In this document: positions 1 to 64,000 of the stretch, in pieces | How positions within the stretch are numbered: the stretch's first letter is position 1 | Layout: every line of letters starts with the position of its first letter | Assembly (NCBI GenBank): GCA_048939245.1 | Contig: JBHLPR010000004.1 | Coordinates: 15,976-79,975, forward strand | Source: Promethearchaeota archaeon | GTDB lineage: Archaea; Asgardarchaeota; Hermodarchaeia; Hermodarchaeales; Hermodarchaeaceae | Reading direction: 5' to 3' | Length of the DNA: 64,000 nt | Position numbers and translations under genes: made by a program | The notes under the pieces: generated by a model | The model's input: only the letters and a program-made list of their open reading frames with translations | What the model was told of the DNA's origin: nothing | The model's database searches: none

Positions 1-1
1 T

Positions 2-229
2 GGGTTCCCCTTTCCATTCTTGTTTTGGGGTCAACAGTGGCTTTACCTAATATTTGCATCCTTTGGAGCAATTGTTCTTGGAGCGATTCTCTTTGGATGG
101 TTATGTCTGCGGTGTGTGAATTTTTCTTGCCCTTTTAATCGCGTGCCCAAGAAGGAGATTTATGCCTTTTTGAAGGAACATCCTGAGATGAGAAAAGCCT
201 GGAGGAGAAAGCGTTACAAAGGAACATGA
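2..229 (+). CDS. Hypothetical membrane protein, 3' part (5'-truncated by window edge)
   Basis: Frame is open from position 2 (GFPFPFLFWGQQW...). Hydrophobic segment followed by CLRCVNFSCP and a basic tail. Confidence 0.6.
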   Translation, partial: GFPFPFLFWGQQWLYLIFASFGAIVLGAILFGWLCLRCVNFSCPFNRVPKKEIYAFLKEHPEMRKAWRRKRYKGT

Positions 230-240
230 ACCGAAATTGG

Positions 241-867
241 TTACTTCTCCTTATTTAATTTCAGGGCAAGTTTGGCAACGCGCGCTCCAACGAGTTGGCT
301 ATTCCGAATGGCGATTTCATCTTTAGGTGTTCCACGCCATGTGAAGCCTTCACTTTGGAGCCCGGTCATTCCAGCCCATGCTTCCTTTACTGGATCACCG
401 ACTCCCCCGGCTACAATCATTCCTTGCCCGAGTGCATAATTGATTATGGTAATTGCTGTGGTTTCTTGCCCTCCGTGCCTAAGACCTGCTGCAACAATAA
501 CGCCAACAATTTTATCGCGAAGGCGATGATCGAGCATTTTTCTTGTTCGTGAGCGGTCGATGAGGTTCTTAAGAAGACCTGGGACGGTGGAGAAGTACGA
601 TGGACTAGCAAAAATAATGCCATGGGCTGCTTCCATTTTATCGAGAACCTTCGGAACATCATCCTTGACATCCTCTGGACACGACCTTTGCCGAACGCAA
701 TTATCACAGCCAGTACAAGGTAGGATGTTATGATCTGCAAGGCGGAGTAGTTCGGTATTAACTTTGCCAACAGATTGGGCAGCTTCCAGCGATTTTGTTA
801 ACAGAAATTCCGAGCTGGATTTTTCTTTCTTTGGTGAGCCACAAATTCCCAAGACAGTGATTGTCAT
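241..867 (-). CDS. Iron-sulfur flavoprotein / NADPH-dependent FMN reductase (flavodoxin-like)
   Basis: GICGSP N-terminus, CTGCDNC...C cluster motif, ASPSYF, GGQET. Alternative start at 885. Confidence 0.85.
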   Translation of the reverse strand: MTITVLGICGSPKKEKSSSEFLLTKSLEAAQSVGKVNTELLRLADHNILPCTGCDNCVRQRSCPEDVKDDVPKVLDKMEAAHGIIFASPSYFSTVPGLLKNLIDRSRTRKMLDHRLRDKIVGVIVAAGLRHGGQETTAITIINYALGQGMIVAGGVGDPVKEAWAGMTGLQSEGFTWRGTPKDEIAIRNSQLVGARVAKLALKLNKEK

Positions 868-955
868 AATAAGATGCTTCAGCATTGGTTATTATAATCC
901 TTTACGGATTTCCCCAATATAATTCCTTGACCCTCTCAATGATAAGACAGCGAAA

Positions 956-1597
956 TCAACGTCGTTTTGATCCTTGAAGGCTTTGCTCAATGCGGTGAAG
1001 ACCACTAGGAGTATTCACATTAGTGAATGTGAGAAGTTTGCTGTCAAATCTTTGAAGGGCAGTAGTTGAAAGGTATATCACACGCCCGATATTATCAATC
1101 AGACATTGCATCCGTTTATTTTGTTCTTCAAGACACGTAGATGCCACTTCTTGGGCGATTTCTGTTGCATAAACTGAGTGGAGCGGTTCGACCCAGCCAT
1201 TAGGCCAGCGTGGAACAGCGGCATGATGGTTTTCGACCATACTCCAAAGAATCTCAAAAAACATTTCATGGATTAACGGAGAATCGCAAGGGAGTAATTG
1301 GGTATATGGGCTCTTAGCGTGTTGAAAGGCGGTTAAAGCCCCAGCTAGAGGGCAGCGGATATCAGTCTTGATGTCTGTGAAGATTTGTTCTTCAGAGTAA
1401 TGTGCAGAGAATAATTCACGATCCTCTATTGAATGGACGATTATGAGTATTTCATTTGCATAAGCTTCACAGGCATCCACCACATGTAAGAAAAGAGGTT
1501 TGCCTGCGACTATTGCAAGGGCTTTAGAGGGTTTGAAACGGTTACTTTGTCCACCGGCTAAGATCGCGACAGTAACTGGTTGCACTGCTAAATCCAC
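956..1597 (-). CDS. mobA: Molybdenum cofactor guanylyltransferase
   Basis: ILAGGQSNRF..K, PLAG, LLPCDSP, EPLHSVY, FTNVNTP motifs. Confidence 0.9.
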   Translation of the reverse strand: MDLAVQPVTVAILAGGQSNRFKPSKALAIVAGKPLFLHVVDACEAYANEILIIVHSIEDRELFSAHYSEEQIFTDIKTDIRCPLAGALTAFQHAKSPYTQLLPCDSPLIHEMFFEILWSMVENHHAAVPRWPNGWVEPLHSVYATEIAQEVASTCLEEQNKRMQCLIDNIGRVIYLSTTALQRFDSKLLTFTNVNTPSGLHRIEQSLQGSKRR

Positions 1598-1976
1598 TCA
1601 ACAACAAGCTGTTCATCCTTATGCGGCATCAGAAGTGAATAGAACTAAAAAGGTATTGATAAGCCGATTCATAAACCAAAAAACAGGGATAGTGTTGAAG
1701 GTATGGAATGTGGTCTCCCCTCCAACAACAAATTAATATTCACCCTAGAACCTAAAAGGGGCAAAAAGAAGGTTTTAAAACACCAAATTCTTCGAATAAC
1801 TTTAATTTTTTATATATTTTGAGGATAAAAACTGTAATAGCAGCCTAAAACTCTAAAAAACCTTTCTAAGACTTTTAAATAGGATTCTAAGTTTGAACTC
1901 ATAGAAAATATAATAGCAGAATAGCACTTTATTACATAAAAGTCGCCTATAAACCAATACACCAGGGATATGCAGT

Positions 1977-3365
1977 ATGTCCAAAGAAGCCTTTGACAAA
2001 CTAGAGAACCGAATCCTCTCACGTTTAGATCCACAGGATCGACGCGATGTGCGGAGCTTACTCCGGAATGTTACACTCTTTATTAGACGAATTGAGAGGA
2101 CACACCTTAGTGAAGGAGAAAAGAACTACCCGAGTCATCCACTTTTCTCTCACAGAGACCAAAAAGGAGGGCAAAATACAGCAGAAACCTTGCGTTATCG
2201 TTTACAATTTGTTGACCGATTTCACATTGATAAGAAGCAATACATCATCGATGTGTTGACCCAAAACGTACCCATGGGAGGTAAAAAACAATTATCAACC
2301 CGTAAAGCGCAAATCCTTTGGCAATTATTTCAAGATCCAATCATACCAAAATACCAAATTGCGAAGAAAATAGGTACGACACCTCGCACAGTTTCGAAGG
2401 ATTTAACGGAACTGGAACAGGATTATGCACTGCGCGTTTTCACGAATATTGATCCACATAAATTCCATTTAACCATGCGCATCATAATGTTTGAGACTTA
2501 CTCCTTTAATCATACTAAGAAGTTGGAAAAATTTGTATCAAACCATCGTGGGTTTCTACTATACTTTCGACTCGATCAAGACATGCGTCAAGGAACTGTC
2601 ACTTTTCGTTATCCAGACCAGCCAAATGGGCATCAAATGTTTGAGAAACGATATAGCTGGCTTAATGATGAATTCTTCAAAGAATCTTATCAGATTCAAG
2701 CCCTCGGACTATACCAATCGATTTCTTTCGAGATGTATAACCCAACAATACATGCATTCTCAATCGAACCAGAAATAGTGTCACAAGTTCCCTTTGATTA
2801 CAGTAGGCAGTCCATAGATACTCTTCCGCAACCTCGTGGATTTGACTTCACCGAGTCTTTTGATTTTGATCAAGCAGATTTTCTGTTATCAGGAATCTTG
2901 TATTCATCTGGACCTCTTACACACCCGGAGTACAAACAAAATTTGTTAGCCCGATTTGGAATTAATTACTCGATGAAAACAATCTGGAAAAAACAGCAAC
3001 GTTTACGAAAGGAGAAAGCGGGGTATCCGATGATTGAATTACAAATTCCGGGCTTCGATGAAGATATGATGCTAGTTGTATTCTGCACACCTAAAGCTAC
3101 TTCAGCGATTCGTGCCATCTCTGCTTTTCTTCCATCAGTGATGTTCATCAATACCAATTCTGGCTGCCTATTGCGGATTCAACGCCCTGTTCACACATCT
3201 GCTCTCACAGGTCAACTGATTCGGAAAATCCATAATCAACAAGGAGTAACTGATGTCAAACTACTTCGCTACAAACAAAGATTACAAACACCATTATTAC
3301 CTGCGATTGTCAATCGATGGAATGCAGCAGAACAAGAATGGCAGCTTGAAGAAGGAGACATTTAG
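1977..3365 (+). CDS. Uncharacterised protein with unknown N-terminal domain and duplicated Lrp/AsnC-like wHTH modules (paralog 1)
   Basis: HTH KYQIAKKIGTTPRTVSKDLTELE. Second module begins FDQADFLL. Aligns by eye with 3384..4817 and 8509..9945. Confidence 0.7.
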   Translation: MSKEAFDKLENRILSRLDPQDRRDVRSLLRNVTLFIRRIERTHLSEGEKNYPSHPLFSHRDQKGGQNTAETLRYRLQFVDRFHIDKKQYIIDVLTQNVPMGGKKQLSTRKAQILWQLFQDPIIPKYQIAKKIGTTPRTVSKDLTELEQDYALRVFTNIDPHKFHLTMRIIMFETYSFNHTKKLEKFVSNHRGFLLYFRLDQDMRQGTVTFRYPDQPNGHQMFEKRYSWLNDEFFKESYQIQALGLYQSISFEMYNPTIHAFSIEPEIVSQVPFDYSRQSIDTLPQPRGFDFTESFDFDQADFLLSGILYSSGPLTHPEYKQNLLARFGINYSMKTIWKKQQRLRKEKAGYPMIELQIPGFDEDMMLVVFCTPKATSAIRAISAFLPSVMFINTNSGCLLRIQRPVHTSALTGQLIRKIHNQQGVTDVKLLRYKQRLQTPLLPAIVNRWNAAEQEWQLEEGDI

Positions 3366-3383
3366 TCCACAAGGAGAGACAAT

Positions 3384-4817
3384 ATGATGACACTAAAACG
3401 AATTCAAACTGTAGGAACAAGAAACTCGCCTTCCATCGACTCAGATTTCATTGAAAATATAATATCGCGTTCTGAACCAGTAGAGGACCGAGATGATCTC
3501 CGCCAATTTCTCACAAATGTTCGTCTCTTCATTAAACGGGTGGATGGATTTGATTTAACCGAAGAAGAAAAAGAATATCCTGCGCATCCCCAGTTCAGCC
3601 ACCTTACATTTAGAAAAGGAAAGAATACAGCTGAAGGTCTTAAAGCCCGATTGAGAACTATCGATCGGTATCAGATTACGAACGTTCAGCAAATAATAAA
3701 CATCATTGCGTCAACAGCCGTCTCAAGTCAAATGGAAAGCCTTACACTTCGACAGATTCGTCTTATTGAAGAATTGCATAAAAAGCCTTTAGCAGCTCAA
3801 TATGAACTCGCTGAGAGACTTTTCACTACATCGCAGGTAATTCGACAGGAGTTGACACAGCTCCGTCAAAATTTCTCTTTGGCCGTTCTCTATGATTTTG
3901 ACTGTCACAAATTTCGACTAAATTCTTATGAGATAGATTTTCGCACTAAATCGCTTGATGCGTCTCAAGAATTGGAAACATATTTTCGGAGAACCCAGCC
4001 CACCTTTTTACAGCGCCTTAATTTTGACCATAATTATCGTGATGGATTCTTCTATTATTTCATACCAGATCAACCATCAGGGCAAAGAATGTTTGCAGAA
4101 CGAGTAGAATGGTTGAATTCCAATTTTCTTGAAGATTTATCGATATTTCAGGTCCACAGTTTTCAAATTGACATCTCATTCGAAAATTATAATCATTTGA
4201 CTGGAACATGGATGCTCAACGCAGATACCTTCTCAGCCGGAATGCTCCAGTTCTTATCACACCAAGAGCGAAGCCAGCTTCCGCCCCGTGGAATGATATT
4301 TGGTGACTTTAATCGTTTTGATAGGATTGATTTCATCATTGTGTCCACAGCATATGTCTTTGGGAAAAAGCGATATACGGATATTTGTCAGAAAGTGTTA
4401 GAACGGCACGGCTACTCATTATCTAGAAAAACAATATGGAATCGACTGAAGAAACTGTACCAGATGGGCACGATTTATCCATTGCTTTGGTATGATATTC
4501 CTGACTTTGAAGAGTTGGTCAAGTTTAGTATTATTTGTACTCCAGAGGCAATAGAACCGATTTACCGGCTCATTTCAATACTTCCGTACACCTACTCTTT
4601 AAGAACAGATGTAGGCATAACGTTCACGTTTCAAAGACCCAGTCGTTGTACTTCAATCACCGGATTATTAGTGGAGACATTTGATCAGATTGAAGGCGTT
4701 TCCAACATCAAGATAATCCGTTATGAACCCACCTTTAGCCCACAATTGTCTACCAAAACGGCAGACCGATGGGATGAAAGCCGCCAACGTTGGTTACCCC
4801 AGAAAGGCGACATCTAA
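3384..4817 (+). CDS. Uncharacterised duplicated-wHTH protein (paralog 2)
   Basis: HTH QYELAERLFTTSQVIRQELTQL. Second module FDRIDFII...SRKTIWNRLKKL. Ends GDI like paralog 1. AGGAG RBS upstream. Confidence 0.7.
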   Translation: MMTLKRIQTVGTRNSPSIDSDFIENIISRSEPVEDRDDLRQFLTNVRLFIKRVDGFDLTEEEKEYPAHPQFSHLTFRKGKNTAEGLKARLRTIDRYQITNVQQIINIIASTAVSSQMESLTLRQIRLIEELHKKPLAAQYELAERLFTTSQVIRQELTQLRQNFSLAVLYDFDCHKFRLNSYEIDFRTKSLDASQELETYFRRTQPTFLQRLNFDHNYRDGFFYYFIPDQPSGQRMFAERVEWLNSNFLEDLSIFQVHSFQIDISFENYNHLTGTWMLNADTFSAGMLQFLSHQERSQLPPRGMIFGDFNRFDRIDFIIVSTAYVFGKKRYTDICQKVLERHGYSLSRKTIWNRLKKLYQMGTIYPLLWYDIPDFEELVKFSIICTPEAIEPIYRLISILPYTYSLRTDVGITFTFQRPSRCTSITGLLVETFDQIEGVSNIKIIRYEPTFSPQLSTKTADRWDESRQRWLPQKGDI

Positions 4818-4826
4818 TTGAAGAGC

Positions 4827-5726
4827 TCATTTTGATTTGGAGTGGATTATTTTGAAAAAGTGGTCGACTAATTCATTAGCCACATTGATATCAGTGACTT
4901 GCTGCAACCCTTGCCATCCACTGCTGCTGTTAACTTCTGTAACAACTAATCCTTGTTCTGTTTCTAAGATGTCAACACCTGTATATTCAAGTCCAATTGT
5001 TTTTGCGCATTTTACTGCTAGATTGGCTAATTCGGATGTAAGAGGGTAAGGATGTGGTTCTGCCCCTTGTCTGATTGTAGTTTTCCAAGTATCTCCGATC
5101 CGAGTCATAGCAGCGATAGCTCTGTTTCCAATTACAAAGACCCGGATATCGCGATTTCCATGTTCGAGATATTCTTGAATATACATAACGTAGCGACTTG
5201 CCTCCAGTGAACGAAATACACGCCTGGCAATCTCATGGTCACTGACTCGAGTCATGCCCACTCCACCTGACCCGAACAGAGGTTTCACCACGACATCTTT
5301 GTAACGTCGAAAAGCGCGAAGACCATCTCGGGTATATTGTGTCACTGTTGTCCGTGGGACAGGTATTCCAGCTAATTCTAATAGCCTTAGAGTATAGTAT
5401 TTGTCTACTGCTTTTTCAACGGCCTGAGGACGATTCATAAAAGGAATACCAAGTCGCTCAAGGCAGTGAAGAGTATCCATTCGTAAAATAACCTGTTCCA
5501 ATGAGCCACCAGGAACTGCACGCGTAAATACTCCTTCCAAAGTGGTCAAATCTTCTTTTTTGAATTGAACACGCGGTCGTTTACCACCTACGCGGACAAC
5601 TGTTTCTATAATGTTGAAAACGACACAGTCGGTATCTCGGCGCTCAATTTCATCCACAACCCGACTTGTCTCCCAGCCCTCCGGTTCAGCTGAAGCGACT
5701 CCAACTCGTTTGATTTTTTTCGCCAT
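4827..5726 (-). CDS. RimK-family ATP-grasp alpha-L-glutamate ligase (MptN/Orf5-like tetrahydromethanopterin glutamate ligase, or CofF)
   Basis: VVKPLFGSGGVG, YIQEY, DIRVFV, GVDIL, EVNSS. GGSLEQVILRMD..LE.LG resembles the H4MPT-linked subfamily. Immediately downstream of cofE. Confidence 0.8.
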   Translation of the reverse strand: MAKKIKRVGVASAEPEGWETSRVVDEIERRDTDCVVFNIIETVVRVGGKRPRVQFKKEDLTTLEGVFTRAVPGGSLEQVILRMDTLHCLERLGIPFMNRPQAVEKAVDKYYTLRLLELAGIPVPRTTVTQYTRDGLRAFRRYKDVVVKPLFGSGGVGMTRVSDHEIARRVFRSLEASRYVMYIQEYLEHGNRDIRVFVIGNRAIAAMTRIGDTWKTTIRQGAEPHPYPLTSELANLAVKCAKTIGLEYTGVDILETEQGLVVTEVNSSSGWQGLQQVTDINVANELVDHFFKIIHSKSK

Positions 5727-5732
5727 TCTATT

Positions 5733-6515
5733 TCACCGACGAAAGAGGTCCCTTTCTGCTTCTCGAACAAGCATTCTTGCAGAGCCCCTACCTTTTTCAT
5801 AGGAGTATCCACGAATCACAATAACTGCGTTTCCTTCATCAGCTTCACCCATCAATAATTCAGCAGCGGATGCGAGTTCATCAGCGATTGCGATTTTGGT
5901 TGTGCGTAACTCATACCCAAAGAGGTCGGTCAACCCGATGTAATTTTTTATTGGTATAAACCCAGCAATGCCGATGGCGATATTAATCGCGCCTTCACGA
6001 AAGGGACGACCATGTGTATCGGAAATAATAATCGCAATCTCAATGCCCAATTGTGTTTTGATAGAATTTCTTATTTCATTCGCTGAACGATCTGGATCCT
6101 CGGGAAGTAATGTTACACATTCGTCTTCCGGAACATTTGAAGAATCGACACCAGCATTCGCACAAACATAACCATGTGGGGTTTCTACGATGAGATGACC
6201 TTGCTCAGCTCGCACAACCCTTTCTGAGGCTTGGAGGATAACTTCGACAAGTTCAGGTCGTTTATTCAGCTTATTTGCTATTTCAATAGCCTGAGTGGAG
6301 GGGGTAACCGTTGACAGTTTAATGATACGTCCCTCGGCGCGAGAAATGACAGTTTGGGCGATGATTAAGATATCACCATTTTGTAGCGAGAATCCACTTT
6401 TTCGACTTGCATCGCAAATCTGAACCCCGACATCATCGCCTTCTTTAATGATGGCTAAGCCGGGTAAGGAATGAACTGAATACGATGAGGAAATACCAGT
6501 GCTAGGTGAAGGCAT
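5733..6515 (-). CDS. cofE: Coenzyme F420-0:L-glutamate ligase
   Basis: ANAGVDSSN, LLPEDPDRSA, ISDTHGRPFREG, DLFGYEL, ADELASAAELLMGE, DLFR. Confidence 0.93.
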   Translation of the reverse strand: MPSPSTGISSSYSVHSLPGLAIIKEGDDVGVQICDASRKSGFSLQNGDILIIAQTVISRAEGRIIKLSTVTPSTQAIEIANKLNKRPELVEVILQASERVVRAEQGHLIVETPHGYVCANAGVDSSNVPEDECVTLLPEDPDRSANEIRNSIKTQLGIEIAIIISDTHGRPFREGAINIAIGIAGFIPIKNYIGLTDLFGYELRTTKIAIADELASAAELLMGEADEGNAVIVIRGYSYEKGRGSARMLVREAERDLFRR

Positions 6516-6656
6516 AATCAGGTCGTTCGGGACTCCGTTCTTCCCGCTTAAGAGTTTGCCGACGTCAAGGACGAATACTGAAGGAAACCTATAAAGACGA
6601 GAACCACTGCTGCAATCTTATCAGTGCATTACTGATTTCAGTGGAATACCTCGAGT

Positions 6657-7274
6657 GTGAAGCATATGGGCGATAAAATCATCAAATATCATGTCCAAAA
6701 AGACCAGTTGGTCCGAGTTCCCTCAGATTACCTGAGTGAGTTCGCTACGGGCGATGTGTACCTGGTTGACACGGGAAGTGTCATTTATTCATGGATTGGA
6801 AAAAAAGCCACTCCAGATGAACGTTTCATCGGAGCTATCACATCCGTATGGAAAGACCAAGATAGGAAGGGAGCAGCAAAGTTAGTCACGATTAGCGAAG
6901 GTAAGGAACCCAAAGAATTCTTGAAACTCTTCAAAGACAAAATCACGATTACAGAACAAGACACCGAAGGAATTCTAAAACGTGTAGCCCTCAAACACCA
7001 CGAATTCAAGCTGTTTCGTGTCCATATCGAAGACGATTTGAATTTGTATTATGAAGTCGACTGCTCGAAAGAATCCCTCGCGTCGGATGATGTCTTCCTT
7101 TTAGATACCTATAATGAAATCTATATCTGGCGTGGTCAAAAATCCACAGCATTTGAACGATGGGAAGCGATGAACATCGCCGAAGGTTACGATGCACAAC
7201 GCACAAGTCGTCAAGAAATCATTATTGTCGAAGAAGGCGAAGAGCCAGAAGACTTCTTAGAAATTCTCGATTAA
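6657..7274 (+). CDS. Two-domain gelsolin-like protein (Asgard eukaryotic signature protein)
   Basis: Two repeats: DVYLVDTG.VIYSWIGKKA...EGKEPKEFL and DVFLLDTY.EIYIWRGQKS...EGEEPEDFL. Start is GTG 6657 or ATG 6666. Confidence 0.88.
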   Translation: MKHMGDKIIKYHVQKDQLVRVPSDYLSEFATGDVYLVDTGSVIYSWIGKKATPDERFIGAITSVWKDQDRKGAAKLVTISEGKEPKEFLKLFKDKITITEQDTEGILKRVALKHHEFKLFRVHIEDDLNLYYEVDCSKESLASDDVFLLDTYNEIYIWRGQKSTAFERWEAMNIAEGYDAQRTSRQEIIIVEEGEEPEDFLEILD

Positions 7275-7417
7275 TTTCTCAGAAACAACAATGGTGTGGA
7301 GGTAACCAAGAAAGGGGAAGAAACCCTATCTTTTAGTAATAATACAGTAGGCCCCAGAGCCCTTCTTGGTCAATTTCCCACTGGTCATTTTCGCTTTTTC
7401 CCGACGCAGCCCATGTA

Positions 7418-7479
7418 AACCAGTCGAACTCTGCCCCAGTGCAGGCGAGAGACACTGGGACAGAGCACTGTGACTGGTT
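7418..7479 (-). other. Strong RNA hairpin at the 3' end of the small-gene pair
   Basis: AACCAGTC(7418-25)/GACTGGTT(7472-79) outer stem. 13-bp inner stem 7429-41/7453-65, fully paired (one G-U) only on the minus strand. Confidence 0.7.
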
Positions 7480-7825
7480 AAGTGGCTTCATCGAGGACTA
7501 AGCTAACAAATTTACCCAATCGACCCGTGTGTTGAATAGCCTTGATCAGTCGGGCCTCGTGCGTCGACTTCTTGACAAGAAGATGATTCTCTCGGACGAC
7601 AGCGAGTTCCGTGAGAAGGTCATAGAGTCGACGTAGTTCAACTCGATCGACTTGCTCAGAAAGGCGTTCCAGGAGGCGGAACACATCGGTCATTTCAACC
7701 TTCTCGAGCTGGTCAAGTTGCTCCGTGACATTATGCGACCGCAAATAGGATCGGGCTAGTCGTAAAATTGGGTCGCTTGCGTTTTCTGTCCCTGTGGTCA
7801 CGGCAATTCCCCTCAGAGTCGCCAT
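7478..7825 (-). CDS. Small helical hypothetical protein (115 aa)
   Basis: ATG at 7825 lies 1 nt after the stop of the upstream ORF (TAA-C-ATG), preceded by GGGGGTG. Confidence 0.7.
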   Translation of the reverse strand: MATLRGIAVTTGTENASDPILRLARSYLRSHNVTEQLDQLEKVEMTDVFRLLERLSEQVDRVELRRLYDLLTELAVVRENHLLVKKSTHEARLIKAIQHTGRLGKFVSLVLDEAT

Positions 7826-7826
7826 G

Positions 7827-8090
7827 TTACGCACCCCCGATGCTGGCGACGTTAGAGATTTCTTGACCATTGGGCTCAACGCGTACGCGAACTCCGCTGG
7901 GAGTCGCTTCAACGATGACCCGACCATTAAGGCCGCAGGTATCCTTGACTAATTCTAATAGCAAGGTACCAATTGCTCCGATTTCTCGGAGGTCTTCACA
8001 TCCCGTCTTCGGGGTAATACAGAGATCAATTGGGTAGGCGTCCGTGACGCCAATCATTCGCTGGGTTTCTTCCATCAGTTCTGTAGCCAC
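7827..8090 (-). CDS. Small hypothetical protein (87 aa)
   Basis: GTG start after AGGTGGAG. Spacing suggests translational coupling to 7478..7825. Confidence 0.6.
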   Translation of the reverse strand: MATELMEETQRMIGVTDAYPIDLCITPKTGCEDLREIGAIGTLLLELVKDTCGLNGRVIVEATPSGVRVRVEPNGQEISNVASIGGA

Positions 8091-8161
8091 TTTTTTCTCC
8101 ACCTTTCTAAACACAACTAGGAAAAATAAGAACGTGAACACAATGCCGTAGTGATATTCGT

Positions 8162-8429
8162 ACTGAGCAAGCCAACTCAGTTTATCCGTTCTTTAGAACG
8201 GCCAAACATCAGATGTCCACGGACCCATTGTGCGTTTTTCACATCCGGTAATTTTTCCCTTGCGAGTGTGTTTGCTGGAATCTATTACAAACAATGGATA
8301 CTAGCCTTTAAGTATCCGTTCAGAGAGCGGTGAACGGAGCTGACAAAAAAGCCGATTCATCGAAAAAAACCATCCAGAGCTTAGAATAGACTTTAAACAC
8401 GTTAATGGTGATGCATTCCTGTAACAGGA
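8162..8429. promoter_or_regulatory. Palindrome-rich divergent control region
   Basis: ACTGAG-N8-CTCAGT (8162-81), CCGTTCT-TT-AGAACGG (8186-8201), ACATC-A-GATGT (8206-16), GGATACT-N8-AGTATCC (8296-8317), TCCGTTCA-N8-TGAACGGA (8315-38), TCCTGT-A-ACAGGA (8417-29). Confidence 0.6.
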
Positions 8430-8508
8430 TTTTGAGTCATCTTCTATAATTTCAACTTTTCGTCAAAAGGAAACTTTTTATGCCTGTTTCTTTCTTTCTG
8501 ACGATGGT

Positions 8509-9945
8509 GTGGCGCGCGTGCAATCGGTGGTTGAAGTAGCAGATTTACTCTCATCATTGAAGCACAATATTCATGAAAATATGCGCCCAAGCGAAGAACT
8601 ATTCGAAATAGATCTTTTACTCGATAATCTGAAACTTTATGCAAAACGAGTGAAAGGTGTACCACTTAACGAAGAAGATCACAGGCTCCAACCGTACAAA
8701 GAATTCGATGGCATGGTTGTGACACCTCGCGAACGAACGTATAATTCGTTGTTGCGACGACTTAAGGTCATCCTTCGATTCAACATCACTTCTTATGAGA
8801 AGGTTACCCGGGATCTATTACGGGGATTAATCTCTGAAGAAGCCGATCGGATAACTGGAAGAGAAATCCGGTTAATGACGTTGCTGTATCAACGCCCCAA
8901 CACGCCGCAGGCACAAATGGTAAAAGAGTTGAATGTCAGTCTGCCTACGATACGAAAGGACATCAAGACCTTAGAAGAGAAAATTGGTTTAAGGTTTGCC
9001 AATATGGTTGACTGGGGACGGTTTAAATTACGGCATTACGGGATTTTCTTCATTACCTCAGGTGTTGAAGCATCGAAGAATCTCGCAAAGGTCCTAAATG
9101 AAGAGATGTCCACTTATTTGAGAAGAGTGAATTTTGATACAACATTTCAGAGGGGCTTTGCCGGTTTTCTGATCCCGGATCAAGGAAAACCCACACAACT
9201 CTTTTCAGAGCAAATTAAATTGTTAAGCGAAAAGTTCTTCGAAGAGCACCAGCTCCACCAAATTAAGAAATACAACCAATCGATTTGCTTTGATCATTTT
9301 GACTATGAAACCAGCACATGGATGATTGAAGGTGATGTTTCAACTCTCGGCCTTCTTAATTTTGTACGGGAAAACTGGGCGATTCTTCCAAAGCCACGAG
9401 GGTTATCCAATACTCTAGCACGTCCTTTCGATGACCTTGATTATTATCTTGCCTGTTTATTAGGTGGGGATAGTAATGCACCAATGAAGAAAATTTTAAG
9501 CAGATTAGAAGCAGTGGGAATCAAAGCACCTCGAACAACTGTATCTACACGAAAGAACCGTCTCCACAAAGAAAGGACATTGGAACCCTTTTTCACTTTT
9601 GGGACGCCACAACTCCCCTTTTTCATTACTTTTGCAATTAGATGCGAGCCACATATTGCAGAGCAGCTGGCTGTGGCTGTTGCACAAATGCCACAGGGTT
9701 TCGTGTCAATTTCGAATATGGGTTGTGTTATTAATGTGTATGTGCCCGCAAGGAGCCTCGGAACTATTCTAAATCTTCTTTCACTAACACTTGAGGAGGA
9801 GGGAGTTCATGAGGTGTGGCAGATGCAACAGTATCGCAATATGGGATCTTATGGACCTGCACGAATTGCTCATAAGTGGAATGGGTCATATTGGACCTGG
9901 TCTGAGGATGAATTCGCTCTTCCATCTTTGGGACTCGAGTTCTAA
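8509..9945 (+). CDS. Uncharacterised duplicated-wHTH protein (paralog 3)
   Basis: HTH QAQMVKELNVSLPTIRKDIKTLE. Second module FDDLDYYL...PRTTVSTRKNRL. Shares IPDQ, PKPRG and C-terminal W..W motifs with paralogs 1 and 2. Confidence 0.7.
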   Translation: MARVQSVVEVADLLSSLKHNIHENMRPSEELFEIDLLLDNLKLYAKRVKGVPLNEEDHRLQPYKEFDGMVVTPRERTYNSLLRRLKVILRFNITSYEKVTRDLLRGLISEEADRITGREIRLMTLLYQRPNTPQAQMVKELNVSLPTIRKDIKTLEEKIGLRFANMVDWGRFKLRHYGIFFITSGVEASKNLAKVLNEEMSTYLRRVNFDTTFQRGFAGFLIPDQGKPTQLFSEQIKLLSEKFFEEHQLHQIKKYNQSICFDHFDYETSTWMIEGDVSTLGLLNFVRENWAILPKPRGLSNTLARPFDDLDYYLACLLGGDSNAPMKKILSRLEAVGIKAPRTTVSTRKNRLHKERTLEPFFTFGTPQLPFFITFAIRCEPHIAEQLAVAVAQMPQGFVSISNMGCVINVYVPARSLGTILNLLSLTLEEEGVHEVWQMQQYRNMGSYGPARIAHKWNGSYWTWSEDEFALPSLGLEF

Positions 9946-10006
9946 CAATTAAATACGAAAGATATTTGTTTAGCGGAATTCAGGGTAGGAGTCCTTTCAA
10001 TATTAG

Positions 10007-11047
10007 GTGGTGCAGCGTATTAGTAGTAAATTGATAGTTCGAGAAGGCGATTTCATTGAAACCATTGAAGGGCTTATTTTTGATGTCAAGGGACTCGTGC
10101 ATCCACCGGATAGAGTTATCGCATTCTTGCGATATTATCCCTCGCCGAATGGGAAGCGAGAAAGAGATGGGCAACGTTATGATAAGGTCTATCATCTAAC
10201 TGAACGCTTCGATTATCTGCGAGAACATTATCCACACTATCTATACCATGACAAAGTATTTGGAACAGAATTGCAGAACATACCTCATTCTTTCATACGG
10301 GAAATCTTTCATCCGAAGGAACAGCTTCTTCGACTGAGAGAGCTTGAGCAACGAGACGCATTGCAGCAAGATGTGGTTACCTTTGCTGATATTATTGAGG
10401 AGAAGGCACGGGTTTCAGCTGACGCCTTGGGGATTTCTGGTAGTGTCCAAGTAAATCTTCATGGAGAGACCTCAGATATTGATTTGATCGTGTATGGTCG
10501 TCGAGAAGCACGAGCAGTACAGCTGGCATTACGCCGGGCTCATTTGATACCCGAAGAAGGAATTTCGGGGTATCGATTGGACACATACCGAACCGTCTAC
10601 AACTTACGGTGGTCAGGGACCGGTATCCCCATCGAAAAGATGCTGTTAGTTGATGGGTTGAAGTCCATGCATGGAGTATTTGGGGGGCACCACTACTTCA
10701 TTCGAGCAATACTGGATTGGGATGAGATTCAAGAGGAATATGGGGATTGCATATACGAACCGATTGGACAGGCTCGAGCCCAATGCACGATTTCTGATGA
10801 TCGTGATGGTCTATTTACTCCATGCCGTTATGAAATTGATGATGTAGTATTTTTGAAAGGAAAGAAAATTCAAGATCTGCGCGAGATAGTCAGTTTTCGG
10901 GGACGATTTGCTGAACAGGTCCGCCAAGACGAAACTGTCGTGGTGCAGGGCATGGTAGAAATAGTCAAATGTGGGAAAGAAAAGTGGGGTCGGTTCTTGT
11001 TAGGTGCTCAACCAACAGATATCTTATTACCCCGTAATGTCATTTGA
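10007..11047 (+). CDS. Archaeal Pol-beta-superfamily nucleotidyltransferase (COG1665-like)
   Basis: GISGS...SDIDLIVYG catalytic motif. N-terminal DFIET.EGL.F.V.G..HPP. Confidence 0.8.
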   Translation: MVQRISSKLIVREGDFIETIEGLIFDVKGLVHPPDRVIAFLRYYPSPNGKRERDGQRYDKVYHLTERFDYLREHYPHYLYHDKVFGTELQNIPHSFIREIFHPKEQLLRLRELEQRDALQQDVVTFADIIEEKARVSADALGISGSVQVNLHGETSDIDLIVYGRREARAVQLALRRAHLIPEEGISGYRLDTYRTVYNLRWSGTGIPIEKMLLVDGLKSMHGVFGGHHYFIRAILDWDEIQEEYGDCIYEPIGQARAQCTISDDRDGLFTPCRYEIDDVVFLKGKKIQDLREIVSFRGRFAEQVRQDETVVVQGMVEIVKCGKEKWGRFLLGAQPTDILLPRNVI

Positions 11048-11069
11048 TTAATATGCTGGTGGTTTAGGG

Positions 11070-12116
11070 GTGGCACGGCTTCCAAAAGACAAAGACTTTA
11101 TCGAAACCAAAGAGGGATTATTTTTTACTGTTGTGGGATATTTGCATCCCCCAAATGCATATACTGCATACTTGAAGTACCGTCCGGATTCAAAGGGCAA
11201 ATGGGAACGGGGAGGTGTTCGGTACCAGCGGATGATGCAAGTGTATAGTGCTGCTGAAGTGCAATCCAGCAGTAGTTGGTTACTGAAACATTTTCCTGAA
11301 TACATCAAACTTGATCCAGTACGAGGGATTAAACTGCCATTGGTTCCTTGGGAGAATACTGTTGCTTATTATTTACCTGAGGTACGAATGGCTGAGATAC
11401 TCCGCGATCCGCAAGATCCGCTGGAATCAAAGGCGAAGGCGTTGGTTACTCTGCTATCCGAAGCCAGTGGAGTTGACTTGAGCAGGTTTGGTGTTTCCGG
11501 ATCGATTCTTTTAGAAATTCATAATCCAATGTTTTCCGATATTGATTTGCTCGTGTATGGATTAGAGAATGTGCAACGTGTTCGGGATGTGATGGACGAG
11601 TTATTTGGAGAGAATAAGGTCAAGCCCTACTCAGGGGAAGAGGTTCAATCATGGCAATTGCGGCAGGTAAGGATACTGGGAGTTCCTGCTCGCTACGCAG
11701 AACAAATTGCGTGGTCACATTGGCAACGTGGACGATTTGGAAAAACAGCTTTTTCGATAGGTGCAGTTCGAATGGATGGGGAAATCATGAACCAATATGG
11801 AGCTGAAACCTATTCGCCGGTAGAAGCTGTTGAATTCACAGCCACGATTATTGAGGATGAGGAAAACCTCTTTGTGCCAGCCCGATATTTAGTGGGTGAT
11901 ATCAACATGGAGGAGGGTTATACAGAATTACCTGCGTTAACGGAAGTAATTTCATTTGAAGGAGTGTTTGCAGCAGTTTTCAACAAAGGTGACCGGGTTA
12001 GGATCCGTGGAATGGTGGAGGCGGTTCGTGACGAGAAGGAGAATATCCTTCGAAACCATGTGATTGTTGGCACCTTGTCTTCGCAGGGTTGGATTGTGCG
12101 GCTTACTTCGGCATAA
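11070..12116 (+). CDS. Archaeal Pol-beta-superfamily nucleotidyltransferase (COG1665-like), tandem paralog
   Basis: GVSGS...SDIDLLVYG and DFIETKEGLFFTVVGYLHPP. Confidence 0.8.
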   Translation: MARLPKDKDFIETKEGLFFTVVGYLHPPNAYTAYLKYRPDSKGKWERGGVRYQRMMQVYSAAEVQSSSSWLLKHFPEYIKLDPVRGIKLPLVPWENTVAYYLPEVRMAEILRDPQDPLESKAKALVTLLSEASGVDLSRFGVSGSILLEIHNPMFSDIDLLVYGLENVQRVRDVMDELFGENKVKPYSGEEVQSWQLRQVRILGVPARYAEQIAWSHWQRGRFGKTAFSIGAVRMDGEIMNQYGAETYSPVEAVEFTATIIEDEENLFVPARYLVGDINMEEGYTELPALTEVISFEGVFAAVFNKGDRVRIRGMVEAVRDEKENILRNHVIVGTLSSQGWIVRLTSA

Positions 12117-12212
12117 ACTATTAGCTGTTTTTTGCTGCTTTGGACTTCAGCAAGAGATTTATTAAAGGTAATCAGTTATCGGTGGCATTCATAAGTGGAG
12201 TGTCGAAAAACA

Positions 12213-12611
12213 ATGCCTAGCTTGGAAGTTGTGTTACTGACCGGTCGGACTCGCCGTCAAGGTGTCGGTCTTGAGGCTGGAAAACTAAGCGATATTTACC
12301 ATGAGGCAACAACTCAGATTCGCCTTGATCCGACGGACTTGGAGAAACTTAAGATAGAACCTGGTGATATCGTAGAGGTTACCACAGAGCATGGCACTGT
12401 AGTACTTCGGGCAGAACTTGCACCTCGCCCCAGTGAGGGTATGGGTTTTATTCCATATGGTCCTTGGGCGAATTGCGTTATTAGTGGAGATACAGATAGC
12501 ACAGGTATGCCGACTATGAAAGGCTTGAAGGCAAAAGTGACTCCAGCGCCAGACAAGCAGGTATTGACCTTGCAGGAATTGTTTGCGCATATACGCAATT
12601 CTAGAGCTTAG
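12213..12611 (+). CDS. fwdD: Formylmethanofuran dehydrogenase subunit D
   Basis: LLTGRTRRQG, G.V.VTTEHG.VV, FIPYGPWAN, T.STGMP..KG. Confidence 0.92.
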   Translation: MPSLEVVLLTGRTRRQGVGLEAGKLSDIYHEATTQIRLDPTDLEKLKIEPGDIVEVTTEHGTVVLRAELAPRPSEGMGFIPYGPWANCVISGDTDSTGMPTMKGLKAKVTPAPDKQVLTLQELFAHIRNSRA

Positions 12612-12643
12612 TATGATGGCATTCCACTAAGTTTGGGATATTC

Positions 12644-14827
12644 ATGATTACAGTCATCATTCTAAGTCTCGCAATTTTCATTGGGTTGTTAGCGATTCTG
12701 GTTGCTATTTTGTTTTATCGACTAGTAATGCGTGAAGATGAAGGAAATGAAAAGATGCGAGAAGTGAGTAACCTCATTGAAGAAGGCGCCCACTCGTTTC
12801 TATCGGTCCAATATCGGATTCTTGCCTTTTTCACAATCGTAATGGCTGTGATTATTGCTGTAGCTGAGTTTTTCTTTGGATCGGCAACTCTTATTTCCAT
12901 TGCGCTAGCAACGGCCGTATCCTTTATCATAGGATGTTTAGCTAGCATGCTTGCTGGATATATTGGTATGATGGTTGCGACGCGAGCAAACCGCCGCACA
13001 GCAGCAGCAGCGGAAGCTGGAGGCATGAAACCAGCTTTTCGAGTAGCTTTCCGAGCTGGATCCGTCATGGGCCTAATTATCAGCGGAATAGCACTTTCGG
13101 GAATTGCAGCCTTGTACATGCTCTGGAATTTTGTTTTTCCTTTTCTCGGAGTCGAAGGTGAAGTTGCTCTGTGGGAGATTATCGTTGGTTTTTCATTCGG
13201 TGCTAGCAGTGTGGCTTTATTCGCAAGAGCTGGAGGAGGAATTTTCACAAAAACGGCGGATGTTGCAGCCGACATTGTTGGAAAAGTAGATTACGATATT
13301 CCAGAAGACGATCCACGAAATCCAGCAGCGATTGCAGATGCAGTCGGAGATAATGTGGGTGACGTTGCCGGAACAGGAGCAGATATTTTTGACAGTAACA
13401 TTGCTGCAATTTTAGCAGCATCAATTTTAGGTGCTACAATCGACCTAGCACTTTCTAATAACGGGATCAGCCCAATAATTCCGTATGGAATGGTTCCACT
13501 TCTAATTACAACCTTAGGTGGGATTGCAGCTGTTATTGGAGTTTTCACGGTTCGTACAAGTGAGAGTTGCGAGCCGGATTGTTCAATCAATCATGGAACT
13601 TATTATTCGACTATTCTGTTTGGAGTACTTGTGGTAATTGTCTTATTCCTTCTTCAGATACCCATTGTAATTGCTGTTGCGGGTATACTTGGGCTTTTAG
13701 CCGGAGTTCTTATCGGATTCGTCTCAGATATCTTTACTAACAATTATGGGCTAGGACGATTTCAACCTGTACAGAGTATGATAAGATCTGCAGAAACAAG
13801 CACTGGAACCTTAGCATTATCTGGTTATTCATATGGTCTTCTAAGCGTTGTTCCTTCAGTAGTGGGAATTGCAGTTGCACTGGTAGCTGCTTTTACTCTT
13901 GGAACCCTAATTCCTATCCCTGGACCAATTGGGTTCTGGCAGGCTGGTGTTTTTTCAGTATCGATTGCCGCCGTTGGATTACTTGCCACAAATGGTCTAG
14001 TAGTGAGTGCAGATGCTTATGGACCAATTGTAGATAATGCGCGGGGTATCATTGAGCAATCCGGAGCATCAAAAGAAGCAATAGAAGAATGCGATAAACT
14101 GGATGCAATTGGAAACACTACTAAGGCGATCACAAAAGGTTTTGCCATCGGTGCTTCAGCGTTATCAGTTTTTGCACTTTTTGCAGCCTATATTCAGCTC
14201 GCTTCTCAATTAAGCGGTACGGTCATTTACATCGACCTTTTGAATCCCATTGTGCTTGCAGGAGCGTTAATTGGAGGTATACTGCCAGCCGCGTTCTCAG
14301 CGATTTTAATTCTGGGTGTTCAAAAAAATGCTGACAAACTTATTCATGAGATCCATCGACAATTCCGAGATGAGCCAGGAATTCTCCAAGGAACAGTCAA
14401 GCCAAATTATGAGCGGGGGATCAAAATTTCTACTCAAGGCGCCTTACGCGAACTTCTACCAGCCACTATCATCGCCATCATCACCACAATTATTACAGGA
14501 ATCATCTTGGGCCTCGAAGCACTTGCCGCCTATCTTGCGGGTGCAGTTATTGTTGGACTCATCCTTGCCTTATTCATGGATAACGCAGGTGGAGCTTGGG
14601 ATAACGCCAAGAAATTCATCGAATCCCCTGCTTACGATCACGATAAGCCTAACTACCATAAAATACATTCAGCATCAGTAGTTGGCGACACCATAGGTGA
14701 TCCATTCAAAGACACCGCTGGACCCTCCATCAATACTCTTCTCGCTCTCACAAGTCTCACAGCCACCATCTTCTTACCGCTAATTTGGACTGGACATCTG
14801 TGGATAATCCTACTCTTGTTTCCATAG
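12644..14827 (+). CDS. hppA: Membrane-bound H+-translocating pyrophosphatase, K+-independent type
   Basis: GGGIFTK.AD, EDDPRNPA, DNVGDVAG, DAYGPIVDNA, GNTTKA (Lys indicates K+-independent), GGAWDNAKK, GDPFKDTAGP. Confidence 0.95.
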   Translation: MITVIILSLAIFIGLLAILVAILFYRLVMREDEGNEKMREVSNLIEEGAHSFLSVQYRILAFFTIVMAVIIAVAEFFFGSATLISIALATAVSFIIGCLASMLAGYIGMMVATRANRRTAAAAEAGGMKPAFRVAFRAGSVMGLIISGIALSGIAALYMLWNFVFPFLGVEGEVALWEIIVGFSFGASSVALFARAGGGIFTKTADVAADIVGKVDYDIPEDDPRNPAAIADAVGDNVGDVAGTGADIFDSNIAAILAASILGATIDLALSNNGISPIIPYGMVPLLITTLGGIAAVIGVFTVRTSESCEPDCSINHGTYYSTILFGVLVVIVLFLLQIPIVIAVAGILGLLAGVLIGFVSDIFTNNYGLGRFQPVQSMIRSAETSTGTLALSGYSYGLLSVVPSVVGIAVALVAAFTLGTLIPIPGPIGFWQAGVFSVSIAAVGLLATNGLVVSADAYGPIVDNARGIIEQSGASKEAIEECDKLDAIGNTTKAITKGFAIGASALSVFALFAAYIQLASQLSGTVIYIDLLNPIVLAGALIGGILPAAFSAILILGVQKNADKLIHEIHRQFRDEPGILQGTVKPNYERGIKISTQGALRELLPATIIAIITTIITGIILGLEALAAYLAGAVIVGLILALFMDNAGGAWDNAKKFIESPAYDHDKPNYHKIHSASVVGDTIGDPFKDTAGPSINTLLALTSLTATIFLPLIWTGHLWIILLLFP

Positions 14828-14964
14828 TGAATGCAGAACATTGGGGGATATGGAATAATCGTTGTTATATGATGCCTAGAGGTAAAAAATTACTATTTAA
14901 AAAAATAAGACCTAATTGGTCCAAGAGCCAAGCAGTCATCAGTAATAATTTCCCCAGGAATTAT

Positions 14965-15000
14965 TTCCGAACTAGCTAGTTCGGAATCAACTCTTTTTTT
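14965..15000 (+). terminator. Perfect 22-bp palindrome followed by T-tract (terminator or operator)
   Basis: TTCCGAACTAGCTAGTTCGGAA at 14965-14986, then TCAACTCTTTTTTT. Confidence 0.5.
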
Positions 15001-15097
15001 CTCATCTAAAATAAGAAATACTAACTGCCCGGATTCCATGCATTGAAAAACCCTGATATCGCGTTGGACTTAGCTCTAAGGTTAGGGTCTGATTGTT

Positions 15098-15961
15098 ATG
15101 ACTGAAAAGACTTTGATACGTAAGCCCTTATTACCTCCCATTTTGTTAGCAATCTTATTCTTTGTCGTCGCGATGATCTTTCGAATCATCGATATCTTCG
15201 TGTTACAACTACATATGACGAATTGGAGTATTATTCTCTCCAAAGTAATTCCACTTGTCATACTATTTCTCTACGTCGGTATTCTATATCGCACATTTTC
15301 AGTTCTTGGGATTCACTTTCGACATTTCATTATCAACTTAGTGCTTGGCGTTCTAATTTATCTTGTCTACTTCGTACTCCCCTACTTTCTCGAATATTTC
15401 GTTGAAATTGTATTGGGACTCGGTCCCATATTGAGTTTCACCACAGCACCTGTGATATGGATAGGATATTATGTTGTATTCTACATCATCAATTCCTTCA
15501 CGGAAGAAGGGATCTTTCGCGGACTTATGATGCGATGCTTCATGACAAAGACGAATATGAACATCGCTAACATCATTCAAGCACTCTTCTTTGGCTTCTG
15601 GCATATTGTTTGGCCTATTAATTCATTGCTTAGTGGGTTTATGGACCCAATCAGTGCCACCTGGTATGCAGTATACTATGTGTTATCCTCCTTTGTCTTC
15701 GGCATCGTGGCGGGCTATCTGTTCCAGAAAACTAGCAGTTTATGGGGTCCAATCGTGTTACACACGCTCTGGAATATGACACTCTTCCTGATTAACTATA
15801 ATTACTTGTTTCCGCCGACCGGTCCAATGAGCATAATCCTCTATGCTACAACCTTTGGCACAGAAGTTGTTGGTGCAATCATTGGTATCTTAGTTATCCG
15901 CTTCATTACTCAACGGCAAAAACTTCCCAAACTTACTCCCTGGAATACACCCCTACCATAA
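15098..15961 (+). CDS. CPBP (CAAX protease/Abi) family intramembrane metalloprotease
   Basis: EEGIFRG, FFGFWH and HTLWN motifs; multiple TM helices. Confidence 0.88.
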   Translation: MTEKTLIRKPLLPPILLAILFFVVAMIFRIIDIFVLQLHMTNWSIILSKVIPLVILFLYVGILYRTFSVLGIHFRHFIINLVLGVLIYLVYFVLPYFLEYFVEIVLGLGPILSFTTAPVIWIGYYVVFYIINSFTEEGIFRGLMMRCFMTKTNMNIANIIQALFFGFWHIVWPINSLLSGFMDPISATWYAVYYVLSSFVFGIVAGYLFQKTSSLWGPIVLHTLWNMTLFLINYNYLFPPTGPMSIILYATTFGTEVVGAIIGILVIRFITQRQKLPKLTPWNTPLP

Positions 15962-16070
15962 TTCCACAAGTAGCTATGCTGAAAAAATCGTAGTTTGGGC
16001 GAACCGCTTAAATGACAGAACTGCACTGTAAACCTGCACCCTATGTTAGGTGCTAAATGAGGTTTACACT

Positions 16071-17468
16071 ATGACGACCAAAGATACCGATGCAATCCTC
16101 TCTACCCCGCGATCACGAATTACAAAGCATGTCATTTGTCCGTTTTGCGGTTGCCTCTGTGATGATATCGAAGTTGCAGTAACCTTAACTGGTCCTCTCC
16201 CTCGTGTTCCGGAAGGAACGATTGTAGAAGCATTAAATGCCTGTCGTATTGGACATACCAAATTCCTGAAGGTGCGAGATGAGTATCGGATTTACAAACC
16301 TGAAATACGGTCAGGGAAGGATAAATCGCAAATTAAACAGGTGTCCTTAGAGGAAGCTGTGAAAGTCGCGGCCAAAATCCTTGCCAATGCAAAACGTCCA
16401 GTGATTTATGGATTAGCAAGCACCTCCAATGAGGCAAATGTGAAGGCCTTAGAGCTTGCAGAGGTTTCAGGTGCAGTCGTCGACAATACTTCTTCGGTGT
16501 GCCATGGCCCAGGAATTGAAGCCACGCAACGTGTTGGGATTGGCACCTGTACTCTGGGTAAAATCAAAAACTATTCGGATCTGATTGTTTATTGGGGTTG
16601 TAATCCGATTGCGGCGCATCCACGGCATACACGACGGTATTCACAATTTATTGAAGGCTTATTCCAACAGGTGGAAGATCGGAAGGTCTATCATATCGAT
16701 GCCCGTCCCACACGATTCACTGATCAGGTTACAAATTCGATTATCGTTGAACCGAACAAGGATTATGAACTGCTGCAGGCAGTCCGAGCACTTCTGCGAG
16801 GCAAAGAGCTACAAGCCTCCGAAGTAGCCGGGGTCCCAATGCGACAAATTCGGGAGTTTACGAACGATCTCAAAAGTGCCAAATTTACCACTATTTTCTT
16901 TGGATTGGGATTAACCCAGACCCACGGAAAAGACCACAATGTAACGGCAGCTATCGATTTAACCGCAGATTTGAATCATCACACAAAAGCAGTGATTATG
17001 CCCTTGCGAGGGCACTTTAACGTTACCGGTTCGAATCATGTATCTACATGGACTTACGGTTACCCCTTTTGTATAAGCCTGGAGCATGGAGCCCCTTACT
17101 ATATGCCCGGAGAAACGAGTGCAGTTGACGTGTTAGTCCGGGGTGAAGCGGATGCCTTCTTTGCTATCGCAGCGGATCCCGCGGCTTCATTTCCTATGCC
17201 CGCTGTGAAAGAAATGATGAAAATCCCTGTGATTGTTTTGGATCCTAAGCGTTGTGCCACAACTGAGATCGCTGATGTTGTTCTCCCTTCAGCATATGTG
17301 GGCATTGAAGCAGATGGAGTGCAAACCGCGTATCGAATGGATGGAATTCCCCTTCAATTAGACAAAATCGTTGATGCACCTGCAGGCATCAAAAGTGATG
17401 ACCAGATTCTCGATATGATTGTTCGTGAGGTTTGCAAGCTCAAGAAGATCAAACGTTACCCGGAATAA
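16071..17468 (+). CDS. fwdB: Formylmethanofuran dehydrogenase subunit B
   Basis: CPFCGCLCDDI, DNTSSVCHGP (Cys ligand), WGCNP..AHPRH..RYS, MPLRGHFNV, AYRMD. Confidence 0.95.
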   Translation: MTTKDTDAILSTPRSRITKHVICPFCGCLCDDIEVAVTLTGPLPRVPEGTIVEALNACRIGHTKFLKVRDEYRIYKPEIRSGKDKSQIKQVSLEEAVKVAAKILANAKRPVIYGLASTSNEANVKALELAEVSGAVVDNTSSVCHGPGIEATQRVGIGTCTLGKIKNYSDLIVYWGCNPIAAHPRHTRRYSQFIEGLFQQVEDRKVYHIDARPTRFTDQVTNSIIVEPNKDYELLQAVRALLRGKELQASEVAGVPMRQIREFTNDLKSAKFTTIFFGLGLTQTHGKDHNVTAAIDLTADLNHHTKAVIMPLRGHFNVTGSNHVSTWTYGYPFCISLEHGAPYYMPGETSAVDVLVRGEADAFFAIAADPAASFPMPAVKEMMKIPVIVLDPKRCATTEIADVVLPSAYVGIEADGVQTAYRMDGIPLQLDKIVDAPAGIKSDDQILDMIVREVCKLKKIKRYPE

Positions 17469-17469
17469 G

Positions 17470-18159
17470 TCAGTCTTTAAGGTGTTTGCCTAATTTTTCG
17501 CAAAGAGTCTGAATTGTTAAACCATCGAAAGTGGGAATGATTAAGTCAGCATGAGCAAGATCCTTCGCAGGATTAGTTGTTGTCAGAGCAACACAGGTCA
17601 TTTGTGCTGATTTTGCTGCGGTAACACCTCTCGGTGAATCTTCAAAGACAAGACATTGCTTAGGTGGAACTACAAGGGTTTTAGCTGCCAAGAGGTAAGG
17701 CTCAGGATTGGGTTTAACATGGATTACTTGAGTAGCATCGATCACGGGATGTTTGTCTAAAAGTCCAAGGGATTTTAAAGCTGCATTCAAACTGATTGGA
17801 TGACCTGTGCTAACAAAGGCGATTGGAATATTCGCTTCGCGTACTGTATCGTAAAAAGAAGAAAATCCAGATACTGATTGGAGCTCACCGTTTTCTACCC
17901 GTTCTCGATATCGGATTCGCCGTTGCATAATTAGTGGTTCAGGGTCCTCGGCGATACCGTTTTCATCAAAAATTGTTGACATAATGACCATAGAGCCAGC
18001 ACCAAGAAATTTCGTTTTCCACTCGTTTTCCGTGATCTGAATTTCAAAGGGAGCTAGGATTTCGTTAAATGTCTTTAAATGCAGGAGCTCACTTTCTACC
18101 ACTACTCCATCAACGTCAAACAGAACTGCTGCAATTATTGTAGACGCATCCATGGTCAA
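17470..18159 (-). CDS. HAD-superfamily phosphatase (beta-PGM/CbbY-like)
   Basis: FDVDGVV, KPNPEPY, VFEDSPRGV. Confidence 0.88.
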   Translation of the reverse strand: MTMDASTIIAAVLFDVDGVVVESELLHLKTFNEILAPFEIQITENEWKTKFLGAGSMVIMSTIFDENGIAEDPEPLIMQRRIRYRERVENGELQSVSGFSSFYDTVREANIPIAFVSTGHPISLNAALKSLGLLDKHPVIDATQVIHVKPNPEPYLLAAKTLVVPPKQCLVFEDSPRGVTAAKSAQMTCVALTTTNPAKDLAHADLIIPTFDGLTIQTLCEKLGKHLKD

Positions 18160-18169
18160 TCATCCTAAC

Positions 18170-18928
18170 TTATAGATTTAATAGAAAGTCTTCGAGATCA
18201 TGCAAAGTTCCCGAACCATCGATTCGGTACTGAGACGCTTCAATACCATTCTTAGCTGAATTCCCGACTTCCTTGGAGAGAATGCCCAGTCTTCCTTTTT
18301 CTTGATCCAAATCAACAAGGAATGTTCGCAACCCCAGTTCTGATGCCGCCATATCGCTGATTGGGTCATTTCCAGCCATAATGCAATCTTCCGGTTTCTG
18401 CTGGATTATATCTAGTATGGCTTGATAATATTCTGGACGAGGCTTACAATAGGACATATTTTCAGCATGTGTCATTAAAGCGATATCCAAGTCTGAAAGA
18501 TTGGCCCAGCTGATACGGATTTTAGTGGCAATTTCAGGAAAGATGGGATTCGTGGCAATAACTATCTGATAGTCTTCGTTCAAGACGCGCTCAAGAAGGG
18601 TACGACCATAGGGGACAACACGGACAATGGATTTGAGTTGGTCAAAGGATTCTTCATAAAATTTCTGGAAGCGGTTAATACACTCATCATAGCTAAGCGC
18701 TGGCGTATCAGCGATGAAATCGTGTGTGAAAGCAGCGACATTGCTCATACGTCCATCGTTATGAATCATTCGGAGTGTTGATTGCAAGAGCTTCTGAAAG
18801 AAATTTGACTCATCGAAATAGTCTTTCAAATAGGGATACGCGAGTTGGGCGTAGGAGAGAAGAAAGTGGTCTTCATTGAAGAGAACTAAAGTATTGTCGA
18901 AGTCAATGAGTAGTGTTTTTATCGCCAA
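18170..18928 (-). CDS. HAD-superfamily hydrolase
   Basis: DFDNTL, ATNPIFP, CKP.PEYY, GND...DM. Confidence 0.85.
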   Translation of the reverse strand: MAIKTLLIDFDNTLVLFNEDHFLLSYAQLAYPYLKDYFDESNFFQKLLQSTLRMIHNDGRMSNVAAFTHDFIADTPALSYDECINRFQKFYEESFDQLKSIVRVVPYGRTLLERVLNEDYQIVIATNPIFPEIATKIRISWANLSDLDIALMTHAENMSYCKPRPEYYQAILDIIQQKPEDCIMAGNDPISDMAASELGLRTFLVDLDQEKGRLGILSKEVGNSAKNGIEASQYRIDGSGTLHDLEDFLLNL

Positions 18929-18983
18929 GGAGCTTGCCTCATTGCTTGCAGTTCTGCTTTTCTAATTTAATTTTCTTGATAAT

Positions 18984-19409
18984 CTATTGCTGCAAACCTT
19001 TGACATCAATTTTGAGTTTGGATGCAATATTCGCAATGAAATAGGATACTGCGTAGGGAAGGGCATTGTATTCCTCCTGAAATCCTTCGAAGCTGAGGGA
19101 GGCTATTCCCTCATGACCGATGACTCCAACGGCTCCTTGGTCAGTAATGAAGTATTTGATTTCAGCTAGTTGTCCATTTGCCTCGAGAAGGCTCTTGTAT
19201 AATTTTGATTTATCAATACTCTTCAAATCATCAACTTCAACGATTATGATAAAAAATCGCACCCATTTATCGCTGCGGTCAATAATGAGCAGGAAACGGC
19301 GATCGTCAATAGTATAGGGAAGAACGATTCGATCTTCAGCAGGAATGACACGATAGGTCAGATTCATTTCTTTAAGATAGCTTTCAATTGTCTCCATTGT
19401 TTTGGTCAT
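18984..19409 (-). CDS. YbjN-like (T3SS-chaperone fold) protein
   Basis: LY..LL.ANG.LAEIKYFI motif; size about 140 aa; paralog of the next gene. Confidence 0.65.
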   Translation of the reverse strand: MTKTMETIESYLKEMNLTYRVIPAEDRIVLPYTIDDRRFLLIIDRSDKWVRFFIIIVEVDDLKSIDKSKLYKSLLEANGQLAEIKYFITDQGAVGVIGHEGIASLSFEGFQEEYNALPYAVSYFIANIASKLKIDVKGLQQ

Positions 19410-19489
19410 ACTCGTTACCTCCAATGGAGTGAACCATCAAGGTTTCAGGCTAATAAAACGTTGCTTCGTTCGTTAAATTTCAGTCTAGC

Positions 19490-19954
19490 CTAGGAGTAGA
19501 AGGAAAGTTCGTCCTTGGTTGGTAACTTTAAGTGCAGATTCAATTTTTTTGCGATAACAGTGAGAAAATAGGTTATCCCATATGGAATAGCTCGAAATTC
19601 TTCGCGAAAGCCGTCCACCGTAAGTACCTTGACTCCTTCGTGTCCAACAATCCCCACGTCACCTTTCTCTGTGATGAAGTATTTGACCTCTGCAAGGTGC
19701 CCATTTGCCTTCAAAAGCTCCTGGTAAAGCTCTGTCCGTTTCTTCTCACTCGATATTCTTTCTGCTAGCATTATCAATACCCAAAACCGCAGAAACTGAC
19801 CTGAAACATCGATTATCACATTGAATTTCAAAGAATCCTTTGGCACAGAATAGGGAACCGTAATGCGATGAATCTCACCATTCACTGGTATCACCTCATA
19901 AGAGAGATTCATCGATTTTAGATAAGTCATAACACGGTCGAGGATTTCGGACAT
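19490..19954 (-). CDS. YbjN-like (T3SS-chaperone fold) protein, tandem paralog
   Basis: LYQELLKANGHLAEVKYFITEKGDVGIVGHEG is near-identical to the segment in 18984..19409. Confidence 0.65.
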   Translation of the reverse strand: MSEILDRVMTYLKSMNLSYEVIPVNGEIHRITVPYSVPKDSLKFNVIIDVSGQFLRFWVLIMLAERISSEKKRTELYQELLKANGHLAEVKYFITEKGDVGIVGHEGVKVLTVDGFREEFRAIPYGITYFLTVIAKKLNLHLKLPTKDELSFYS

Positions 19955-20033
19955 AACTGTGACTCCGAGAACTCCCAGTGTTTCAACTGAGCCTAAGCCC
20001 CTAGAAAAAACTATCTACCACTCATACAAGTGG

Positions 20034-20067
20034 AGAAAAAAGGAGAGGGAGGTGCGATGGGCACCTC
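20034..20067 (-). terminator. Hairpin plus pyrimidine tract after the MFS gene
   Basis: GAGGTGC-N5-GCACCTC (20049-67), followed on the minus strand by a C/T-rich tract. Confidence 0.5.
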
Positions 20068-20077
20068 GTTTGGTCGA

Positions 20078-21370
20078 TTAAGTGTTTTCAGCCATTTCTG
20101 CTTCTTCACCAGCTTCGCCACGTCTGACAAAGAACATAGCGATCAAGGCGATGATAAGGAAGAAGATGGCATATGGCCAAAGCAGTAACCATTTGGTAGC
20201 CAGTGTGAATCCAAAGTGTAGCACAAGAATGTCAGCGAGCAGACCGAAGACAATGGGTCCGACTGCTGCTGCAAATTGGCTTGACACATAGTAAATACCA
20301 GTATAGGCGCCTTGTTTCTTCCGACTCACTTCCCAGAGCATTACAATGCTATTGACATTTACGAAAGCCCAGAAGAAACCAGCCAGCCCTAGGCTCAGTA
20401 AGACCGTGATGAAGTCTTGCATAAATGGGACGATAATGAGGGTTATAATCATGCCAATGAGCCCTACCATTATCGTTCGTCGACGACCAAACTTGACAGC
20501 AATTAAACCGCCTGGAACTGCGAAGATCACGAAAACTAGCGCAAACAAAGTCATTGCTAGTGATGCAATATTTTCAGGCCAGAGAAGTGTGAACACACCA
20601 TATGAAGTAAACCAGGTTTCAAGAGTGTTGAAAGCAATAAACCATGCAAAGATGGCAATGAGGATACTGAGAATGGAACGATTACTGACCGCTTCTCGTA
20701 GTGCTTGTCGCAGAGGTTGATCTACCTTTTCTACTTCTTCAGGAATTTCAGGTTCACGAATCACCAGGACGAGGATAACTAATGCTAAAATCATGATGAG
20801 TGAAGTAACCCCGAAAGCAAGAATCGGGTTTATTTGATAGAGCATGGACCCAACCACGAAGGCAAATATTGAACCAACTCCACCCATGAGATTAATGATC
20901 CCATTCGCTGGACTTCGTTTTTCTGAGGGCGTAAAGTCAGGCATCATCGCGACAGTGGGAGCCCGGTAGATAGCCATGGAGATATCGAAGCCAAGGATGA
21001 GAATCACCAGCGATGCCAACCCAAACATTCCAGTGACAGTGGCAGCAATTGGCAGTCCAATGAAGAATGCAGCAGCCAGTGGGATGCCTATGATGAGAAA
21101 AGGCATCCGTCGACCAAAGCGGTTCCAAGTCTTATCAGAACGACTACCCATAATGGGGTTCATGAGAATTGCTACGAGATTGTCAATGCCCATGAAGAAC
21201 CCCGCCAGGGCAACCACAAAGGGAAAGGCAGGAATGGCACTTAGAATTGAGTTCTGAAGAAAGATTGGAATGTAGGAATTGAAAAGGGACCAGCTAATTG
21301 CGGTTGTGAAAAAACCGAGACCAATTAGAAAGATGGTTAGCCAGCTAAACTTTCTTTTTTCGGTACTCAT
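20078..21370 (-). CDS. MFS transporter (maltose/sucrose MalT/SLC45-like)
   Basis: G.RSDKTWNRFGRRMPF, PTVAMMPD.TPSEKRS.ANG.INLMGG; about 12 TM helices. Confidence 0.88.
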   Translation of the reverse strand: MSTEKRKFSWLTIFLIGLGFFTTAISWSLFNSYIPIFLQNSILSAIPAFPFVVALAGFFMGIDNLVAILMNPIMGSRSDKTWNRFGRRMPFLIIGIPLAAAFFIGLPIAATVTGMFGLASLVILILGFDISMAIYRAPTVAMMPDFTPSEKRSPANGIINLMGGVGSIFAFVVGSMLYQINPILAFGVTSLIMILALVILVLVIREPEIPEEVEKVDQPLRQALREAVSNRSILSILIAIFAWFIAFNTLETWFTSYGVFTLLWPENIASLAMTLFALVFVIFAVPGGLIAVKFGRRRTIMVGLIGMIITLIIVPFMQDFITVLLSLGLAGFFWAFVNVNSIVMLWEVSRKKQGAYTGIYYVSSQFAAAVGPIVFGLLADILVLHFGFTLATKWLLLWPYAIFFLIIALIAMFFVRRGEAGEEAEMAENT

Positions 21371-21529
21371 AGAATGACACACCTAATCTACTGAAGATGA
21401 TTGGAGCGGCAGAGTATCACTGTTAGAGTACATTCACCACTTAAGTGTGACAGGTTGATGGAAAATAGAATGAATAACGTCAGGCAAAAAAGAAGAGCAG
21501 GGGAAATAGTGTGCAAGCAGGTCAGTTGG

Positions 21530-21712
21530 TTATAGTCGAATTGCCCGCCCACAGTGGCGGCAGCGTGCCTGTTTGTCTTTTGAAAGAAGCCAGTAGTAGA
21601 GCTTACTCTTGATGAGGTTGAGTTGTCCACAGGCAGGACATGTGACGGCTTTGTGTGTCGAGCGCTTGGTAGTAGTTGCTGCGCTGGACTCAATCGCTGT
21701 CGTTTTAATCAC
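21530..21712 (-). CDS. Small zinc-ribbon protein
   Basis: CPACG...CRHCG pair; GTG start after AGGA. Confidence 0.65.
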   Translation of the reverse strand: MIKTTAIESSAATTTKRSTHKAVTCPACGQLNLIKSKLYYWLLSKDKQARCRHCGRAIRL

Positions 21713-22017
21713 TTCCTAATTTATCCTCAATTCTACCGCACGAAAGATGCTATTTAAACCCTTGGATTTCGGAATATAGCGACAATATTCCCTAAATCCC
21801 TTGAAATAGACATCAGACACTTAGTTAAGAGTTTTGAGCTGTTTAAGCTGATTTATAGGAGGATTAGGGGATTAAGGAATTCTAAAAGCTCATTTATATT
21901 AGCGGTAATACCCTAAGTGGTCCTTAATAACTGTGACAACTGACAACCGACGTGCTATTATACGGCATCAACAGGAATAACATCAACCCAACATGTTAGG
22001 TGGGAGAAAAGCCAATC

Positions 22018-22416
22018 ATGTCTCTAAGCGACAATCAATTAATCCAACGTGCGAAGGATGCTCAAACGCACGCATATGCTCCGTATTCAAAGTTTCGTGT
22101 CGGAGCTGCTTTACTTTCCGAGGATGACCGAGTTTTTACCGGTTGCAATGTTGAGAACTCGACATTCGGTGCAACGATTTGCGCTGAACGGACAGCAGTT
22201 TTTACTGCTGTATGTCAGGGTGTTCGGAGATTTACAAAAATAGTTATTGTTTCCGATAGTGACGAACCTGTGATGCCCTGCGGGATTTGCCGCAGCGTTC
22301 TGTACGAATTCTCTCCCGACATAGAAGTCATTGCCGTGGGATCCTCGGGTAAAGTGGAAACAACTAATCTTTCTCAGCTCTATCCGAAAGGGTTTCATCT
22401 TACACCTAAAAAATAG
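22018..22416 (+). CDS. cdd: Cytidine deaminase
   Basis: AYAPYSKFRVGAA, GCNVEN, CAER, PCGICR. Confidence 0.95.
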   Translation: MSLSDNQLIQRAKDAQTHAYAPYSKFRVGAALLSEDDRVFTGCNVENSTFGATICAERTAVFTAVCQGVRRFTKIVIVSDSDEPVMPCGICRSVLYEFSPDIEVIAVGSSGKVETTNLSQLYPKGFHLTPKK

Positions 22417-22434
22417 TAGAATAATATTCCCAGT

Positions 22435-22794
22435 TTAGGCATTACGTGTCATGACTTGTCGGATGTATTTAAAAACTAATACAAGAAGCTCATAGTCCAT
22501 TACCGGACCAAACGCAATGCGTTGGCTATCGTTGGGTTCCGCATAAAGGAAGACATTAGAATTCTTTTTGACGATAACACTGGCTTGATTGGCTTCAGCG
22601 TAAACATCCATACCTTGAAAGAATTGTTTTATATACCCGATGTCGAGGGGACGACTGATCTGTACGTTCGCATAACCTGATTCGGTACAATGTATTTTCA
22701 TTTTACCGAGGAAGAGGGCATCATCGGTAACGGCGGGCTCAGCCTCTTGTAAAAGGGAGATGAGGGTTTGTTTGACTAGATCTTTCCTCGTCAT
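22435..22794 (-). CDS. Hypothetical protein
   Basis: 119-aa ORF fills the intergenic gap; no motif recognised. Confidence 0.55.
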   Translation of the reverse strand: MTRKDLVKQTLISLLQEAEPAVTDDALFLGKMKIHCTESGYANVQISRPLDIGYIKQFFQGMDVYAEANQASVIVKKNSNVFLYAEPNDSQRIAFGPVMDYELLVLVFKYIRQVMTRNA

Positions 22795-22956
22795 CGTCTG
22801 TCCCGCCAGCTTATTCTAATCCAAATGTATTTGTATGCGTGTGTTTGCAACCAATTAAGTGTTCTCGTAGCTCATCAGTCGGTTTTTAATACAATAGTAT
22901 TATGCAGAGTCTCTGTAGAGTGCCTATTTAAGTTTTCAACATTAGGTGAAAAGATT

Positions 22957-23298
22957 ATGATTGCTGGTCGATTTGATGAACGCCCACAACAAGAGGTCAC
23001 GAAATATGGGTCAACAGGTACCACAGTTCGCTGGTTAATCAATCGAGATAATGGTGCCCGTACATTTGCTATGCGACGATTTATTGTACAACCTGGTGGC
23101 GAAATTCCTATTCACGAACATGAAGAGGATCATGAAATTTACATTCTCTCTGGTGAAGGTATAGCATTTACTCCAGATCAGGAAGCAACCCTTGAAGCCG
23201 ATATGTTCCTTTATGTTCCCCCTAAAGAGAAGCATGGTTACCGGAATACTGGAAAGAATCCCTTGGTCTTCATTTGCTTGATTCCATTATTAGATTGA
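22957..23298 (+). CDS. Cupin domain protein
   Basis: PGGEIPIHEHEEDHEIYILSGEG ... VPPKEKHGYRN; AGGTG RBS. Confidence 0.88.
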   Translation: MIAGRFDERPQQEVTKYGSTGTTVRWLINRDNGARTFAMRRFIVQPGGEIPIHEHEEDHEIYILSGEGIAFTPDQEATLEADMFLYVPPKEKHGYRNTGKNPLVFICLIPLLD

Positions 23299-23315
23299 GC
23301 CTATATTGAAAAGTC

Positions 23316-24182
23316 CTATCTGACCTTTTTTCGATAGCGATTTCCAGTAGGAGTATTTGCAAGACCACCTTGTGCAGTTTCTCGAAGACTTTCGGGGAGG
23401 GCTTCACCAACTTCCCCCATAGCATCAATCACTTCATCCACAGGAATTCGACTCTTTATGCCTGCAAGCGCAAGGTCTGCGGCAAGAATTGCTTGCATAA
23501 GCCCTCCAGCATTACGGAGAACGCAGGGAACTTCAACTAAGCCTGCAACGGGATCACAGACAAGCCCCAACATGTTACTCAGGCAGAGGGCTACTGCATG
23601 GCCAACCATGGTTGGGCTTCCCCTGGCGAGTTCGGTGAGGACACCTGCAGCCATAGCTGCCGCAACGCCACATTCCGCTTGACAACCTCCTTCCGCCCCA
23701 GATATGGAGGCATTAATTGAACAGACGATTCCGATACCAGCGGCAGTAAACAGTGCCGTAATAATGGACTCTTCTTTCACTTGAAGTCGTTCTTGAGCTA
23801 GCATCAGGGCTGCAGGAACAATTCCACAGCTTCCTGCTGTCGGACATGCCACAATACGTCCCATTGATGCATTGACTTCTGCCACACCTAAGGCTCGCGC
23901 AACAGCCCGGGTTACTGATGGGCTCAAATATTTGGATTCTCGTGAGAAAAAGAGCTTTCCATCACCCCCACTTAAGCCACTAACGGAATACACATCCTCA
24001 GTGACACCGCGCTCCATTGCCTGTTTCATAACCTCCCAAGAAATTACCATTTGTCCACGAATGGTATCAGGAGCCTCACCTTCTTGCTTTGCTTCCACAG
24101 CAAGGACAATTTCACCAATGGGCTTTTTCTCTCGCCCAGACATTTTGATAAGCTGTTTCATTGAATCATAGTACATTCTCAT
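23316..24182 (-). CDS. sdaAA: L-serine dehydratase, Fe-S dependent, alpha subunit
   Basis: EVNASMG.IVACPTAGSCG, SGAEGGCQAECG, LGLVCDPVAGLVEVPC, LRETA.GGLA.TPTG. Confidence 0.95.
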   Translation of the reverse strand: MRMYYDSMKQLIKMSGREKKPIGEIVLAVEAKQEGEAPDTIRGQMVISWEVMKQAMERGVTEDVYSVSGLSGGDGKLFFSRESKYLSPSVTRAVARALGVAEVNASMGRIVACPTAGSCGIVPAALMLAQERLQVKEESIITALFTAAGIGIVCSINASISGAEGGCQAECGVAAAMAAGVLTELARGSPTMVGHAVALCLSNMLGLVCDPVAGLVEVPCVLRNAGGLMQAILAADLALAGIKSRIPVDEVIDAMGEVGEALPESLRETAQGGLANTPTGNRYRKKVR

Positions 24183-24195
24183 TCACCTAATCGGG

Positions 24196-24879
24196 TCAAT
24201 AGATGGGAGGAATTAACCGCACAATCTGTGCTTCATTTTCCAGTTCAGCCAGTGCTTCAGGTGGGAGTGGTTGATCCATTTCTACTGCCATAGCAGCAAG
24301 CCCCCCGCGGTGTTGCCGGCTAACATGCATATTTGAGATATTGACTTTATTTTTCGCAATCACGGCAGTAGCCTTTGCTACAATGCCGGGTCGGTCGCTA
24401 TGTATAGAAATCAGGGTATGATATTCTCCAGAGAGGGTAATTGGCAGCCTGTTAATCTCAACAATGCTGATATTACCCCCGCCCACAGAAATCGCAGTGA
24501 TTTCAAAATGCGTTTTGCTGTCGCCTTCGATGAGAAGGCGAATTGTATTCGGATGGTAATCATCCCCCAAATCGACCTTTTGAAATTTAACAGCCATTCC
24601 CTTATCCTTAGCAAGTTCAAGTGAGGATTTAATTCGTTCATCAGCTGCATCAAAGCCCATTAATCCTGCAATCACTGCTTTGTCGGTTCCATGACCCTTT
24701 CCCGTTAAAGCATAGGAACCATGCAATTGGATAATGGCTTTTTTTACCGGCTCTCCCAGAATAGCACGGCTTATTTGCCCTATTCGAACAGCTGCTGCGG
24801 TGTGAGAACTGGATGGCCCAATCATTATGGGACCGATAACTTCGAAAACACTGTCAGCTTTGCCCATATACTCCACCAT
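24196..24879 (-). CDS. sdaAB: L-serine dehydratase, Fe-S dependent, beta subunit (with ACT domain)
   Basis: IGPIMIGPSSSHTA, GHGTD.A, HPNT, SVGGG, DRPG. Confidence 0.95.
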   Translation of the reverse strand: MVEYMGKADSVFEVIGPIMIGPSSSHTAAAVRIGQISRAILGEPVKKAIIQLHGSYALTGKGHGTDKAVIAGLMGFDAADERIKSSLELAKDKGMAVKFQKVDLGDDYHPNTIRLLIEGDSKTHFEITAISVGGGNISIVEINRLPITLSGEYHTLISIHSDRPGIVAKATAVIAKNKVNISNMHVSRQHRGGLAAMAVEMDQPLPPEALAELENEAQIVRLIPPIY

Positions 24880-24960
24880 CTATTGGTGGTTTCAGGCTTC
24901 TTCTTAAACGATTCGCCATACAGATGAAAACTGATTCTAAGTCTATGGATTTTGACAAAA

Positions 24961-25068
24961 TCCATTCGACTGATTGAAAACGCTGGATTTGAGCAGGTTC
25001 GAGTTGTAGAAAAATCCGCATCTGGTTACGTGGCTAGAGTAAGGGTGGAAGCGTGTAAACCCCCATAA
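24961..25068 (+). pseudogene. Remnant resembling the C-terminus of an ArsM-like SAM methyltransferase
   Basis: Translates SIRLIENAGFEQVRVVEKSASGYVARVRVEACKPP*. No catalytic core upstream (in-frame TGA at 24925). Confidence 0.45.
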
Positions 25069-25241
25069 TGGGCCCCGGATTTTTCGACTGTATTTTTTAA
25101 TTAGAGTTTTCTTCCTAGTGAACTGCATTCAATTGCGCTTCTTTTCCATTCACTAGCATAATGAAGGCTACAAAGTAGATAAAATTTAAAATCAGGAAAC
25201 CGACATCGAGTCCTTTCAAACTCCTGAAAAAACGATTTATC

Positions 25242-26072
25242 TTAGCCGATGATATGCGGTAAAGGTGTGATCATGAGGAAATACCAAATAAAGAAGCTAG
25301 TCAAGAAAAGACTTGTTAGGACGATAAGCCAGTCCTTTTCGACAAAGTCAGGGAAGGCGAGGAATGTTCGATTCGGGGCATAGCCAAAGCCTCGCCCATC
25401 CATGGCTAGAGTGAGGGCATCAACACGCCCCAATGCTGAAAATATGAGCGGCATGAAGGTATATTTAATTTGACGAAGGAATCCTCGAATAAGCCCTTGA
25501 TCAACAGGAATCCCCCGTGCCCGTTGGGCAGATTGAACGGTATTTGATTCTTCGTCAAAAAGGGGAACTAATCGTAAGGCGAGGACGAGAGTATACGCAT
25601 ATCGGTAGGGAATTCTAAGTTGGGTCAAGGCAGCGGCGAAGCGACTGGGATCGGTGGTGGCGACGAATAAGGCGCTTGCTGAAACGATGTTTATGAGACG
25701 AAATGCCAGATTGATGGTATTGGCGAATCCTAGGATAGTTATTGGGAAAAAAGGACCGAAGCCAGGTGCAAGGGGTGGTATAAGATGGAAGAGAACTGTC
25801 CCATAGGGTGTGAAGAGAAGTTGGACAAGTGCAATGAGAAGGATGAAGGTTAGGAGCCGTCGAAGTCGCCCAAAGGCGTAGCGTAGATTGATACCGGCAC
25901 CAATGTAGCCGAGGAGAAGAAAACCAAAGATACACAGGGAAATAATGTCGGAGACCAAGGTTACTGTGAGAATCACAATTAGGATTAAGACTGCGAATTT
26001 TGTCAAAGGGTTTAAACGGTGAACAAAGGAGTTCCGTTGAAGGTAGCCAAAGGAGGAAGTGCGCATCATCAT
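25242..26072 (-). CDS. ecfT: ECF transporter transmembrane T component
   Basis: HRLNPLTK, LALRLVP, AQRARG, AMDGRGF motifs. Confidence 0.92.
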   Translation of the reverse strand: MMMRTSSFGYLQRNSFVHRLNPLTKFAVLILIVILTVTLVSDIISLCIFGFLLLGYIGAGINLRYAFGRLRRLLTFILLIALVQLLFTPYGTVLFHLIPPLAPGFGPFFPITILGFANTINLAFRLINIVSASALFVATTDPSRFAAALTQLRIPYRYAYTLVLALRLVPLFDEESNTVQSAQRARGIPVDQGLIRGFLRQIKYTFMPLIFSALGRVDALTLAMDGRGFGYAPNRTFLAFPDFVEKDWLIVLTSLFLTSFFIWYFLMITPLPHIIG

Positions 26073-27652
26073 TTTTCAGAACCACCCTCCGTATTCGTTG
26101 CTCTGTGTCTTGGTTTTGTTTGTTCGAGCGTGGCAGTATATTCTAGGCCTTGTTTGACAGGGGCATCGATGAGTAGTTGACCATCAAAGAGGAATAATAG
26201 CCGTTGACAGTATGTTTCAGCGATAGCTGTGTCATGGGTAGCAATCAAAATGGTCGTACCTTGTAGAGCTTCTTGTTGAAGAACCGTCATCAAGCGATGA
26301 ACGTTGCGATAATCTTGTCCAATGAAGGGTTCATCCAAGAGGAGGAGTTGTGGGTTATGGAGCATAATGGAGGCGATGGTTAGGCGACGTTGTTCCCCTA
26401 AGCTTAGGGTATACGGTGACTGATCTTCGTAATCTAGAAGCTCAAAGATTTCTAGCAACTCCTTAGCTCGTTTTGATGCAGCTTGAGGCTCTGGAACCCC
26501 AAGATGTTTTGAAGCCAGAAGAACCTCTTCTTTTACAGTGGACGCAAAAAGTTGGTGAAGGGGATTTTGAAAAATGAAACCAATGTCGCGAGCTAGCTTC
26601 GAAACGGGTTGTTCATGGACATTTTGGTTTCTCAAATGAACTGTTCCCGAATCCGGTGTAAGAAGTCCCATGAGCTGAAATAAGAGGGTTGATTTTCCTG
26701 AGCCATTAGCTCCCATTAATGCGACCATTTCTCCTGGACGAAAAGACAGGGTAAGATGTTGAAGCGCTGGTTGGGTAAGCGATTTCTCTTCCATTTGCGG
26801 ATAAGTGAAGCTGAGATTTCGAATTTCTAAAAGGTTCTCTTCTGAGAGTTTCGTGGCTGATGACCTGTCTGAGTATGCGGATGGATGAAGAGCTACTCCC
26901 AAGTCCGTGAGTTTTTTGGATTGAGTTGAAAGCAGGTCTGAGGAGCCATCAAATGTAATCCAGCCTTTGTTCATAAGCAATATACGAGATGCAATTTTGA
27001 GAAAGGGTTGGATTCGATGTTCAATGACAAGGATTGTGATGCCTTGTTGATGGAGTTTTTGCATGACCTTGATGAGTTCGCTTGTGGTTTGAAAATCAAG
27101 TCTGGCTATTGGTTCATCAAAGATAAGAATAGGTGGTTGGAGCGCTAAAAAGGAGGCGATGACGACCTTCTGTTTTTCACCTCCTGAGAGGGTGTGAGTA
27201 TTACGGTTGTGAAGGTTTTCTGCATTAATTGCATTTAATGCCCAGCCAATTTGAGTTGCTATTGTCTCAGGAGGGTGCTGGAAGTTTTCAAGGCCAAAGG
27301 CGATTTCATTTGATACTTTGAGGGTGACAAGTTGGCTGTCAGGATCTTGTTGTATAAGGCTAATAGATTGGGCTAGGTGGGGAATGGAGTTGGATTTGGT
27401 GTCTTGATTTGCGATGCTAACAGTTCCCTCGAATTGACCGGGGTATTCATTGGGGATGAAGCCCGTTAAACAGCGGGCAAATGTGCTTTTTCCACTTCCA
27501 CTGGGTCCGGCAATAATGACGAATTCCCCTGCGAAGACGTCTAGATTGATTTCGTGGAGGGCTGGTAATTTATTGCCTTCGTAGGTGTATGTTAAATTAG
27601 AGATATGAATGAGGGGATCTTGTGAATTGATTGGGTTATTAGGTGATGACAA
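26069..27652 (-). CDS. ECF transporter fused double ATPase (A-A')
   Basis: Two ABC domains: GPSGSGKS/LSGGEKQ/FDEP and GANGSGKS/LSLGEQ/LDEP. TTG start inferred; the ORF is open from 27715. Confidence 0.9.
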   Translation of the reverse strand: MSSPNNPINSQDPLIHISNLTYTYEGNKLPALHEINLDVFAGEFVIIAGPSGSGKSTFARCLTGFIPNEYPGQFEGTVSIANQDTKSNSIPHLAQSISLIQQDPDSQLVTLKVSNEIAFGLENFQHPPETIATQIGWALNAINAENLHNRNTHTLSGGEKQKVVIASFLALQPPILIFDEPIARLDFQTTSELIKVMQKLHQQGITILVIEHRIQPFLKIASRILLMNKGWITFDGSSDLLSTQSKKLTDLGVALHPSAYSDRSSATKLSEENLLEIRNLSFTYPQMEEKSLTQPALQHLTLSFRPGEMVALMGANGSGKSTLLFQLMGLLTPDSGTVHLRNQNVHEQPVSKLARDIGFIFQNPLHQLFASTVKEEVLLASKHLGVPEPQAASKRAKELLEIFELLDYEDQSPYTLSLGEQRRLTIASIMLHNPQLLLLDEPFIGQDYRNVHRLMTVLQQEALQGTTILIATHDTAIAETYCQRLLFLFDGQLLIDAPVKQGLEYTATLEQTKPRHRATNTEGGSEK

Positions 27653-28694
27653 GGCTGACGACCTTCTCCACCCAATACCATCCTGGGTAATTCTTCGCCA
27701 CAAGCCTGAGTCCATCCTCGATTATTAGGATAATTTCATTATCACTTAATACCTCTTCGAGGGAGAATATTGTACTATAGCCATCTGAAGCCACTACCTG
27801 AAGTGTGGTAGCAGATTCTAATGGTTGAGCATCAACAAGGATTATGGCTATTGGAACACCGGTGTAATTTTGTGCGGGAAGTTGTGTTACGGATCCAATG
27901 AGTTGAGCTTCGAAGGTAACCTCCTGATCCACATAGGTGGAGTATGAAAAACGAAATGGTTGTGCTACTTGACCAACAATTTCACAGCTGTGTGGATCAA
28001 TAGTAGGTTGCCATACAAAGACCGTATAAAGACTGGCACCGAAAGCAAGAATAATGAGAAAAATGAGGGCTGAAAGTCGATAAGGTCCTAGACGCCGCCA
28101 AATTGATCCTTTTGCTGTCACACGTGGACCATTAATTGCTGTGCGGTAGATACTGGATTCCAAGACGAGTTGCGTTGTTGTATATCCGAAATAGCCACTG
28201 AAAATAACGCCCGATGAAAAAGCTAGAATAACTAAGAGGGCGAGGAATATCAGAGGTGCCCCTGAAAAGAAGAATAATTGGAAAATAATAACATTAGATG
28301 CGGAAGCAAACCCTCCGATGATCGACTGCAGCAGTAATGAATCTCGTTGCCCAATTGCGTAGAATCCGATGTCGATTATTAGCCCTTGAATAAGGCTGAC
28401 TAAAACGACAATTATTCCATGGGTACTTCCAGTGAAGAGCTCGACAAATCCTTTCAGCAGACCTGTGGCGGTTGCCGCCCCTGCTTTTCGGGTAAGCCCC
28501 AATGCTAAGACAAGCCAAAATACATGGAGACCACTAAGAAACTGTCCAGCTCCGAAAGGGGTTCCGATGGCAGTATTCAAGAGAAGACCGAGATAACCAA
28601 TAAAGGTGCTTAAAACCCCCCCGAGTGCACTTAATACCGCGATAGTAACTAAATCGCGAGTCCCAAAATAATAGGAAGGTTGGGAATCAGTCAT
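27639..28694 (-). CDS. ECF S-component (YkoE/ABC_cobalt-like) fused to a C-terminal molybdopterin-binding-like (Oxidored_molyb) domain
   Basis: RDLVTIAVLSA (AxxxA), KAGAA...G.VE. C-terminal YTGVP...ASDGYS..F...LRLV....GWYWVEKV. Confidence 0.78.
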   Translation of the reverse strand: MTDSQPSYYFGTRDLVTIAVLSALGGVLSTFIGYLGLLLNTAIGTPFGAGQFLSGLHVFWLVLALGLTRKAGAATATGLLKGFVELFTGSTHGIIVVLVSLIQGLIIDIGFYAIGQRDSLLLQSIIGGFASASNVIIFQLFFFSGAPLIFLALLVILAFSSGVIFSGYFGYTTTQLVLESSIYRTAINGPRVTAKGSIWRRLGPYRLSALIFLIILAFGASLYTVFVWQPTIDPHSCEIVGQVAQPFRFSYSTYVDQEVTFEAQLIGSVTQLPAQNYTGVPIAIILVDAQPLESATTLQVVASDGYSTIFSLEEVLSDNEIILIIEDGLRLVAKNYPGWYWVEKVVSLVIT

Positions 28695-28715
28695 GTGTTC
28701 ACCTTACATGGTTAG

Positions 28716-29828
28716 CTACGGAGGAAAACTATCTCGAACAATTTCAATTATGGAGACATATTTTACCCACCGTGCACTCGCTGAACCGGAGAACCAAGAT
28801 GGATGGGTGGTTTGACTAGCATCCGTATTGCTATAGCCTCCATCCGGTGCGAGAAAGACGAGCTGTGGACCATAATCCCAGGCAGGAACAATGTCCCCGT
28901 TGTAACTATAAGCAAATATTAGATCGCCTTGAATCGCTTTTATCGAGCTGTTTGGATAAAGGTTGTAATAGGCAAATAATTGATAGTAACCGTCGTTTGC
29001 AGTCACATTGACAAAATCATTATCATCGATTATTGTTACTAGTTCAAGAATGGCGGAAAACGGAACACCGATATAAGTGCCATTACCTCCCCAGCTCCCA
29101 GTATATTTTTGGTAAGCAGAATAGCCTTCAAGACTATCCATCAACGCAAGATCCACCAGATACACCTTGTACTCCTCATCACCATCGATTATCGTAAAGT
29201 GTAAAGATCCACCAACGTAGACATCTTGGAGTATTTCGATGGATGCCACGTTGGAAACCCAACGCGCCCCCGCACTCCCCGAGAACCAAGCAGGATGGGT
29301 CGTCTGAGCGGCATCATCATTACTATACGCTCCGTCATCGGGGAGAAATGCAATTCGGGGCCCATCCTCCCAATCTGTTGGCGTGGTGCTGTTATACGAA
29401 TATGCTAAAATCAAATCACCTTGCACCGGCGCAAAGGACGCATTCGGATACAGGTTATAATAAGCAAAATATTGGATATAACCATCCGTGGCATTTACTC
29501 GAATTACATCATTCGTGTCTATTCCACCAACAAGTTCAACGATAGAAGATATTGTTACTCCAACATAGGTTCCACTGCCTTGCCAATTCTCAAATCGATT
29601 CTGATAAGAGGAATCACCTTCTGTGGGTGTTAGGGTGAGTAGTGTTGAATAATTGAGGTTGATTATGGTATCTCCATTGATAACTTGAACATCGACATCA
29701 GCTGCAGGCGGTTGGAAGGAGGGGGGAGAAGTCAGAATTCTAATTCCAACGATAGCGCCAGCCGCTACAACGATTGCAACAAGAACAATTACTACACCAT
29801 ATTTGAGATTTTGGTGAGATTCTGTCAT
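28716..29828 (-). CDS. Membrane-anchored protein with two tandem molybdopterin-binding-like domains
   Basis: N-terminal TM/signal segment. Internal repeat G.GTY.GV...DGY.Q.FAYYNLYPN...LI.AYSYN...GP...ARWV. Confidence 0.75.
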   Translation of the reverse strand: MTESHQNLKYGVVIVLVAIVVAAGAIVGIRILTSPPSFQPPAADVDVQVINGDTIINLNYSTLLTLTPTEGDSSYQNRFENWQGSGTYVGVTISSIVELVGGIDTNDVIRVNATDGYIQYFAYYNLYPNASFAPVQGDLILAYSYNSTTPTDWEDGPRIAFLPDDGAYSNDDAAQTTHPAWFSGSAGARWVSNVASIEILQDVYVGGSLHFTIIDGDEEYKVYLVDLALMDSLEGYSAYQKYTGSWGGNGTYIGVPFSAILELVTIIDDNDFVNVTANDGYYQLFAYYNLYPNSSIKAIQGDLIFAYSYNGDIVPAWDYGPQLVFLAPDGGYSNTDASQTTHPSWFSGSASARWVKYVSIIEIVRDSFPP

Positions 29829-29863
29829 GGTTGAAGACCTTCATCGCTTTAAGAAATTGTTAA

Positions 29864-29885
29864 GATATGCATATTCGTGCATATC
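29864..29885. promoter_or_regulatory. Palindromic operator upstream of the ECF operon
   Basis: GATATGCA-TATTCG-TGCATATC, a perfect 8-bp inverted repeat 35 bp upstream of the start codon. Confidence 0.65.
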
Positions 29886-29969
29886 ATCTTTGTTATTAAG
29901 CCTTACGCTGCAATATATTCAGAAATAAAAGAGGAGGGAAGACACCGACTTCGAAGAGCAGCGTATTTG

Positions 29970-30992
29970 CTAGGTTCGTCGGTGCCAGAGCTCTTCGCGA
30001 CGTTTCTTTTCTAGTTGTGGAAGATCCGTCCAGAAGATAGATTTGCTCTTCATTGGCGCAACACGTTTGAGAACGAAGACAAACATTGCAACGATATTGA
30101 TGAAGATTATATTAACCAGAACTAAAATGAAGCTTATTCCGGCAATGCCTAAATGCAGCGGCACGTTGACGGCACCCCCGAAATGTAGTGGGCCCAATAA
30201 TGCATAGACCAGGTTCATTCCTGCATTGACAGCTGGTGGCATTAACGATGCGGCAATAGCTACTCCGACTAAACTACTGATTTCTCCACGAGTTACAGCG
30301 AGAGCAACACCTGCCCCAGATGCAGCAGCCACAATGATACCTACAGCGACTCCAATGACAAGACCACGAGATAGCATTTCAGGTGTTGGCCACCCGGGTA
30401 ATACGGGATAGAGAATTGGTGCATAGGGCATAAGGAGCGCACCCATAATGAAACCCATTATTACTGCGATTAAGATTCCATAGACCTCATTTTTAACTCC
30501 AGCTAATACTAATCGCCTGTCTTTGATTATAGCACCAAGACTGAGCCCAAGAATCGGCCCCATTAATGGTGCAAGAAGCATACTAGCGACAATAAATACA
30601 GGGCTATTCGTCGCTAGGCCGACAGAGGCAATAATACAAGAAACAACAAGAAGGGCAAGGAAATCAAACGATAAACGAGCCCCTGCTGCGATTTTTCCGT
30701 AGATTTCCTCAACGGAAAGTCGTTCAGTGGGAGTGATTGTTTCGACTTCAGTTTCCATTGGTTTAGTGGCTTCAACGGGTAGAACGTCTATGATGCCATA
30801 ATGTACTCCGACCCCGATTGTTTCAAGATCAGTCAGAATTTTCTGTGTTTTTGCTGGTGAAACACGGAAAATGAGCATAAAGCCAGGAGCTGTGTGAATC
30901 TTAGCAATGTTTCGTACGTTAGCTTTCTCTTCGAGGAATTCCATGACCTGTCCGACTTTTTCTTCGGGGAGCGTTATCTGAAATTGGCGCAT
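29970..30992 (-). CDS. DUF389 / TIGR00341 family membrane protein
   Basis: IASVGL..NSP..IVASMLLAPLMGPI and LVGVAIAASLMPPA motifs. Confidence 0.88.
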   Translation of the reverse strand: MRQFQITLPEEKVGQVMEFLEEKANVRNIAKIHTAPGFMLIFRVSPAKTQKILTDLETIGVGVHYGIIDVLPVEATKPMETEVETITPTERLSVEEIYGKIAAGARLSFDFLALLVVSCIIASVGLATNSPVFIVASMLLAPLMGPILGLSLGAIIKDRRLVLAGVKNEVYGILIAVIMGFIMGALLMPYAPILYPVLPGWPTPEMLSRGLVIGVAVGIIVAAASGAGVALAVTRGEISSLVGVAIAASLMPPAVNAGMNLVYALLGPLHFGGAVNVPLHLGIAGISFILVLVNIIFINIVAMFVFVLKRVAPMKSKSIFWTDLPQLEKKRREELWHRRT

Positions 30993-31184
30993 GTATATTT
31001 CCCCTGCTCGATTACGAGCGTTATCTCACCTCAGGGTATCTGCGTATAAGGCTTACGTTTTCAACCAAATATTAAAGGATGCTGAGAAATTCGGAACGGC
31101 AGAACGCTTAATTAGCTGTACCGCAGTAATCCGATGTATCTGCCCGAAGCAGGAGCGCATCCCATCAACCCCTGGTGCAATAAC

Positions 31185-32894
31185 GTGAAACCCCAAAGTA
31201 TGCTTATCAAAAATGGCTTTGTCATTGACCCCAAGAACGAGATTTTCGAAGTCAAGGATCTAGCTATACAAGACGGAAAAGTGGTGGAATCCGTTAAACC
31301 GGAATCAGCGGAAATAATTGATGCAGAAGGACGCATGGTCGTCCCCGGTGGTGTAGAAATTCATGCCCATTTGGCAACACCGAAAGTTGATTCTGGTCGG
31401 GTTCTTCGATGTGATCAATCACGAATGGACCCATATACCTATTCAGATATCTGCCGAGCGGGAGTTTGGGCAAGTGTTCCTCCAACCTTCATGACTGGAT
31501 ACAAATATTCACAAATGGGCTATACCTTCGTTACCGAAGCAGCTTCTGCAGGATTGGTAGCTAGGCACACGCACGAAGAACTTGCTGAAATCCAACCACA
31601 TGACAAAATCATGTTCCCACTTTTTGGCAACTATCAACTCATCATGGACTATTCCCGAGAAAAGGAGTATGAGAAGCTTGCAGGATTCGTGGCATGGATG
31701 CTTGCAGCTACAAAGGGCTATGCTATCAAAGCCGTCAATCCTACAGGAGTTTGTGACTGGTCTTGGGGTGGTAATGTTGAGAACCTCGATGAACCAATTG
31801 CCTGCTTTGACGTTACTCCTCGTGATGCGGTAACCGCTTTACTTGAAGGTGCTGAGAGACTTGTCCTGCCGCACTCACTTCATCTACACGCGAATATGCT
31901 CGGTCGTCCAGGAAATATGGATATTACGATTGAGACCATGGAACTTGCGAGTAATCGCCCAGCAACGAAACGTGCTTCAGGGCACAATCTCCATATGACA
32001 CACATCCAATTCCATGCTTATGGTGGAGATAGCTTCATCACTTTCAAGAGCGCAGCAGAACCCATCGCCAAATACATCAAAAGTCACAAGAACATCAGTT
32101 GCGACTTAGGACAAGTTGTCTTCGCAGATACCACAACCATGACTGCGGATGGCCCGTGGGAATGGATTCTTCGTGGCATCTCAGGAAGCCGGTGGGTGAA
32201 TGATGACATTGAAGTTGAGTGTGGCGGAGGAGTCGTACCTTACGTTTTTAGAAAAAGCTCACGAGTCAATTCGATCCAATGGGGTATCGGACTCGAAATT
32301 GCACTTATGGTCAATGACCCATGGCGGGTTATCCCAAGTACGGATCATCCCAACGCTGGAACCTTCATCAATTATCCATCAATCGCCGCCTGGTTGATGA
32401 GCAAGAAAGCCCGGGAAGCGGTCTTAGCTGAAATTAGAGGCTCAGCTAAGAAGCGGATGGACCTTCCTGCTCTCGAAAATGAATGGACTATGAATGAATA
32501 TATTATCTCTACTCGAGCAGGACCAGCACGAATTCTGGGATTACCCAATAAGGGACATCTTGGGGTGGGAGCTGATGCTGATGTCGCGTTTTATGATTTA
32601 GATCCCAAGGAAGATTATGCTAATAATCCGGATAAACTAATTCGTGGATTTTCGCAAGCATGGATGACCATCAAAGATGGCCGTATTGTTCAGAAAGCTG
32701 GCAAAATGGTTGCCACACCAAAAGGGAGCACTTATTGGGTTGATGCCCAAGTTGAACCAGAACTGGCAAAGGAAGTCGAGAAAGATATTCGAGAGAAATT
32801 CATGAGCTCCTATACGATTTCCTATGAGAATTACCCTGTATCCAAACGATATCTTCACCGGTCTGCCCCTGTCAAACTCGAAGGAGCCAGCTAA
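31185..32894 (+). CDS. fwdA: Formylmethanofuran dehydrogenase subunit A
   Basis: LIKNG.V.DP, GGVE.HAH, GYAIKAVNP, HSLHLH, THIQFH.YGG, STDHPN, GHLGVGADADVA. Start may be 31200. Confidence 0.95.
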   Translation: MKPQSMLIKNGFVIDPKNEIFEVKDLAIQDGKVVESVKPESAEIIDAEGRMVVPGGVEIHAHLATPKVDSGRVLRCDQSRMDPYTYSDICRAGVWASVPPTFMTGYKYSQMGYTFVTEAASAGLVARHTHEELAEIQPHDKIMFPLFGNYQLIMDYSREKEYEKLAGFVAWMLAATKGYAIKAVNPTGVCDWSWGGNVENLDEPIACFDVTPRDAVTALLEGAERLVLPHSLHLHANMLGRPGNMDITIETMELASNRPATKRASGHNLHMTHIQFHAYGGDSFITFKSAAEPIAKYIKSHKNISCDLGQVVFADTTTMTADGPWEWILRGISGSRWVNDDIEVECGGGVVPYVFRKSSRVNSIQWGIGLEIALMVNDPWRVIPSTDHPNAGTFINYPSIAAWLMSKKAREAVLAEIRGSAKKRMDLPALENEWTMNEYIISTRAGPARILGLPNKGHLGVGADADVAFYDLDPKEDYANNPDKLIRGFSQAWMTIKDGRIVQKAGKMVATPKGSTYWVDAQVEPELAKEVEKDIREKFMSSYTISYENYPVSKRYLHRSAPVKLEGAS

Positions 32895-32993
32895 AAACTG
32901 TACTAATTGATTTCCTAAAACTTATAACCAGAGTGAATATGCCTTTGTCTCGTTTCAGCACGATTCTGATATGCTGGAGCGAAGGTTCAAATC

Positions 32994-35900
32994 ATGACCA
33001 AAGTTCGAGACTTCACACCAGCCGATGCAGCCGGGTTAGCAAAGTGCATTAACGAAAGTGAAGGAGGATGGCCAGGTGGTATCTCCGGAGGGTTAGACCA
33101 CACTGCAGAACATATTCTCGAAGACTATAAGCGGGAAGCGAAGCTAGCTTGGTTAATCGCAGTCTCCGATGAACAGCAAATTGCTGGTATTTCTACATTA
33201 CACCCCCACTTTGACGATCCTGCAGCAGCATATCTTGGATTTCTCACGGTTTCTGATGCCTATCGGAAAAAGGGATTTGGCAAAGCGCTCCTGGTAGAAT
33301 CGGTGAATCGGGTCATCGCTGAAGGATATAAACGGCTTTTCTTACATACATGGGGGGGCAATCTCAACGCGGTACCAGTCTATAAGCGCACAGGTTTCTT
33401 CTGGTGCCCCGAAACCCAAGTACTCATGGAGAACTATATTCCCACCATTATCACCTTACCGATTGCCAGACCCTTTTTCAAGAAGCATGACTGGTATGAG
33501 ACCTATATCAGGCAAATTGAAATCAAGCCTGATGAAATGAAACATCGTGGGCTTAATGTCTATGAGTACCGATGGGAGAAAGGCGACGAATTTCTTAGAG
33601 TGGTAATCGACCGAGAGAGCCGAGGACCCACTCTGATCGAAAACAGGCAGGTTCTAATAGAATGCTGGGTCGCAGATGCAGAGCCAACGCTCGGGCTGCC
33701 AATACCAGTTAGCTGGTCAATCCAGAATAAGAACCCGAACAAGCCACTCACTTGTCACCTGAAAGTTAAACTACCTAAAGGCTTCCAGTTAATTGAAGCA
33801 CCAGCTTCCTCAATTATGGTCCCGGCAAAAGAAACAGTTGTTCTTGAGGGGATAATTCGGGGAAGCGTGAATGTGATTCCACCTCCAAAGGAAAGACCCG
33901 CATTAGCCATTGTAAGCCAATTGTTATTAGAAAAAAGACCTGTAAAGCTTGAGACCGGGATAAGAGCCCAGCATCCAATCGAATTGACCACTGTGCCTCC
34001 ATCAATTTGGTGTCGAGCAGGCACACGATTCTCGATTCCCATCTCAATCAAGAGTAACCTAAAGAAAACCGCAACGGGACGGTTAATCATTCGAAAACCT
34101 CGGGGACTCCAAATAGACCAGAAGCAATTTGAAATTAGACTCAACCCAGAAAGACATTCTGGAATCGAATTAAATGTAGCAACTAAGTCTTCATTAGGCA
34201 GCATAGCATTACCCATCAAGTTGCAGGCTCAGTTAGATGTTGGAGGACAACAACTGAAGACCCGAACCGAAACAATTTTCGTTCACAATCTGAGCCAAGG
34301 CGGAGTCCTGGTTACACCTGCGCAGGATGACAAGCGTCTTCAAGTTCACACTGAAACCTTGCAGTTTTCTATTAATTTAGTAAAAGGCGCCCACATCGAT
34401 AAACTTACCAACCGCCTTACCGGTCGAGTCCAACTTCGCTCACATTGCCGAGAAAGTATTGGTCCACCCTTCTGGCCTTCAGAACAGATGCGCACTCACT
34501 TTAAGCACCGAATCGAAAAACCCAATGACGGAACCACACGAATAGTTACATGGATGACCTCCAAACGCTACTCGGGCCTAGTCTTTTCCAAGACATACAT
34601 CATTACAGGTAACTCATCTGTTCTCGGCATTGAATATATGTTTGAAAATACTGATCCGAAAAAAACCTACAAAATACAACTTATCGTGGGGAGTATTCCC
34701 GGTGCTTGGGATCACCTTCATGTCCTCCCCCTAAAAACAGGTTTACTTCGTGAAGAATATATCGAAGAAGAATTTTTTGCATCAGAACGTGAAATACTAA
34801 AAAGGCGGGAAGACTGGGCTGAAACCTGGTATTGCGCAGAACGCCCCCACAAAGGGGAAATCACAGCAGTACTATGTCCTCCTTCACTCTTTTATGAAGC
34901 AAGAGGAGTAACGTTCATTGATTTTCAGCTGCAGATCCCTCCTATCCCCCCAAAGAAGAAAATCATTCTACCGCCTTTATATCTCGTTGCAGGATTAGGC
35001 AGTTGGAAACATATCAGAAGACTTTGGCATCACTATTATTCCGATGAACCCGAAAGAGCCCTCCTTACAAGAATGGAACCCAATCCAGCGATTGATCTTC
35101 GAATAAAAGATAATCCAATGCTTCATGAAGTTGCTTCAGAGATTACGATTCCTTTGCAACTCCATCATCACGTGCATCGCCCTCTAAAGGGAAGCCTCCA
35201 GTTCTCAGCACCAAAGGGTTGGCGAGTGACACCTCGAACCCATAAATTCGAGCATGTCAAAGATAGCAAACCATTGTCGGTTCCAATCCAACTCCATGCC
35301 AATGCAAAGGCTAAACATGAACCCCAAATACTATCAGTGACTGCTCATGTCAAAACTGACCTTCAAACCAGAGAATTTAACGTCCCAATTATTCTACACC
35401 GAAAAACAGGAAAAGTATCAATCATTCAAGCAGTTGAGCATAACCAAAAAATTTGGATAATCGATAATGGAAAATATCTACTGAAGATTGCGCCTAGTTT
35501 CGCAGGAAGTGTATTTGCTTGGATTAAGAAGGAGACCGGTACAAACTATTTAGTATCTAATTTTCCAACCGCCGGACCCAAGGTTTGGTTTAATCCATGG
35601 TATGGGGGTATCCAATTTGAGCCCTTTGCTAGTGACCAACCTGGATGGTTTCCTACAAAACTTGATCGCGAGAAATGGACCCTTACTAAAAGTCAGCGCA
35701 ATGACTGGCAAGGAATCCAAGTGAGTGTGGTTCCGGACAAGGAAGAGCGTAGACTTCGGGATCTGAAACTGGGATTTCATGTTCTAACTCAACCACAAAG
35801 TAATATCGTAGCACTCATCGGTCAGATACAGAATCAATCTAAAGCGCCACGTCAACTGTACCACCGATTTCGAATTGCCATACCGTCAGATGAAACGACG

Positions 35901-36227
35901 CCCAAATTAGAAACGGTAATTCCCCGGTCCACAACAACCTACTGGCGAAATCGGGTGAAAACTCATGCATGGCCAACAGCCGCATACCCCTATCTTGGTA
36001 TAGAACACGGACCAGATGATGCTACACTCATATTCACTCAAAACATGAATCCCATGACGGAACTTTTTATGGGAGATTTGAACTCCGAACTAGTCTTTAT
36101 TCAAAGCGAAGATCCCATTGATGTTAGTCCCAATGAACTCGTCGAACGAACTGGGTTTCTTGTTGCCACCCAGGCACCTTGGGAACAAGCAAAGACCTAT
36201 AGTCTACTCTCAAAACTTTCTCTCTAA
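32994..36227 (+). CDS. Large GNAT N-acetyltransferase fused to beta-rich domains (1077 aa)
   Basis: YRKKGFGKAL acetyl-CoA motif, LHTWGGN..AVP.Y.RTGFFW. Remainder appears to be beta-sandwich repeats. Confidence 0.75.
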   Translation: MTKVRDFTPADAAGLAKCINESEGGWPGGISGGLDHTAEHILEDYKREAKLAWLIAVSDEQQIAGISTLHPHFDDPAAAYLGFLTVSDAYRKKGFGKALLVESVNRVIAEGYKRLFLHTWGGNLNAVPVYKRTGFFWCPETQVLMENYIPTIITLPIARPFFKKHDWYETYIRQIEIKPDEMKHRGLNVYEYRWEKGDEFLRVVIDRESRGPTLIENRQVLIECWVADAEPTLGLPIPVSWSIQNKNPNKPLTCHLKVKLPKGFQLIEAPASSIMVPAKETVVLEGIIRGSVNVIPPPKERPALAIVSQLLLEKRPVKLETGIRAQHPIELTTVPPSIWCRAGTRFSIPISIKSNLKKTATGRLIIRKPRGLQIDQKQFEIRLNPERHSGIELNVATKSSLGSIALPIKLQAQLDVGGQQLKTRTETIFVHNLSQGGVLVTPAQDDKRLQVHTETLQFSINLVKGAHIDKLTNRLTGRVQLRSHCRESIGPPFWPSEQMRTHFKHRIEKPNDGTTRIVTWMTSKRYSGLVFSKTYIITGNSSVLGIEYMFENTDPKKTYKIQLIVGSIPGAWDHLHVLPLKTGLLREEYIEEEFFASEREILKRREDWAETWYCAERPHKGEITAVLCPPSLFYEARGVTFIDFQLQIPPIPPKKKIILPPLYLVAGLGSWKHIRRLWHHYYSDEPERALLTRMEPNPAIDLRIKDNPMLHEVASEITIPLQLHHHVHRPLKGSLQFSAPKGWRVTPRTHKFEHVKDSKPLSVPIQLHANAKAKHEPQILSVTAHVKTDLQTREFNVPIILHRKTGKVSIIQAVEHNQKIWIIDNGKYLLKIAPSFAGSVFAWIKKETGTNYLVSNFPTAGPKVWFNPWYGGIQFEPFASDQPGWFPTKLDREKWTLTKSQRNDWQGIQVSVVPDKEERRLRDLKLGFHVLTQPQSNIVALIGQIQNQSKAPRQLYHRFRIAIPSDETTPKLETVIPRSTTTYWRNRVKTHAWPTAAYPYLGIEHGPDDATLIFTQNMNPMTELFMGDLNSELVFIQSEDPIDVSPNELVERTGFLVATQAPWEQAKTYSLLSKLSL

Positions 36228-36247
36228 TTGATAAGTACCAATGCACC

Positions 36248-37114
36248 TTATCCTATTTCAGAGGAATAGAATTCATACCATCGTTCAAATGTCATTTCAA
36301 GACGCCATTCCGCCTTTACATCATAAGGGGGAGCGGGTGCGCTATCCTTTTCCTTTTGAACTGCTTCTAAGGAAAGACCTTCAACTAATCGGGCTTGTAT
36401 CCATGTCTCAAGCTGCTTGAAATACGCAAGTTGGATGCGGATTTCCTCCTTATCACACAGAGGCCCATGACCCGGAACGATTGTGTCGACGGACATTTTT
36501 AGAATCTTCTCGAATGCTTTTATCCAGTCGGGAGGGCTGTTTGTCGAATCCCCCGCATAAGGATACTCTTGACAAAATACAAGGTCTCCGGCAAAGAGAA
36601 CACGCTCCGGGACAAAGTAAACCATTGAATGCCCTGCCGTGTGACCTCCAGTATGATGGATTTTAATTTCGTTATTCTCTCCCAAGAATAGCGATTTCTC
36701 AAAGGTTTTAGTCGGAGTAATGATCTGCAGATTTTCGAGTTGACGACTTAGCACGGGATCGGTTTCTGCACGGAACTGTCGCATCTCTTCAAGGCTTTCC
36801 TGAGACCACTGGTTTTCTAAAAGTTCCGGATATAACTCTACCATTTTAGAAGAGGCAATAAGTGGGTACATTTGAAAGTCTTGAGCACCAAATACGTGGT
36901 CAGAATGATAATGGGTGAGAATGACTTCGGTGATTGGTGTGCCAATTTCTTGTTGGACCCGTTTATGAAACTCCTGAGCGATTACTGGTGTCATACCAGT
37001 ATCGATGACAACAATATGCTTTGCGGTACGGATGCATCCAACGTTCCCATAGGTTGATCCGTCCATAACAGCCCAAGTGGACTTGCTTACTTGTTCGAGT
37101 TGCATGAGAATCAT
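36248..37114 (-). CDS. MBL-fold metallo-hydrolase (cyclase-like)
   Basis: THYHSDH, GGHT, FAGDL, VPGHG. Confidence 0.9.
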   Translation of the reverse strand: MILMQLEQVSKSTWAVMDGSTYGNVGCIRTAKHIVVIDTGMTPVIAQEFHKRVQQEIGTPITEVILTHYHSDHVFGAQDFQMYPLIASSKMVELYPELLENQWSQESLEEMRQFRAETDPVLSRQLENLQIITPTKTFEKSLFLGENNEIKIHHTGGHTAGHSMVYFVPERVLFAGDLVFCQEYPYAGDSTNSPPDWIKAFEKILKMSVDTIVPGHGPLCDKEEIRIQLAYFKQLETWIQARLVEGLSLEAVQKEKDSAPAPPYDVKAEWRLEMTFERWYEFYSSEIG

Positions 37115-37244
37115 CTTCCTTCAAATAGAAGGGATTTACTATTAGGAGAAGCTGCCTTTAGATTTTGACTTGTAGTAAGACGAAAAGATGTTAAGAGGTA
37201 TTGTTACCAATTACGGCAGATAAAATATCTGAGGAGATTTCATC

Positions 37245-37685
37245 ATGCCTAAAGGTTCTAATAAACGGCAACAATTCAAGTTACAAATCATGGACTTGCT
37301 CCTCCAATTGCCTGTGCCTGCAGGTGTAGCAGATGAGGTAGCAAGCAAAGTGGTAAAAAATTCGACCATAGATATGCCTCCTGAGACCATTCGCTCAATG
37401 ATATTAGATAGCTTACGCACACATGATGCCATAGCAGCTGAAAAACTTGCCTTTCGCTTCGAACACGTTGAGCAGAGGCTTGCAGAGATTCAACTTGAGA
37501 CAGTTGGACCTGCAGGCGAAATCTATGATGAAGAATCCTTGAATGAACTTTTAGAAGCTGATGAAATTACAGCAGCAGAACTTTACTTCATGGAAGGTCG
37601 TAAAGGTCGTGCATGGCAACGTAAGGTGGATCATTTTGATACCGGATCAACTGAGTTAGCCAGAGAGGACCGATATGACGACTAG
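37245..37685 (+). CDS. Hypothetical protein (ATP-cone-like N-terminus, acidic C-terminus)
   Basis: GAGGAG RBS; weak ATP-cone-like pattern. Confidence 0.6.
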   Translation: MPKGSNKRQQFKLQIMDLLLQLPVPAGVADEVASKVVKNSTIDMPPETIRSMILDSLRTHDAIAAEKLAFRFEHVEQRLAEIQLETVGPAGEIYDEESLNELLEADEITAAELYFMEGRKGRAWQRKVDHFDTGSTELAREDRYDD

Positions 37686-38088
37686 AGAACATCAAACAGC
37701 ACAGGGACCCTTTCAAACCAGTACTTTACCTAAAGAAGATTTTTCTAAACCTAAGTTGCGATTAGTTGTCACAACCATTGTGACCGTACTCGTTAGTGTT
37801 CTCATCTTTTTTGATCAACTCTTAGGGTTATGGCCCTTTGGGTTGTATTGGAGCCTATTCGCTGTGGGATTAATTGTATGCTGCATCGCCATTTGGATTC
37901 TTCTTAGATGGGATAAAAGAACCCGGAAAGAAGGTGATGAAACGTTCTTGGAAAAATGGGGTGATGAGATTGGATGGCCTTTAATGGTCCTTGCGTTCAC
38001 ACTTCAGTTTCTTATCCCACAAATTCGGCCAATACTTTTCGGAGCTATTATTGGAGGAAGTTGGTTTCTGGTGCTATGGAATAGATGA
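37675..38088 (+). CDS. Hypothetical 4-TM membrane protein
   Basis: Hydrophobic helices; overlaps the previous gene by 11 nt. Confidence 0.6.
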   Translation: MTTREHQTAQGPFQTSTLPKEDFSKPKLRLVVTTIVTVLVSVLIFFDQLLGLWPFGLYWSLFAVGLIVCCIAIWILLRWDKRTRKEGDETFLEKWGDEIGWPLMVLAFTLQFLIPQIRPILFGAIIGGSWFLVLWNR

Positions 38089-38113
38089 ATTGAAAAATCC
38101 GAAAAGCGAGAAA

Positions 38114-38479
38114 TTAGTTGTCTTCAGCAATCATTTCTATGATTTTAAAAAGTTCTTTTGCCCGTACGGGCTTCACCTGGAATACGGCAGCACCTGCTTC
38201 CATAGCCTCTGATCGAACGGTTTCATCAGCACTGACAAAAACGATTTTGCTCTTGGCATTAATTTCTTGAATCATTTTCGTAGCGCTAATTCCATCCATG
38301 CGGGGCATACGATGATCCATGATGATGACATCAGGTTTAGGATCCATCTGAAGGAAGAGTTCAACTGCTTCATCACCATCAAATGCAGAGCCAATTACTC
38401 TGTGACCTTTCATCGTGAAGAGAGCTTTGTAGATTTGATGAAGGTTCTCTTCGTCATCAACGATGAAGATTGAAGCCAT
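38114..38479 (-). CDS. Single-domain response regulator (CheY-like)
   Basis: IFIVDDE, PDVIIMDHRMPRMDG, FVSA, VKP. Confidence 0.92.
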   Translation of the reverse strand: MASIFIVDDEENLHQIYKALFTMKGHRVIGSAFDGDEAVELFLQMDPKPDVIIMDHRMPRMDGISATKMIQEINAKSKIVFVSADETVRSEAMEAGAAVFQVKPVRAKELFKIIEMIAEDN

Positions 38480-38691
38480 TGAATGCACTGTCCGTTTCAC
38501 TTTCGTTTTGATTGGTATACGATGTAGGTGTCGCAGCATATCCCCGCTTACGTTGTCCACTGATTGCTGGGGAAAAAGTGGTTAAGAGTGTTGCGTGCGT
38601 CGTTAGTCCATCGGACTTCGTTTTCGGTTTTCTGCATAAACGTTCAAAGGAGTCGATAGTATATCTGAATCGTGACGACTTGCAGGATTCC

Positions 38692-41361
38692 TTATTCGTT
38701 TCCTTCGATTATGTCCTGAGCCACATATTGTTCGGGGTTTGCATCGAAGGTCGCTTGGCAATGGGATGAGCAGAAGAAGTATCGGTGTCCTTTGAAATCA
38801 CTGTGTAAAGCTGTGGATGTGTCAACTATCATTTTGCATATGGGATCTCTAGCTCGGTCTGATTTTGGTGATGTGATCGCTTGAATCTTGAGGTGTTCAT
38901 CTGCGATTGGTAGCGGTTTGAATCGTTGTAGAAGTAGCGCATTTGTTACGACACTTACACTAGACATTGCCATTGCTAGTGCAGCCCACTCTGGACGAAG
39001 GTTTACTAATGGATAGAGTATACCTGCTGCGATAGGCAGAAGAATAATATTATAGATTAAAGCCCAAAAGAATCCCTGTCGAATTTTTGTAACTGTCTTT
39101 TTGCCCAGTTGTATCGCGGTAACTACATCGAGAAGATTATCACGAACAAGGACAATATCACCTGTTTCTACAGATACATCAGTGCCTGATCCAAGAGCGA
39201 TTCCCACATCTGCCTGGGCTAGAGCGGGTGCATCGTTGATGCCATCACCAGCCATAGCTACAATGTGGTTCTTTCTTTGAAGATTTTTAATTTCTTGAGT
39301 TTTGTCCCCAGGAAGGACTTCTGCGATTACTTCAGAAATGCCGACTTCGCGTCCAATGGCTTCAGCTGTGCGTTGCTTATCTCCTGTCAGCATGACAACT
39401 TGAATACCCATCTTTTGTAGAAGTTCTACTGCAAGGGCAGAATGTGGTTTGAGAGTATCAGCTATGGCAATCAACGCAAGGAGCTTTCCGTCTTTGGCAG
39501 CAAAAATTGTGGTTTTTCCTTCTTTTTGCAATTGTGCCAGATGGGGTTCCAATTCACCAATGTCAACATCGTTTTCACGCATGTATGTATCATTGCCTAC
39601 ATCAATGGTAAATCCAGAAATCAAGGCTTTGACACCTTTTCCAGTAATAGAATCGAAGTCATCGATTTCTAAGAATTGAATTTTATTTGCCTCAGCATAT
39701 TGTACGATGGCGTTAGCTAACGGATGTTCACTGTATTTTTCAGCCGTTGCAATTAAGGTAAGGGCTTCTGAAGAGCCAATATCCCCAGCGGGAATGATAT
39801 CGGTGACAATGGGTTTTCCAGTGGTTAATGTTCCAGTTTTATCAAACACCATTCTATCCACTTGAGGAATGACTTCTAAGCCCTCTCCTCTTTTAATCAA
39901 AATACCAAGTTGTGCTCCGCGACCAATACCCACCATGAGTGCAGCAGGTGTCGCCAGTCCTAGAGCACAAGGGCAAGCAGCAACTAAGACGGCAATTGAA
40001 AAGCCTAAAGCTGTGACCCAAGTGAGTCCTGGATACCACGGTGTGAACATGATTAGGACAAACCAGATGCTAAACACAACAAGGGATAGGAGGATGATGA
40101 AGGGAACGAATTTCTCTGCGATAGCGTCTGCTTTTCGCTGAATTGGTGGTTTATGAGTTTGAGCTTCTTCAACCATGTTAATTATTTGGGCAAGTACGGT
40201 ATCTGATCCGACCTTCGTTGCTTCAATCACCAGTATTCCAGTTTCATTGATTGTACCACCGACAACCGCGTCATCCACTTTCTTACTCACTGGAATTGAT
40301 TCACCAGTAATCATTGATTCGTTGACCGATGATTGCCCTTCAACAACATAGCCATCAACAGGAATTTGTGCACCAGGGCGTACAAGAAGTTGATCCGCTA
40401 CTTCAACTTCATCTGTTGGGATGATGAGTTCTTCGCCATCTCGGAGAACGACTGCAGTGTTTGGTTGAAGATCCATTAGAGCACGGATTGCTTGAGAGGT
40501 TCGGCCTTTCGCAATCGCCTCTAGTGTTCGACCCAAGAGAATGAAAGCAAGTAACATAGCTGCAGAACCATAGAATACTTCTTGACCTGGTAGAATGAAT
40601 GTTGCCACAACTGAATAGAAATAGGCCACACTGGTACCAAGCATAATAAGGGTATCCATATTGGTTTTGCCATGTCTGGCTGCATTTAGAGCTGATTTGT
40701 AAAACGGATACCCTCCATAGAATTGGACAGGGGTAGTCAGGAGTAATAAGACGACGGCAGGTGTTATCCCAGGAGGAAGAAAAGGAGCAACAAACGCCGA
40801 AAAGAAGGATATTAACACAATGGGAATAGTGAAACCAACCGCAAAGGCCAGCCGCCATGAATAGTGTCGGATTTCTTGTTTCCGAGTCATGGCTTCACGA
40901 TCAATACTGGTGTCCATTTCAGCGACCACATCAAAACCAATCCCATTCAGTGTATCTCGCATCATTTTTAGAGTTACAAGTTCCTCGTCATATTCAACAA
41001 CTACACGCCCTGACATTGAGTGTTCAACAACTGAAAGCACTCCAGGAATGGCTTCAATGGTCTTAGTAATATATGACCACTCATCTGATCGAGGGGTTGG
41101 TGAGAGGGTCAGGGTCATTTTAGCTCGTTTTGGAGTATACCCCGTTGATGCTATGGCATGTTCTAATTCCGTACGAGTAACCTGAGTAGGTTCATAATCT
41201 ATAGTTGCCTTTTTTTCTAACAGATTGACAGAAGCTTTTGCGACTCCTTGTTGTTGGAGCAGCGCCTTCTCAATCGTAGCTACACAAGTGGCACAATGCA
41301 TCCCTTCGATTCGTAATGACATTCGTTCGGTGTTGGCTTTTTTGTCCTGTTGTTCATTCAT
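38692..41361 (-). CDS. copA: Cu(I)-translocating P1B ATPase with N-terminal HMA and C-terminal YHS domain
   Basis: [38 protein letters not shown] and MAMSS. C-terminal DPICKM...FCS..C. Confidence 0.95.
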
Positions 41362-41376
41362 TCAGTATCACCACCA

Positions 41377-41841
41377 TCATTTCCCCACGGAATTGGTTTC
41401 TTGTGTCCGATATGCGGCAGCGCAATGACGACAACAAAATGCTAGCTGCTTTCCCTCAATTTCCTCAACGTGAGCACCTTCGTAGACTTTACATCCACAA
41501 CTTGCACACACCTGGAGATTCGATTCAAAAGCAGCAGCAGTAATTGAGGCGAAACGATCAAGGAGTTGGTTAACTGAACGGCGCCCTTTACGAGTGAGAC
41601 AATATTCCCGGCGGGGACGCTTTCCCACAGGCTTATCTTCACAGGTGACGATTCCCTCCTTTTCGAGCTGTTGTAGGAAAGGGTAAAGAGTGCCTGCGCT
41701 GAGTGATCGCCCCGTCCTATTATCATATTTTCTGATGATGCCATATCCATGGCTAGGTCCTTCATTGAGCACGAGAAGGATATAGAATTTCGCGAGATTG
41801 TCCAGAACTGCATCTAGGGGTTTCTCCGTCATCATTAGCAC
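41377..41841 (-). CDS. PadR-family regulator with C-terminal TRASH-like metal-binding domain
   Basis: HGYGI...GTLYP.L..LEKEG...Y.LT.KG, followed by CASCGC...FCCRHCA. Confidence 0.88.
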   Translation of the reverse strand: MLMMTEKPLDAVLDNLAKFYILLVLNEGPSHGYGIIRKYDNRTGRSLSAGTLYPFLQQLEKEGIVTCEDKPVGKRPRREYCLTRKGRRSVNQLLDRFASITAAAFESNLQVCASCGCKVYEGAHVEEIEGKQLAFCCRHCAAAYRTQETNSVGK

Positions 41842-41866
41842 CAGAAAATTTTATGTGACGAAATAG

Positions 41867-41886
41867 ATATATCCAATCCGATATAT
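41867..41886. promoter_or_regulatory. Palindromic operator between the divergent padR-copA and YHS genes
   Basis: ATATATC-CAATCC-GATATAT. Confidence 0.6.
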
Positions 41887-41942
41887 TAATATAATGCAGC
41901 AACATATGTCACCCAAACCCAACGAATCAAGGAGGAAAAACT

Positions 41943-42086
41943 ATGGCAATTGATCCAATATGTAAAATGAAAGTTAACGAACGAACTGCTAAATGGACTT
42001 CTAAATTTAGAGGAAAAACATACTACTTCTGTGCACCTGGATGCAAAGCTGAATTTGATAAGAATCCAGAGAAGTATGCATCCTAG
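41943..42086 (+). CDS. YHS-domain copper chaperone-like small protein (47 aa, absent from ORF track)
   Basis: MAIDPICKMKVNERTAKWTSKFRGKTYYFCAPGCKAEFDKNPEKYAS; AGGAGG RBS. Confidence 0.9.
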   Translation: MAIDPICKMKVNERTAKWTSKFRGKTYYFCAPGCKAEFDKNPEKYAS

Positions 42087-42109
42087 GAGTCGTGCCACCT
42101 TCTCTTTCT

Positions 42110-43546
42110 TTATGTTTGCTCTATTGGAAGAAGGATCCGAAAAGCGGCGCCTTGTTCAGAAGGTCCAGTGACAAGTTCGATTGCGCCGCTATACGCTTCA
42201 AGAACCCGTTTGCAGAGATTTAATCCTAATCCACCACCAGTGGTGGTGGTGCCACGTTGGAAGAGCCTAGCGTGCAGTTTTTTTGGAATACCGGGACCAT
42301 TATCCTTCACATCGATTTGAACCTGTTGTCCTTTTTTACTGATTTTGACGTTAATGATTGGGTTAGAACCAGCATATTGGGCAGAATTTCGAAAGAGGTT
42401 AACAAAAACCATGGGAAGCAAACGGCCACTGGTTACCTGCACACGCTTAGTTTTTTCAGAGGCCTTGACTTTGATTGTTATATGCTTGTGGGTTTTCATT
42501 GCTTGTTTTGCTACACGCTGAATTAGGGCAAAAATTTCTTTTTCAGCTTCCTTTTCTGGGCGTCCGAAAACGTCGAGTAAGCGCGTCATCCGATCTGCGG
42601 CAGCTCGAGTAGCTTCGATAAACTCACTAAGTTCGGAATCCTCTGGAGTCATCATTTTCGCCACCTCGGATGTACTGAAAATTACTTGCAGATCATTGCC
42701 AAGATCATGTCTTAAAAGCGACGCATAGAGTTCAAGGTCACGATTTGTGTTTTTTAATTCAATTTCAGCGAGCTTGCGATCATGAATATCTCGAACTATC
42801 GAGAAGAGAGCAACGATTTCACCGTCATGAAAGACCTGTTTACTTCGCACTTCACCCCAAACATGTGACCCACCCTTGGTGACAAAAGGATATTCAACGG
42901 GACCTAACACTTCACCTGAAAACAAGCGTTTGGTATTTTCGAGAGCTTGTGGAAGATACTCAGGAGGGAGTAGACCTAAACTGGGATAGAATTTGCCTTT
43001 CAGCTCATCAGGAGGGTAGCCTAAATGGGTTTCGATTGAGGGGGAGACATCTATGATATTTAGATCCTTGTCAAAATATAGTAAAACATCAGTGAGGTTT
43101 TCAAAAAAGAATCTGTAACGTTCTTCGCTCTCCGCTAGCGCTAGTTGAGCATGTTTTCGATCGGTTATGTCTTCAAGAGTACCTTCGTAATAGATTACCT
43201 TCCCCTGGGAATTTCGAATAGCTCGACTACTGAGTAGCACCCAAATAAATCGACTGTCGAGTCGTCGAAATTGGGCTTCAAAACCAACGATTATATCCTC
43301 CTCAGCAACCTTCCGTTCCCATCTTCGTCGGGCAGTTGGATCAACGTAAAACGATGAAGCCTTTCTTTTCAAGAGTGCCTTTTTGTTAGGAAACCCCAAC
43401 ATTTTGACCAAAGCGGGATTTGCATCGAGAATTTCTCCCGCCCCAGGTTTAGTCCGGAACAGACCAACCGGAACACTTTCAAAAAGATGGCGATAATCAG
43501 CTTCGGCTTTTTTCAATTTAGTAATTTCACTTTTGGTGGCTGGCAT
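42110..43546 (-). CDS. Cytoplasmic PAS-PAS sensor histidine kinase
   Basis: Two PAS/PAC domains (EDITDRK, RDIHDRK), H-box RHDLGN, N-box NLFRNS, DNGPGIP, GGLGL. Confidence 0.92.
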   Translation of the reverse strand: MPATKSEITKLKKAEADYRHLFESVPVGLFRTKPGAGEILDANPALVKMLGFPNKKALLKRKASSFYVDPTARRRWERKVAEEDIIVGFEAQFRRLDSRFIWVLLSSRAIRNSQGKVIYYEGTLEDITDRKHAQLALAESEERYRFFFENLTDVLLYFDKDLNIIDVSPSIETHLGYPPDELKGKFYPSLGLLPPEYLPQALENTKRLFSGEVLGPVEYPFVTKGGSHVWGEVRSKQVFHDGEIVALFSIVRDIHDRKLAEIELKNTNRDLELYASLLRHDLGNDLQVIFSTSEVAKMMTPEDSELSEFIEATRAAADRMTRLLDVFGRPEKEAEKEIFALIQRVAKQAMKTHKHITIKVKASEKTKRVQVTSGRLLPMVFVNLFRNSAQYAGSNPIINVKISKKGQQVQIDVKDNGPGIPKKLHARLFQRGTTTTGGGLGLNLCKRVLEAYSGAIELVTGPSEQGAAFRILLPIEQT

Positions 43547-43707
43547 GGTGGTCCACCCATAATCGTCGACATATAGAGAAGTGACTGTTTCCCCAACCTC
43601 TTCTCATTTGTAAATCTAGAAAAATGGAATAAGTGTCTTTCGTTCTGCTAATCTACTATTCTCCCTTAATTGCGAAAAGGGGAGAGCCGTTGAAATGAGC
43701 TTTGGGT

Positions 43708-44604
43708 CTAATCGAGAAGGGATTTCAGGTGGAGTTTGTGTTTTCCGAGTTTACCTTCGAAGTTAACGGCGGTGACCCGAACTAAACCAGGGGCCTTCAC
43801 AGCCGCCTGTAAGGCCGCACGCATGCCGTCTTGCACAGTATTCTTGCTCAGACCGTTGAGTACAATCTCGAGGACACAATTCACATCGGAGGGAACAAGG
43901 GAATTGGGGACATGTTCCCGGAGCGTAGGACAAAGCCGCACATTCGTTGAGGCGGCTAGAAAATCGTATTTGGAACCTACTTGGCTTCCGCTGCGACAGA
44001 TTCCACCGGGGAAGGGAGCCACACACCCATCGACAGTATGAATTGCGTCAACGGCGTCTTCAGCGGCTTTTAACGTAGCCTTGGGGCTCTTACCCATCAG
44101 AATCAGGTTTCCACCACCGACTCCTTTCTTGATCCCAAATTTCTCTTCGATCACGAACTCTCCTTCGATAACAGGAATCCGCCAAGCAAGTAGTTTATCT
44201 CCTACACGCTTTCTGTCTTCAAAGCCATCACCAAAATAACGGAGCTGATTTCCAACATCAACCCATTCTTCAGGATCATCCAAGGCGTTGTAAACATTTG
44301 TGGTTGGACACGTGAGAATGCATTGTCCTGTTCGTTTCCGAAGCTGTTTTGCTAAATCTTTCGACTTCATAGCAGCAAAGAGCAGTGTAATCCCGTGTCG
44401 CTTATCTGGCGTCTCAGTCTTGGGAATCACTCGGTCGATTCCTGCTTCAACTTTACATTCAATTACTGATGTGGCAAATCCAGCTGCAGATAAAGCGCAG
44501 GTCTTCGCCCATTTCGCCGTTTCCGCAGTCATCAGAATACGGGCAACTTGCATATCGAAGGCTTCAGCGAAGGTGTCTTCGATTTCTACTCCATTCAGTT
44601 CCAT
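43708..44604 (-). CDS. ftr: Formylmethanofuran:tetrahydromethanopterin formyltransferase
   Basis: MELNGVEIEDTFAEAF, GFATSVI.C..EAG, GQCILTCPT, PFPGGI.RSGS.VGS. Confidence 0.96.
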   Translation of the reverse strand: MELNGVEIEDTFAEAFDMQVARILMTAETAKWAKTCALSAAGFATSVIECKVEAGIDRVIPKTETPDKRHGITLLFAAMKSKDLAKQLRKRTGQCILTCPTTNVYNALDDPEEWVDVGNQLRYFGDGFEDRKRVGDKLLAWRIPVIEGEFVIEEKFGIKKGVGGGNLILMGKSPKATLKAAEDAVDAIHTVDGCVAPFPGGICRSGSQVGSKYDFLAASTNVRLCPTLREHVPNSLVPSDVNCVLEIVLNGLSKNTVQDGMRAALQAAVKAPGLVRVTAVNFEGKLGKHKLHLKSLLD

Positions 44605-44756
44605 TGATTAAACCCCGATTAGTCGTAAAGAGTTAGTAGGAGCAATAATAACATTACCATCCAACGGAAATTTATTTTAGTGTTTCACTACTCGCTTATT
44701 TAGAAGAGAGACCTAGAGCCTTTATTGCTGTTATTTGGTCTGAGACTCTGCTTGGG

Positions 44757-45096
44757 TTAGGTTTCATTTAGATTTTCCATCGCATGTTCTATGACCTTAA
44801 CCAAAGTTTCGTATGGAATCTCATCCGTAATTTTGAAGTTAATACTTGCCTGTTGTTATTCCTGGATGCTTTGCTTTAAACAGCGCTATGTGACCGGTAT
44901 TATTTGTGTATACTAAGACGCCACCTTTCCTATAACCTAAGGCAACCCACCCCGATTCAACCTTGTAAGTCGGTATTTTGTATGATAATCGGGCTTGAGC
45001 ATTCGGATAGAGCCGCATTATCACTGCTTGGAACCTTTCGAAAGGCGTTTTTCGTTCATCCACCACTTCATCAATATATCTTTGAATTTCGTCCAT
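44757..45096 (-). pseudogene. Frameshifted DUF1801 (YdhG-like) gene
   Basis: The ORF ends ...HPGITTGKY*, but a shifted frame continues ASINFKITDEIPYETLVKVIEHAMENLNET*. SY.IPTY motif present. Confidence 0.75.
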
Positions 45097-45236
45097 CGCT
45101 TTCCAATCTCCTTTTCTCGTTTCATCGTTGCTTATTTATGGATAATGATAAATAACCTAAATCCGTTTATGGTAGTTCCACGAATGGCGATTATCCTTTC
45201 AAAAGACAAAATAACGTGAATGGAGCAATTATAAAG

Positions 45237-46130
45237 ATGGCTGCAGCGAAACTCATTCTCCGACCACTCATCAAAACCACAGAAAAGATTCCTCTTGATT
45301 TGAGCACCGTTTCACCAGATACGGTAGCTGGCAAGACGCTTGCTAAAATTGAGAAGATTAAAATTTGGCATGGAAACCGAAGGACTACACTCGACAAATT
45401 CTTTGAAGTATCTGGAAAACCAGCAAAGATCGCTGATAAAACGATTATAGTCGTTGAAGGAACCATTTCACAGGTTCGCCATTTTGGACAGGATATGACC
45501 GCGGGATCCATTATCATTAAGGGTGACGCGGGAATGCATCTAGGCGCCCGAATGAAAGGGGGAACTATAGAGGTCAAAGGGAATGCAGATCATTGGCTTG
45601 GTGCAGAAATGTCTGGCGGGACAATTCGGGTAGTAGGAAATGTCGGTGACAAGGCTGGGTCAGCCTATCTCGGCAGTAAATATGGCATGAATGGAGGAAA
45701 TCTGTATGTCAAAGGGAACGCAGGACATGAATTGGGAATGGGAATGCGCCGAGGGATAATCGTGGTTGATGGCGACACAGCATCCTATACTGGAACGCGA
45801 ATGCTTGCGGGAACGATTATTATTCGGGGTCAATTAGGTGATCGCGCAGGGGCTGATATGCGATATAAAGGAACAATAATCGCTCTGGGCAAAGCGAAAC
45901 CACCGATGCCTACACACCTATTCAACGGCGAATATTCGGATATGGTCTTTCTCCGGCTCCTCATGGATGCTATTGAAAAGGAGATTCCAGGTGTCACATT
46001 CACTGAAAATGAGCGAGTGGGTCCGTACCTTCGATTTACTGGCGATTTTGGATCGGGTGGCCGGGGCGAGCTTCTTTTCTTCAAGTCAGTAAATAATCAT
46101 ATTCTGAAGGTCGGAAAGAATGGTGGTTAA
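45237..46130 (+). CDS. fwdC: Formylmethanofuran dehydrogenase subunit C
   Basis: Repeated GxxMxGGxIxVxG beta-helix motifs; W.GNR...L..FFEV.G. Confidence 0.93.
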   Translation: MAAAKLILRPLIKTTEKIPLDLSTVSPDTVAGKTLAKIEKIKIWHGNRRTTLDKFFEVSGKPAKIADKTIIVVEGTISQVRHFGQDMTAGSIIIKGDAGMHLGARMKGGTIEVKGNADHWLGAEMSGGTIRVVGNVGDKAGSAYLGSKYGMNGGNLYVKGNAGHELGMGMRRGIIVVDGDTASYTGTRMLAGTIIIRGQLGDRAGADMRYKGTIIALGKAKPPMPTHLFNGEYSDMVFLRLLMDAIEKEIPGVTFTENERVGPYLRFTGDFGSGGRGELLFFKSVNNHILKVGKNGG

Positions 46131-47097
46131 AACAAAACCTAGTGTCAACAAGCTTGCTATGCCCCTTGTGAAACAGCTTATTGCTAAAAAAGACGTACTT
46201 CGCATCAACGTCCATCAAACCAAGGGCAAAGCAACCATCATTGATTGTGGTATAGATGCTCCTGGAAGCCTTGAAGCAGGCCGCCTCCTGGCAGAAATCT
46301 GCATGGGTGGATTGGGATCTGTTGAAATTGCCACAACTAGTATCGGCGGATCCACCTTCCCTGCAGCTCGTGTTTCTAGTGACCACGCAGCCCTCGCGTG
46401 CATTGGGTCCCAGGCAGCCGGATGGAATGTCAAGGTTGAAGGGTTCTTTGCTTTAGGGTCGGGTCCAGCGCGGGCCAGTTCTCGCGTTGAAAACAAGCTT
46501 TTTGATAAACTTGGCTACCACGACAAACACAAAGAAGCTGTACTTGTGTTAGAAACCCGAACACTCCCTAATCCTGCAGTATGCGAACATGTTGCTAAAG
46601 CCTGTAAAATCGATGAAAAAGATCTCTATCTCCTCGTCGCGCCTACTGCCAGTATTGCTGGTTCTGTTCAAATTGCCGCACGTATTGTCGAAACTGGCAT
46701 TCATAAACTCAAAATTTTAGGATACGACTTCCGGAAGGTCCTTAGCGGAATCGGATCATGTCCGATTGTTCCTGTTGCCAGGAAAGACATGCGGGCAATG
46801 GGAATAACGAATGATGCAATCCTAATGATGGGTGAAACGTTCCTTTTCATTCAGTCCACAGAAGGTGATGGTTTAGATGAACTTATTCAACAAGCACCAT
46901 CCTCAACTTCATCAGATTACGGGAAACCCTTCCACCGAATTTTTAAAGATGCCGAAGGGAATTTCTACAAAATAGATAAAATGCTCTTTGCACCAGCGCA
47001 TATGACAGTCAATGATCTCCGCACAGGTCTATTCCACATCGCGGGGCAACTTGATCCGAAGCTTTTCCTTAAAGCTCTAGAATTTACCCTTAAATGA
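46120..47097 (+). CDS. mch: Methenyltetrahydromethanopterin cyclohydrolase
   Basis: SVN..A, IIDCG, EICMGGLG, SQ.AGW, GSGPARA, APTASIAGSVQ.AAR.VETG.HK, PSS.S.DYGKPF, FAPA. Confidence 0.96.
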   Translation: MVVKTKPSVNKLAMPLVKQLIAKKDVLRINVHQTKGKATIIDCGIDAPGSLEAGRLLAEICMGGLGSVEIATTSIGGSTFPAARVSSDHAALACIGSQAAGWNVKVEGFFALGSGPARASSRVENKLFDKLGYHDKHKEAVLVLETRTLPNPAVCEHVAKACKIDEKDLYLLVAPTASIAGSVQIAARIVETGIHKLKILGYDFRKVLSGIGSCPIVPVARKDMRAMGITNDAILMMGETFLFIQSTEGDGLDELIQQAPSSTSSDYGKPFHRIFKDAEGNFYKIDKMLFAPAHMTVNDLRTGLFHIAGQLDPKLFLKALEFTLK

Positions 47098-47175
47098 CAG
47101 CATATCTCTTTGGCAAAAGCCTAAAATCAGAAGACCCATCCGTTAAGAGATACAGATATTCATGGAGGTTTTCTT

Positions 47176-47529
47176 GTGAAGAAAGGCATTGCACCAGATG
47201 AAGTGGCTGAACTCTTCTACAGATACTTAGTTGAACAAAATAAAGAAAAATGGTTGTTGACCTTCCGTAAATACCACCAAGAGCGAGCTAATCAGTATGG
47301 GTCATCTCCTGATTTATACTGGCGGGCAGGGCAGAAAATGCAGCGTGACTATGGTTATACTTACAAACGAGTACCTGAAAAAGATACACAGCTTGATGAG
47401 AACCGGTGGAAGTTCTTTTTCCAACGATATAAACCGGATGGCGAAAAAAGTGCTAGCCCAGCCCCCATCACAATCATTCGAGACGAAGATTTAGACGGCG
47501 AATGGCGAGTTGATGTAGCCACAGTCTGA
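47176..47529 (+). CDS. Hypothetical protein
   Basis: GGAGG RBS with GTG start; 117 aa. Confidence 0.65.
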   Translation: MKKGIAPDEVAELFYRYLVEQNKEKWLLTFRKYHQERANQYGSSPDLYWRAGQKMQRDYGYTYKRVPEKDTQLDENRWKFFFQRYKPDGEKSASPAPITIIRDEDLDGEWRVDVATV

Positions 47530-47603
47530 GCTACCTAGGACTTCATCGGAATTAAGGACAGGGGTTTTGAATCTGGTTTACAAAGAAAAGAGTATACAAT
47601 AAT

Positions 47604-50108
47604 TTGTCCATATCAAAGGCAATTACGACAAACCTAACAGAAGGAAGAAGGTTGACAGAACAAAAAGCAATTACAACCGATCGGGCAAAAACTGAAGCAG
47701 TGAATGAGATTATGAAAACTCTGTCAACTAGTTCAAAAGGCCTTTCTTCAGAGGAGGCTTCCAAACGGATCGAGATTTTTGGTGCCAATGAAATAGTGGA
47801 AAGGAAAAAAAATTCTCTTCTAAAATTCTTGAGCTACTTCTGGGGCCCTATCCCATGGATGATTGAAGCTGCCGCAATCTTGTCTGCTCTAATTCAACAC
47901 TGGGAAGATTTTGTAGTCATTCTGTTCATGTTGATGATTAATGCAATAGTCGGATTTTGGCAAGAAAAGAAAGCAGATGACACTATCGAACTTTTAAAAC
48001 AGAAATTGGCAACTCAAGCACGAGTACTAAGAGATGAAAAGTGGCTTGAAATTCCTGCTAGACAACTTGTACCGGGTGATATCGTCCGTATTCGACTTGG
48101 TGACATGGTTCCTGCTGATTTGAAACTTATAGAAGGGGATTTCCTTCAGACAGATGAATCTGCTTTAACGGGTGAATCTCTTCCTGTTGAAAAAAAGGTG
48201 GAAGATGTTGCTTATTCAGGTTCCATTGTTCGGCAGGGCGAAATGAATGGGATAGTCATCACTACAGGGATGCAGACATACTTTGGGAAAACTGCGAAAC
48301 TTGTAGAGGAAGCAAAACCCCGCAGCCACTTCCAAGAAAGTGTGATAAAAATTGGGAATTACCTAATTATCCTTGCAATCGTTTTGTTAACTATTACCTT
48401 TGTCGCATCATTTCTCCGCCATGAGTTGATTTTAGTAACGCTGGAATTTTCTTTAGTACTTTTGGTTGCTGCAATTCCTGTTGCATTACCAGCAGTACTT
48501 TCTGTGACATTAGCAGTGGGTGCATTGAATTTAACGAAACGTGGTATCATCGTTTCAAAACTAAGGACCCTTCAGGAAATGGCTGGTGTTGACATACTAT
48601 GTTCAGATAAAACGGGTACGATAACGAAAAATCAGATAGCAGTTGCTGATGTTATACCACAAAAGAACTTCACAAAAGAAGACGTCATTAAAATTGCAGC
48701 ACTCGTTTCACGTGAAGAAGATAAAGACCCAATTGATACTGCAATAATCGTTAAAAATAAGGCTGAACCAACAGCTCTTGATCCCAGTTCTTCACTTGAA
48801 ATTGTGGCCTTTAAGCCATTTGACCCCATCACGAAACGCACGGAAGCAACCATAAAGGAAGCAGGAAAGGGTCAATTCAAGGTTTCTAAAGGAGCTCCAC
48901 AAGTTATTCTATCTTTAATAGCAAAGAAGAGTAGGTTATCTAAAATTGTAGATAATCAAGTTAATGCTTTTGCGGAAAAGGGATTTCGAGCGCTAGCTGT
49001 AGCCAGTACTGATTCAAAAGGGAAATGGCAGTTTGTGGGGTTAATTGCTCTTTATGATCCTCCCCGCGATGATTCAGCTGATACTGTAAAAACGGCTAAG
49101 TCAATGGGTTTAGATATCAAGATGGTGACAGGCGATCATGTAGCAATCGCCAAACAAATTGCACACGAAATTGAGCTAGGTACAAATATACTACAGGCAT
49201 CACAATTTTTGGAGAAACAAGACAGCAAGATTCAGGATATTGTTGAAAATGCTGATGGCTTCGCACAGGTTTTTCCTGAACATAAATACCACATTGTAGA
49301 AATTCTTCAGAAAAGAAATCATATCGTAGGAATGACTGGTGACGGTGTTAACGATGCGCCTGCTCTGAAGAAGGCGGATACAGGAATTGCTGTAGCTGGT
49401 GCTACAGATGCAGCGAAATCAGCGGCGGATCTTGTTCTTACCAGTCCTGGACTTTGTGCGATTATTGATGCTATCAAACAGAGTCGACAGATCTTTGAGC
49501 GTATGAATAGCTATTCTACTTATCGGATTGCTGAAACAGTGCGGATATTGCTATTTCTTACATTTTCTATTCTCTTATTCAATTTTTATCCAATCAATGC
49601 AATTATGATTGTTATTCTAGCATTACTCAATGATTTACCAATCATGATGATTGCCTTTGATAACACGTTGCCCCCTGGAAAACCGGTTCGCTGGGATACA
49701 GCTAGGGTATTAATTCTTTCAACTAGCTTGGGTTTTTGGGGTGTCGTTATTAGTTTTGGTTTGCTGTACATTGGCATCATGGTGTTACATCTTGATCCAT
49801 TGACACTGCAAACACTGATATTTCTAAAACTTGCTGTAGCGGGCCATATGACCATTTATTTAACTCGGACCCGGTCACATTCCTTCTGGCACCGTCCCTA
49901 TCCGTCCCTTCGGCTTTTCTTAACAGCTGAACTCACGCAATTGCTTGCGACCATCATGGCTGTGTACGGGTTCCTTATGCCTGCCATTGGATGGGGACTC
50001 GCGGCTTTTATCTGGGGATATGTACTCCTATTCTTTGTGTTCGGGAACTTTTTTAAAATCGGAATCATTACACTGATGGACCGATTCAATATTGGAATCC
50101 GGCAATGA
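47604..50108 (+). CDS. Plasma-membrane-type H+-efflux P-type ATPase (P3A)
   Basis: FLSYFWGPIPWMIE, TGESLP, AIPVALPAV, CSDKTGT, KGAPQ, DPPR, MTGDGVNDAPALK, ALLND. True start may be further downstream. Confidence 0.93.
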   Translation: MSISKAITTNLTEGRRLTEQKAITTDRAKTEAVNEIMKTLSTSSKGLSSEEASKRIEIFGANEIVERKKNSLLKFLSYFWGPIPWMIEAAAILSALIQHWEDFVVILFMLMINAIVGFWQEKKADDTIELLKQKLATQARVLRDEKWLEIPARQLVPGDIVRIRLGDMVPADLKLIEGDFLQTDESALTGESLPVEKKVEDVAYSGSIVRQGEMNGIVITTGMQTYFGKTAKLVEEAKPRSHFQESVIKIGNYLIILAIVLLTITFVASFLRHELILVTLEFSLVLLVAAIPVALPAVLSVTLAVGALNLTKRGIIVSKLRTLQEMAGVDILCSDKTGTITKNQIAVADVIPQKNFTKEDVIKIAALVSREEDKDPIDTAIIVKNKAEPTALDPSSSLEIVAFKPFDPITKRTEATIKEAGKGQFKVSKGAPQVILSLIAKKSRLSKIVDNQVNAFAEKGFRALAVASTDSKGKWQFVGLIALYDPPRDDSADTVKTAKSMGLDIKMVTGDHVAIAKQIAHEIELGTNILQASQFLEKQDSKIQDIVENADGFAQVFPEHKYHIVEILQKRNHIVGMTGDGVNDAPALKKADTGIAVAGATDAAKSAADLVLTSPGLCAIIDAIKQSRQIFERMNSYSTYRIAETVRILLFLTFSILLFNFYPINAIMIVILALLNDLPIMMIAFDNTLPPGKPVRWDTARVLILSTSLGFWGVVISFGLLYIGIMVLHLDPLTLQTLIFLKLAVAGHMTIYLTRTRSHSFWHRPYPSLRLFLTAELTQLLATIMAVYGFLMPAIGWGLAAFIWGYVLLFFVFGNFFKIGIITLMDRFNIGIRQ

Positions 50109-51407
50109 CTTTTTATGATGCTTTTTTAACATCACAAATAATACACAAATCCCAATGAGAAACCAAACAACTGCCATAATTAGAGCATTAAGACTAAGAT
50201 AGAACATTAATAATATACAACTAAGTATGCCGAGGATTGGTGTAAGGGGATACAGTGGAACTTTAAATGGCCGCCTAATATCTGGTGCATCATGCCTCAG
50301 TTTTATCAACGAGGCATGAACGAACAGATAGGTAAACAGACTCCCAAAATTCACTATTGAAGCAATAAGGTCAATATTGTTAAAAAATAATCCAGCAAGA
50401 GTAGCCACAAGAATACCTCCAATAATCACAGACACATAGGGTGTGCAGAATCGTTTGCTTATTCGATCTAATTGCTGCGGGAGCAGCTTATCACGCCCCA
50501 TAGCGAAACTTGCCCGAGTCCCTCCCAAAATTGAACTTAAAACAACAGATGCAGTTGCAATTAGTGCAGCTACTGCAATGAAGCTCGTAAAAAATGGATT
50601 CGTTGTAATGGCACGGGCTAAATCTTCAAGCGGAGATGCACTCGATCCTAAATCTTGCCAATTTAATATTCCAATTTCTAAAACAGCTATCGCCATATAA
50701 AGGATAAATGTAACAACAAACGCAAGAATCAACGCGCGGGGAATATTCTTTTCAGGATTTTTTGTTTCTTCCGACATCATTGCTATGGTGTTAAAACCGA
50801 GAAAAGAAAAGAAGATGACAGCAGTTCCATTAAATGTACCACTGATCCCATTTGGGAAAAATGGGATAAAATGTGCTACATCAAAAAATTGAACTAAGTA
50901 TAACCCCCCAACCCCAATTAGTAGGATTAAAGCAAAGACTTTGATGACAACCATAATGGAAGTAGCATTGGCACTTTCCTTTACACCAATAATATTCAAT
51001 ATCGTAAAAACAATAGGTAGCGCCACTGCTGCTAGAATCAAAGGCAGTGGTCCAACCAATCCAAAAAGTGCTGTAAAGTAAGCAGCAAACCCAATAGAGA
51101 CCGCTGAAGCGCCGGCTATATAGTCAAAATATTTGAACCAGCCCACAAAGAAACTTGGAACTCGGCCAAAGGCTCTTTTGGTAAATACATACGATGCACC
51201 TGTTTCTATTATAATTGAAGCAAGTTCTGCAGATGAAAGGGCAGTAAGGAGCGCAATAATTCCGGCTAAAAAGAACGACAGGATAACTGATGGCCCTGCT
51301 AGTCCTGCTGCAACACCACTAATAACAAAAATTCCTGCCCCAATGATGTTCGCTATCCCTGCTGAACTCGCACCAAAAAGACCTATACTCCGCTTTAATT
51401 CTGGCAT
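50028..51407 (-). CDS. APC-family amino acid permease
   Basis: IIGAGIF, GPS, AEL, EETKNPEKNIPRA, R..FAMGRD, RPFKVP. Confidence 0.92.
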   Translation of the reverse strand: MPELKRSIGLFGASSAGIANIIGAGIFVISGVAAGLAGPSVILSFFLAGIIALLTALSSAELASIIIETGASYVFTKRAFGRVPSFFVGWFKYFDYIAGASAVSIGFAAYFTALFGLVGPLPLILAAVALPIVFTILNIIGVKESANATSIMVVIKVFALILLIGVGGLYLVQFFDVAHFIPFFPNGISGTFNGTAVIFFSFLGFNTIAMMSEETKNPEKNIPRALILAFVVTFILYMAIAVLEIGILNWQDLGSSASPLEDLARAITTNPFFTSFIAVAALIATASVVLSSILGGTRASFAMGRDKLLPQQLDRISKRFCTPYVSVIIGGILVATLAGLFFNNIDLIASIVNFGSLFTYLFVHASLIKLRHDAPDIRRPFKVPLYPLTPILGILSCILLMFYLSLNALIMAVVWFLIGICVLFVMLKKHHKKSLPDSNIESVHQCNDSDFKKVPEHKE

Positions 51408-51654
51408 ACTATACTATTCATTTTATGATGCTGAAAAAGCTATATTTTGGATGTTTGTTTCCCATAAATTCGAAACAAGACGGAAAAAAGGAAGCAGTGA
51501 TCATGGCATTTGAATTTCCCCTGCTAATTGTATGCACGGTTGACTATGATGTACCTGATTAGGATGAAAATGAGTCGAGTTTAAATCAAACAAATGAACG
51601 AAGATAGGGAGAAAATTCTTTCACTTATCTCAACCCCTCTCCTGGTTTAAATGA

Positions 51655-53061
51655 ATGGGATTGTATGAATCAAATGGCGGTGCGGATGTGAGGCAACTTA
51701 AGAGCCGAGGCTCAACAAAGCGAGTGAAGCTCGTGAAGAAAGTCCGCAAAGTCGCCCCCTATCTTGCTCCTGTGGTGGATGGCGTTGAAGCCGCCCAGGA
51801 TCTGGATATTACCTTGCAGACCCTGTCACCTGACTCCAGCCAGACCCGCTGTCTCGTCTGCAAGGGTGGCAAGTTGCTATGTGGCAAGTCTTCCTGCCCT
51901 CTGCTGCACCGGCTTTACTCTTTTTTGAAAGTCAAACCCCTAATCGATAGAACGGATCTTGAGGGATCATCACCGCCAGGGGTCTTCGTGGGACGATTTG
52001 GATACCCCAAAGTCTACGCAGGCCCCTTGGTCCCACCCGTCATTGGCGATACCTCGATTTATGATTCTCCTGAAGACTGGATGTATCTGGATTTAGACCA
52101 AATTCTCGAATACCGTTATTCCTTAGTGCGTGGGATGTCTCGGGTCACAGTGACGGATTTGAATAATGCCGGCCGGATAATCGAGGATACGCGTGATATG
52201 ACCCTAGCTTCTGGTCCCGTGGAAACTGAAGTGCTATTCAAAAAGCGTCCTCGCCGTCCACTCCGGGTTGATTCTCAAGTCCAGCCAATGGGTCCTTCCG
52301 CTATGCTTGAACGATTTACTTTGGGTACCATGAGGGGGCATAGGCGTCTTGAACGAGCGTTCGATGATCGGGACTTGAAGGCAGCACCTGCAGTTGTTGA
52401 TTTATATCGTAATGATGTGAATCTCACGAAGATTACCCGCGCGTTTAGTATGGGATGCTTTGGACTCGGTGACAATCGGCGAATGGTACCAACGCGTTGG
52501 AGTATCACAGCTGTCGATAGCACTGTAGGACGCCACTACCGTGCGCAAATCAAAGAGAACCCCCTAATCAACGAATATCGCGTGTATGAAGCCGATTTCC
52601 TTGGTGATCATTTCAAGATCTTTATGAGCCCTGAACCCTGGAGCTATGAACTGGTTGAGGCCTGGTATCCAGGTACTACATGGAATCCGTCAGGTCACCA
52701 CATCGGTATTGCTAGCGACTGGGAACCCTATAAGGGTCGTACTGGATATGCTGTGATTGGGGGATGCTATTATGCTGTCCGGGCGATGGTCACAGAACAT
52801 CTTGCTAAAGAGAGACGACAAGCTTCGGTCGTTGTTCTCAGGGAATCCCGTCCCAATCATATCCTTCCGCTAGGAGTATGGGTGCCTAGGGAAATTGCCC
52901 GAGAGGCCTTGAGACAGCCATATTTACGATTTGATACCCGAGAAGAAGCGCTTCGCTATATGATGTCGGGATTTCGTATTGATTTACAGTCATGGATCGA
53001 GGGAGGAAGCTTGTTAGCGCGGCAACTTTACCAACGTCGTTTAACAGATTATTTACAATAA
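51655..53061 (+). CDS. nreA: Nre family archaeal DNA repair protein
   Basis: C..CKG..LCG...CP, GSSPP.VFVG..GYPKV, VPTRWSITAVD, GGCYYA, C-terminal PIP box QRRLTDY. Confidence 0.9.
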   Translation: MGLYESNGGADVRQLKSRGSTKRVKLVKKVRKVAPYLAPVVDGVEAAQDLDITLQTLSPDSSQTRCLVCKGGKLLCGKSSCPLLHRLYSFLKVKPLIDRTDLEGSSPPGVFVGRFGYPKVYAGPLVPPVIGDTSIYDSPEDWMYLDLDQILEYRYSLVRGMSRVTVTDLNNAGRIIEDTRDMTLASGPVETEVLFKKRPRRPLRVDSQVQPMGPSAMLERFTLGTMRGHRRLERAFDDRDLKAAPAVVDLYRNDVNLTKITRAFSMGCFGLGDNRRMVPTRWSITAVDSTVGRHYRAQIKENPLINEYRVYEADFLGDHFKIFMSPEPWSYELVEAWYPGTTWNPSGHHIGIASDWEPYKGRTGYAVIGGCYYAVRAMVTEHLAKERRQASVVVLRESRPNHILPLGVWVPREIAREALRQPYLRFDTREEALRYMMSGFRIDLQSWIEGGSLLARQLYQRRLTDYLQ

Positions 53062-53107
53062 TTTCGAATGAAAATGATTTTTTAGGCAACTCTTCATTGC
53101 ATTATAT

Positions 53108-53950
53108 GTGAAGCAGACAGCACGTGTTCTTATCCAGATTAGTAGACCCTTGGGATGGCTTGTTGCGCCTCTTGTTTTTCTTTTGGGGTTAACTGCATTT
53201 GGAACACCGCTTATTCCCGTGGCGATTGTCCAGGTGATCTTGCTGTCGTTTCCCTACTGTATTGTGTTGTATGGTACGAACGACTTGTATGATTATGAGG
53301 CAGATAAGGTGAATCCGAGAAAACCAAAGCGTGATTCGGTTGAGATGGAAATCGTGATGTTTCCGTTAATTAAGAGATTGTCCTTAATTATCGTCATCGG
53401 ATTGTTGATCAGTTCACTTGCTACGCTCAACTTGACGAATATCTTTGCGATGGGGATTCTGCTCTTCTTTTCGTACTTCTATTCAGCTCCGCCGATTCGG
53501 TTTAAAAAGTGGCCGCCTATGGATTCGGTGTCAAACGGAATTTTGTATTTCTATGCACCAGTGTTGCTTGGAGCTAGTTTTGGGGCGACGATTATTCAAA
53601 TTCCTATCCAGGTATATTTCATCACAGCCTGTGTGATGGGTATCCATTCGTTTAGCACTATAATGGATTATAGTGCTGATAAGCTGGTGGGAGAAAGGAC
53701 CTTTGCAACTGTGTACGGAAAACGTGTCGCCTCGTTATTCACGATGGTTGTTTTTGTGCTTGCCTACCTTTTTTCTGGATTTCAAGGAATGATTGTCGGC
53801 TATTATTTAATAGTCTGTGCGGTATTAGCCGCTATTCTAACGATTGTGTCATCAGAGAAATTGGGGCGGTACCTCTTTTATGGAATGGGGGTTGGTTTCG
53901 GAATTGTTGCAGTATTAGAAGTTCTTCGCTATCTAGCATTCTTTTACTGA
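53108..53950 (+). CDS. UbiA-family prenyltransferase (LyeJ/lycopene-elongase-like)
   Basis: SRP..W, NDLYDYEAD..NPRK, YSAPP.RFK, D..AD...G.RT.AT. Confidence 0.85.
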   Translation: MKQTARVLIQISRPLGWLVAPLVFLLGLTAFGTPLIPVAIVQVILLSFPYCIVLYGTNDLYDYEADKVNPRKPKRDSVEMEIVMFPLIKRLSLIIVIGLLISSLATLNLTNIFAMGILLFFSYFYSAPPIRFKKWPPMDSVSNGILYFYAPVLLGASFGATIIQIPIQVYFITACVMGIHSFSTIMDYSADKLVGERTFATVYGKRVASLFTMVVFVLAYLFSGFQGMIVGYYLIVCAVLAAILTIVSSEKLGRYLFYGMGVGFGIVAVLEVLRYLAFFY

Positions 53951-53988
53951 ACAATTGAGATTGTTGAAAAAATTGAGACGTGATGGGA

Positions 53989-54465
53989 CTAACCGCCGGG
54001 ACCGCCATGCCACGGGACATCTTTCCAGGTAAGTTCCCAGAGGTCTTCTTCGGTGAGGGTTTCTTTTTCAATTACTAGTTTGTAAAGCTGAGTGAGAAGC
54101 TTGTGGTGACGTTTTTCGTCTTCGAGAATGTATTCGATTACCTTCTTGGACCCAGGGTCCTTGGTTTGGGGAATGAGTTCTGTGTAGGTTTTAATGGCAG
54201 TAGCTTCCAAGTCGATATGGGTCTGGATATCTTTGCCCAGTTGATCTCGCTTTGTTTCTTCGATGAAGGGAGTTTTGGATTCGAGACGCGCAAGTATGGC
54301 GTTTAGCATGAGTGCGTGCTTGTTAGAGTCGATGGCGATTGCTTGGATGAGGTTTTTCACGAGCTGATTTTTGGTATCTTTTACCCCTTTGTGTGCTATT
54401 CGCACAATTTTCTCTTCGAGGGCAATTTGCTGTTTGAGAAATGCCTTGAGTTGATCCTTATCCAT
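53989..54465 (-). CDS. Ferritin-like / rubrerythrin-like diiron protein
   Basis: E..., DS.KH, HI.LE, EDEKRHH; C-terminal WHGGPGG. Confidence 0.8.
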   Translation of the reverse strand: MDKDQLKAFLKQQIALEEKIVRIAHKGVKDTKNQLVKNLIQAIAIDSNKHALMLNAILARLESKTPFIEETKRDQLGKDIQTHIDLEATAIKTYTELIPQTKDPGSKKVIEYILEDEKRHHKLLTQLYKLVIEKETLTEEDLWELTWKDVPWHGGPGG

Positions 54466-54600
54466 GGAGTGTCACCGTGGCTCATTTCTTACGTTCTTCC
54501 TTTTCTGTGTTGCCATTTTCTCAAGTTGACAAGGGCTCACTTTTCCTCGAGGGGTCTAAGTTTTTATTATTGTGACCAGAACATCTGAACCTGAGAAACT

Positions 54601-55431
54601 TTGTCCCCACAACTCCGAGTCACTGAAGTGACTGCAAAAAGCATCCTCAATCCGAGTCGCATTAGCGGAGTGACGTATGCGATTAACCCATATGTGGGTT
54701 GCCAACACGCCTGCAGTTACTGCTATGCACGATTTATGTCAAAATATTCAGGCCATCAAGGTGAAGCGTGGGGGAGTTATGTTGATGTTAAAATCAATGC
54801 TGCTCGGGTGCTACAACAGCAGTTACGACGGCGCAAGAGGATTACCAAGGATCCCGTGCTTTTTTCTAGCGTAACGGATGCCTACCAGCCATTGGAACGG
54901 CGATACAAAGTGACACGTGGCTGCCTTGAATTATTAGTTCGCCATGAGTTTCCGATTTCAATTTTGACGAAATCAGATTTGGTTCTTCGGGATAGTGAGT
55001 TGTTAGGCCAGAATTCTGAAAATGAGGTGGGGATGACCATCATCACATTAAATGAGAAGGTTCGACGCGTATTTGAGTCTGGAGCCAGCCCTAGTGAACG
55101 GCGCCTGAAAGCGTTACAGGAAATCAGTGCCCAAGGTATTCGCACCTATGGGTTCGTGGGTCCCATTATTCCGGAATTAAGCACCCCGCATCTTGAGGAA
55201 CTAATCCGGCAACTTGCTGAAGCTGGAGTCGCTTATGTGTTATTCGATCGATTGAATATCAAATATGGCAATCGCCCGGTTATTGAACAAGCACTCAGGA
55301 CACATTTTGGGCCGAAGGCAAAAACAATCTTTGACGCGCTTAGACCCGGAAGTCACTATTATGAAATGGTTCGAAAGGAAATCATTGAGCAGTCCCTTCG
55401 ATATGGGTTAGAAGCAGATATCATCTTCTAA
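54601..55431 (+). CDS. Radical SAM protein (SplB/COG1533-like)
   Basis: NPYVGCQHACSYCYA, SSVTDAYQP.E, LTKS.LV.RD. Confidence 0.9.
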   Translation: MSPQLRVTEVTAKSILNPSRISGVTYAINPYVGCQHACSYCYARFMSKYSGHQGEAWGSYVDVKINAARVLQQQLRRRKRITKDPVLFSSVTDAYQPLERRYKVTRGCLELLVRHEFPISILTKSDLVLRDSELLGQNSENEVGMTIITLNEKVRRVFESGASPSERRLKALQEISAQGIRTYGFVGPIIPELSTPHLEELIRQLAEAGVAYVLFDRLNIKYGNRPVIEQALRTHFGPKAKTIFDALRPGSHYYEMVRKEIIEQSLRYGLEADIIF

Positions 55432-55442
55432 AAAAACGGGAA

Positions 55443-55706
55443 CTAGAGATCCTGTGGTTCTTCAACTCCAGGAGCCCACCACAGCCAGGTCTTCCTTTCG
55501 ATGCTGAGTTTTCCATGTATTTTGCCTTCTTGTCGGAGCTGATTGAGAAGGCGGCTGGGTGAATCCGGACAGCCGAGTTCAAAAAAGAGCCGCGTTACTT
55601 CAAAAGTGGTCATGGGGCGCTTGGCGTCACTGAGAATCATCTCTACAGCGAGAGCTGATTGCGATTCGCGTTTTTTAGGTTTAGGAGCAGGTTGTTCTTC
55701 GTTCAA
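55443..55706 (-). CDS. Small winged-helix-like hypothetical protein
   Basis: PMTTFEV...CPDSP.R.LN.LR.EGKI.G......W.WW. Confidence 0.65.
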   Translation of the reverse strand: MNEEQPAPKPKKRESQSALAVEMILSDAKRPMTTFEVTRLFFELGCPDSPSRLLNQLRQEGKIHGKLSIERKTWLWWAPGVEEPQDL

Positions 55707-55802
55707 TCATATCATCCTGTTAAGAAGCCGCTATCAGTGGAAAAAGAGAGGAGTGGGGAGATAAAAATCCCCGTTATCGGTCTTTTTGATAGTATGGAAA
55801 AC

Positions 55803-56285
55803 TTAGATTGTCTTAAGATCACTTTCGATCATGTTGCGGGTGTCTTTATCCTCAACTTCGTCCATGGCTTTTTCTGCCAGTTTTAGATACTTTTCTTTGT
55901 TCTTCGTATCCCCTTTGACAGCGTATCCACGAGCAAGGGCCTCATAAGCGTAGGCAAGATCCCAATCTTTGATGCCCTCCTTCTTACAAATGTCAAGATA
56001 GGTTTGACCATAGTGAATCGCACGATCACCATCACTAACCACGGCATAAACTCGTGAGAGCTGCCAGTCACCACGACCGAGATTTATTGGGGTAGCGTCC
56101 CAGCCATTTTGAACACGAACGCCCCAGTGGTATCGGGAAGCGTGAGATGAATGAATCATGGCGTCTTTTTCTTCAGCTGTCAAGTCTTTTTTATCTAAGT
56201 AGTTCCAAGTGTTGTTGAAGAGGTCTACAGCCATTTTTCTATGCCATTTTTCAAGAGACAACTTGTCATCTGCCATTTTATCCAA
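55803..56285 (-). CDS. Conserved hypothetical helical protein
   Basis: AVDLFN.TW..L, HASRYHW, W.LSRVYA, AYAYEALAR; TPR-like. Confidence 0.7.
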   Translation of the reverse strand: MDKMADDKLSLEKWHRKMAVDLFNNTWNYLDKKDLTAEEKDAMIHSSHASRYHWGVRVQNGWDATPINLGRGDWQLSRVYAVVSDGDRAIHYGQTYLDICKKEGIKDWDLAYAYEALARGYAVKGDTKNKEKYLKLAEKAMDEVEDKDTRNMIESDLKTI

Positions 56286-56539
56286 CCTCCTGGTTTTATA
56301 CCTGTTAAGTTAAGCGCACTAAAAATACCTAGGGTCTTACGAGGTAACTTATTTCCACCAGTACTAGAGCTAATATGAGAAACTAATAGTGAAAATTGGT
56401 GTAAGATTAGGAAAACGAAATTCTTTTTCAGTGCCGTGCAAATAAGCAGATGAGTAGAACGATTCCTCCAAGGTTTATCTTGGAAGGAATCTGTGACTGG
56501 GAATTCCCTCGTGATTAGAGTTGGTGGAAAGCGAAGAAG

Positions 56540-57307
56540 ATGATCAAAGCAATATTCATCGTGCTCAACGGGGCGTACGCGTTTTCCAAACAGTATACCG
56601 ATCAAATCGATCCAACCATGCTCTCAGGACTCCTCACCGCGTTTCGTATTTCCTCTAAAGAGTTCGCTACTGGAGAATTTCGGCAAGCAAAGTTTGAAGG
56701 ATCAGAAGTCTTTGTTGACGGACTCACGGAACGCCCCAATGATTTCGTAGCTATTTTTGCGACGCCTGAGGAACGCACGTCAGATTTAACAAATCTCATG
56801 GCACTCATCAAGACCGCCTTCATTAGTAACTATGGAGAAAAGATTCACACTTGGGATAGTCTCGAAGGGCCTTTCTCGGATTTTGAACCCACGATTGACC
56901 AACTCATCGCTGGTTGTATCTGGTGTGATACCGAAAAAATAATGGAACCTCCAAAGGTGACTTTCACCACCGACCTGGTGCCAGCCAAGGAAACCGTGTA
57001 CCGAGGAAATTCACTGAACGTCAAATACTACGTCCACAATACCAGCGCCAACCCGATCCATTTGACTGCCATCGTGAATGCAATTCCTCATCTGTTTGAA
57101 TTGGATGGATTAACCAAAAACGTCATCCTACGTAAAACCGCGTTCTTGCGGAACCGGCAACTAAATCCCAATGACTCTCATGAATCCATTATTCCAATTA
57201 AGGCGCGACGTATCGGTCACACAGAAATCGCACCGATTCTTTTCATCACCCAGGGAAACCAAGCGTTTACCGTGCTAGGCGAAAATCGAGAAATCGATGT
57301 CATCTAG
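56540..57307 (+). CDS. Longin-domain protein fused to a C-terminal Ig-like beta-sandwich
   Basis: MIKAIFIV.NG...FSK.Y...DP.MLSG.LTA....KE and F...Y.....W......F..F...ID longin pattern. C-terminal G....V.Y.V.N...P..F...L.P......I. Confidence 0.7.
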   Translation: MIKAIFIVLNGAYAFSKQYTDQIDPTMLSGLLTAFRISSKEFATGEFRQAKFEGSEVFVDGLTERPNDFVAIFATPEERTSDLTNLMALIKTAFISNYGEKIHTWDSLEGPFSDFEPTIDQLIAGCIWCDTEKIMEPPKVTFTTDLVPAKETVYRGNSLNVKYYVHNTSANPIHLTAIVNAIPHLFELDGLTKNVILRKTAFLRNRQLNPNDSHESIIPIKARRIGHTEIAPILFITQGNQAFTVLGENREIDVI

Positions 57308-57363
57308 CAGTCGACGTTCTTCGATCATTCAGGCTTTTTAGGTCAAACTTCTAATGCATCACC

Positions 57364-57519
57364 ATGCCAAATTGCCCATATTGAAATCAAGAACTGAATC
57401 TACGATTGACTACTCAATACATTAGTGAAATCGATCCCAACTATTACAAAGCCGTGAATTCGCACATGGAACAAATACCCAGGCTTTTTCGCGGAATACT
57501 CCGAAACCAATTCGACTGA
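57364..57519 (+). pseudogene. Small zinc-ribbon-like ORF interrupted by in-frame TGA (CPY-TGA)
   Basis: MPNCPY*NQELNLRLTTQYISEIDPNYYKAVNSHMEQIPRLFRGILRNQFD*. TGA at 57382-84 sits at the second Cys position of CxxC. Confidence 0.45.
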
Positions 57520-57594
57520 ATGTAAAAATTGTGTGGACTAAAACGTGTCGCCGTCGAAGCATAGCCTACCAGCTAAGACATCGACTACAAATCT

Positions 57595-57622
57595 TTTCGT
57601 GAGAAACTCAAACGCCACGAAA
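57595..57622 (-). terminator. Hairpin directly after the mvhA stop
   Basis: TTTCGTG-N14-CACGAAA. Confidence 0.4.
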
Positions 57623-57626
57623 CCAC

Positions 57627-59018
57627 TTAAGAAACCTGATCATTATCCCGAATTAATTCAATCATGTGCACCGAACAGGAAATACAGGGGTCATACGCAC
57701 GTATTACCGGTTCCAATTGCTGGCTGACAGTTTTGTTGCTTTCTGCTGGGGGTTTGAGGAGTTCGGGGAGGAGTTCTTGGGCTTTGTGTTGGACAGCGTG
57801 TTCGATAGTGCGGACGTTTTGTCCGGTGGCGATGATGCAGTTGACTTTGGTGATGATGCCATCGTCGTTGGTCCAGTAGTTGTGGAATAGGGTGCCGCGG
57901 GGAGCTTCGACGACTCCGACGCCTTCGCCGGCTCGGGGTTCAGCGGGGATGCGGTAGTTATCTTCTTGGAGGGTGGAGTCTTCGATGAGGGTGATGGCTT
58001 GTTCGACGGCGCTGAGGGTCTCGATGGAGCGGGCGAGATTGTAGGCGATAGGGTCGTGGATTGGGCGTTGTCCGAAGAGTTCGAAAAGTTGGTCTGCGTA
58101 GCTTTGAGCGAGGGGGCTAACCATTTGTTGGGTGACGTTGAGGCGGGCGAGGGGGCCGACACGATAGTTGCCTTTGTCGGGTCCGAGTTCTTTGATGAAA
58201 GGGTATTTGACGGTGGTGTAGGGCATGGCATCTTCGGCGATGTGTTTTGCGTAGTCTTTGGGTGCGAAGTCTTGGAGTTTTTTGCCTTCAGGAGTGATGA
58301 AGCGGAGAGTGCCCTCGTAGATATCATGGACACCTTTTTTGTGTAATCCAAGATAGTGGGTGGGGTCACAGAGGTAGTAACCCACTAGGCCACGGTCATT
58401 TTTCGTGGCAAGTTTGAAGTAGAGATCCGTCACGGTTTGTGCGGTGGCTAAGGCTTTAGGAGCTAGTTTGGCGAGTTTGTCCCGTTCGTCTTCGGTGAGT
58501 GGACCCGCCATACCTCCAGGAACAGCAGTGCATGGATGGATCATGCGTCCACCAACAGCTTTGATGAGGGTTTGCCCAAACATGCGAAGTTCGATGCCTT
58601 TCTTCGCGAGACCGGGATTCTTCTTTGCCACTGCTAAGACGTTAGGTTCATCAGGGGAGAGAAAATCGGGAAGGGCAAGATAAACGAGGGAAAGGGCATG
58701 GCTGTGAATGAATTCGCCAAAGTTTTCCAAGTGCCGAAGCTTGATCGCCTGTTCGGGTGGAGTGACTCCCCAGGCGGCTTCGACCGCTTTGACAGAGCCG
58801 AGATGGTGGGCGACTGAGCAGATGCCACAGATGCGTTCGGAGAGTTGGGGGGCATCTTCAGCGGGGATGCCTTCCATGAATCGTTCGAACATTCTGGGTG
58901 ATTCGATGATATGGAAGTGGCATTGATTGAGTTTGCCACCGGTGACATCTAGAGTGATTTTGGCATGCCCTTCAAGGCGGGTCATGGGTTCAAATTCAAT
59001 GTGTTTGGGTTTACTCAT
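57627..59018 (-). CDS. mvhA: [NiFe] hydrogenase large subunit (group 3c, F420-non-reducing)
   Basis: TRLEGH, ERICGICSVAH (L1), EAPRGTL.H.Y, RAYDPCISCSVH (L2) plus C-terminal extension. Confidence 0.95.
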   Translation of the reverse strand: MSKPKHIEFEPMTRLEGHAKITLDVTGGKLNQCHFHIIESPRMFERFMEGIPAEDAPQLSERICGICSVAHHLGSVKAVEAAWGVTPPEQAIKLRHLENFGEFIHSHALSLVYLALPDFLSPDEPNVLAVAKKNPGLAKKGIELRMFGQTLIKAVGGRMIHPCTAVPGGMAGPLTEDERDKLAKLAPKALATAQTVTDLYFKLATKNDRGLVGYYLCDPTHYLGLHKKGVHDIYEGTLRFITPEGKKLQDFAPKDYAKHIAEDAMPYTTVKYPFIKELGPDKGNYRVGPLARLNVTQQMVSPLAQSYADQLFELFGQRPIHDPIAYNLARSIETLSAVEQAITLIEDSTLQEDNYRIPAEPRAGEGVGVVEAPRGTLFHNYWTNDDGIITKVNCIIATGQNVRTIEHAVQHKAQELLPELLKPPAESNKTVSQQLEPVIRAYDPCISCSVHMIELIRDNDQVS

Positions 59019-59902
59019 TTTTTGTTAACTCCTTTGCGGAGATTATCGAGTTTCGAAGAAGCGTACGTATACCGGGCAAACGACCCCGCAAGGCGAGGCA
59101 AATTGAAGTTAGCAATCTGATTTTCTTCCATTGCAGCTAACGCATCCAGCATGGCTACACCTTGATCCCAGACCGTTTCAGAGGGGCCGCGACAGCCGGT
59201 ACAAGGCATACCCCGTCTCGTACATTCGGCGTTACAGCCAGCGCGTGTTGCGGGTCCCATGCACAGAAACCCTTGGGAGAGAAGACATTTGTCGGGTTCA
59301 GGAATTTCATGGGTACGGCGGAGTGCCTTCGGAATTTCGGTTAGTCGTTCAAGGGGGCATTCGTCACAAACGCTCTTGGTGGATAGTGTGGGTTTCTCTC
59401 CCGAAAGTAGAGCGGTGAGGACTCTGGCGATTTCATCGGAATGGGGAGGACAGCCAGGAAGTATGAAGTCGACTTTCACTACGTCACTGAGGCGAAGATC
59501 GGCTGGCAGGACTTGTGGTACGTTTTCGTGGGGGACGATTTTCTGAGCCATGACGGCGGTCTTGTGATAGACATATTTGATGCCTTCTTGCGCATCGAAG
59601 ACATTGGCGAGCCCGTTCACTCCGCCATATGCGGAGCAAGCCCCAAAGGCGATGACATATTTTGCCTGTTTACGCATGGCTTTCGCCATCTCTTTATCGT
59701 GATCGGTGCGAATACTGCCTTCGATGAGCGCCACATCGATGTTTGGTGGAATGGGGTTCTTGGTGTCGACAATGGGATAAGAATAAACGAGCTCTACATC
59801 TTTCAAAAGGTCTAGTAAAGCCACACCAATATCTAAAAGGGCAATGTGGCAGCCACTGCAACCCGCCATGCCCATGGTGGCGATTCGAACAGTCATTCGC
59901 AT
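59015..59902 (-). CDS. mvhG: [NiFe] hydrogenase small subunit
   Basis: GCSGCH, EGS, GACS..GG, PGCPP, SVCDEC, CLL.QG.LCMGPAT.AGC...C...PC.GC.GP. Confidence 0.93.
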   Translation of the reverse strand: MRMTVRIATMGMAGCSGCHIALLDIGVALLDLLKDVELVYSYPIVDTKNPIPPNIDVALIEGSIRTDHDKEMAKAMRKQAKYVIAFGACSAYGGVNGLANVFDAQEGIKYVYHKTAVMAQKIVPHENVPQVLPADLRLSDVVKVDFILPGCPPHSDEIARVLTALLSGEKPTLSTKSVCDECPLERLTEIPKALRRTHEIPEPDKCLLSQGFLCMGPATRAGCNAECTRRGMPCTGCRGPSETVWDQGVAMLDALAAMEENQIANFNLPRLAGSFARYTYASSKLDNLRKGVNKK

Positions 59903-60381
59903 TTCACCTCAGGTTTCATTTGCTTGAGCGGGTTTGGCCCTAATTCTAGTAACCGAGTGTAAAACGATGATGCAGTTTCAACCCATTTGTTAGCCATTCC
60001 AGCGCTCATTAATTCAAATCTTAATCGTCCTCCGAGACCTATTGCTTCGAGGTCCTTTGCTAGTTTTTGCATGCGTTTTTCTGCGTGTAGGTTGCCGGTG
60101 ACAAAGTGACATTGATCTTTTAGGCAGCCGGTGACCATGACGCCATCTGCGCCGTCTCTTAGAGCTTCAATGACATGTAGGGGATCAACCCGCCCAGAAC
60201 AAGGAACTCGGATGATTTCCACGTTTACCGGATAGGACATTTTGCTTGTCCCTGCAAGATCTGCTGCGCCATAAGAGCAATAGTGGCAGCAAAAGCTTAC
60301 AATGCGTGGTGTAAAGGCTGGCTTTGGTTTGGTAGCGGCTTTGGTGGATTTGCGTTTGGTTTTGGATTTTGCTTTACTCAT
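59893..60381 (-). CDS. mvhD: Methyl-viologen-reducing hydrogenase delta subunit ([2Fe-2S])
   Basis: FCCHYCSYGAADLAG, IRVPCSGRVDP, GADGV...GC...CHF..GN. Confidence 0.95.
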   Translation of the reverse strand: MSKAKSKTKRKSTKAATKPKPAFTPRIVSFCCHYCSYGAADLAGTSKMSYPVNVEIIRVPCSGRVDPLHVIEALRDGADGVMVTGCLKDQCHFVTGNLHAEKRMQKLAKDLEAIGLGGRLRFELMSAGMANKWVETASSFYTRLLELGPNPLKQMKPEVKCE

Positions 60382-62381
60382 TCTTTGGATGTCCCCACAT
60401 TGGCGAGTAAGCCTTCAATTTGGGAGTAAATTTGTTTATCACGATAATGCCGGAGCTGGATGGCTTCCGCAGGACATTCGACGACACATATGCCGCAGCC
60501 TTTACAGGCGACTTCGATGACTTTTGCCACGCCTCCTTCCATGTAAATCGCGTTATACGGACAGACAGCAAAGCAGTTAGCGCATCCGATGCATAGAGAT
60601 TCATCAACAACAGATTTGGCTAAATCAACTTCGACTTCGCCTTTGCTCATGGGGATAGCGGCATGAGAAGCAGCTGCGGCGCCCATAAAGGAGGCTTCAG
60701 CGATATCGCGTGGACTACTGCAGGTGCCAGCAAGAAAGATTCCATCAGTTGTGGTGTCAACCGGGGCAAGTTTCAAGTGGTATTCCCGGAAGAAACCATC
60801 TAAATCAACTTCTAAATTCAGGGTATGTGCTAGTTCCTTGGCGCCGCTGGCAGGTATCATAGCAGCGGAGAGTACAAGTAGATCCACCGGAAACTGCTCT
60901 TGCGTTCCATTATGGTGGTCGACAGTCAGGGTCAGACTCTTTCCCTTTTCTTCCTTGACTTCAGTGACATCAATCCGATGGAATTTCACGCCTAGGCGTT
61001 GAGCGTCGAGATAATAGCGTTCATACTCTTTGCCCTGTAATCGGATGTCTTTGTAGAATACAGTTACTTCGGTTTCTGGCCAATGCTCTTTGATGTAGAC
61101 TGCGTGTTTCATTGCGACCTGACAGCAGACGCGAGAACAATGAGAGTAGTAATTCGGGTCGCGGCTTCCAACACATTGAATCATCCCGACCCGTTTTGGC
61201 AGTTTTTTATCGGAAATGCGCTGTAACTGTCCATCGGTCGGACTCATTGGGTCGAGAATCCGGGCGAGCATGAATTGGGTAATCACGTTCGGATATTCGC
61301 CATACCCATACAACCCTTCCGGTTTGAAAACATCATACCCAGTGGCGACAATCGTGGTGCCAACGGTGATATCGGTATCCTTAGGTTGTTCGTCAAGATG
61401 AATCGCATTCACTGGACAGATTTGTTCACATTTACCACATTTTGTGCAGGTGTCAAAATCAATTACGGGTGCCCGTGGAACCGCCTGAGGAAAGGGGTAG
61501 TAGATGGCTTTCCGGTTCGCTAGACCATAATTGTGTTCGTCAGGCACTTCAACAGGACAGATATCCATGCACTTGCCACAAAGTGTGCAGGTATCGATAT
61601 CAACGCCCCGAGGTTTACTGTGGAGCCGGGCCTGGAAGTTCCCGATGTAGCCACTGAATTGTGAGACTTCGGTTTGGGTATACACATGGATTTTGGGATC
61701 ATTGAGAAGAATGCGTTTTGCTAAACACTTGCGTGCCATTTCCCCGTGCCGTGGAGGAACACAGACTCCGCAAGTATCAGTCATGAATACGAACCCCAAT
61801 TGTGCGGATTTACCACCGAGTGCTGGGCTGCGTTCCACAAGGTGGACTTCATAGCCATTATCGGCTAGAAGTGTTGTGGCGGCTATTCCTGCAATTCCTG
61901 CACCGATGACCATACATACCGGTGGCACTTTCTGAGTTGTTGAACCAATCGATTCAAGCTGTGCCGCGCGATAGACGCCGGCACGAATGAGATCTTTAGC
62001 TTTCTCTGTCGCTTTAGCGTAGTCATCTTTCTGTTTCATATGGGCCCAGGAGACTTGTTCGCGGATATTGACCATTTCGAAAAAGAAAGGGTTAATCCCC
62101 GCTTCTAACACGGTTCGACGGAAAGTGGGTTCATGCAATTTGGGACTACACGAGGCAACAATAACTCGATTGAGCTTATGCGCTTTGATATGTTTCTTGA
62201 TGATATTTTGCCCTTCCTCAGAGCATGTAAATAATTGCCAACCAGCATAGGCGACATTCGGGAGGGTCTTGGCATATTCGGCGACCGCAGGAACATCAAC
62301 AACTTTGGCAATATTGGTGCCGCATTTACAGACAAACACACCGATTCGTGGTTCTTCGGGCGTCATTTTTCTAGCCTCCAT
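60378..62381 (-). CDS. hdrA: Heterodisulfide reductase subunit A-like flavoprotein
   Basis: RIGVFVCKCGTNIA, CSP.LHE.TFR, NIREQ.SW.H, GAGIAG, IQCVGSRD, CSRVCC, ferredoxin motifs. Confidence 0.93.
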   Translation of the reverse strand: MEARKMTPEEPRIGVFVCKCGTNIAKVVDVPAVAEYAKTLPNVAYAGWQLFTCSEEGQNIIKKHIKAHKLNRVIVASCSPKLHEPTFRRTVLEAGINPFFFEMVNIREQVSWAHMKQKDDYAKATEKAKDLIRAGVYRAAQLESIGSTTQKVPPVCMVIGAGIAGIAATTLLADNGYEVHLVERSPALGGKSAQLGFVFMTDTCGVCVPPRHGEMARKCLAKRILLNDPKIHVYTQTEVSQFSGYIGNFQARLHSKPRGVDIDTCTLCGKCMDICPVEVPDEHNYGLANRKAIYYPFPQAVPRAPVIDFDTCTKCGKCEQICPVNAIHLDEQPKDTDITVGTTIVATGYDVFKPEGLYGYGEYPNVITQFMLARILDPMSPTDGQLQRISDKKLPKRVGMIQCVGSRDPNYYSHCSRVCCQVAMKHAVYIKEHWPETEVTVFYKDIRLQGKEYERYYLDAQRLGVKFHRIDVTEVKEEKGKSLTLTVDHHNGTQEQFPVDLLVLSAAMIPASGAKELAHTLNLEVDLDGFFREYHLKLAPVDTTTDGIFLAGTCSSPRDIAEASFMGAAAASHAAIPMSKGEVEVDLAKSVVDESLCIGCANCFAVCPYNAIYMEGGVAKVIEVACKGCGICVVECPAEAIQLRHYRDKQIYSQIEGLLANVGTSKE

Positions 62382-63999
62382 TCCTTGCCTGGATATTTGC
62401 TACCGCTTCACGCGCAAAAGCGGCAAATTCTTTCGCATCCCGTCCGATTAATTGTACAACTTGGACTCTTTCGGGGTTCACCCCAGATTGGGTGAGAAGA
62501 TTTTGTACCACATGGGCGCGGCTGTTCGCCATTCGTGCTCCACGTCCATAGTGACAAAGCTTTGAATCACAAGCAAATAGAATAACACCGTCAGCACCCG
62601 CTTCAAGTGTTTGAAGAATTTTAGGCGCTGAAATACTCCCAGTACATGGAACTTCGAGAATATGTAGATCCGCCGGATATTGTAAGCGTTCCTCGCCAGC
62701 CTCATCGATAGCCCGGTAAACGCATTCGTTACAGGCAAAGCCAACAATTAGATTCTCTGTGCCTTCAACGCTGTTTCCCAATAACCCTTCAAGTGCAGAT
62801 TCTATAACGGTCGGATTCGTGTTAAGGGGTCCAATAGCACCAACCGGACATACCGACATGCATTCTCCACATGATTGACAGCGAACTTCATCTACAACCA
62901 CACAATCACCAGTGGAGTCAAAAGATATCGCTTGCGAGGGACAAGCGGGAATGCACAATCCACACGCATTACATAGATCTGTATTGACAACAGCAGTATC
63001 CAAATCCTTTGTCAGCGATTGTGTGGCAAGCCATACCGCTGCCTGTTCTGCTGCGGCACCCGCAAGTTCAACGGATTCGGGAATATCTTTGGGTCCATGA
63101 CAGGTTCCGGCGAGAAAAACGCCATTGACAGCAGTTCGGGCTAACGCAACTTTTTCGTCGAGGGCTTGAAAGAAACCGAGTGAACCAAGAGGGACGCCAA
63201 AGATTTTAGCGAGCTCTTCTGTTCCTGGCGACGGTGTCATCGCACAAGATAGTACTACTAAATCAGATTCGATTGATTTCGTCGCTCCATCTGAGTCAGT
63301 ATACTTGACGATTGGTTTTCCATTGGATCGAACAATCTCTACAGAATCACCACGGTAGACGACGTGGATATTGTATTCATTGCAGGCCCGCACATAGAAT
63401 TCATCAAAGCCTTTCCCACCCGCACGGATATCCCGGGCGAGAATGGTGATATCAATGTCGGGGTCATATTCGAGTTTTGCCAGTTCCGCATGCTTAATTG
63501 CAGCCATACAACAGTAAGAGGAACATTGCCAGCTATACCGTTCATCTCGGCTTCCGACACATTGGATCATCACAATGTTTTTGGGTTTGCGACCATCGGA
63601 TGGCACTTCTAATTTTCCACCAAAAGGTCCAACCGAGTCCATCATCCGAATGAACTGCATTTGGGTAATGACATCAGGATTTTCAGCATAATGTAATTCA
63701 GGAACAACCGAAGGGTCAAATTCTTTAAATCCGGTAGCTAAAATAACGCTACCCACCTGTACTTTGACCGTTTTATCCTTCATCTCATAATCAATCGCAT
63801 CTGCCGGACACACCTTCTCACAAACACCACACTTGTCACTGGTGAGTTTCTTACAATGTTCAGCATCAATCGTTACCTTTCGCGGCACACTTTGGGAAAA
63901 CGGTATATAGATGGCTTTCCGCTTCGCAATCCCCCACGACCAATCATCATCAACTTTAGTAGGGCATTTTTCGACGCACTGCAAACAACCCGTGCATTT
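62371..63999 (-). CDS. hdrA: HdrA-like protein with C-terminal MvhD fusion (5'-truncated by window edge)
   Basis: Frame open to the edge (KCTGCLQCVEKCP). IQCVGSRD, CSSYCCM, GPKDIPESV, 2x[4Fe-4S], then FACNEC.Y, VPCTG, GADGV, CHY. Confidence 0.9.
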   Translation of the reverse strand, partial: KCTGCLQCVEKCPTKVDDDWSWGIAKRKAIYIPFSQSVPRKVTIDAEHCKKLTSDKCGVCEKVCPADAIDYEMKDKTVKVQVGSVILATGFKEFDPSVVPELHYAENPDVITQMQFIRMMDSVGPFGGKLEVPSDGRKPKNIVMIQCVGSRDERYSWQCSSYCCMAAIKHAELAKLEYDPDIDITILARDIRAGGKGFDEFYVRACNEYNIHVVYRGDSVEIVRSNGKPIVKYTDSDGATKSIESDLVVLSCAMTPSPGTEELAKIFGVPLGSLGFFQALDEKVALARTAVNGVFLAGTCHGPKDIPESVELAGAAAEQAAVWLATQSLTKDLDTAVVNTDLCNACGLCIPACPSQAISFDSTGDCVVVDEVRCQSCGECMSVCPVGAIGPLNTNPTVIESALEGLLGNSVEGTENLIVGFACNECVYRAIDEAGEERLQYPADLHILEVPCTGSISAPKILQTLEAGADGVILFACDSKLCHYGRGARMANSRAHVVQNLLTQSGVNPERVQVVQLIGRDAKEFAAFAREAVANIQARNGG

Positions 64000-64000
64000 A

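Follow-up and report, generated by a model that had tools for sequence, protein, structure and literature searches.

A conserved proline-rich micro-ORF and two small proteins encoded opposite a large wHTH regulator in Asgard archaea

INTRODUCTION

Two short ORFs of a Promethearchaeota archaeon lie head-to-head with the gene for a large wHTH regulator. What do these ORFs encode, and do their products belong to one regulatory circuit with the protein encoded opposite them? An initial annotation of the window (by which we mean the whole 64,000-nt stretch of DNA analyzed here) described the ORFs as an orphan, translationally coupled pair. It took the longer, 115-aa product for a possible stand-alone copy of the N-terminal domain of three large wHTH proteins, designated paralogs 1, 2 and 3, with which the pair would form a regulatory module. 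Here we report that the locus is a compact cassette in which a regulator is joined by a micropeptide gene and by two small proteins that belong to no known family, and that parts of this cassette are common to at least five Asgard families.

RESULTS

The pair consists of protein-coding genes

Both ORFs, of 87 and 115 codons, were confirmed on the minus strand together with the TAA-C-ATG junction that joins them, and the pair is, as had been described, divergent from the gene for the 478-aa paralog 3 (8509-9945). The relevant features are as follows.

7478..7825, minus strand: 115-aa gene, with an ATG start; last gene of the operon, encoding an all-helical protein
7827..8090, minus strand: 87-aa gene, with a GTG start; middle gene of the operon, encoding an alpha/beta protein
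7832..7838, minus strand: Shine-Dalgarno-like GGGGGTG of the 115-aa gene, within the last codons of the 87-aa gene; present in 11/11 same-genus orthologs
8097..8103, minus strand: Shine-Dalgarno GGTGGAG of the 87-aa gene, 6 nt upstream of the GTG; invariant in 12 loci
8509..9945, plus strand: wHTH-480 regulator, paralog 3 (Pfam HTH_11 at 7.9e-6); divergent partner of the operon

When the 87-aa gene was compared with its 11 same-genus orthologs, 96, 60 and 277 differences were counted at codon positions 1, 2 and 3, respectively; the corresponding numbers for the 115-aa gene, also against 11 orthologs, were 164, 44 and 357. Across these orthologs, the junction between the two genes consists of a stop codon, 1-2 nt and ATG. 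Given the excess of third-position differences, the conserved Shine-Dalgarno (SD) sites and the conserved stop-to-ATG junction, the alignments indicate that both ORFs are translated protein-coding genes under purifying selection, and that the pair is translationally coupled. Longer versions of the ORFs (104 and 149 aa), taken from a mechanical ORF list, were rejected as real genes. The short starts are preferred because most database relatives are 87 and 115 aa long and because conserved ribosome-binding sites precede these starts; annotations should give their lengths as 87 and 115 aa.

The pair had also been singled out as GC-rich, and this holds: its GC content is 0.515, compared to 0.442 for the genome, which places it in the top 2% of 600-nt windows. 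GC3 of the pair is 0.51, versus 0.33-0.44 for neighboring genes, and the excess falls chiefly on third and first codon positions. It is seen in this genus only and is absent from more distant orthologous loci (L031, L043, L044). As a lineage trait restricted to one genus, the GC excess provides no pointer to recent transfer of the pair.

Distribution and chromosomal context

The term 'orphan' turned out not to apply. Databases contain 28 relatives of the 115-aa protein, with identities of 50-97%, and 34-59 were retrieved for the 87-aa protein. Wherever the context of relatives was read, one gene lies next to the other. We found the 115-aa gene in 18/18 sampled genomes of the Thorarchaeota-like family f1, which comprise two genera, and in 0/381 other Asgard genomes; 17 of the 18 sampled f1 genomes yielded a match to the 87-aa gene, with one copy per genome. 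A 115-aa profile searched against 1.84 billion representative proteins retrieved nine members and no convincing fused form of the protein. One 211-aa database record (P0073) was considered as a fusion and rejected, since its last 49 residues alone match and the remainder is low-complexity and signal-peptide-like; it is probably a product of chimeric metagenome assembly.

In all Thor-lineage loci read, the regulator-side flank carries genes for a pyrophosphatase, a molybdopterin-binding protein, two nucleotidyltransferase-like paralogs and wHTH paralog 3, while the other flank carries a convergent two-domain gelsolin gene, CofE and a RimK-like ligase. Within the genus, identity of the pair is 85-87%, compared to 86% for the H+-pyrophosphatase. 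Identity to the second genus is 40-50% for the pair and 49-53% for paralog 3. At every locus read, the ortholog of paralog 3 is transcribed divergently from the pair. Adjacency inside f1 carries little weight, because the entire 15-kb block is syntenic.

Comparison of the 115-aa protein with the large paralogs

The residue strings on which the proposed likeness was based do occur in the 115-aa protein as well as in paralogs 1 and 2, but the likeness itself does not rise above chance. When the 115-aa family was compared by hhalign with a paralog-family profile (an alignment of 11 members of the large wHTH family), a probability of 1.5% over 23 columns was obtained, these columns being the same stretch that had been noticed earlier by eye. 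Smith-Waterman scores of the 115-aa protein against the paralogs were 35-43, compared to shuffle means of 28-31 (p = 0.03-0.11), and the three paralogs align to it in three different registers. With an HMM built from the first 125 alignment columns of the paralogs, the 115-aa family scored 0-6 bits. Conversely, a search of the whole genome with the 115-aa family profile recovered the protein itself and one small paralog, and none of the five large paralogs. Nor do the families co-occur in the way that had been anticipated: the 115-aa family is found only in f1, whereas the large wHTH family also occurs elsewhere, with matches <1e-30 in f2, f3, f4, f5, f30 and f31 and full-length members in many families that lack the 115-aa gene.

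By these comparisons, the 115-aa protein is no detectable copy of the N-terminal domain of the regulators, and it should carry no regulator-domain label. The suggestion was that it represents the stand-alone N-terminal domain (~110 aa) of the large paralogs, acting as an anti-repressor that competes for their interaction surface. It can draw on the helical character of both regions and their abundance of Leu, Arg and Glu, on the choice by hhalign of the very stretch seen by eye, and on a pairwise p of 0.034 for paralog 2. Weighed against the low hhalign probability, the inconsistent registers, the HMM scores of 0-6 bits, the failure of the genome-wide profile search to match any large paralog and the wide occurrence of the large family where the 115-aa gene is absent, we consider it highly improbable.

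Predicted folds and family searches

The AF2 model of the 87-aa protein shows the order strand-helix-strand-strand (pLDDT 78, core >90), with termini that are disordered in the model yet highly conserved. For the 115-aa protein, AF2 predicted five helices with low confidence (pLDDT 64). Neither small protein matched a model in Pfam, NCBIfam or PADLOC, and Foldseek and a wide VIA search yielded no usable match for them. Profile searches of the PDB with the 115-aa family, the 87-aa family, the widened 87-aa family and the ~95-aa partner described below gave nothing below E = 0.017; weak matches to a histidine-kinase ATP-binding domain (E = 0.3-0.4) and to an Mlc-type wHTH (E = 0.16-0.4) were judged to be noise. 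Profile similarity of the small proteins was likewise absent with any part of the wHTH-480 regulator and with the ArsR-type protein described in the next section. In the latter case, hhalign gave the 87-aa family a probability of 0.2-0.6% and picked only a helix-hairpin pattern, which had also been noticed by eye. Family, fold and solved structure thus provide no biochemical handle on the small proteins. A complex prediction for the 87-aa and 115-aa proteins, both supplied as alignments, returned an ipSAE of 0.02, in a run without controls that gives no verdict.

Two further candidate identities of the 87-aa protein were pursued. Its C-terminus, Gly-Gly-Ala, prompted a comparison with ubiquitin-like/SAMP modifiers. 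This identity is not supported: the di-glycine is absent in P0094, P0095 and all non-Thor relatives, and the codons for these glycines also form the SD of the 115-aa gene; no beta-grasp proteins were found among the Foldseek/VIA matches of the strand-helix-strand-strand model. Longer relatives of the 87-aa protein in f3 show a strand-helix-strand pattern that prompted a comparison with Roadblock/LC7 proteins. No Pfam match to these was obtained at E = 10 for six relatives, and none was seen in the PDB-profile or fold searches. Elsewhere in G000, on contig C26 (~3100-5560), four ORFs of ~100-155 aa have a Roadblock-like residue pattern by eye, and this cluster surrounds an ORF of ~195 aa whose N-terminal part carries a P-loop GTPase-like motif.

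A paralog of the 115-aa protein follows an ArsR-type gene

The small paralog recovered by the 115-aa profile is a 122-aa protein encoded on a different contig (E = 6e-12; hhalign probability 96.6%).

L001:413-781 (contig C45 of G000), plus strand in L001: gene for the 122-aa paralog, identified by profile match; counterparts in sister genomes at L020-L029

In the intact sister loci, the gene for the 122-aa paralog directly follows, or overlaps by a few bases, a gene for a 220-aa ArsR-type wHTH protein (Pfam HTH_5, 2e-7); in the assembly of this genome, the break between contigs C35 and C45 falls within the ArsR-type gene. The locus is flanked by genes for an ABC ATPase and a MacB/FtsX-type permease, and by a radical-SAM gene. 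We found the 122-aa paralog only in the genus of the window. Proteins of the 115/122-aa type are hence encoded twice right after a partner gene, and one of these partners is a transcription factor.

Relatives of the 87-aa gene face wHTH-480 genes in other Asgard families

After a first weak match and one other sequence had been added to the profile, further relatives of the 87-aa protein were retrieved, and the wider family so defined extends to the Asgard families f3, f4, f5 and f30. The first of these relatives is encoded in a Baldrarchaeia-like genome (G005), 283 bp from and divergent to a gene for a large wHTH family member. Similar arrangements were seen in f5 (G007), with a gap of 380 bp to the divergent wHTH-480 gene, and in f3 (G002 and G004), with gaps of 321 and 328 bp. 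Altogether, wHTH-480 genes and genes of the 87-aa type are found head-to-head in four Asgard families, with gaps of 280-420 bp and differing flanking genes; the matches that establish this cross-family linkage are weak (E 1e-8 to 2e-3) and gain their credibility mainly from position. A second 87-aa-type copy in G005 (C12) has no regulator beside it, and in G310 the contig ends before any regulator is reached.

The gene that follows the 87-aa type in f4 and f5 encodes an unrelated ~95-aa protein, not a member of the 115-aa family, and in the f4 locus it is coupled to the 87-aa-type gene by an ATGA overlap. This third-cistron protein was rejected as a relative of the 115-aa protein (hhalign probability 0.06%), and no match to it was found in this genome. 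In a tree of the regulators, for which only a midpoint root is available, the copies located next to a small gene fall into two clades, that of paralog 3 and a distinct outgroup clade. Paralogs 1 and 2 cluster with the two copies from another contig, the pattern expected of lineage-specific duplicates. The comparison of loci indicates that the older core is a regulator facing a protein of the 87-aa type, and that the 115-aa gene is a family-specific addition that takes the place of the ~95-aa gene.

These data bear on the proposal that the pair forms a regulatory module with wHTH proteins. The divergence of 87-aa relatives from wHTH-480 genes and the ArsR-linked paralog of the 115-aa protein speak for it, whereas the large wHTH family and the 115-aa gene do not strictly co-occur.

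A conserved micro-ORF precedes the pair

The spacer between the operon and paralog 3 measures 418 bp and is conserved in blocks within the genus. It contains the following features, listed from the 87-aa gene toward paralog 3.

8097..8126, minus strand: pre-start block, near-invariant in the genus by alignment, with a T-run + CC(C/T) and TGTGTTT
8163..8180, minus strand: inverted repeat CTGAG-N8-CTCAG in the leader, kept in 11/12 aligned loci
8193..8228, minus strand: proline-rich micro-ORF of 11 codons plus stop, with an SD-like GGATGTGA at 8239-8246; unannotated and missing from the gene calls
8253..8282, minus strand: 5' 30-nt block, invariant within the genus, containing GGGAAAAA and AAACACA
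8305-8311, minus strand: TATA-like TTAAAGG, ~23 nt upstream of the 30-nt block
8456..8476, no strand assigned: candidate operator/promoter element TTTCC-N7-GAAA, 30-60 nt before the paralog 3 start

Each of the 18 Thor-lineage loci read has a counterpart of the micro-ORF, 10-14 codons long. Counterparts were found in the f4, f5 and f30 loci as well, and over the four families the usual length is 9-14 codons. Between two invariant blocks, the DNA of the micro-ORF region is hardly alignable, yet every locus has an ATG-started ORF there, and within the genus this ORF is preceded by an SD-like GGA(T/A)GTGA. The encoded peptides mostly have Pro at position 3 and another Pro beside the last residue. 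Most of them share the C-terminal motif [DNE]-P-[FWY]-P-x-stop, whose third residue is sometimes acidic. Only the peptide of the window and that of one close relative depart from this motif, the former having a single Pro near its end. In other words, the peptide is conserved while its DNA diverges, and it is encoded just upstream of genes, as expected of a leader or arrest peptide.

When spacers were shuffled, an ORF with the motif arose in 0.1-0.75% of trials per locus, compared to its actual presence in 6/7 independent lineages; these figures are optimistic, since the motif was defined post hoc, and the micro-ORF of the window is the one that does not fit. A scan of the genome for the motif gave 8 matches versus ~4 expected, none of them followed by a related gene, and the micro-ORF is unique to this locus within this genome.

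A micro-ORF lies upstream of the 87-aa type in f1, in f4 and f5 (with the divergent regulator) and in f30, where the contig ends first. Its stop codon in f4, f5 and f30 is only ~10-35 nt before the next gene, as for an ordinary first cistron. The two f3 loci are without a micro-ORF. In f5 (G007 and G006; L046:2682-3061, minus strand, and L050), a micro-ORF of 40 codons ends in the same conserved nonapeptide. Its 40-aa product has a basic N-terminus and a hydrophobic stretch of ~23 residues, resembling a signal peptide or membrane anchor. Taken together, the conservation pattern indicates that the pair makes up the second and third cistrons of a small operon whose first cistron is the conserved proline-rich micro-ORF.

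Several elements around the micro-ORF could influence expression. The 30-nt block at 8253..8282 is probably the 5' end of the operon transcript, as judged from the spacing of promoter and start only. The T-run + CC(C/T) of the pre-start block is predicted by RNAalifold to pair with the SD region in a hairpin, with no covariation. The 5' block could pair with the pre-SD block, and either of the two with the SD, so that the 5' block might compete with the SD-masking hairpin; both are near-invariant and show no covariation. On the regulator side, the element TTTCC-N7-GAAA is conserved in every Thor-lineage locus checked, in both genera, and inverted repeats resembling it occur at the same place in the f4 and f5 loci. 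A search of positions 7200-8700 against Rfam gave no match.

DISCUSSION

We tentatively favor, at a little below even likelihood, an explanation in which the small proteins serve as adaptors to wHTH factors and are encoded in a micro-ORF/87-aa/115-aa operon facing paralog 3. Both would be non-enzymatic accessory proteins that work with wHTH transcription factors, and a protein of the 115/122-aa type would bind the protein whose gene is translated immediately upstream of its own. The micro-ORF may control or feed the circuit, either as a ribosome-pausing leader or as a source of peptide ligand, and paralog 3 would regulate the operon through the shared intergenic region. The divergent placement by itself fits a 'regulated target' equally well as a 'partner'. 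One can also imagine a more general, Asgard-wide peptide circuit, in which a proline-rich peptide of 9-14 residues with the ending D/N-P-aromatic-P-x, serving as a ribosome-pausing sensor or as a ligand, governs an alpha/beta protein and a lineage-specific partner, both of which modulate a double-wHTH regulator. We regard this broader scheme as rather unlikely; if true, it would be the first case of leader-peptide or peptide-ligand control of transcription factors in archaea.

Ribosomes typically pause where proline stands beside the stop codon and at strings such as D-P or P-D-P. In the upstream conserved coding region of AZIN1, PPW serves as a pause site that depends on polyamines and eIF5A (PMC8705083), and PepNL is a short arrest peptide of E. 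coli that blocks termination at its own stop codon (PMC11890864). Like TnaC, PepNL and the AZIN1 PPW site, the micro-ORF described here is very short, lies just upstream of genes and encodes proline beside the stop, and, as in those leaders, its amino acids rather than its nucleotides are conserved. Unlike in arrest-peptide leaders, the downstream genes hint at no metabolite, and the micro-ORFs of f4, f5 and f30 look like ordinary cistrons. A full-text search of the literature on archaeal arrest and leader peptides turned up nothing comparable. If the micro-ORF does act as a pausing leader or a ligand, a mode of control familiar from bacteria and eukaryotes would be extended to archaea.

The small alpha/beta 87-aa protein, encoded beside a wHTH regulator, also invites comparison with the stand-alone effector-domain ('demi' feast/famine) proteins of the Lrp/AsnC group, which are thought to join wHTH regulators in mixed oligomers. 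Unlike those proteins, the 87-aa family lacks profile similarity to any part of wHTH-480, and its predicted strand-helix-strand-strand order contrasts with the full beta-alpha-beta-beta-alpha-beta unit of the Lrp/AsnC effector domain.

Some chance, on the unlikely side, must be granted to the view that the pair is simply regulated cargo of paralog 3, with a non-regulatory job such as a stress, structural or cytoskeleton-associated function. A regulator divergent from its target is the commonest reading of such geometry, the within-genus conservation of the pair resembles that of a housekeeping neighbor (85-87% versus 86% for the H+-pyrophosphatase), high GC3 may reflect high expression, and a gelsolin gene adjoins the pair in all Thor-lineage loci. 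That gene, however, is convergent and not co-transcribed with the pair, and no gelsolin gene accompanies the 87-aa relatives at the loci read in f3, f4 and f5. The paralog of the 115-aa protein is encoded behind a different transcription factor, and lineages have exchanged the third cistron, as would be expected of an adaptor more than of a protein with a fixed structural role. This exchange of the third cistron, with the first two retained, also differs from what is seen in type II toxin-antitoxin systems, where one might otherwise place two small, translationally coupled genes with the smaller first. A pair of this kind, in which the smaller upstream protein neutralizes the larger downstream one, would agree with the atypical composition and with the HTH protein encoded upstream in the paralogous pair, as for many antitoxins. 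It seems very improbable here, given that no toxin, antitoxin or defense model was matched in Pfam, NCBIfam or PADLOC and that the pair is strictly vertical: the 115-aa gene occupies the same site in all 18 f1 genomes, each genome has one 87-aa gene, and divergence matches that of the neighbors. Signs of mobility are lacking, and the elevated GC content characterizes the lineage rather than the locus.

Rgg/SHP and PlcR/PapR are peptide-receptor arrangements of Firmicutes. The cassette resembles Rgg/SHP and RRNPPA cassettes in that a short peptide gene lies head-to-head with the gene for a large HTH regulator, here in at least three families, and in that the conserved motif in f5 is carried on a 40-aa product with an export-like N-terminus (similar to a signal peptide or membrane helix). 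The micro-ORF peptide could accordingly be imagined as a signal and the large wHTH protein as its receptor, with the small proteins making, protecting or presenting the peptide. Yet the motif is conserved across classes, whereas pheromones usually diversify, and most of the peptides have no export signal. No transporter, be it an exporter or an oligopeptide importer, and no protease was found in the loci read, and the double-wHTH regulator has no detected TPR-type peptide-binding domain; the operon, moreover, encodes two further small proteins. We consider peptide signaling decidedly unlikely, and an adaptor function of the small proteins remains our preferred reading of the locus.

Additional observations on the locus

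Two tandem genes at 10007-12116 (plus strand) follow paralog 3 in every Thor-lineage locus. They encode proteins of ~347 aa that are ~30% identical to each other, one of which has a weak match to a nucleotidyltransferase domain. In the second-genus loci L031, L032 and L033, the interval from the RimK-like to the MobA-like gene varies in its number of copies of paralogs 1 and 2: it contains a single full copy, a remnant of 55 residues, or no copy at all. Every one of these loci retains paralog 3 together with the small operon.

Follow-up and report, generated by a model that had tools for sequence, protein, structure and literature searches.

We propose that the four minus-strand genes at positions 25242–29885 of the 64-kb window (the whole stretch of DNA analysed, from a member of the Hermodarchaeia) encode an ECF transporter which, with a probability of roughly 0.8, takes up finished molybdenum/tungsten (Mo/W) cofactor from outside the cell, allowing loss of its synthesis. 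An earlier note on this DNA had suggested that non-catalytic SUOX-fold capture domains feed an S-component in the salvage of a Mo/W-pterin, and this suggestion is supported by the fold of the domains, by the mutual exclusion of the transporter and the moa genes, by a ModE-type operator and by Moco riboswitches.

The gene calls bear out the four-gene operon described in that note. The first gene (28716–29828, minus strand) encodes an anchored protein of 370 aa (PF00174; predicted model pLDDT 89.7) with an N-terminal membrane anchor (helix 4–33), seven N-glycosylation sequons and, as had been claimed, no Cys anywhere in its translation; a role as surface capture protein is predicted. The second (27639–28694, minus strand; PF09819, E 2e-21) encodes an S-component fusion of 351 aa, in which a six-helix core (aa 12–179) is followed by a basic linker, a seventh transmembrane (TM) helix (aa 198–227) and a SUOX-fold domain (aa ~232–351). 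The third (26069–27652, minus strand) encodes a fused double ECF ATPase (A-A′) scoring above cut-off for TIGR04520/04521; its longest ORF extends to 27715, and the likely TTG start yields a protein of 527 aa, like the homologues, and a 14-nt overlap with the S gene. The fourth (25242–26072, minus strand) encodes the EcfT coupling component of the CbiQ family (PF02361, E 6e-29). As one cluster encodes S, T and a pair of ATPase domains, the arrangement of group-I ECF systems, the cassette is predicted to be a group-I importer capable of ATP-driven uptake. Where contigs allow, homologous loci also contain S (79/80), ATPase (77/80) and T (65/80).

The six-helix S core seen in the model is, on profile and fold, of the YkoE family (PF09819; 5EDL, E 3e-13, TM-score 0.78), and the cassette shares with YkoEDC of Bacillus subtilis the group-I layout, a dedicated S-component, a double ATPase and a T component. 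This match and the automatic annotations would suggest import of thiamine or HMP, and the phosphatase and kinase found at many homologous loci form a pair that is common in vitamin salvage. Import of these compounds, or of a corrinoid, nevertheless seems to us scarcely credible. No TPP or cobalamin riboswitch was found in the 23 loci scanned, Moco riboswitches occurring instead, so that the corrinoid alternative raised earlier is not supported; and carriage of the cassette does not track thiamine synthesis, since thiC is missing whether or not the cassette is present (0/58). The cassette also departs from YkoEDC in the seventh TM helix and external SUOX-fold domain of its S-component, in the added anchored tandem-domain protein, and in having a ModE-type box or Moco riboswitch where YkoEDC has a TPP riboswitch.

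The cassette contains three SUOX-fold domains: repeat 1 (aa 43–205; 29214–29702, minus strand) and repeat 2 (aa 206–368; 28725–29213, minus strand) of the anchored protein, which are 53% identical to one another, and the domain tethered to the S-component (27642–28004, minus strand). A single-sequence search against PDB sequences gave nothing useful, profiles and folds being required, and the protein atlas returned only hypothetical and PF00174 clusters. By Foldseek, VIA and profiles the SUOX fold, a pterin-binding fold, is secure: PruR, SorA, SoxC and YedY were matched and, for the anchored protein, PF00174 was above cut-off. The closest structural match was PruR (Z 15.1, rmsd 2.9, 137 residues aligned), followed by SoxC, SorA, SorT, nitrate reductase, sulfite oxidase and YedY (Z 9.2–13.2), and the domain profile matched SorA with E 6e-13. 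Invariant residues are Asn77, Tyr88 and Asp115 in repeat 1 and Leu265, Gly267, Tyr277, DGY 304–306 and Trp341 in the tethered domain, and repeat 2 has Lys241, DGY 279–281 and Trp354.

The absence of the Mo-ligating Cys, noted before, holds. Asn77, conserved in 50 of 50 homologues, is by alignment offset no more than about a residue away from the SorA ligand, which we take to be Cys104; repeat 2 has Lys241 at the equivalent site (Asn in 28/50 homologues). Asn, Lys or Gly stands at about this position in these domains, and the single Cys of the S fusion (Cys237) lies ahead of the hairpin and is not conserved. The domains thus have the Moco-domain core fold and motifs of the sulfite oxidase family (SorA, SoxC, SorT, YedY/MsrP; PF00174) but neither its Mo-ligating Cys, nor the long post-Cys insertion of SorA, nor a dimerization or haem partner domain, and judged by these absences they are predicted not to be enzymes.

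PruR is itself a pterin-binding, Cys-less SUOX-fold protein (PMC11194511), and its structures (7KP2, 7KOM, 7RKB, 7KOS) show a small extracytoplasmic domain of the same kind; the conserved DGY and late Trp are, at the level of sequence, plausible equivalents of PruR N102, Y104 and W160, which provide the Tyr/Trp sandwich and the Asn contact to the pterin ring. That PruR binds monapterin and neopterin, and not Moco, together with the methanopterin-related genes of the window, would favour an importer of simple pterins or methanopterin-related compounds built on PruR-like domains. We regard this as very unlikely, as it leaves the moa exclusion, the operator shared with moa and tup genes and the Moco riboswitches unexplained. 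Moreover, where the enzymes have Cys, PruR has a Trp within a Pro-Trp motif that is absent from the cassette domains, which are membrane-tethered, repeated and linked to an importer, whereas PruR signals to the cyclase DcpA; the gene that follows the domain proteins here encodes an ECF S-component, not a DcpA-type cyclase or sensor kinase.

The distribution of the cassette argues for cofactor uptake. Among 301 Asgard genomes the fused transporter is present in 75 and moaC in 126, and none has both; six genera hold both carrier and moaC states, and the family containing the Thorarchaeota comprises 44 carriers and 23 moaC genomes (n=72). A split form of the transporter occurs in 42 further, Lokiarchaeia genomes, four of them with moaC, bringing the genomes with either form to 117, and about 49 overlaps in total would be expected for the two forms if the genes were distributed independently. 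The sample consists mostly of MAGs of 75–99% completeness, and Fisher p-values overstate the association because such genomes are incomplete and kin are not independent. The clients are retained: AORs occur in 296 of the 301 genomes, and the present genome has eight, in addition to FwdB and MobA. A gene survey of this genome found no tupA/B, moaB, moeA, MOSC, moaC, MOT or MoaA orthologue and no convincing ModA/WtpA match. MoaA-like matches in carriers proved to be other radical SAM proteins (<100 bits versus 318), and absence of moaE was dismissed as a marker, two synthesizing congeners also lacking it and having a MOSC protein. The genes that flank the cassette elsewhere adjoin one another in G007, a congeneric non-carrier, and the cassette is therefore truly absent there.

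The moeA gene is absent from 76 of 77 carriers (17/17 family carriers and 59/60 others), from which we infer that the imported cofactor is metal-loaded, a deduction in which we place much the same confidence as in uptake itself. Alternatively, the cassette might import MPT, dephospho-MPT or cPMP as a precursor without metal; the metal would then enter separately and be inserted by an unrecognized route that bypasses MoeA. Loss of moaA and moaC, the operator, the riboswitch and the lack of a metal-binding Cys would all fit such a route, as would the phosphoesterase motif that the domain-cluster protein has in 51 of 63 loci outside the Hermodarchaeia (no such fusion was seen in Hermodarchaeia operons) and the RIO/APH-like kinase of 35 loci. 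We consider it unlikely, given the loss of moeA, the absence of tupA from 32 of 33 carriers (present in one, versus 24 of 25 moaC-positive genomes) and, in this genome, the lack of moaB, MOSC, MOT and a convincing ModA/WtpA. In the case for cofactor uptake, however, the absences of tup and of moa genes do not count as independent evidence, as the two sets are clustered together in these archaea and were lost in a single event. The kinase itself proved not to be specific to carriers, being present also in the non-carriers G007 and G014 and in most of the Lokiarchaeia family f9.

The exclusion of tupA in archaea might suggest that the cassette imports tungstate or molybdate in place of TupABC, and ModE boxes and Moco riboswitches typically govern oxyanion transporters. 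Free metal, however, would be useless without MoaA, MoaC and MoeA, all missing in carriers; two loci (L091 and L095) have the cassette co-transcribed with an intact tupABC; and the domains share a pterin-binding fold. An oxyanion substrate is thus very improbable. Uptake of finished cofactor need not replace synthesis: moaC is kept in 14 of 14 Bacillota carriers and in 4 of 35 archaeal carriers tested, so the cassette is not obligatory for salvage, and since 62 of the 301 genomes, nearly all with AORs, have neither moaC nor either form of the transporter, other routes or undetected homologues exist.

Regulation points in the same direction. The palindrome GATATGCA-N6-TGCATATC (29864–29885), 35 bp ahead of the first ATG of the anchored-protein gene, is, as claimed earlier, a perfect 8-6-8 inverted repeat; its perfection was dismissed as evidence, as this genome contains 63 such repeats. 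Fourteen further upstream regions from Hermodarchaeia keep it with at most one mismatch, as does one more locus (L056). A matrix to which the site itself contributed gives it 31 bits, and the second-best site in the genome 14. The proven archaeal ModE box of Methanosarcina acetivorans is RTTATGT-N8-RCATAAY (PMC12327845), likewise a 22-bp palindrome of identical spacing; the window operator, a probable variant of it, differs at 3 of 14 positions, and one homologous locus (L099) matches it exactly. The operator lies about 30–80 bp ahead of the operon at many loci of Thorarchaeota and Thermoplasmata and at one of the Bacillota (L093). In G007 and G014 its sole genome-wide match heads moaB-moeA-MOSC-moaA-moaC, and in another genome (G026) a match precedes tupA. 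A putative BRE/TATA element (29893–29906, minus strand), spotted by eye, lies directly upstream, which suggests that the operator is near the transcription start, and similar AAGGCTTAA-type elements occur in several relatives. The candidate repressor is a protein of 130 aa, encoded on contig C70 of this genome, in which the DNA-binding domain of ModE stands alone.

In Bacillota homologues the operon begins with a Moco riboswitch (RF01055) at four loci (L102, L107, L109 and L117), as do the tupABC-ECF operons of L091 and L095; these switches belong to the same riboswitch class as that described previously (PMC2408646). Of the regulatory elements for which the earlier note had proposed a search, a site resembling the ModE box was thus found, with Moco riboswitches besides, and no B12 riboswitch in the loci scanned. 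The targets described in these two reports (PMC12327845; PMC2408646) comprise ABC transporters for molybdate/tungstate and for iron, together with enzymes and genes of synthesis; in the passages covered, no ECF importer was found among them.

Our working hypothesis, held only a little less firmly than uptake itself, is that the cassette is a dedicated prokaryotic importer for the intact Mo/W-pterin cofactor, accompanied by a phosphoesterase/kinase salvage step. The substrate would be W- or Mo-MPT, possibly in the bis-pterin form, such as W-bis-MPT held by the paired domains. The anchored two-domain protein may bind the labile cofactor from other cells in anoxic sediment and shield it. Without a Cys–metal bond, binding would be reversible and the cofactor could be handed to the domain tethered by the seventh helix, to be moved inward by the six-helix core, driven by EcfT and A-A′. 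It would then be loaded into the eight AORs and, via MobA, into FwdB, and the ModE-type protein would repress the operon when cofactor is sufficient. In other lineages, the phosphoesterase fused to capture domains may trim a nucleotide or phosphate outside the cell and the kinase may restore phosphate inside. Against the hypothesis stand the instability of free Moco (PMC7849362) and its failure to explain how bis-MPT for AOR is assembled without MoeA.

In a survey, some 300 prokaryotes were found to have molybdoenzymes while lacking the pathway for synthesis, the cause being left open (PMC6147048), and the importer offers a testable explanation for at least some of these 'orphan molybdoprotein' genomes. 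If the hypothesis is correct, a large share of the Asgard archaea and some Thermoplasmata are cofactor auxotrophs relying on neighbours, a specific cross-feeding need is predicted, ECF transporters gain a new substrate class and architecture, and the phosphoesterase/kinase step is an undescribed form of salvage. Caenorhabditis elegans acquires Moco from its diet and is the only organism described with both routes, according to the same paper (PMC7849362); as is proposed for the carriers, it can draw finished cofactor from other organisms and needs no synthesis enzymes to do so. No transporter is known for the worm, whereas a concrete prokaryotic transporter is proposed here. The literature covered on ECF with molybdopterin, on Moco riboswitches and salvage and on Asgard cofactor synthesis describes no such system, and neither the exclusion pattern nor the shared operator was found in the papers searched; in these, uptake of finished cofactor is described as a way of life for the worm and not for microbes. 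The split form is present as a whole cluster in Ca. Lokiarchaeum ossiferum and also in a single-contig Lokiarchaeia genome without moaC and moeA, and Promethearchaeum syntrophicum has an S-component homologue. Ca. L. ossiferum and P. syntrophicum have both been grown in culture, and supplied cofactor might therefore help cultivation. The domains could also act as reversible cofactor stabilizers.

The fwd and mobA genes to which the earlier note drew attention are all in the window, but the adjacency of fwdA (31134–32894) to the operon was rejected as weak evidence because it is limited to the Hermodarchaeia and fwdA stays when the cassette is absent. FwdB (16050–17468, plus strand), a Mo/W-bis-pterin-dinucleotide enzyme encoded outside the operon, is a probable client of the imported cofactor, and fwdD is also present. 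The MobA-like nucleotidyltransferase (956–1597, minus strand), likewise outside the operon, corresponds to a step that follows metal insertion and has been kept. The methanopterin-related genes of the window comprise an mptN-like ligase and fwd.

All four genes of the ECF operon described in the earlier note were found as described, on the minus strand (25242-29828) of contig C16 of the source genome, which spans 2.5 Mb, is 88% complete and has nearest relatives labelled Hermodarchaeota or Promethearchaeota. The anchored protein (370 aa) indeed contains two tandem repeats, with 53% mutual identity, and no Cys, and bears seven N-glycosylation sequons; that of a close relative, P0001 (532 aa; L040), has three repeats. 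In the S-component fusion (351 aa) a core of six helices is followed by a basic linker, another helix (the seventh) and a C-terminal domain, a layout which, from the usual S-component topology, implies that the C-terminal domain lies outside the cell. The double ATPase most likely starts, by comparison with its relatives, at a TTG at 27652, giving the matching length of 527 aa; EcfT is the fourth gene, and the palindrome lies before the first, at 29864-29885. In anatomy the predicted product is an ECF transporter, and its sequence relates it to YkoE.

The proposal that the repeated domains adopt the sulfite-oxidase (SUOX) fold is borne out by AlphaFold models (pLDDT 89.7 and 82.0) and by a domain profile. 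Structurally, the anchored-protein repeat comes closest to PruR, a protein that binds pterins (Z 15.1; 137 residues at rmsd 2.9), and next to SoxC, SorA, SorT, nitrate reductase, sulfite oxidase and YedY (Z 9-13), with unrelated folds beginning only at Z 5.6; in the S-component model the core matches YkoE and the tail SUOX proteins. With a profile built from twelve domain copies, the E-values were 6e-13 for SorA and 2e-5 for PruR. The Mo ligand of SorA, which we take to be Cys104, corresponds to Asn77 within about one residue (the offset deriving from aligned segments and that assumed position); Asn77 is invariant in 50 homologues, and repeat 2 has Asn or Lys at the equivalent site. PruR shares the Cys-less SUOX fold but has Trp in place of the Cys, and binds small pterins (PMC11194511). 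The domains share the SUOX fold without being enzymes, and they resemble PruR without being PruR; by analogy their non-catalytic pterin-binding use would have a precedent in that protein, though not within an importer. Import of a simple pterin, a reading on which the small ligands of PruR bear, seems highly improbable.

A further 15 Hermodarchaeia loci have the palindrome conserved before the operon, and it occurs once per genome in five genomes searched, in which a reversed control pattern had zero occurrences. In the non-carriers G007 and G014 its sole site immediately precedes moaB-moeA-MOSC-moaA-moaC, and tupABC-modE lies upstream of it. A variant precedes tupA in the Lokiarchaeia genome G026, and variants stand just ahead of the ECF operon in many loci of Thorarchaeota and Thermoplasmata, in Bacillota L093 and L117, and in Harpocratesius. 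The archaeal ModE box RTTATGT-N8-RCATAAY, proven by EMSA (PMC12327845), has the same length and spacing; three positions differ in the window, and the match is exact in L099. On contig C70 the source genome encodes a 130-aa protein with the ModE DNA-binding domain only (L131:6775-7167, minus strand), divergent from a RIO/APH-like kinase (7324-8076, plus strand), a pair also present in L149 and L150; these are a candidate operator regulator and a candidate cofactor kinase. In four Bacillota loci the ECF operon, and in two a joint tupABC-ECF operon, is led by a Moco riboswitch; the scan of 23 loci gave no TPP, cobalamin or FMN switch. Despite the sequence kinship of its S-component with YkoE, the operon failed a test for thiamine-type regulation, and import of thiamine or a corrinoid is scarcely credible. 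Another Moco riboswitch (L084:13248-14031) precedes a 178-aa hydrophobic protein that by eye resembles an S-component, a second one unrelated to the first; the gene after it is by eye xanthine-oxidase-family-like.

The source genome encodes eight AORs (six with the GR-G-G pterin-binding motif), FwdB and MobA, yet a search of this 88% complete genome found no moaC, moeA, moaB, MOSC, tupA/B or MoaA orthologue. Within its family neither moaC nor moeA occurs in any of the 17 carriers, and both are present in the sole two non-carriers; in one of these, G007, fwdA, DUF389 and sdaB are contiguous, so that the cassette is truly absent. Among 301 Asgard genomes at least 75% complete, 296 of which have AOR, 75 carry the fused form (S-component and SUOX-fold domain in one protein) and 126 carry moaC, with no overlap, and six genera hold both states. 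Counting also the split form, 4 of 117 carriers have moaC, against about 49 expected if independent, although these counts take in related genomes and kin are not independent. Absence of moeA extends to 59 of 60 further fused-form carriers, and tupA was present in 1 of 33 carriers versus 24 of 25 moaC genomes; since tup and moa share one cluster, their joint loss is a single event. The single-contig genomes G257, G285 and Thermoplasmata-like G072 agree with this pattern. Within one set, moaC is kept in 14/14 Bacillota carriers and 4/35 archaeal carriers. Neither moaC nor either ECF form occurs in 62 of the 301 genomes; families f4 (28/30) and f26 (10/10) have several AORs with none of these found, and for them a different salvage route or a remoter homologue is likely. 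Synthesising congeners gave no MoaE match but have a gene for a MOSC domain within the moa operon (L120:11863-12330; L122:13081-13542), and a conserved, unannotated 356-aa gene follows moaC.

We consider it probable (about 80%) that the operon imports a metal-loaded molybdopterin (Mo/W) cofactor, because it is regulated like Mo/W-cofactor genes, replaces the synthesis and metal-uptake cluster, and has pterin-binding folds. The earlier note had left the cargo as a Mo/W pterin or a corrinoid; fold, exclusion with synthesis genes, operator and Moco riboswitch favour the former, and the latter is unsupported, with no cobalamin switch in the 23 loci scanned. Metal-loaded MPT is the most likely species since the metal insertase MoeA and the tungstate transporter are missing from carriers, which keep MobA and client enzymes, and the AORs make the tungsten form probable. 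On the same gene content a metal-free precursor is very unlikely as cargo, and we give next to no weight to an oxyanion. The cofactor would be captured outside by the anchored domains and handed between domains, the missing Cys perhaps allowing its release; more speculatively, paired domains might accommodate a bis-pterin cofactor, which would explain AOR maturation without MoeA. Such import would be new for prokaryotes: no description of a prokaryotic Moco/Wco importer turned up in our literature search, the Moco transport pathway has been called unknown (Warnhoff et al., PMC7849362), and orphan molybdoproteins in some 300 prokaryotes have been listed as unexplained (Peng et al., PMC6147048).

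The same gene order (capture protein, S fusion, ATPase, T) is shared by loci of Hermodarchaeia, Thorarchaeota, Heimdallarchaeota, Thermoplasmata and Bacillota. Beyond Hermodarchaeia, fusion of a calcineurin-like phosphoesterase to a capture domain is usual (motif count 51/63 loci), with membrane-anchored fusions at L067:6520-8007, L119:6448-8004 and many others, and a RIO/APH-like kinase adjoins the operon in 35 loci (L119:3531-4307 and 34 others). Both may act in the cofactor pathway, where the phosphoesterase might cleave MGD/MCD or dephosphorylate MPT. This small kinase family, which has no name, goes with Mo/W-cofactor loci: in Thorarchaeota, Thermoplasmata and Bacillota it adjoins the ECF operon, and in Lokiarchaeia it lies close to moa clusters (further loci L143:13713-14555, L152:8677-9489). 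The split form of Lokiarchaeia encodes the S core in one gene and the TM-plus-domain part in another, as in Ca. Harpocratesius repetitus (a single 4.36-Mb contig) and Ca. Lokiarchaeum ossiferum, whose cluster also contains the kinase; for P. syntrophicum an S-component is on record. Between the domain genes of the split operon is a gene for a secreted protein with a weak match to EB_dh, of haem-binding type (L140:11318-12265; L152:6442-7374). Very large surface proteins (1100-1500 aa) with the same Cys-less domain adjoin the operon (L084:1060-5574; L091:12668-17053; L072; L110:3204-6509), some with their own Moco riboswitch upstream.

Elsewhere in the window, three ORFs (478, 346 and 348 aa; 8509-12116, plus strand) upstream of fwdD had no NCBIfam match at 1e-8, and two tandem, mutually similar proteins of about 150 aa (18984-19954, minus strand) are by eye YbjN-type chaperone-like. 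Conserved beside fwdA in Hermodarchaeia is a 1077-aa protein (32994-36227, plus strand) with a GNAT domain at its N terminus, the long rest being unannotated.
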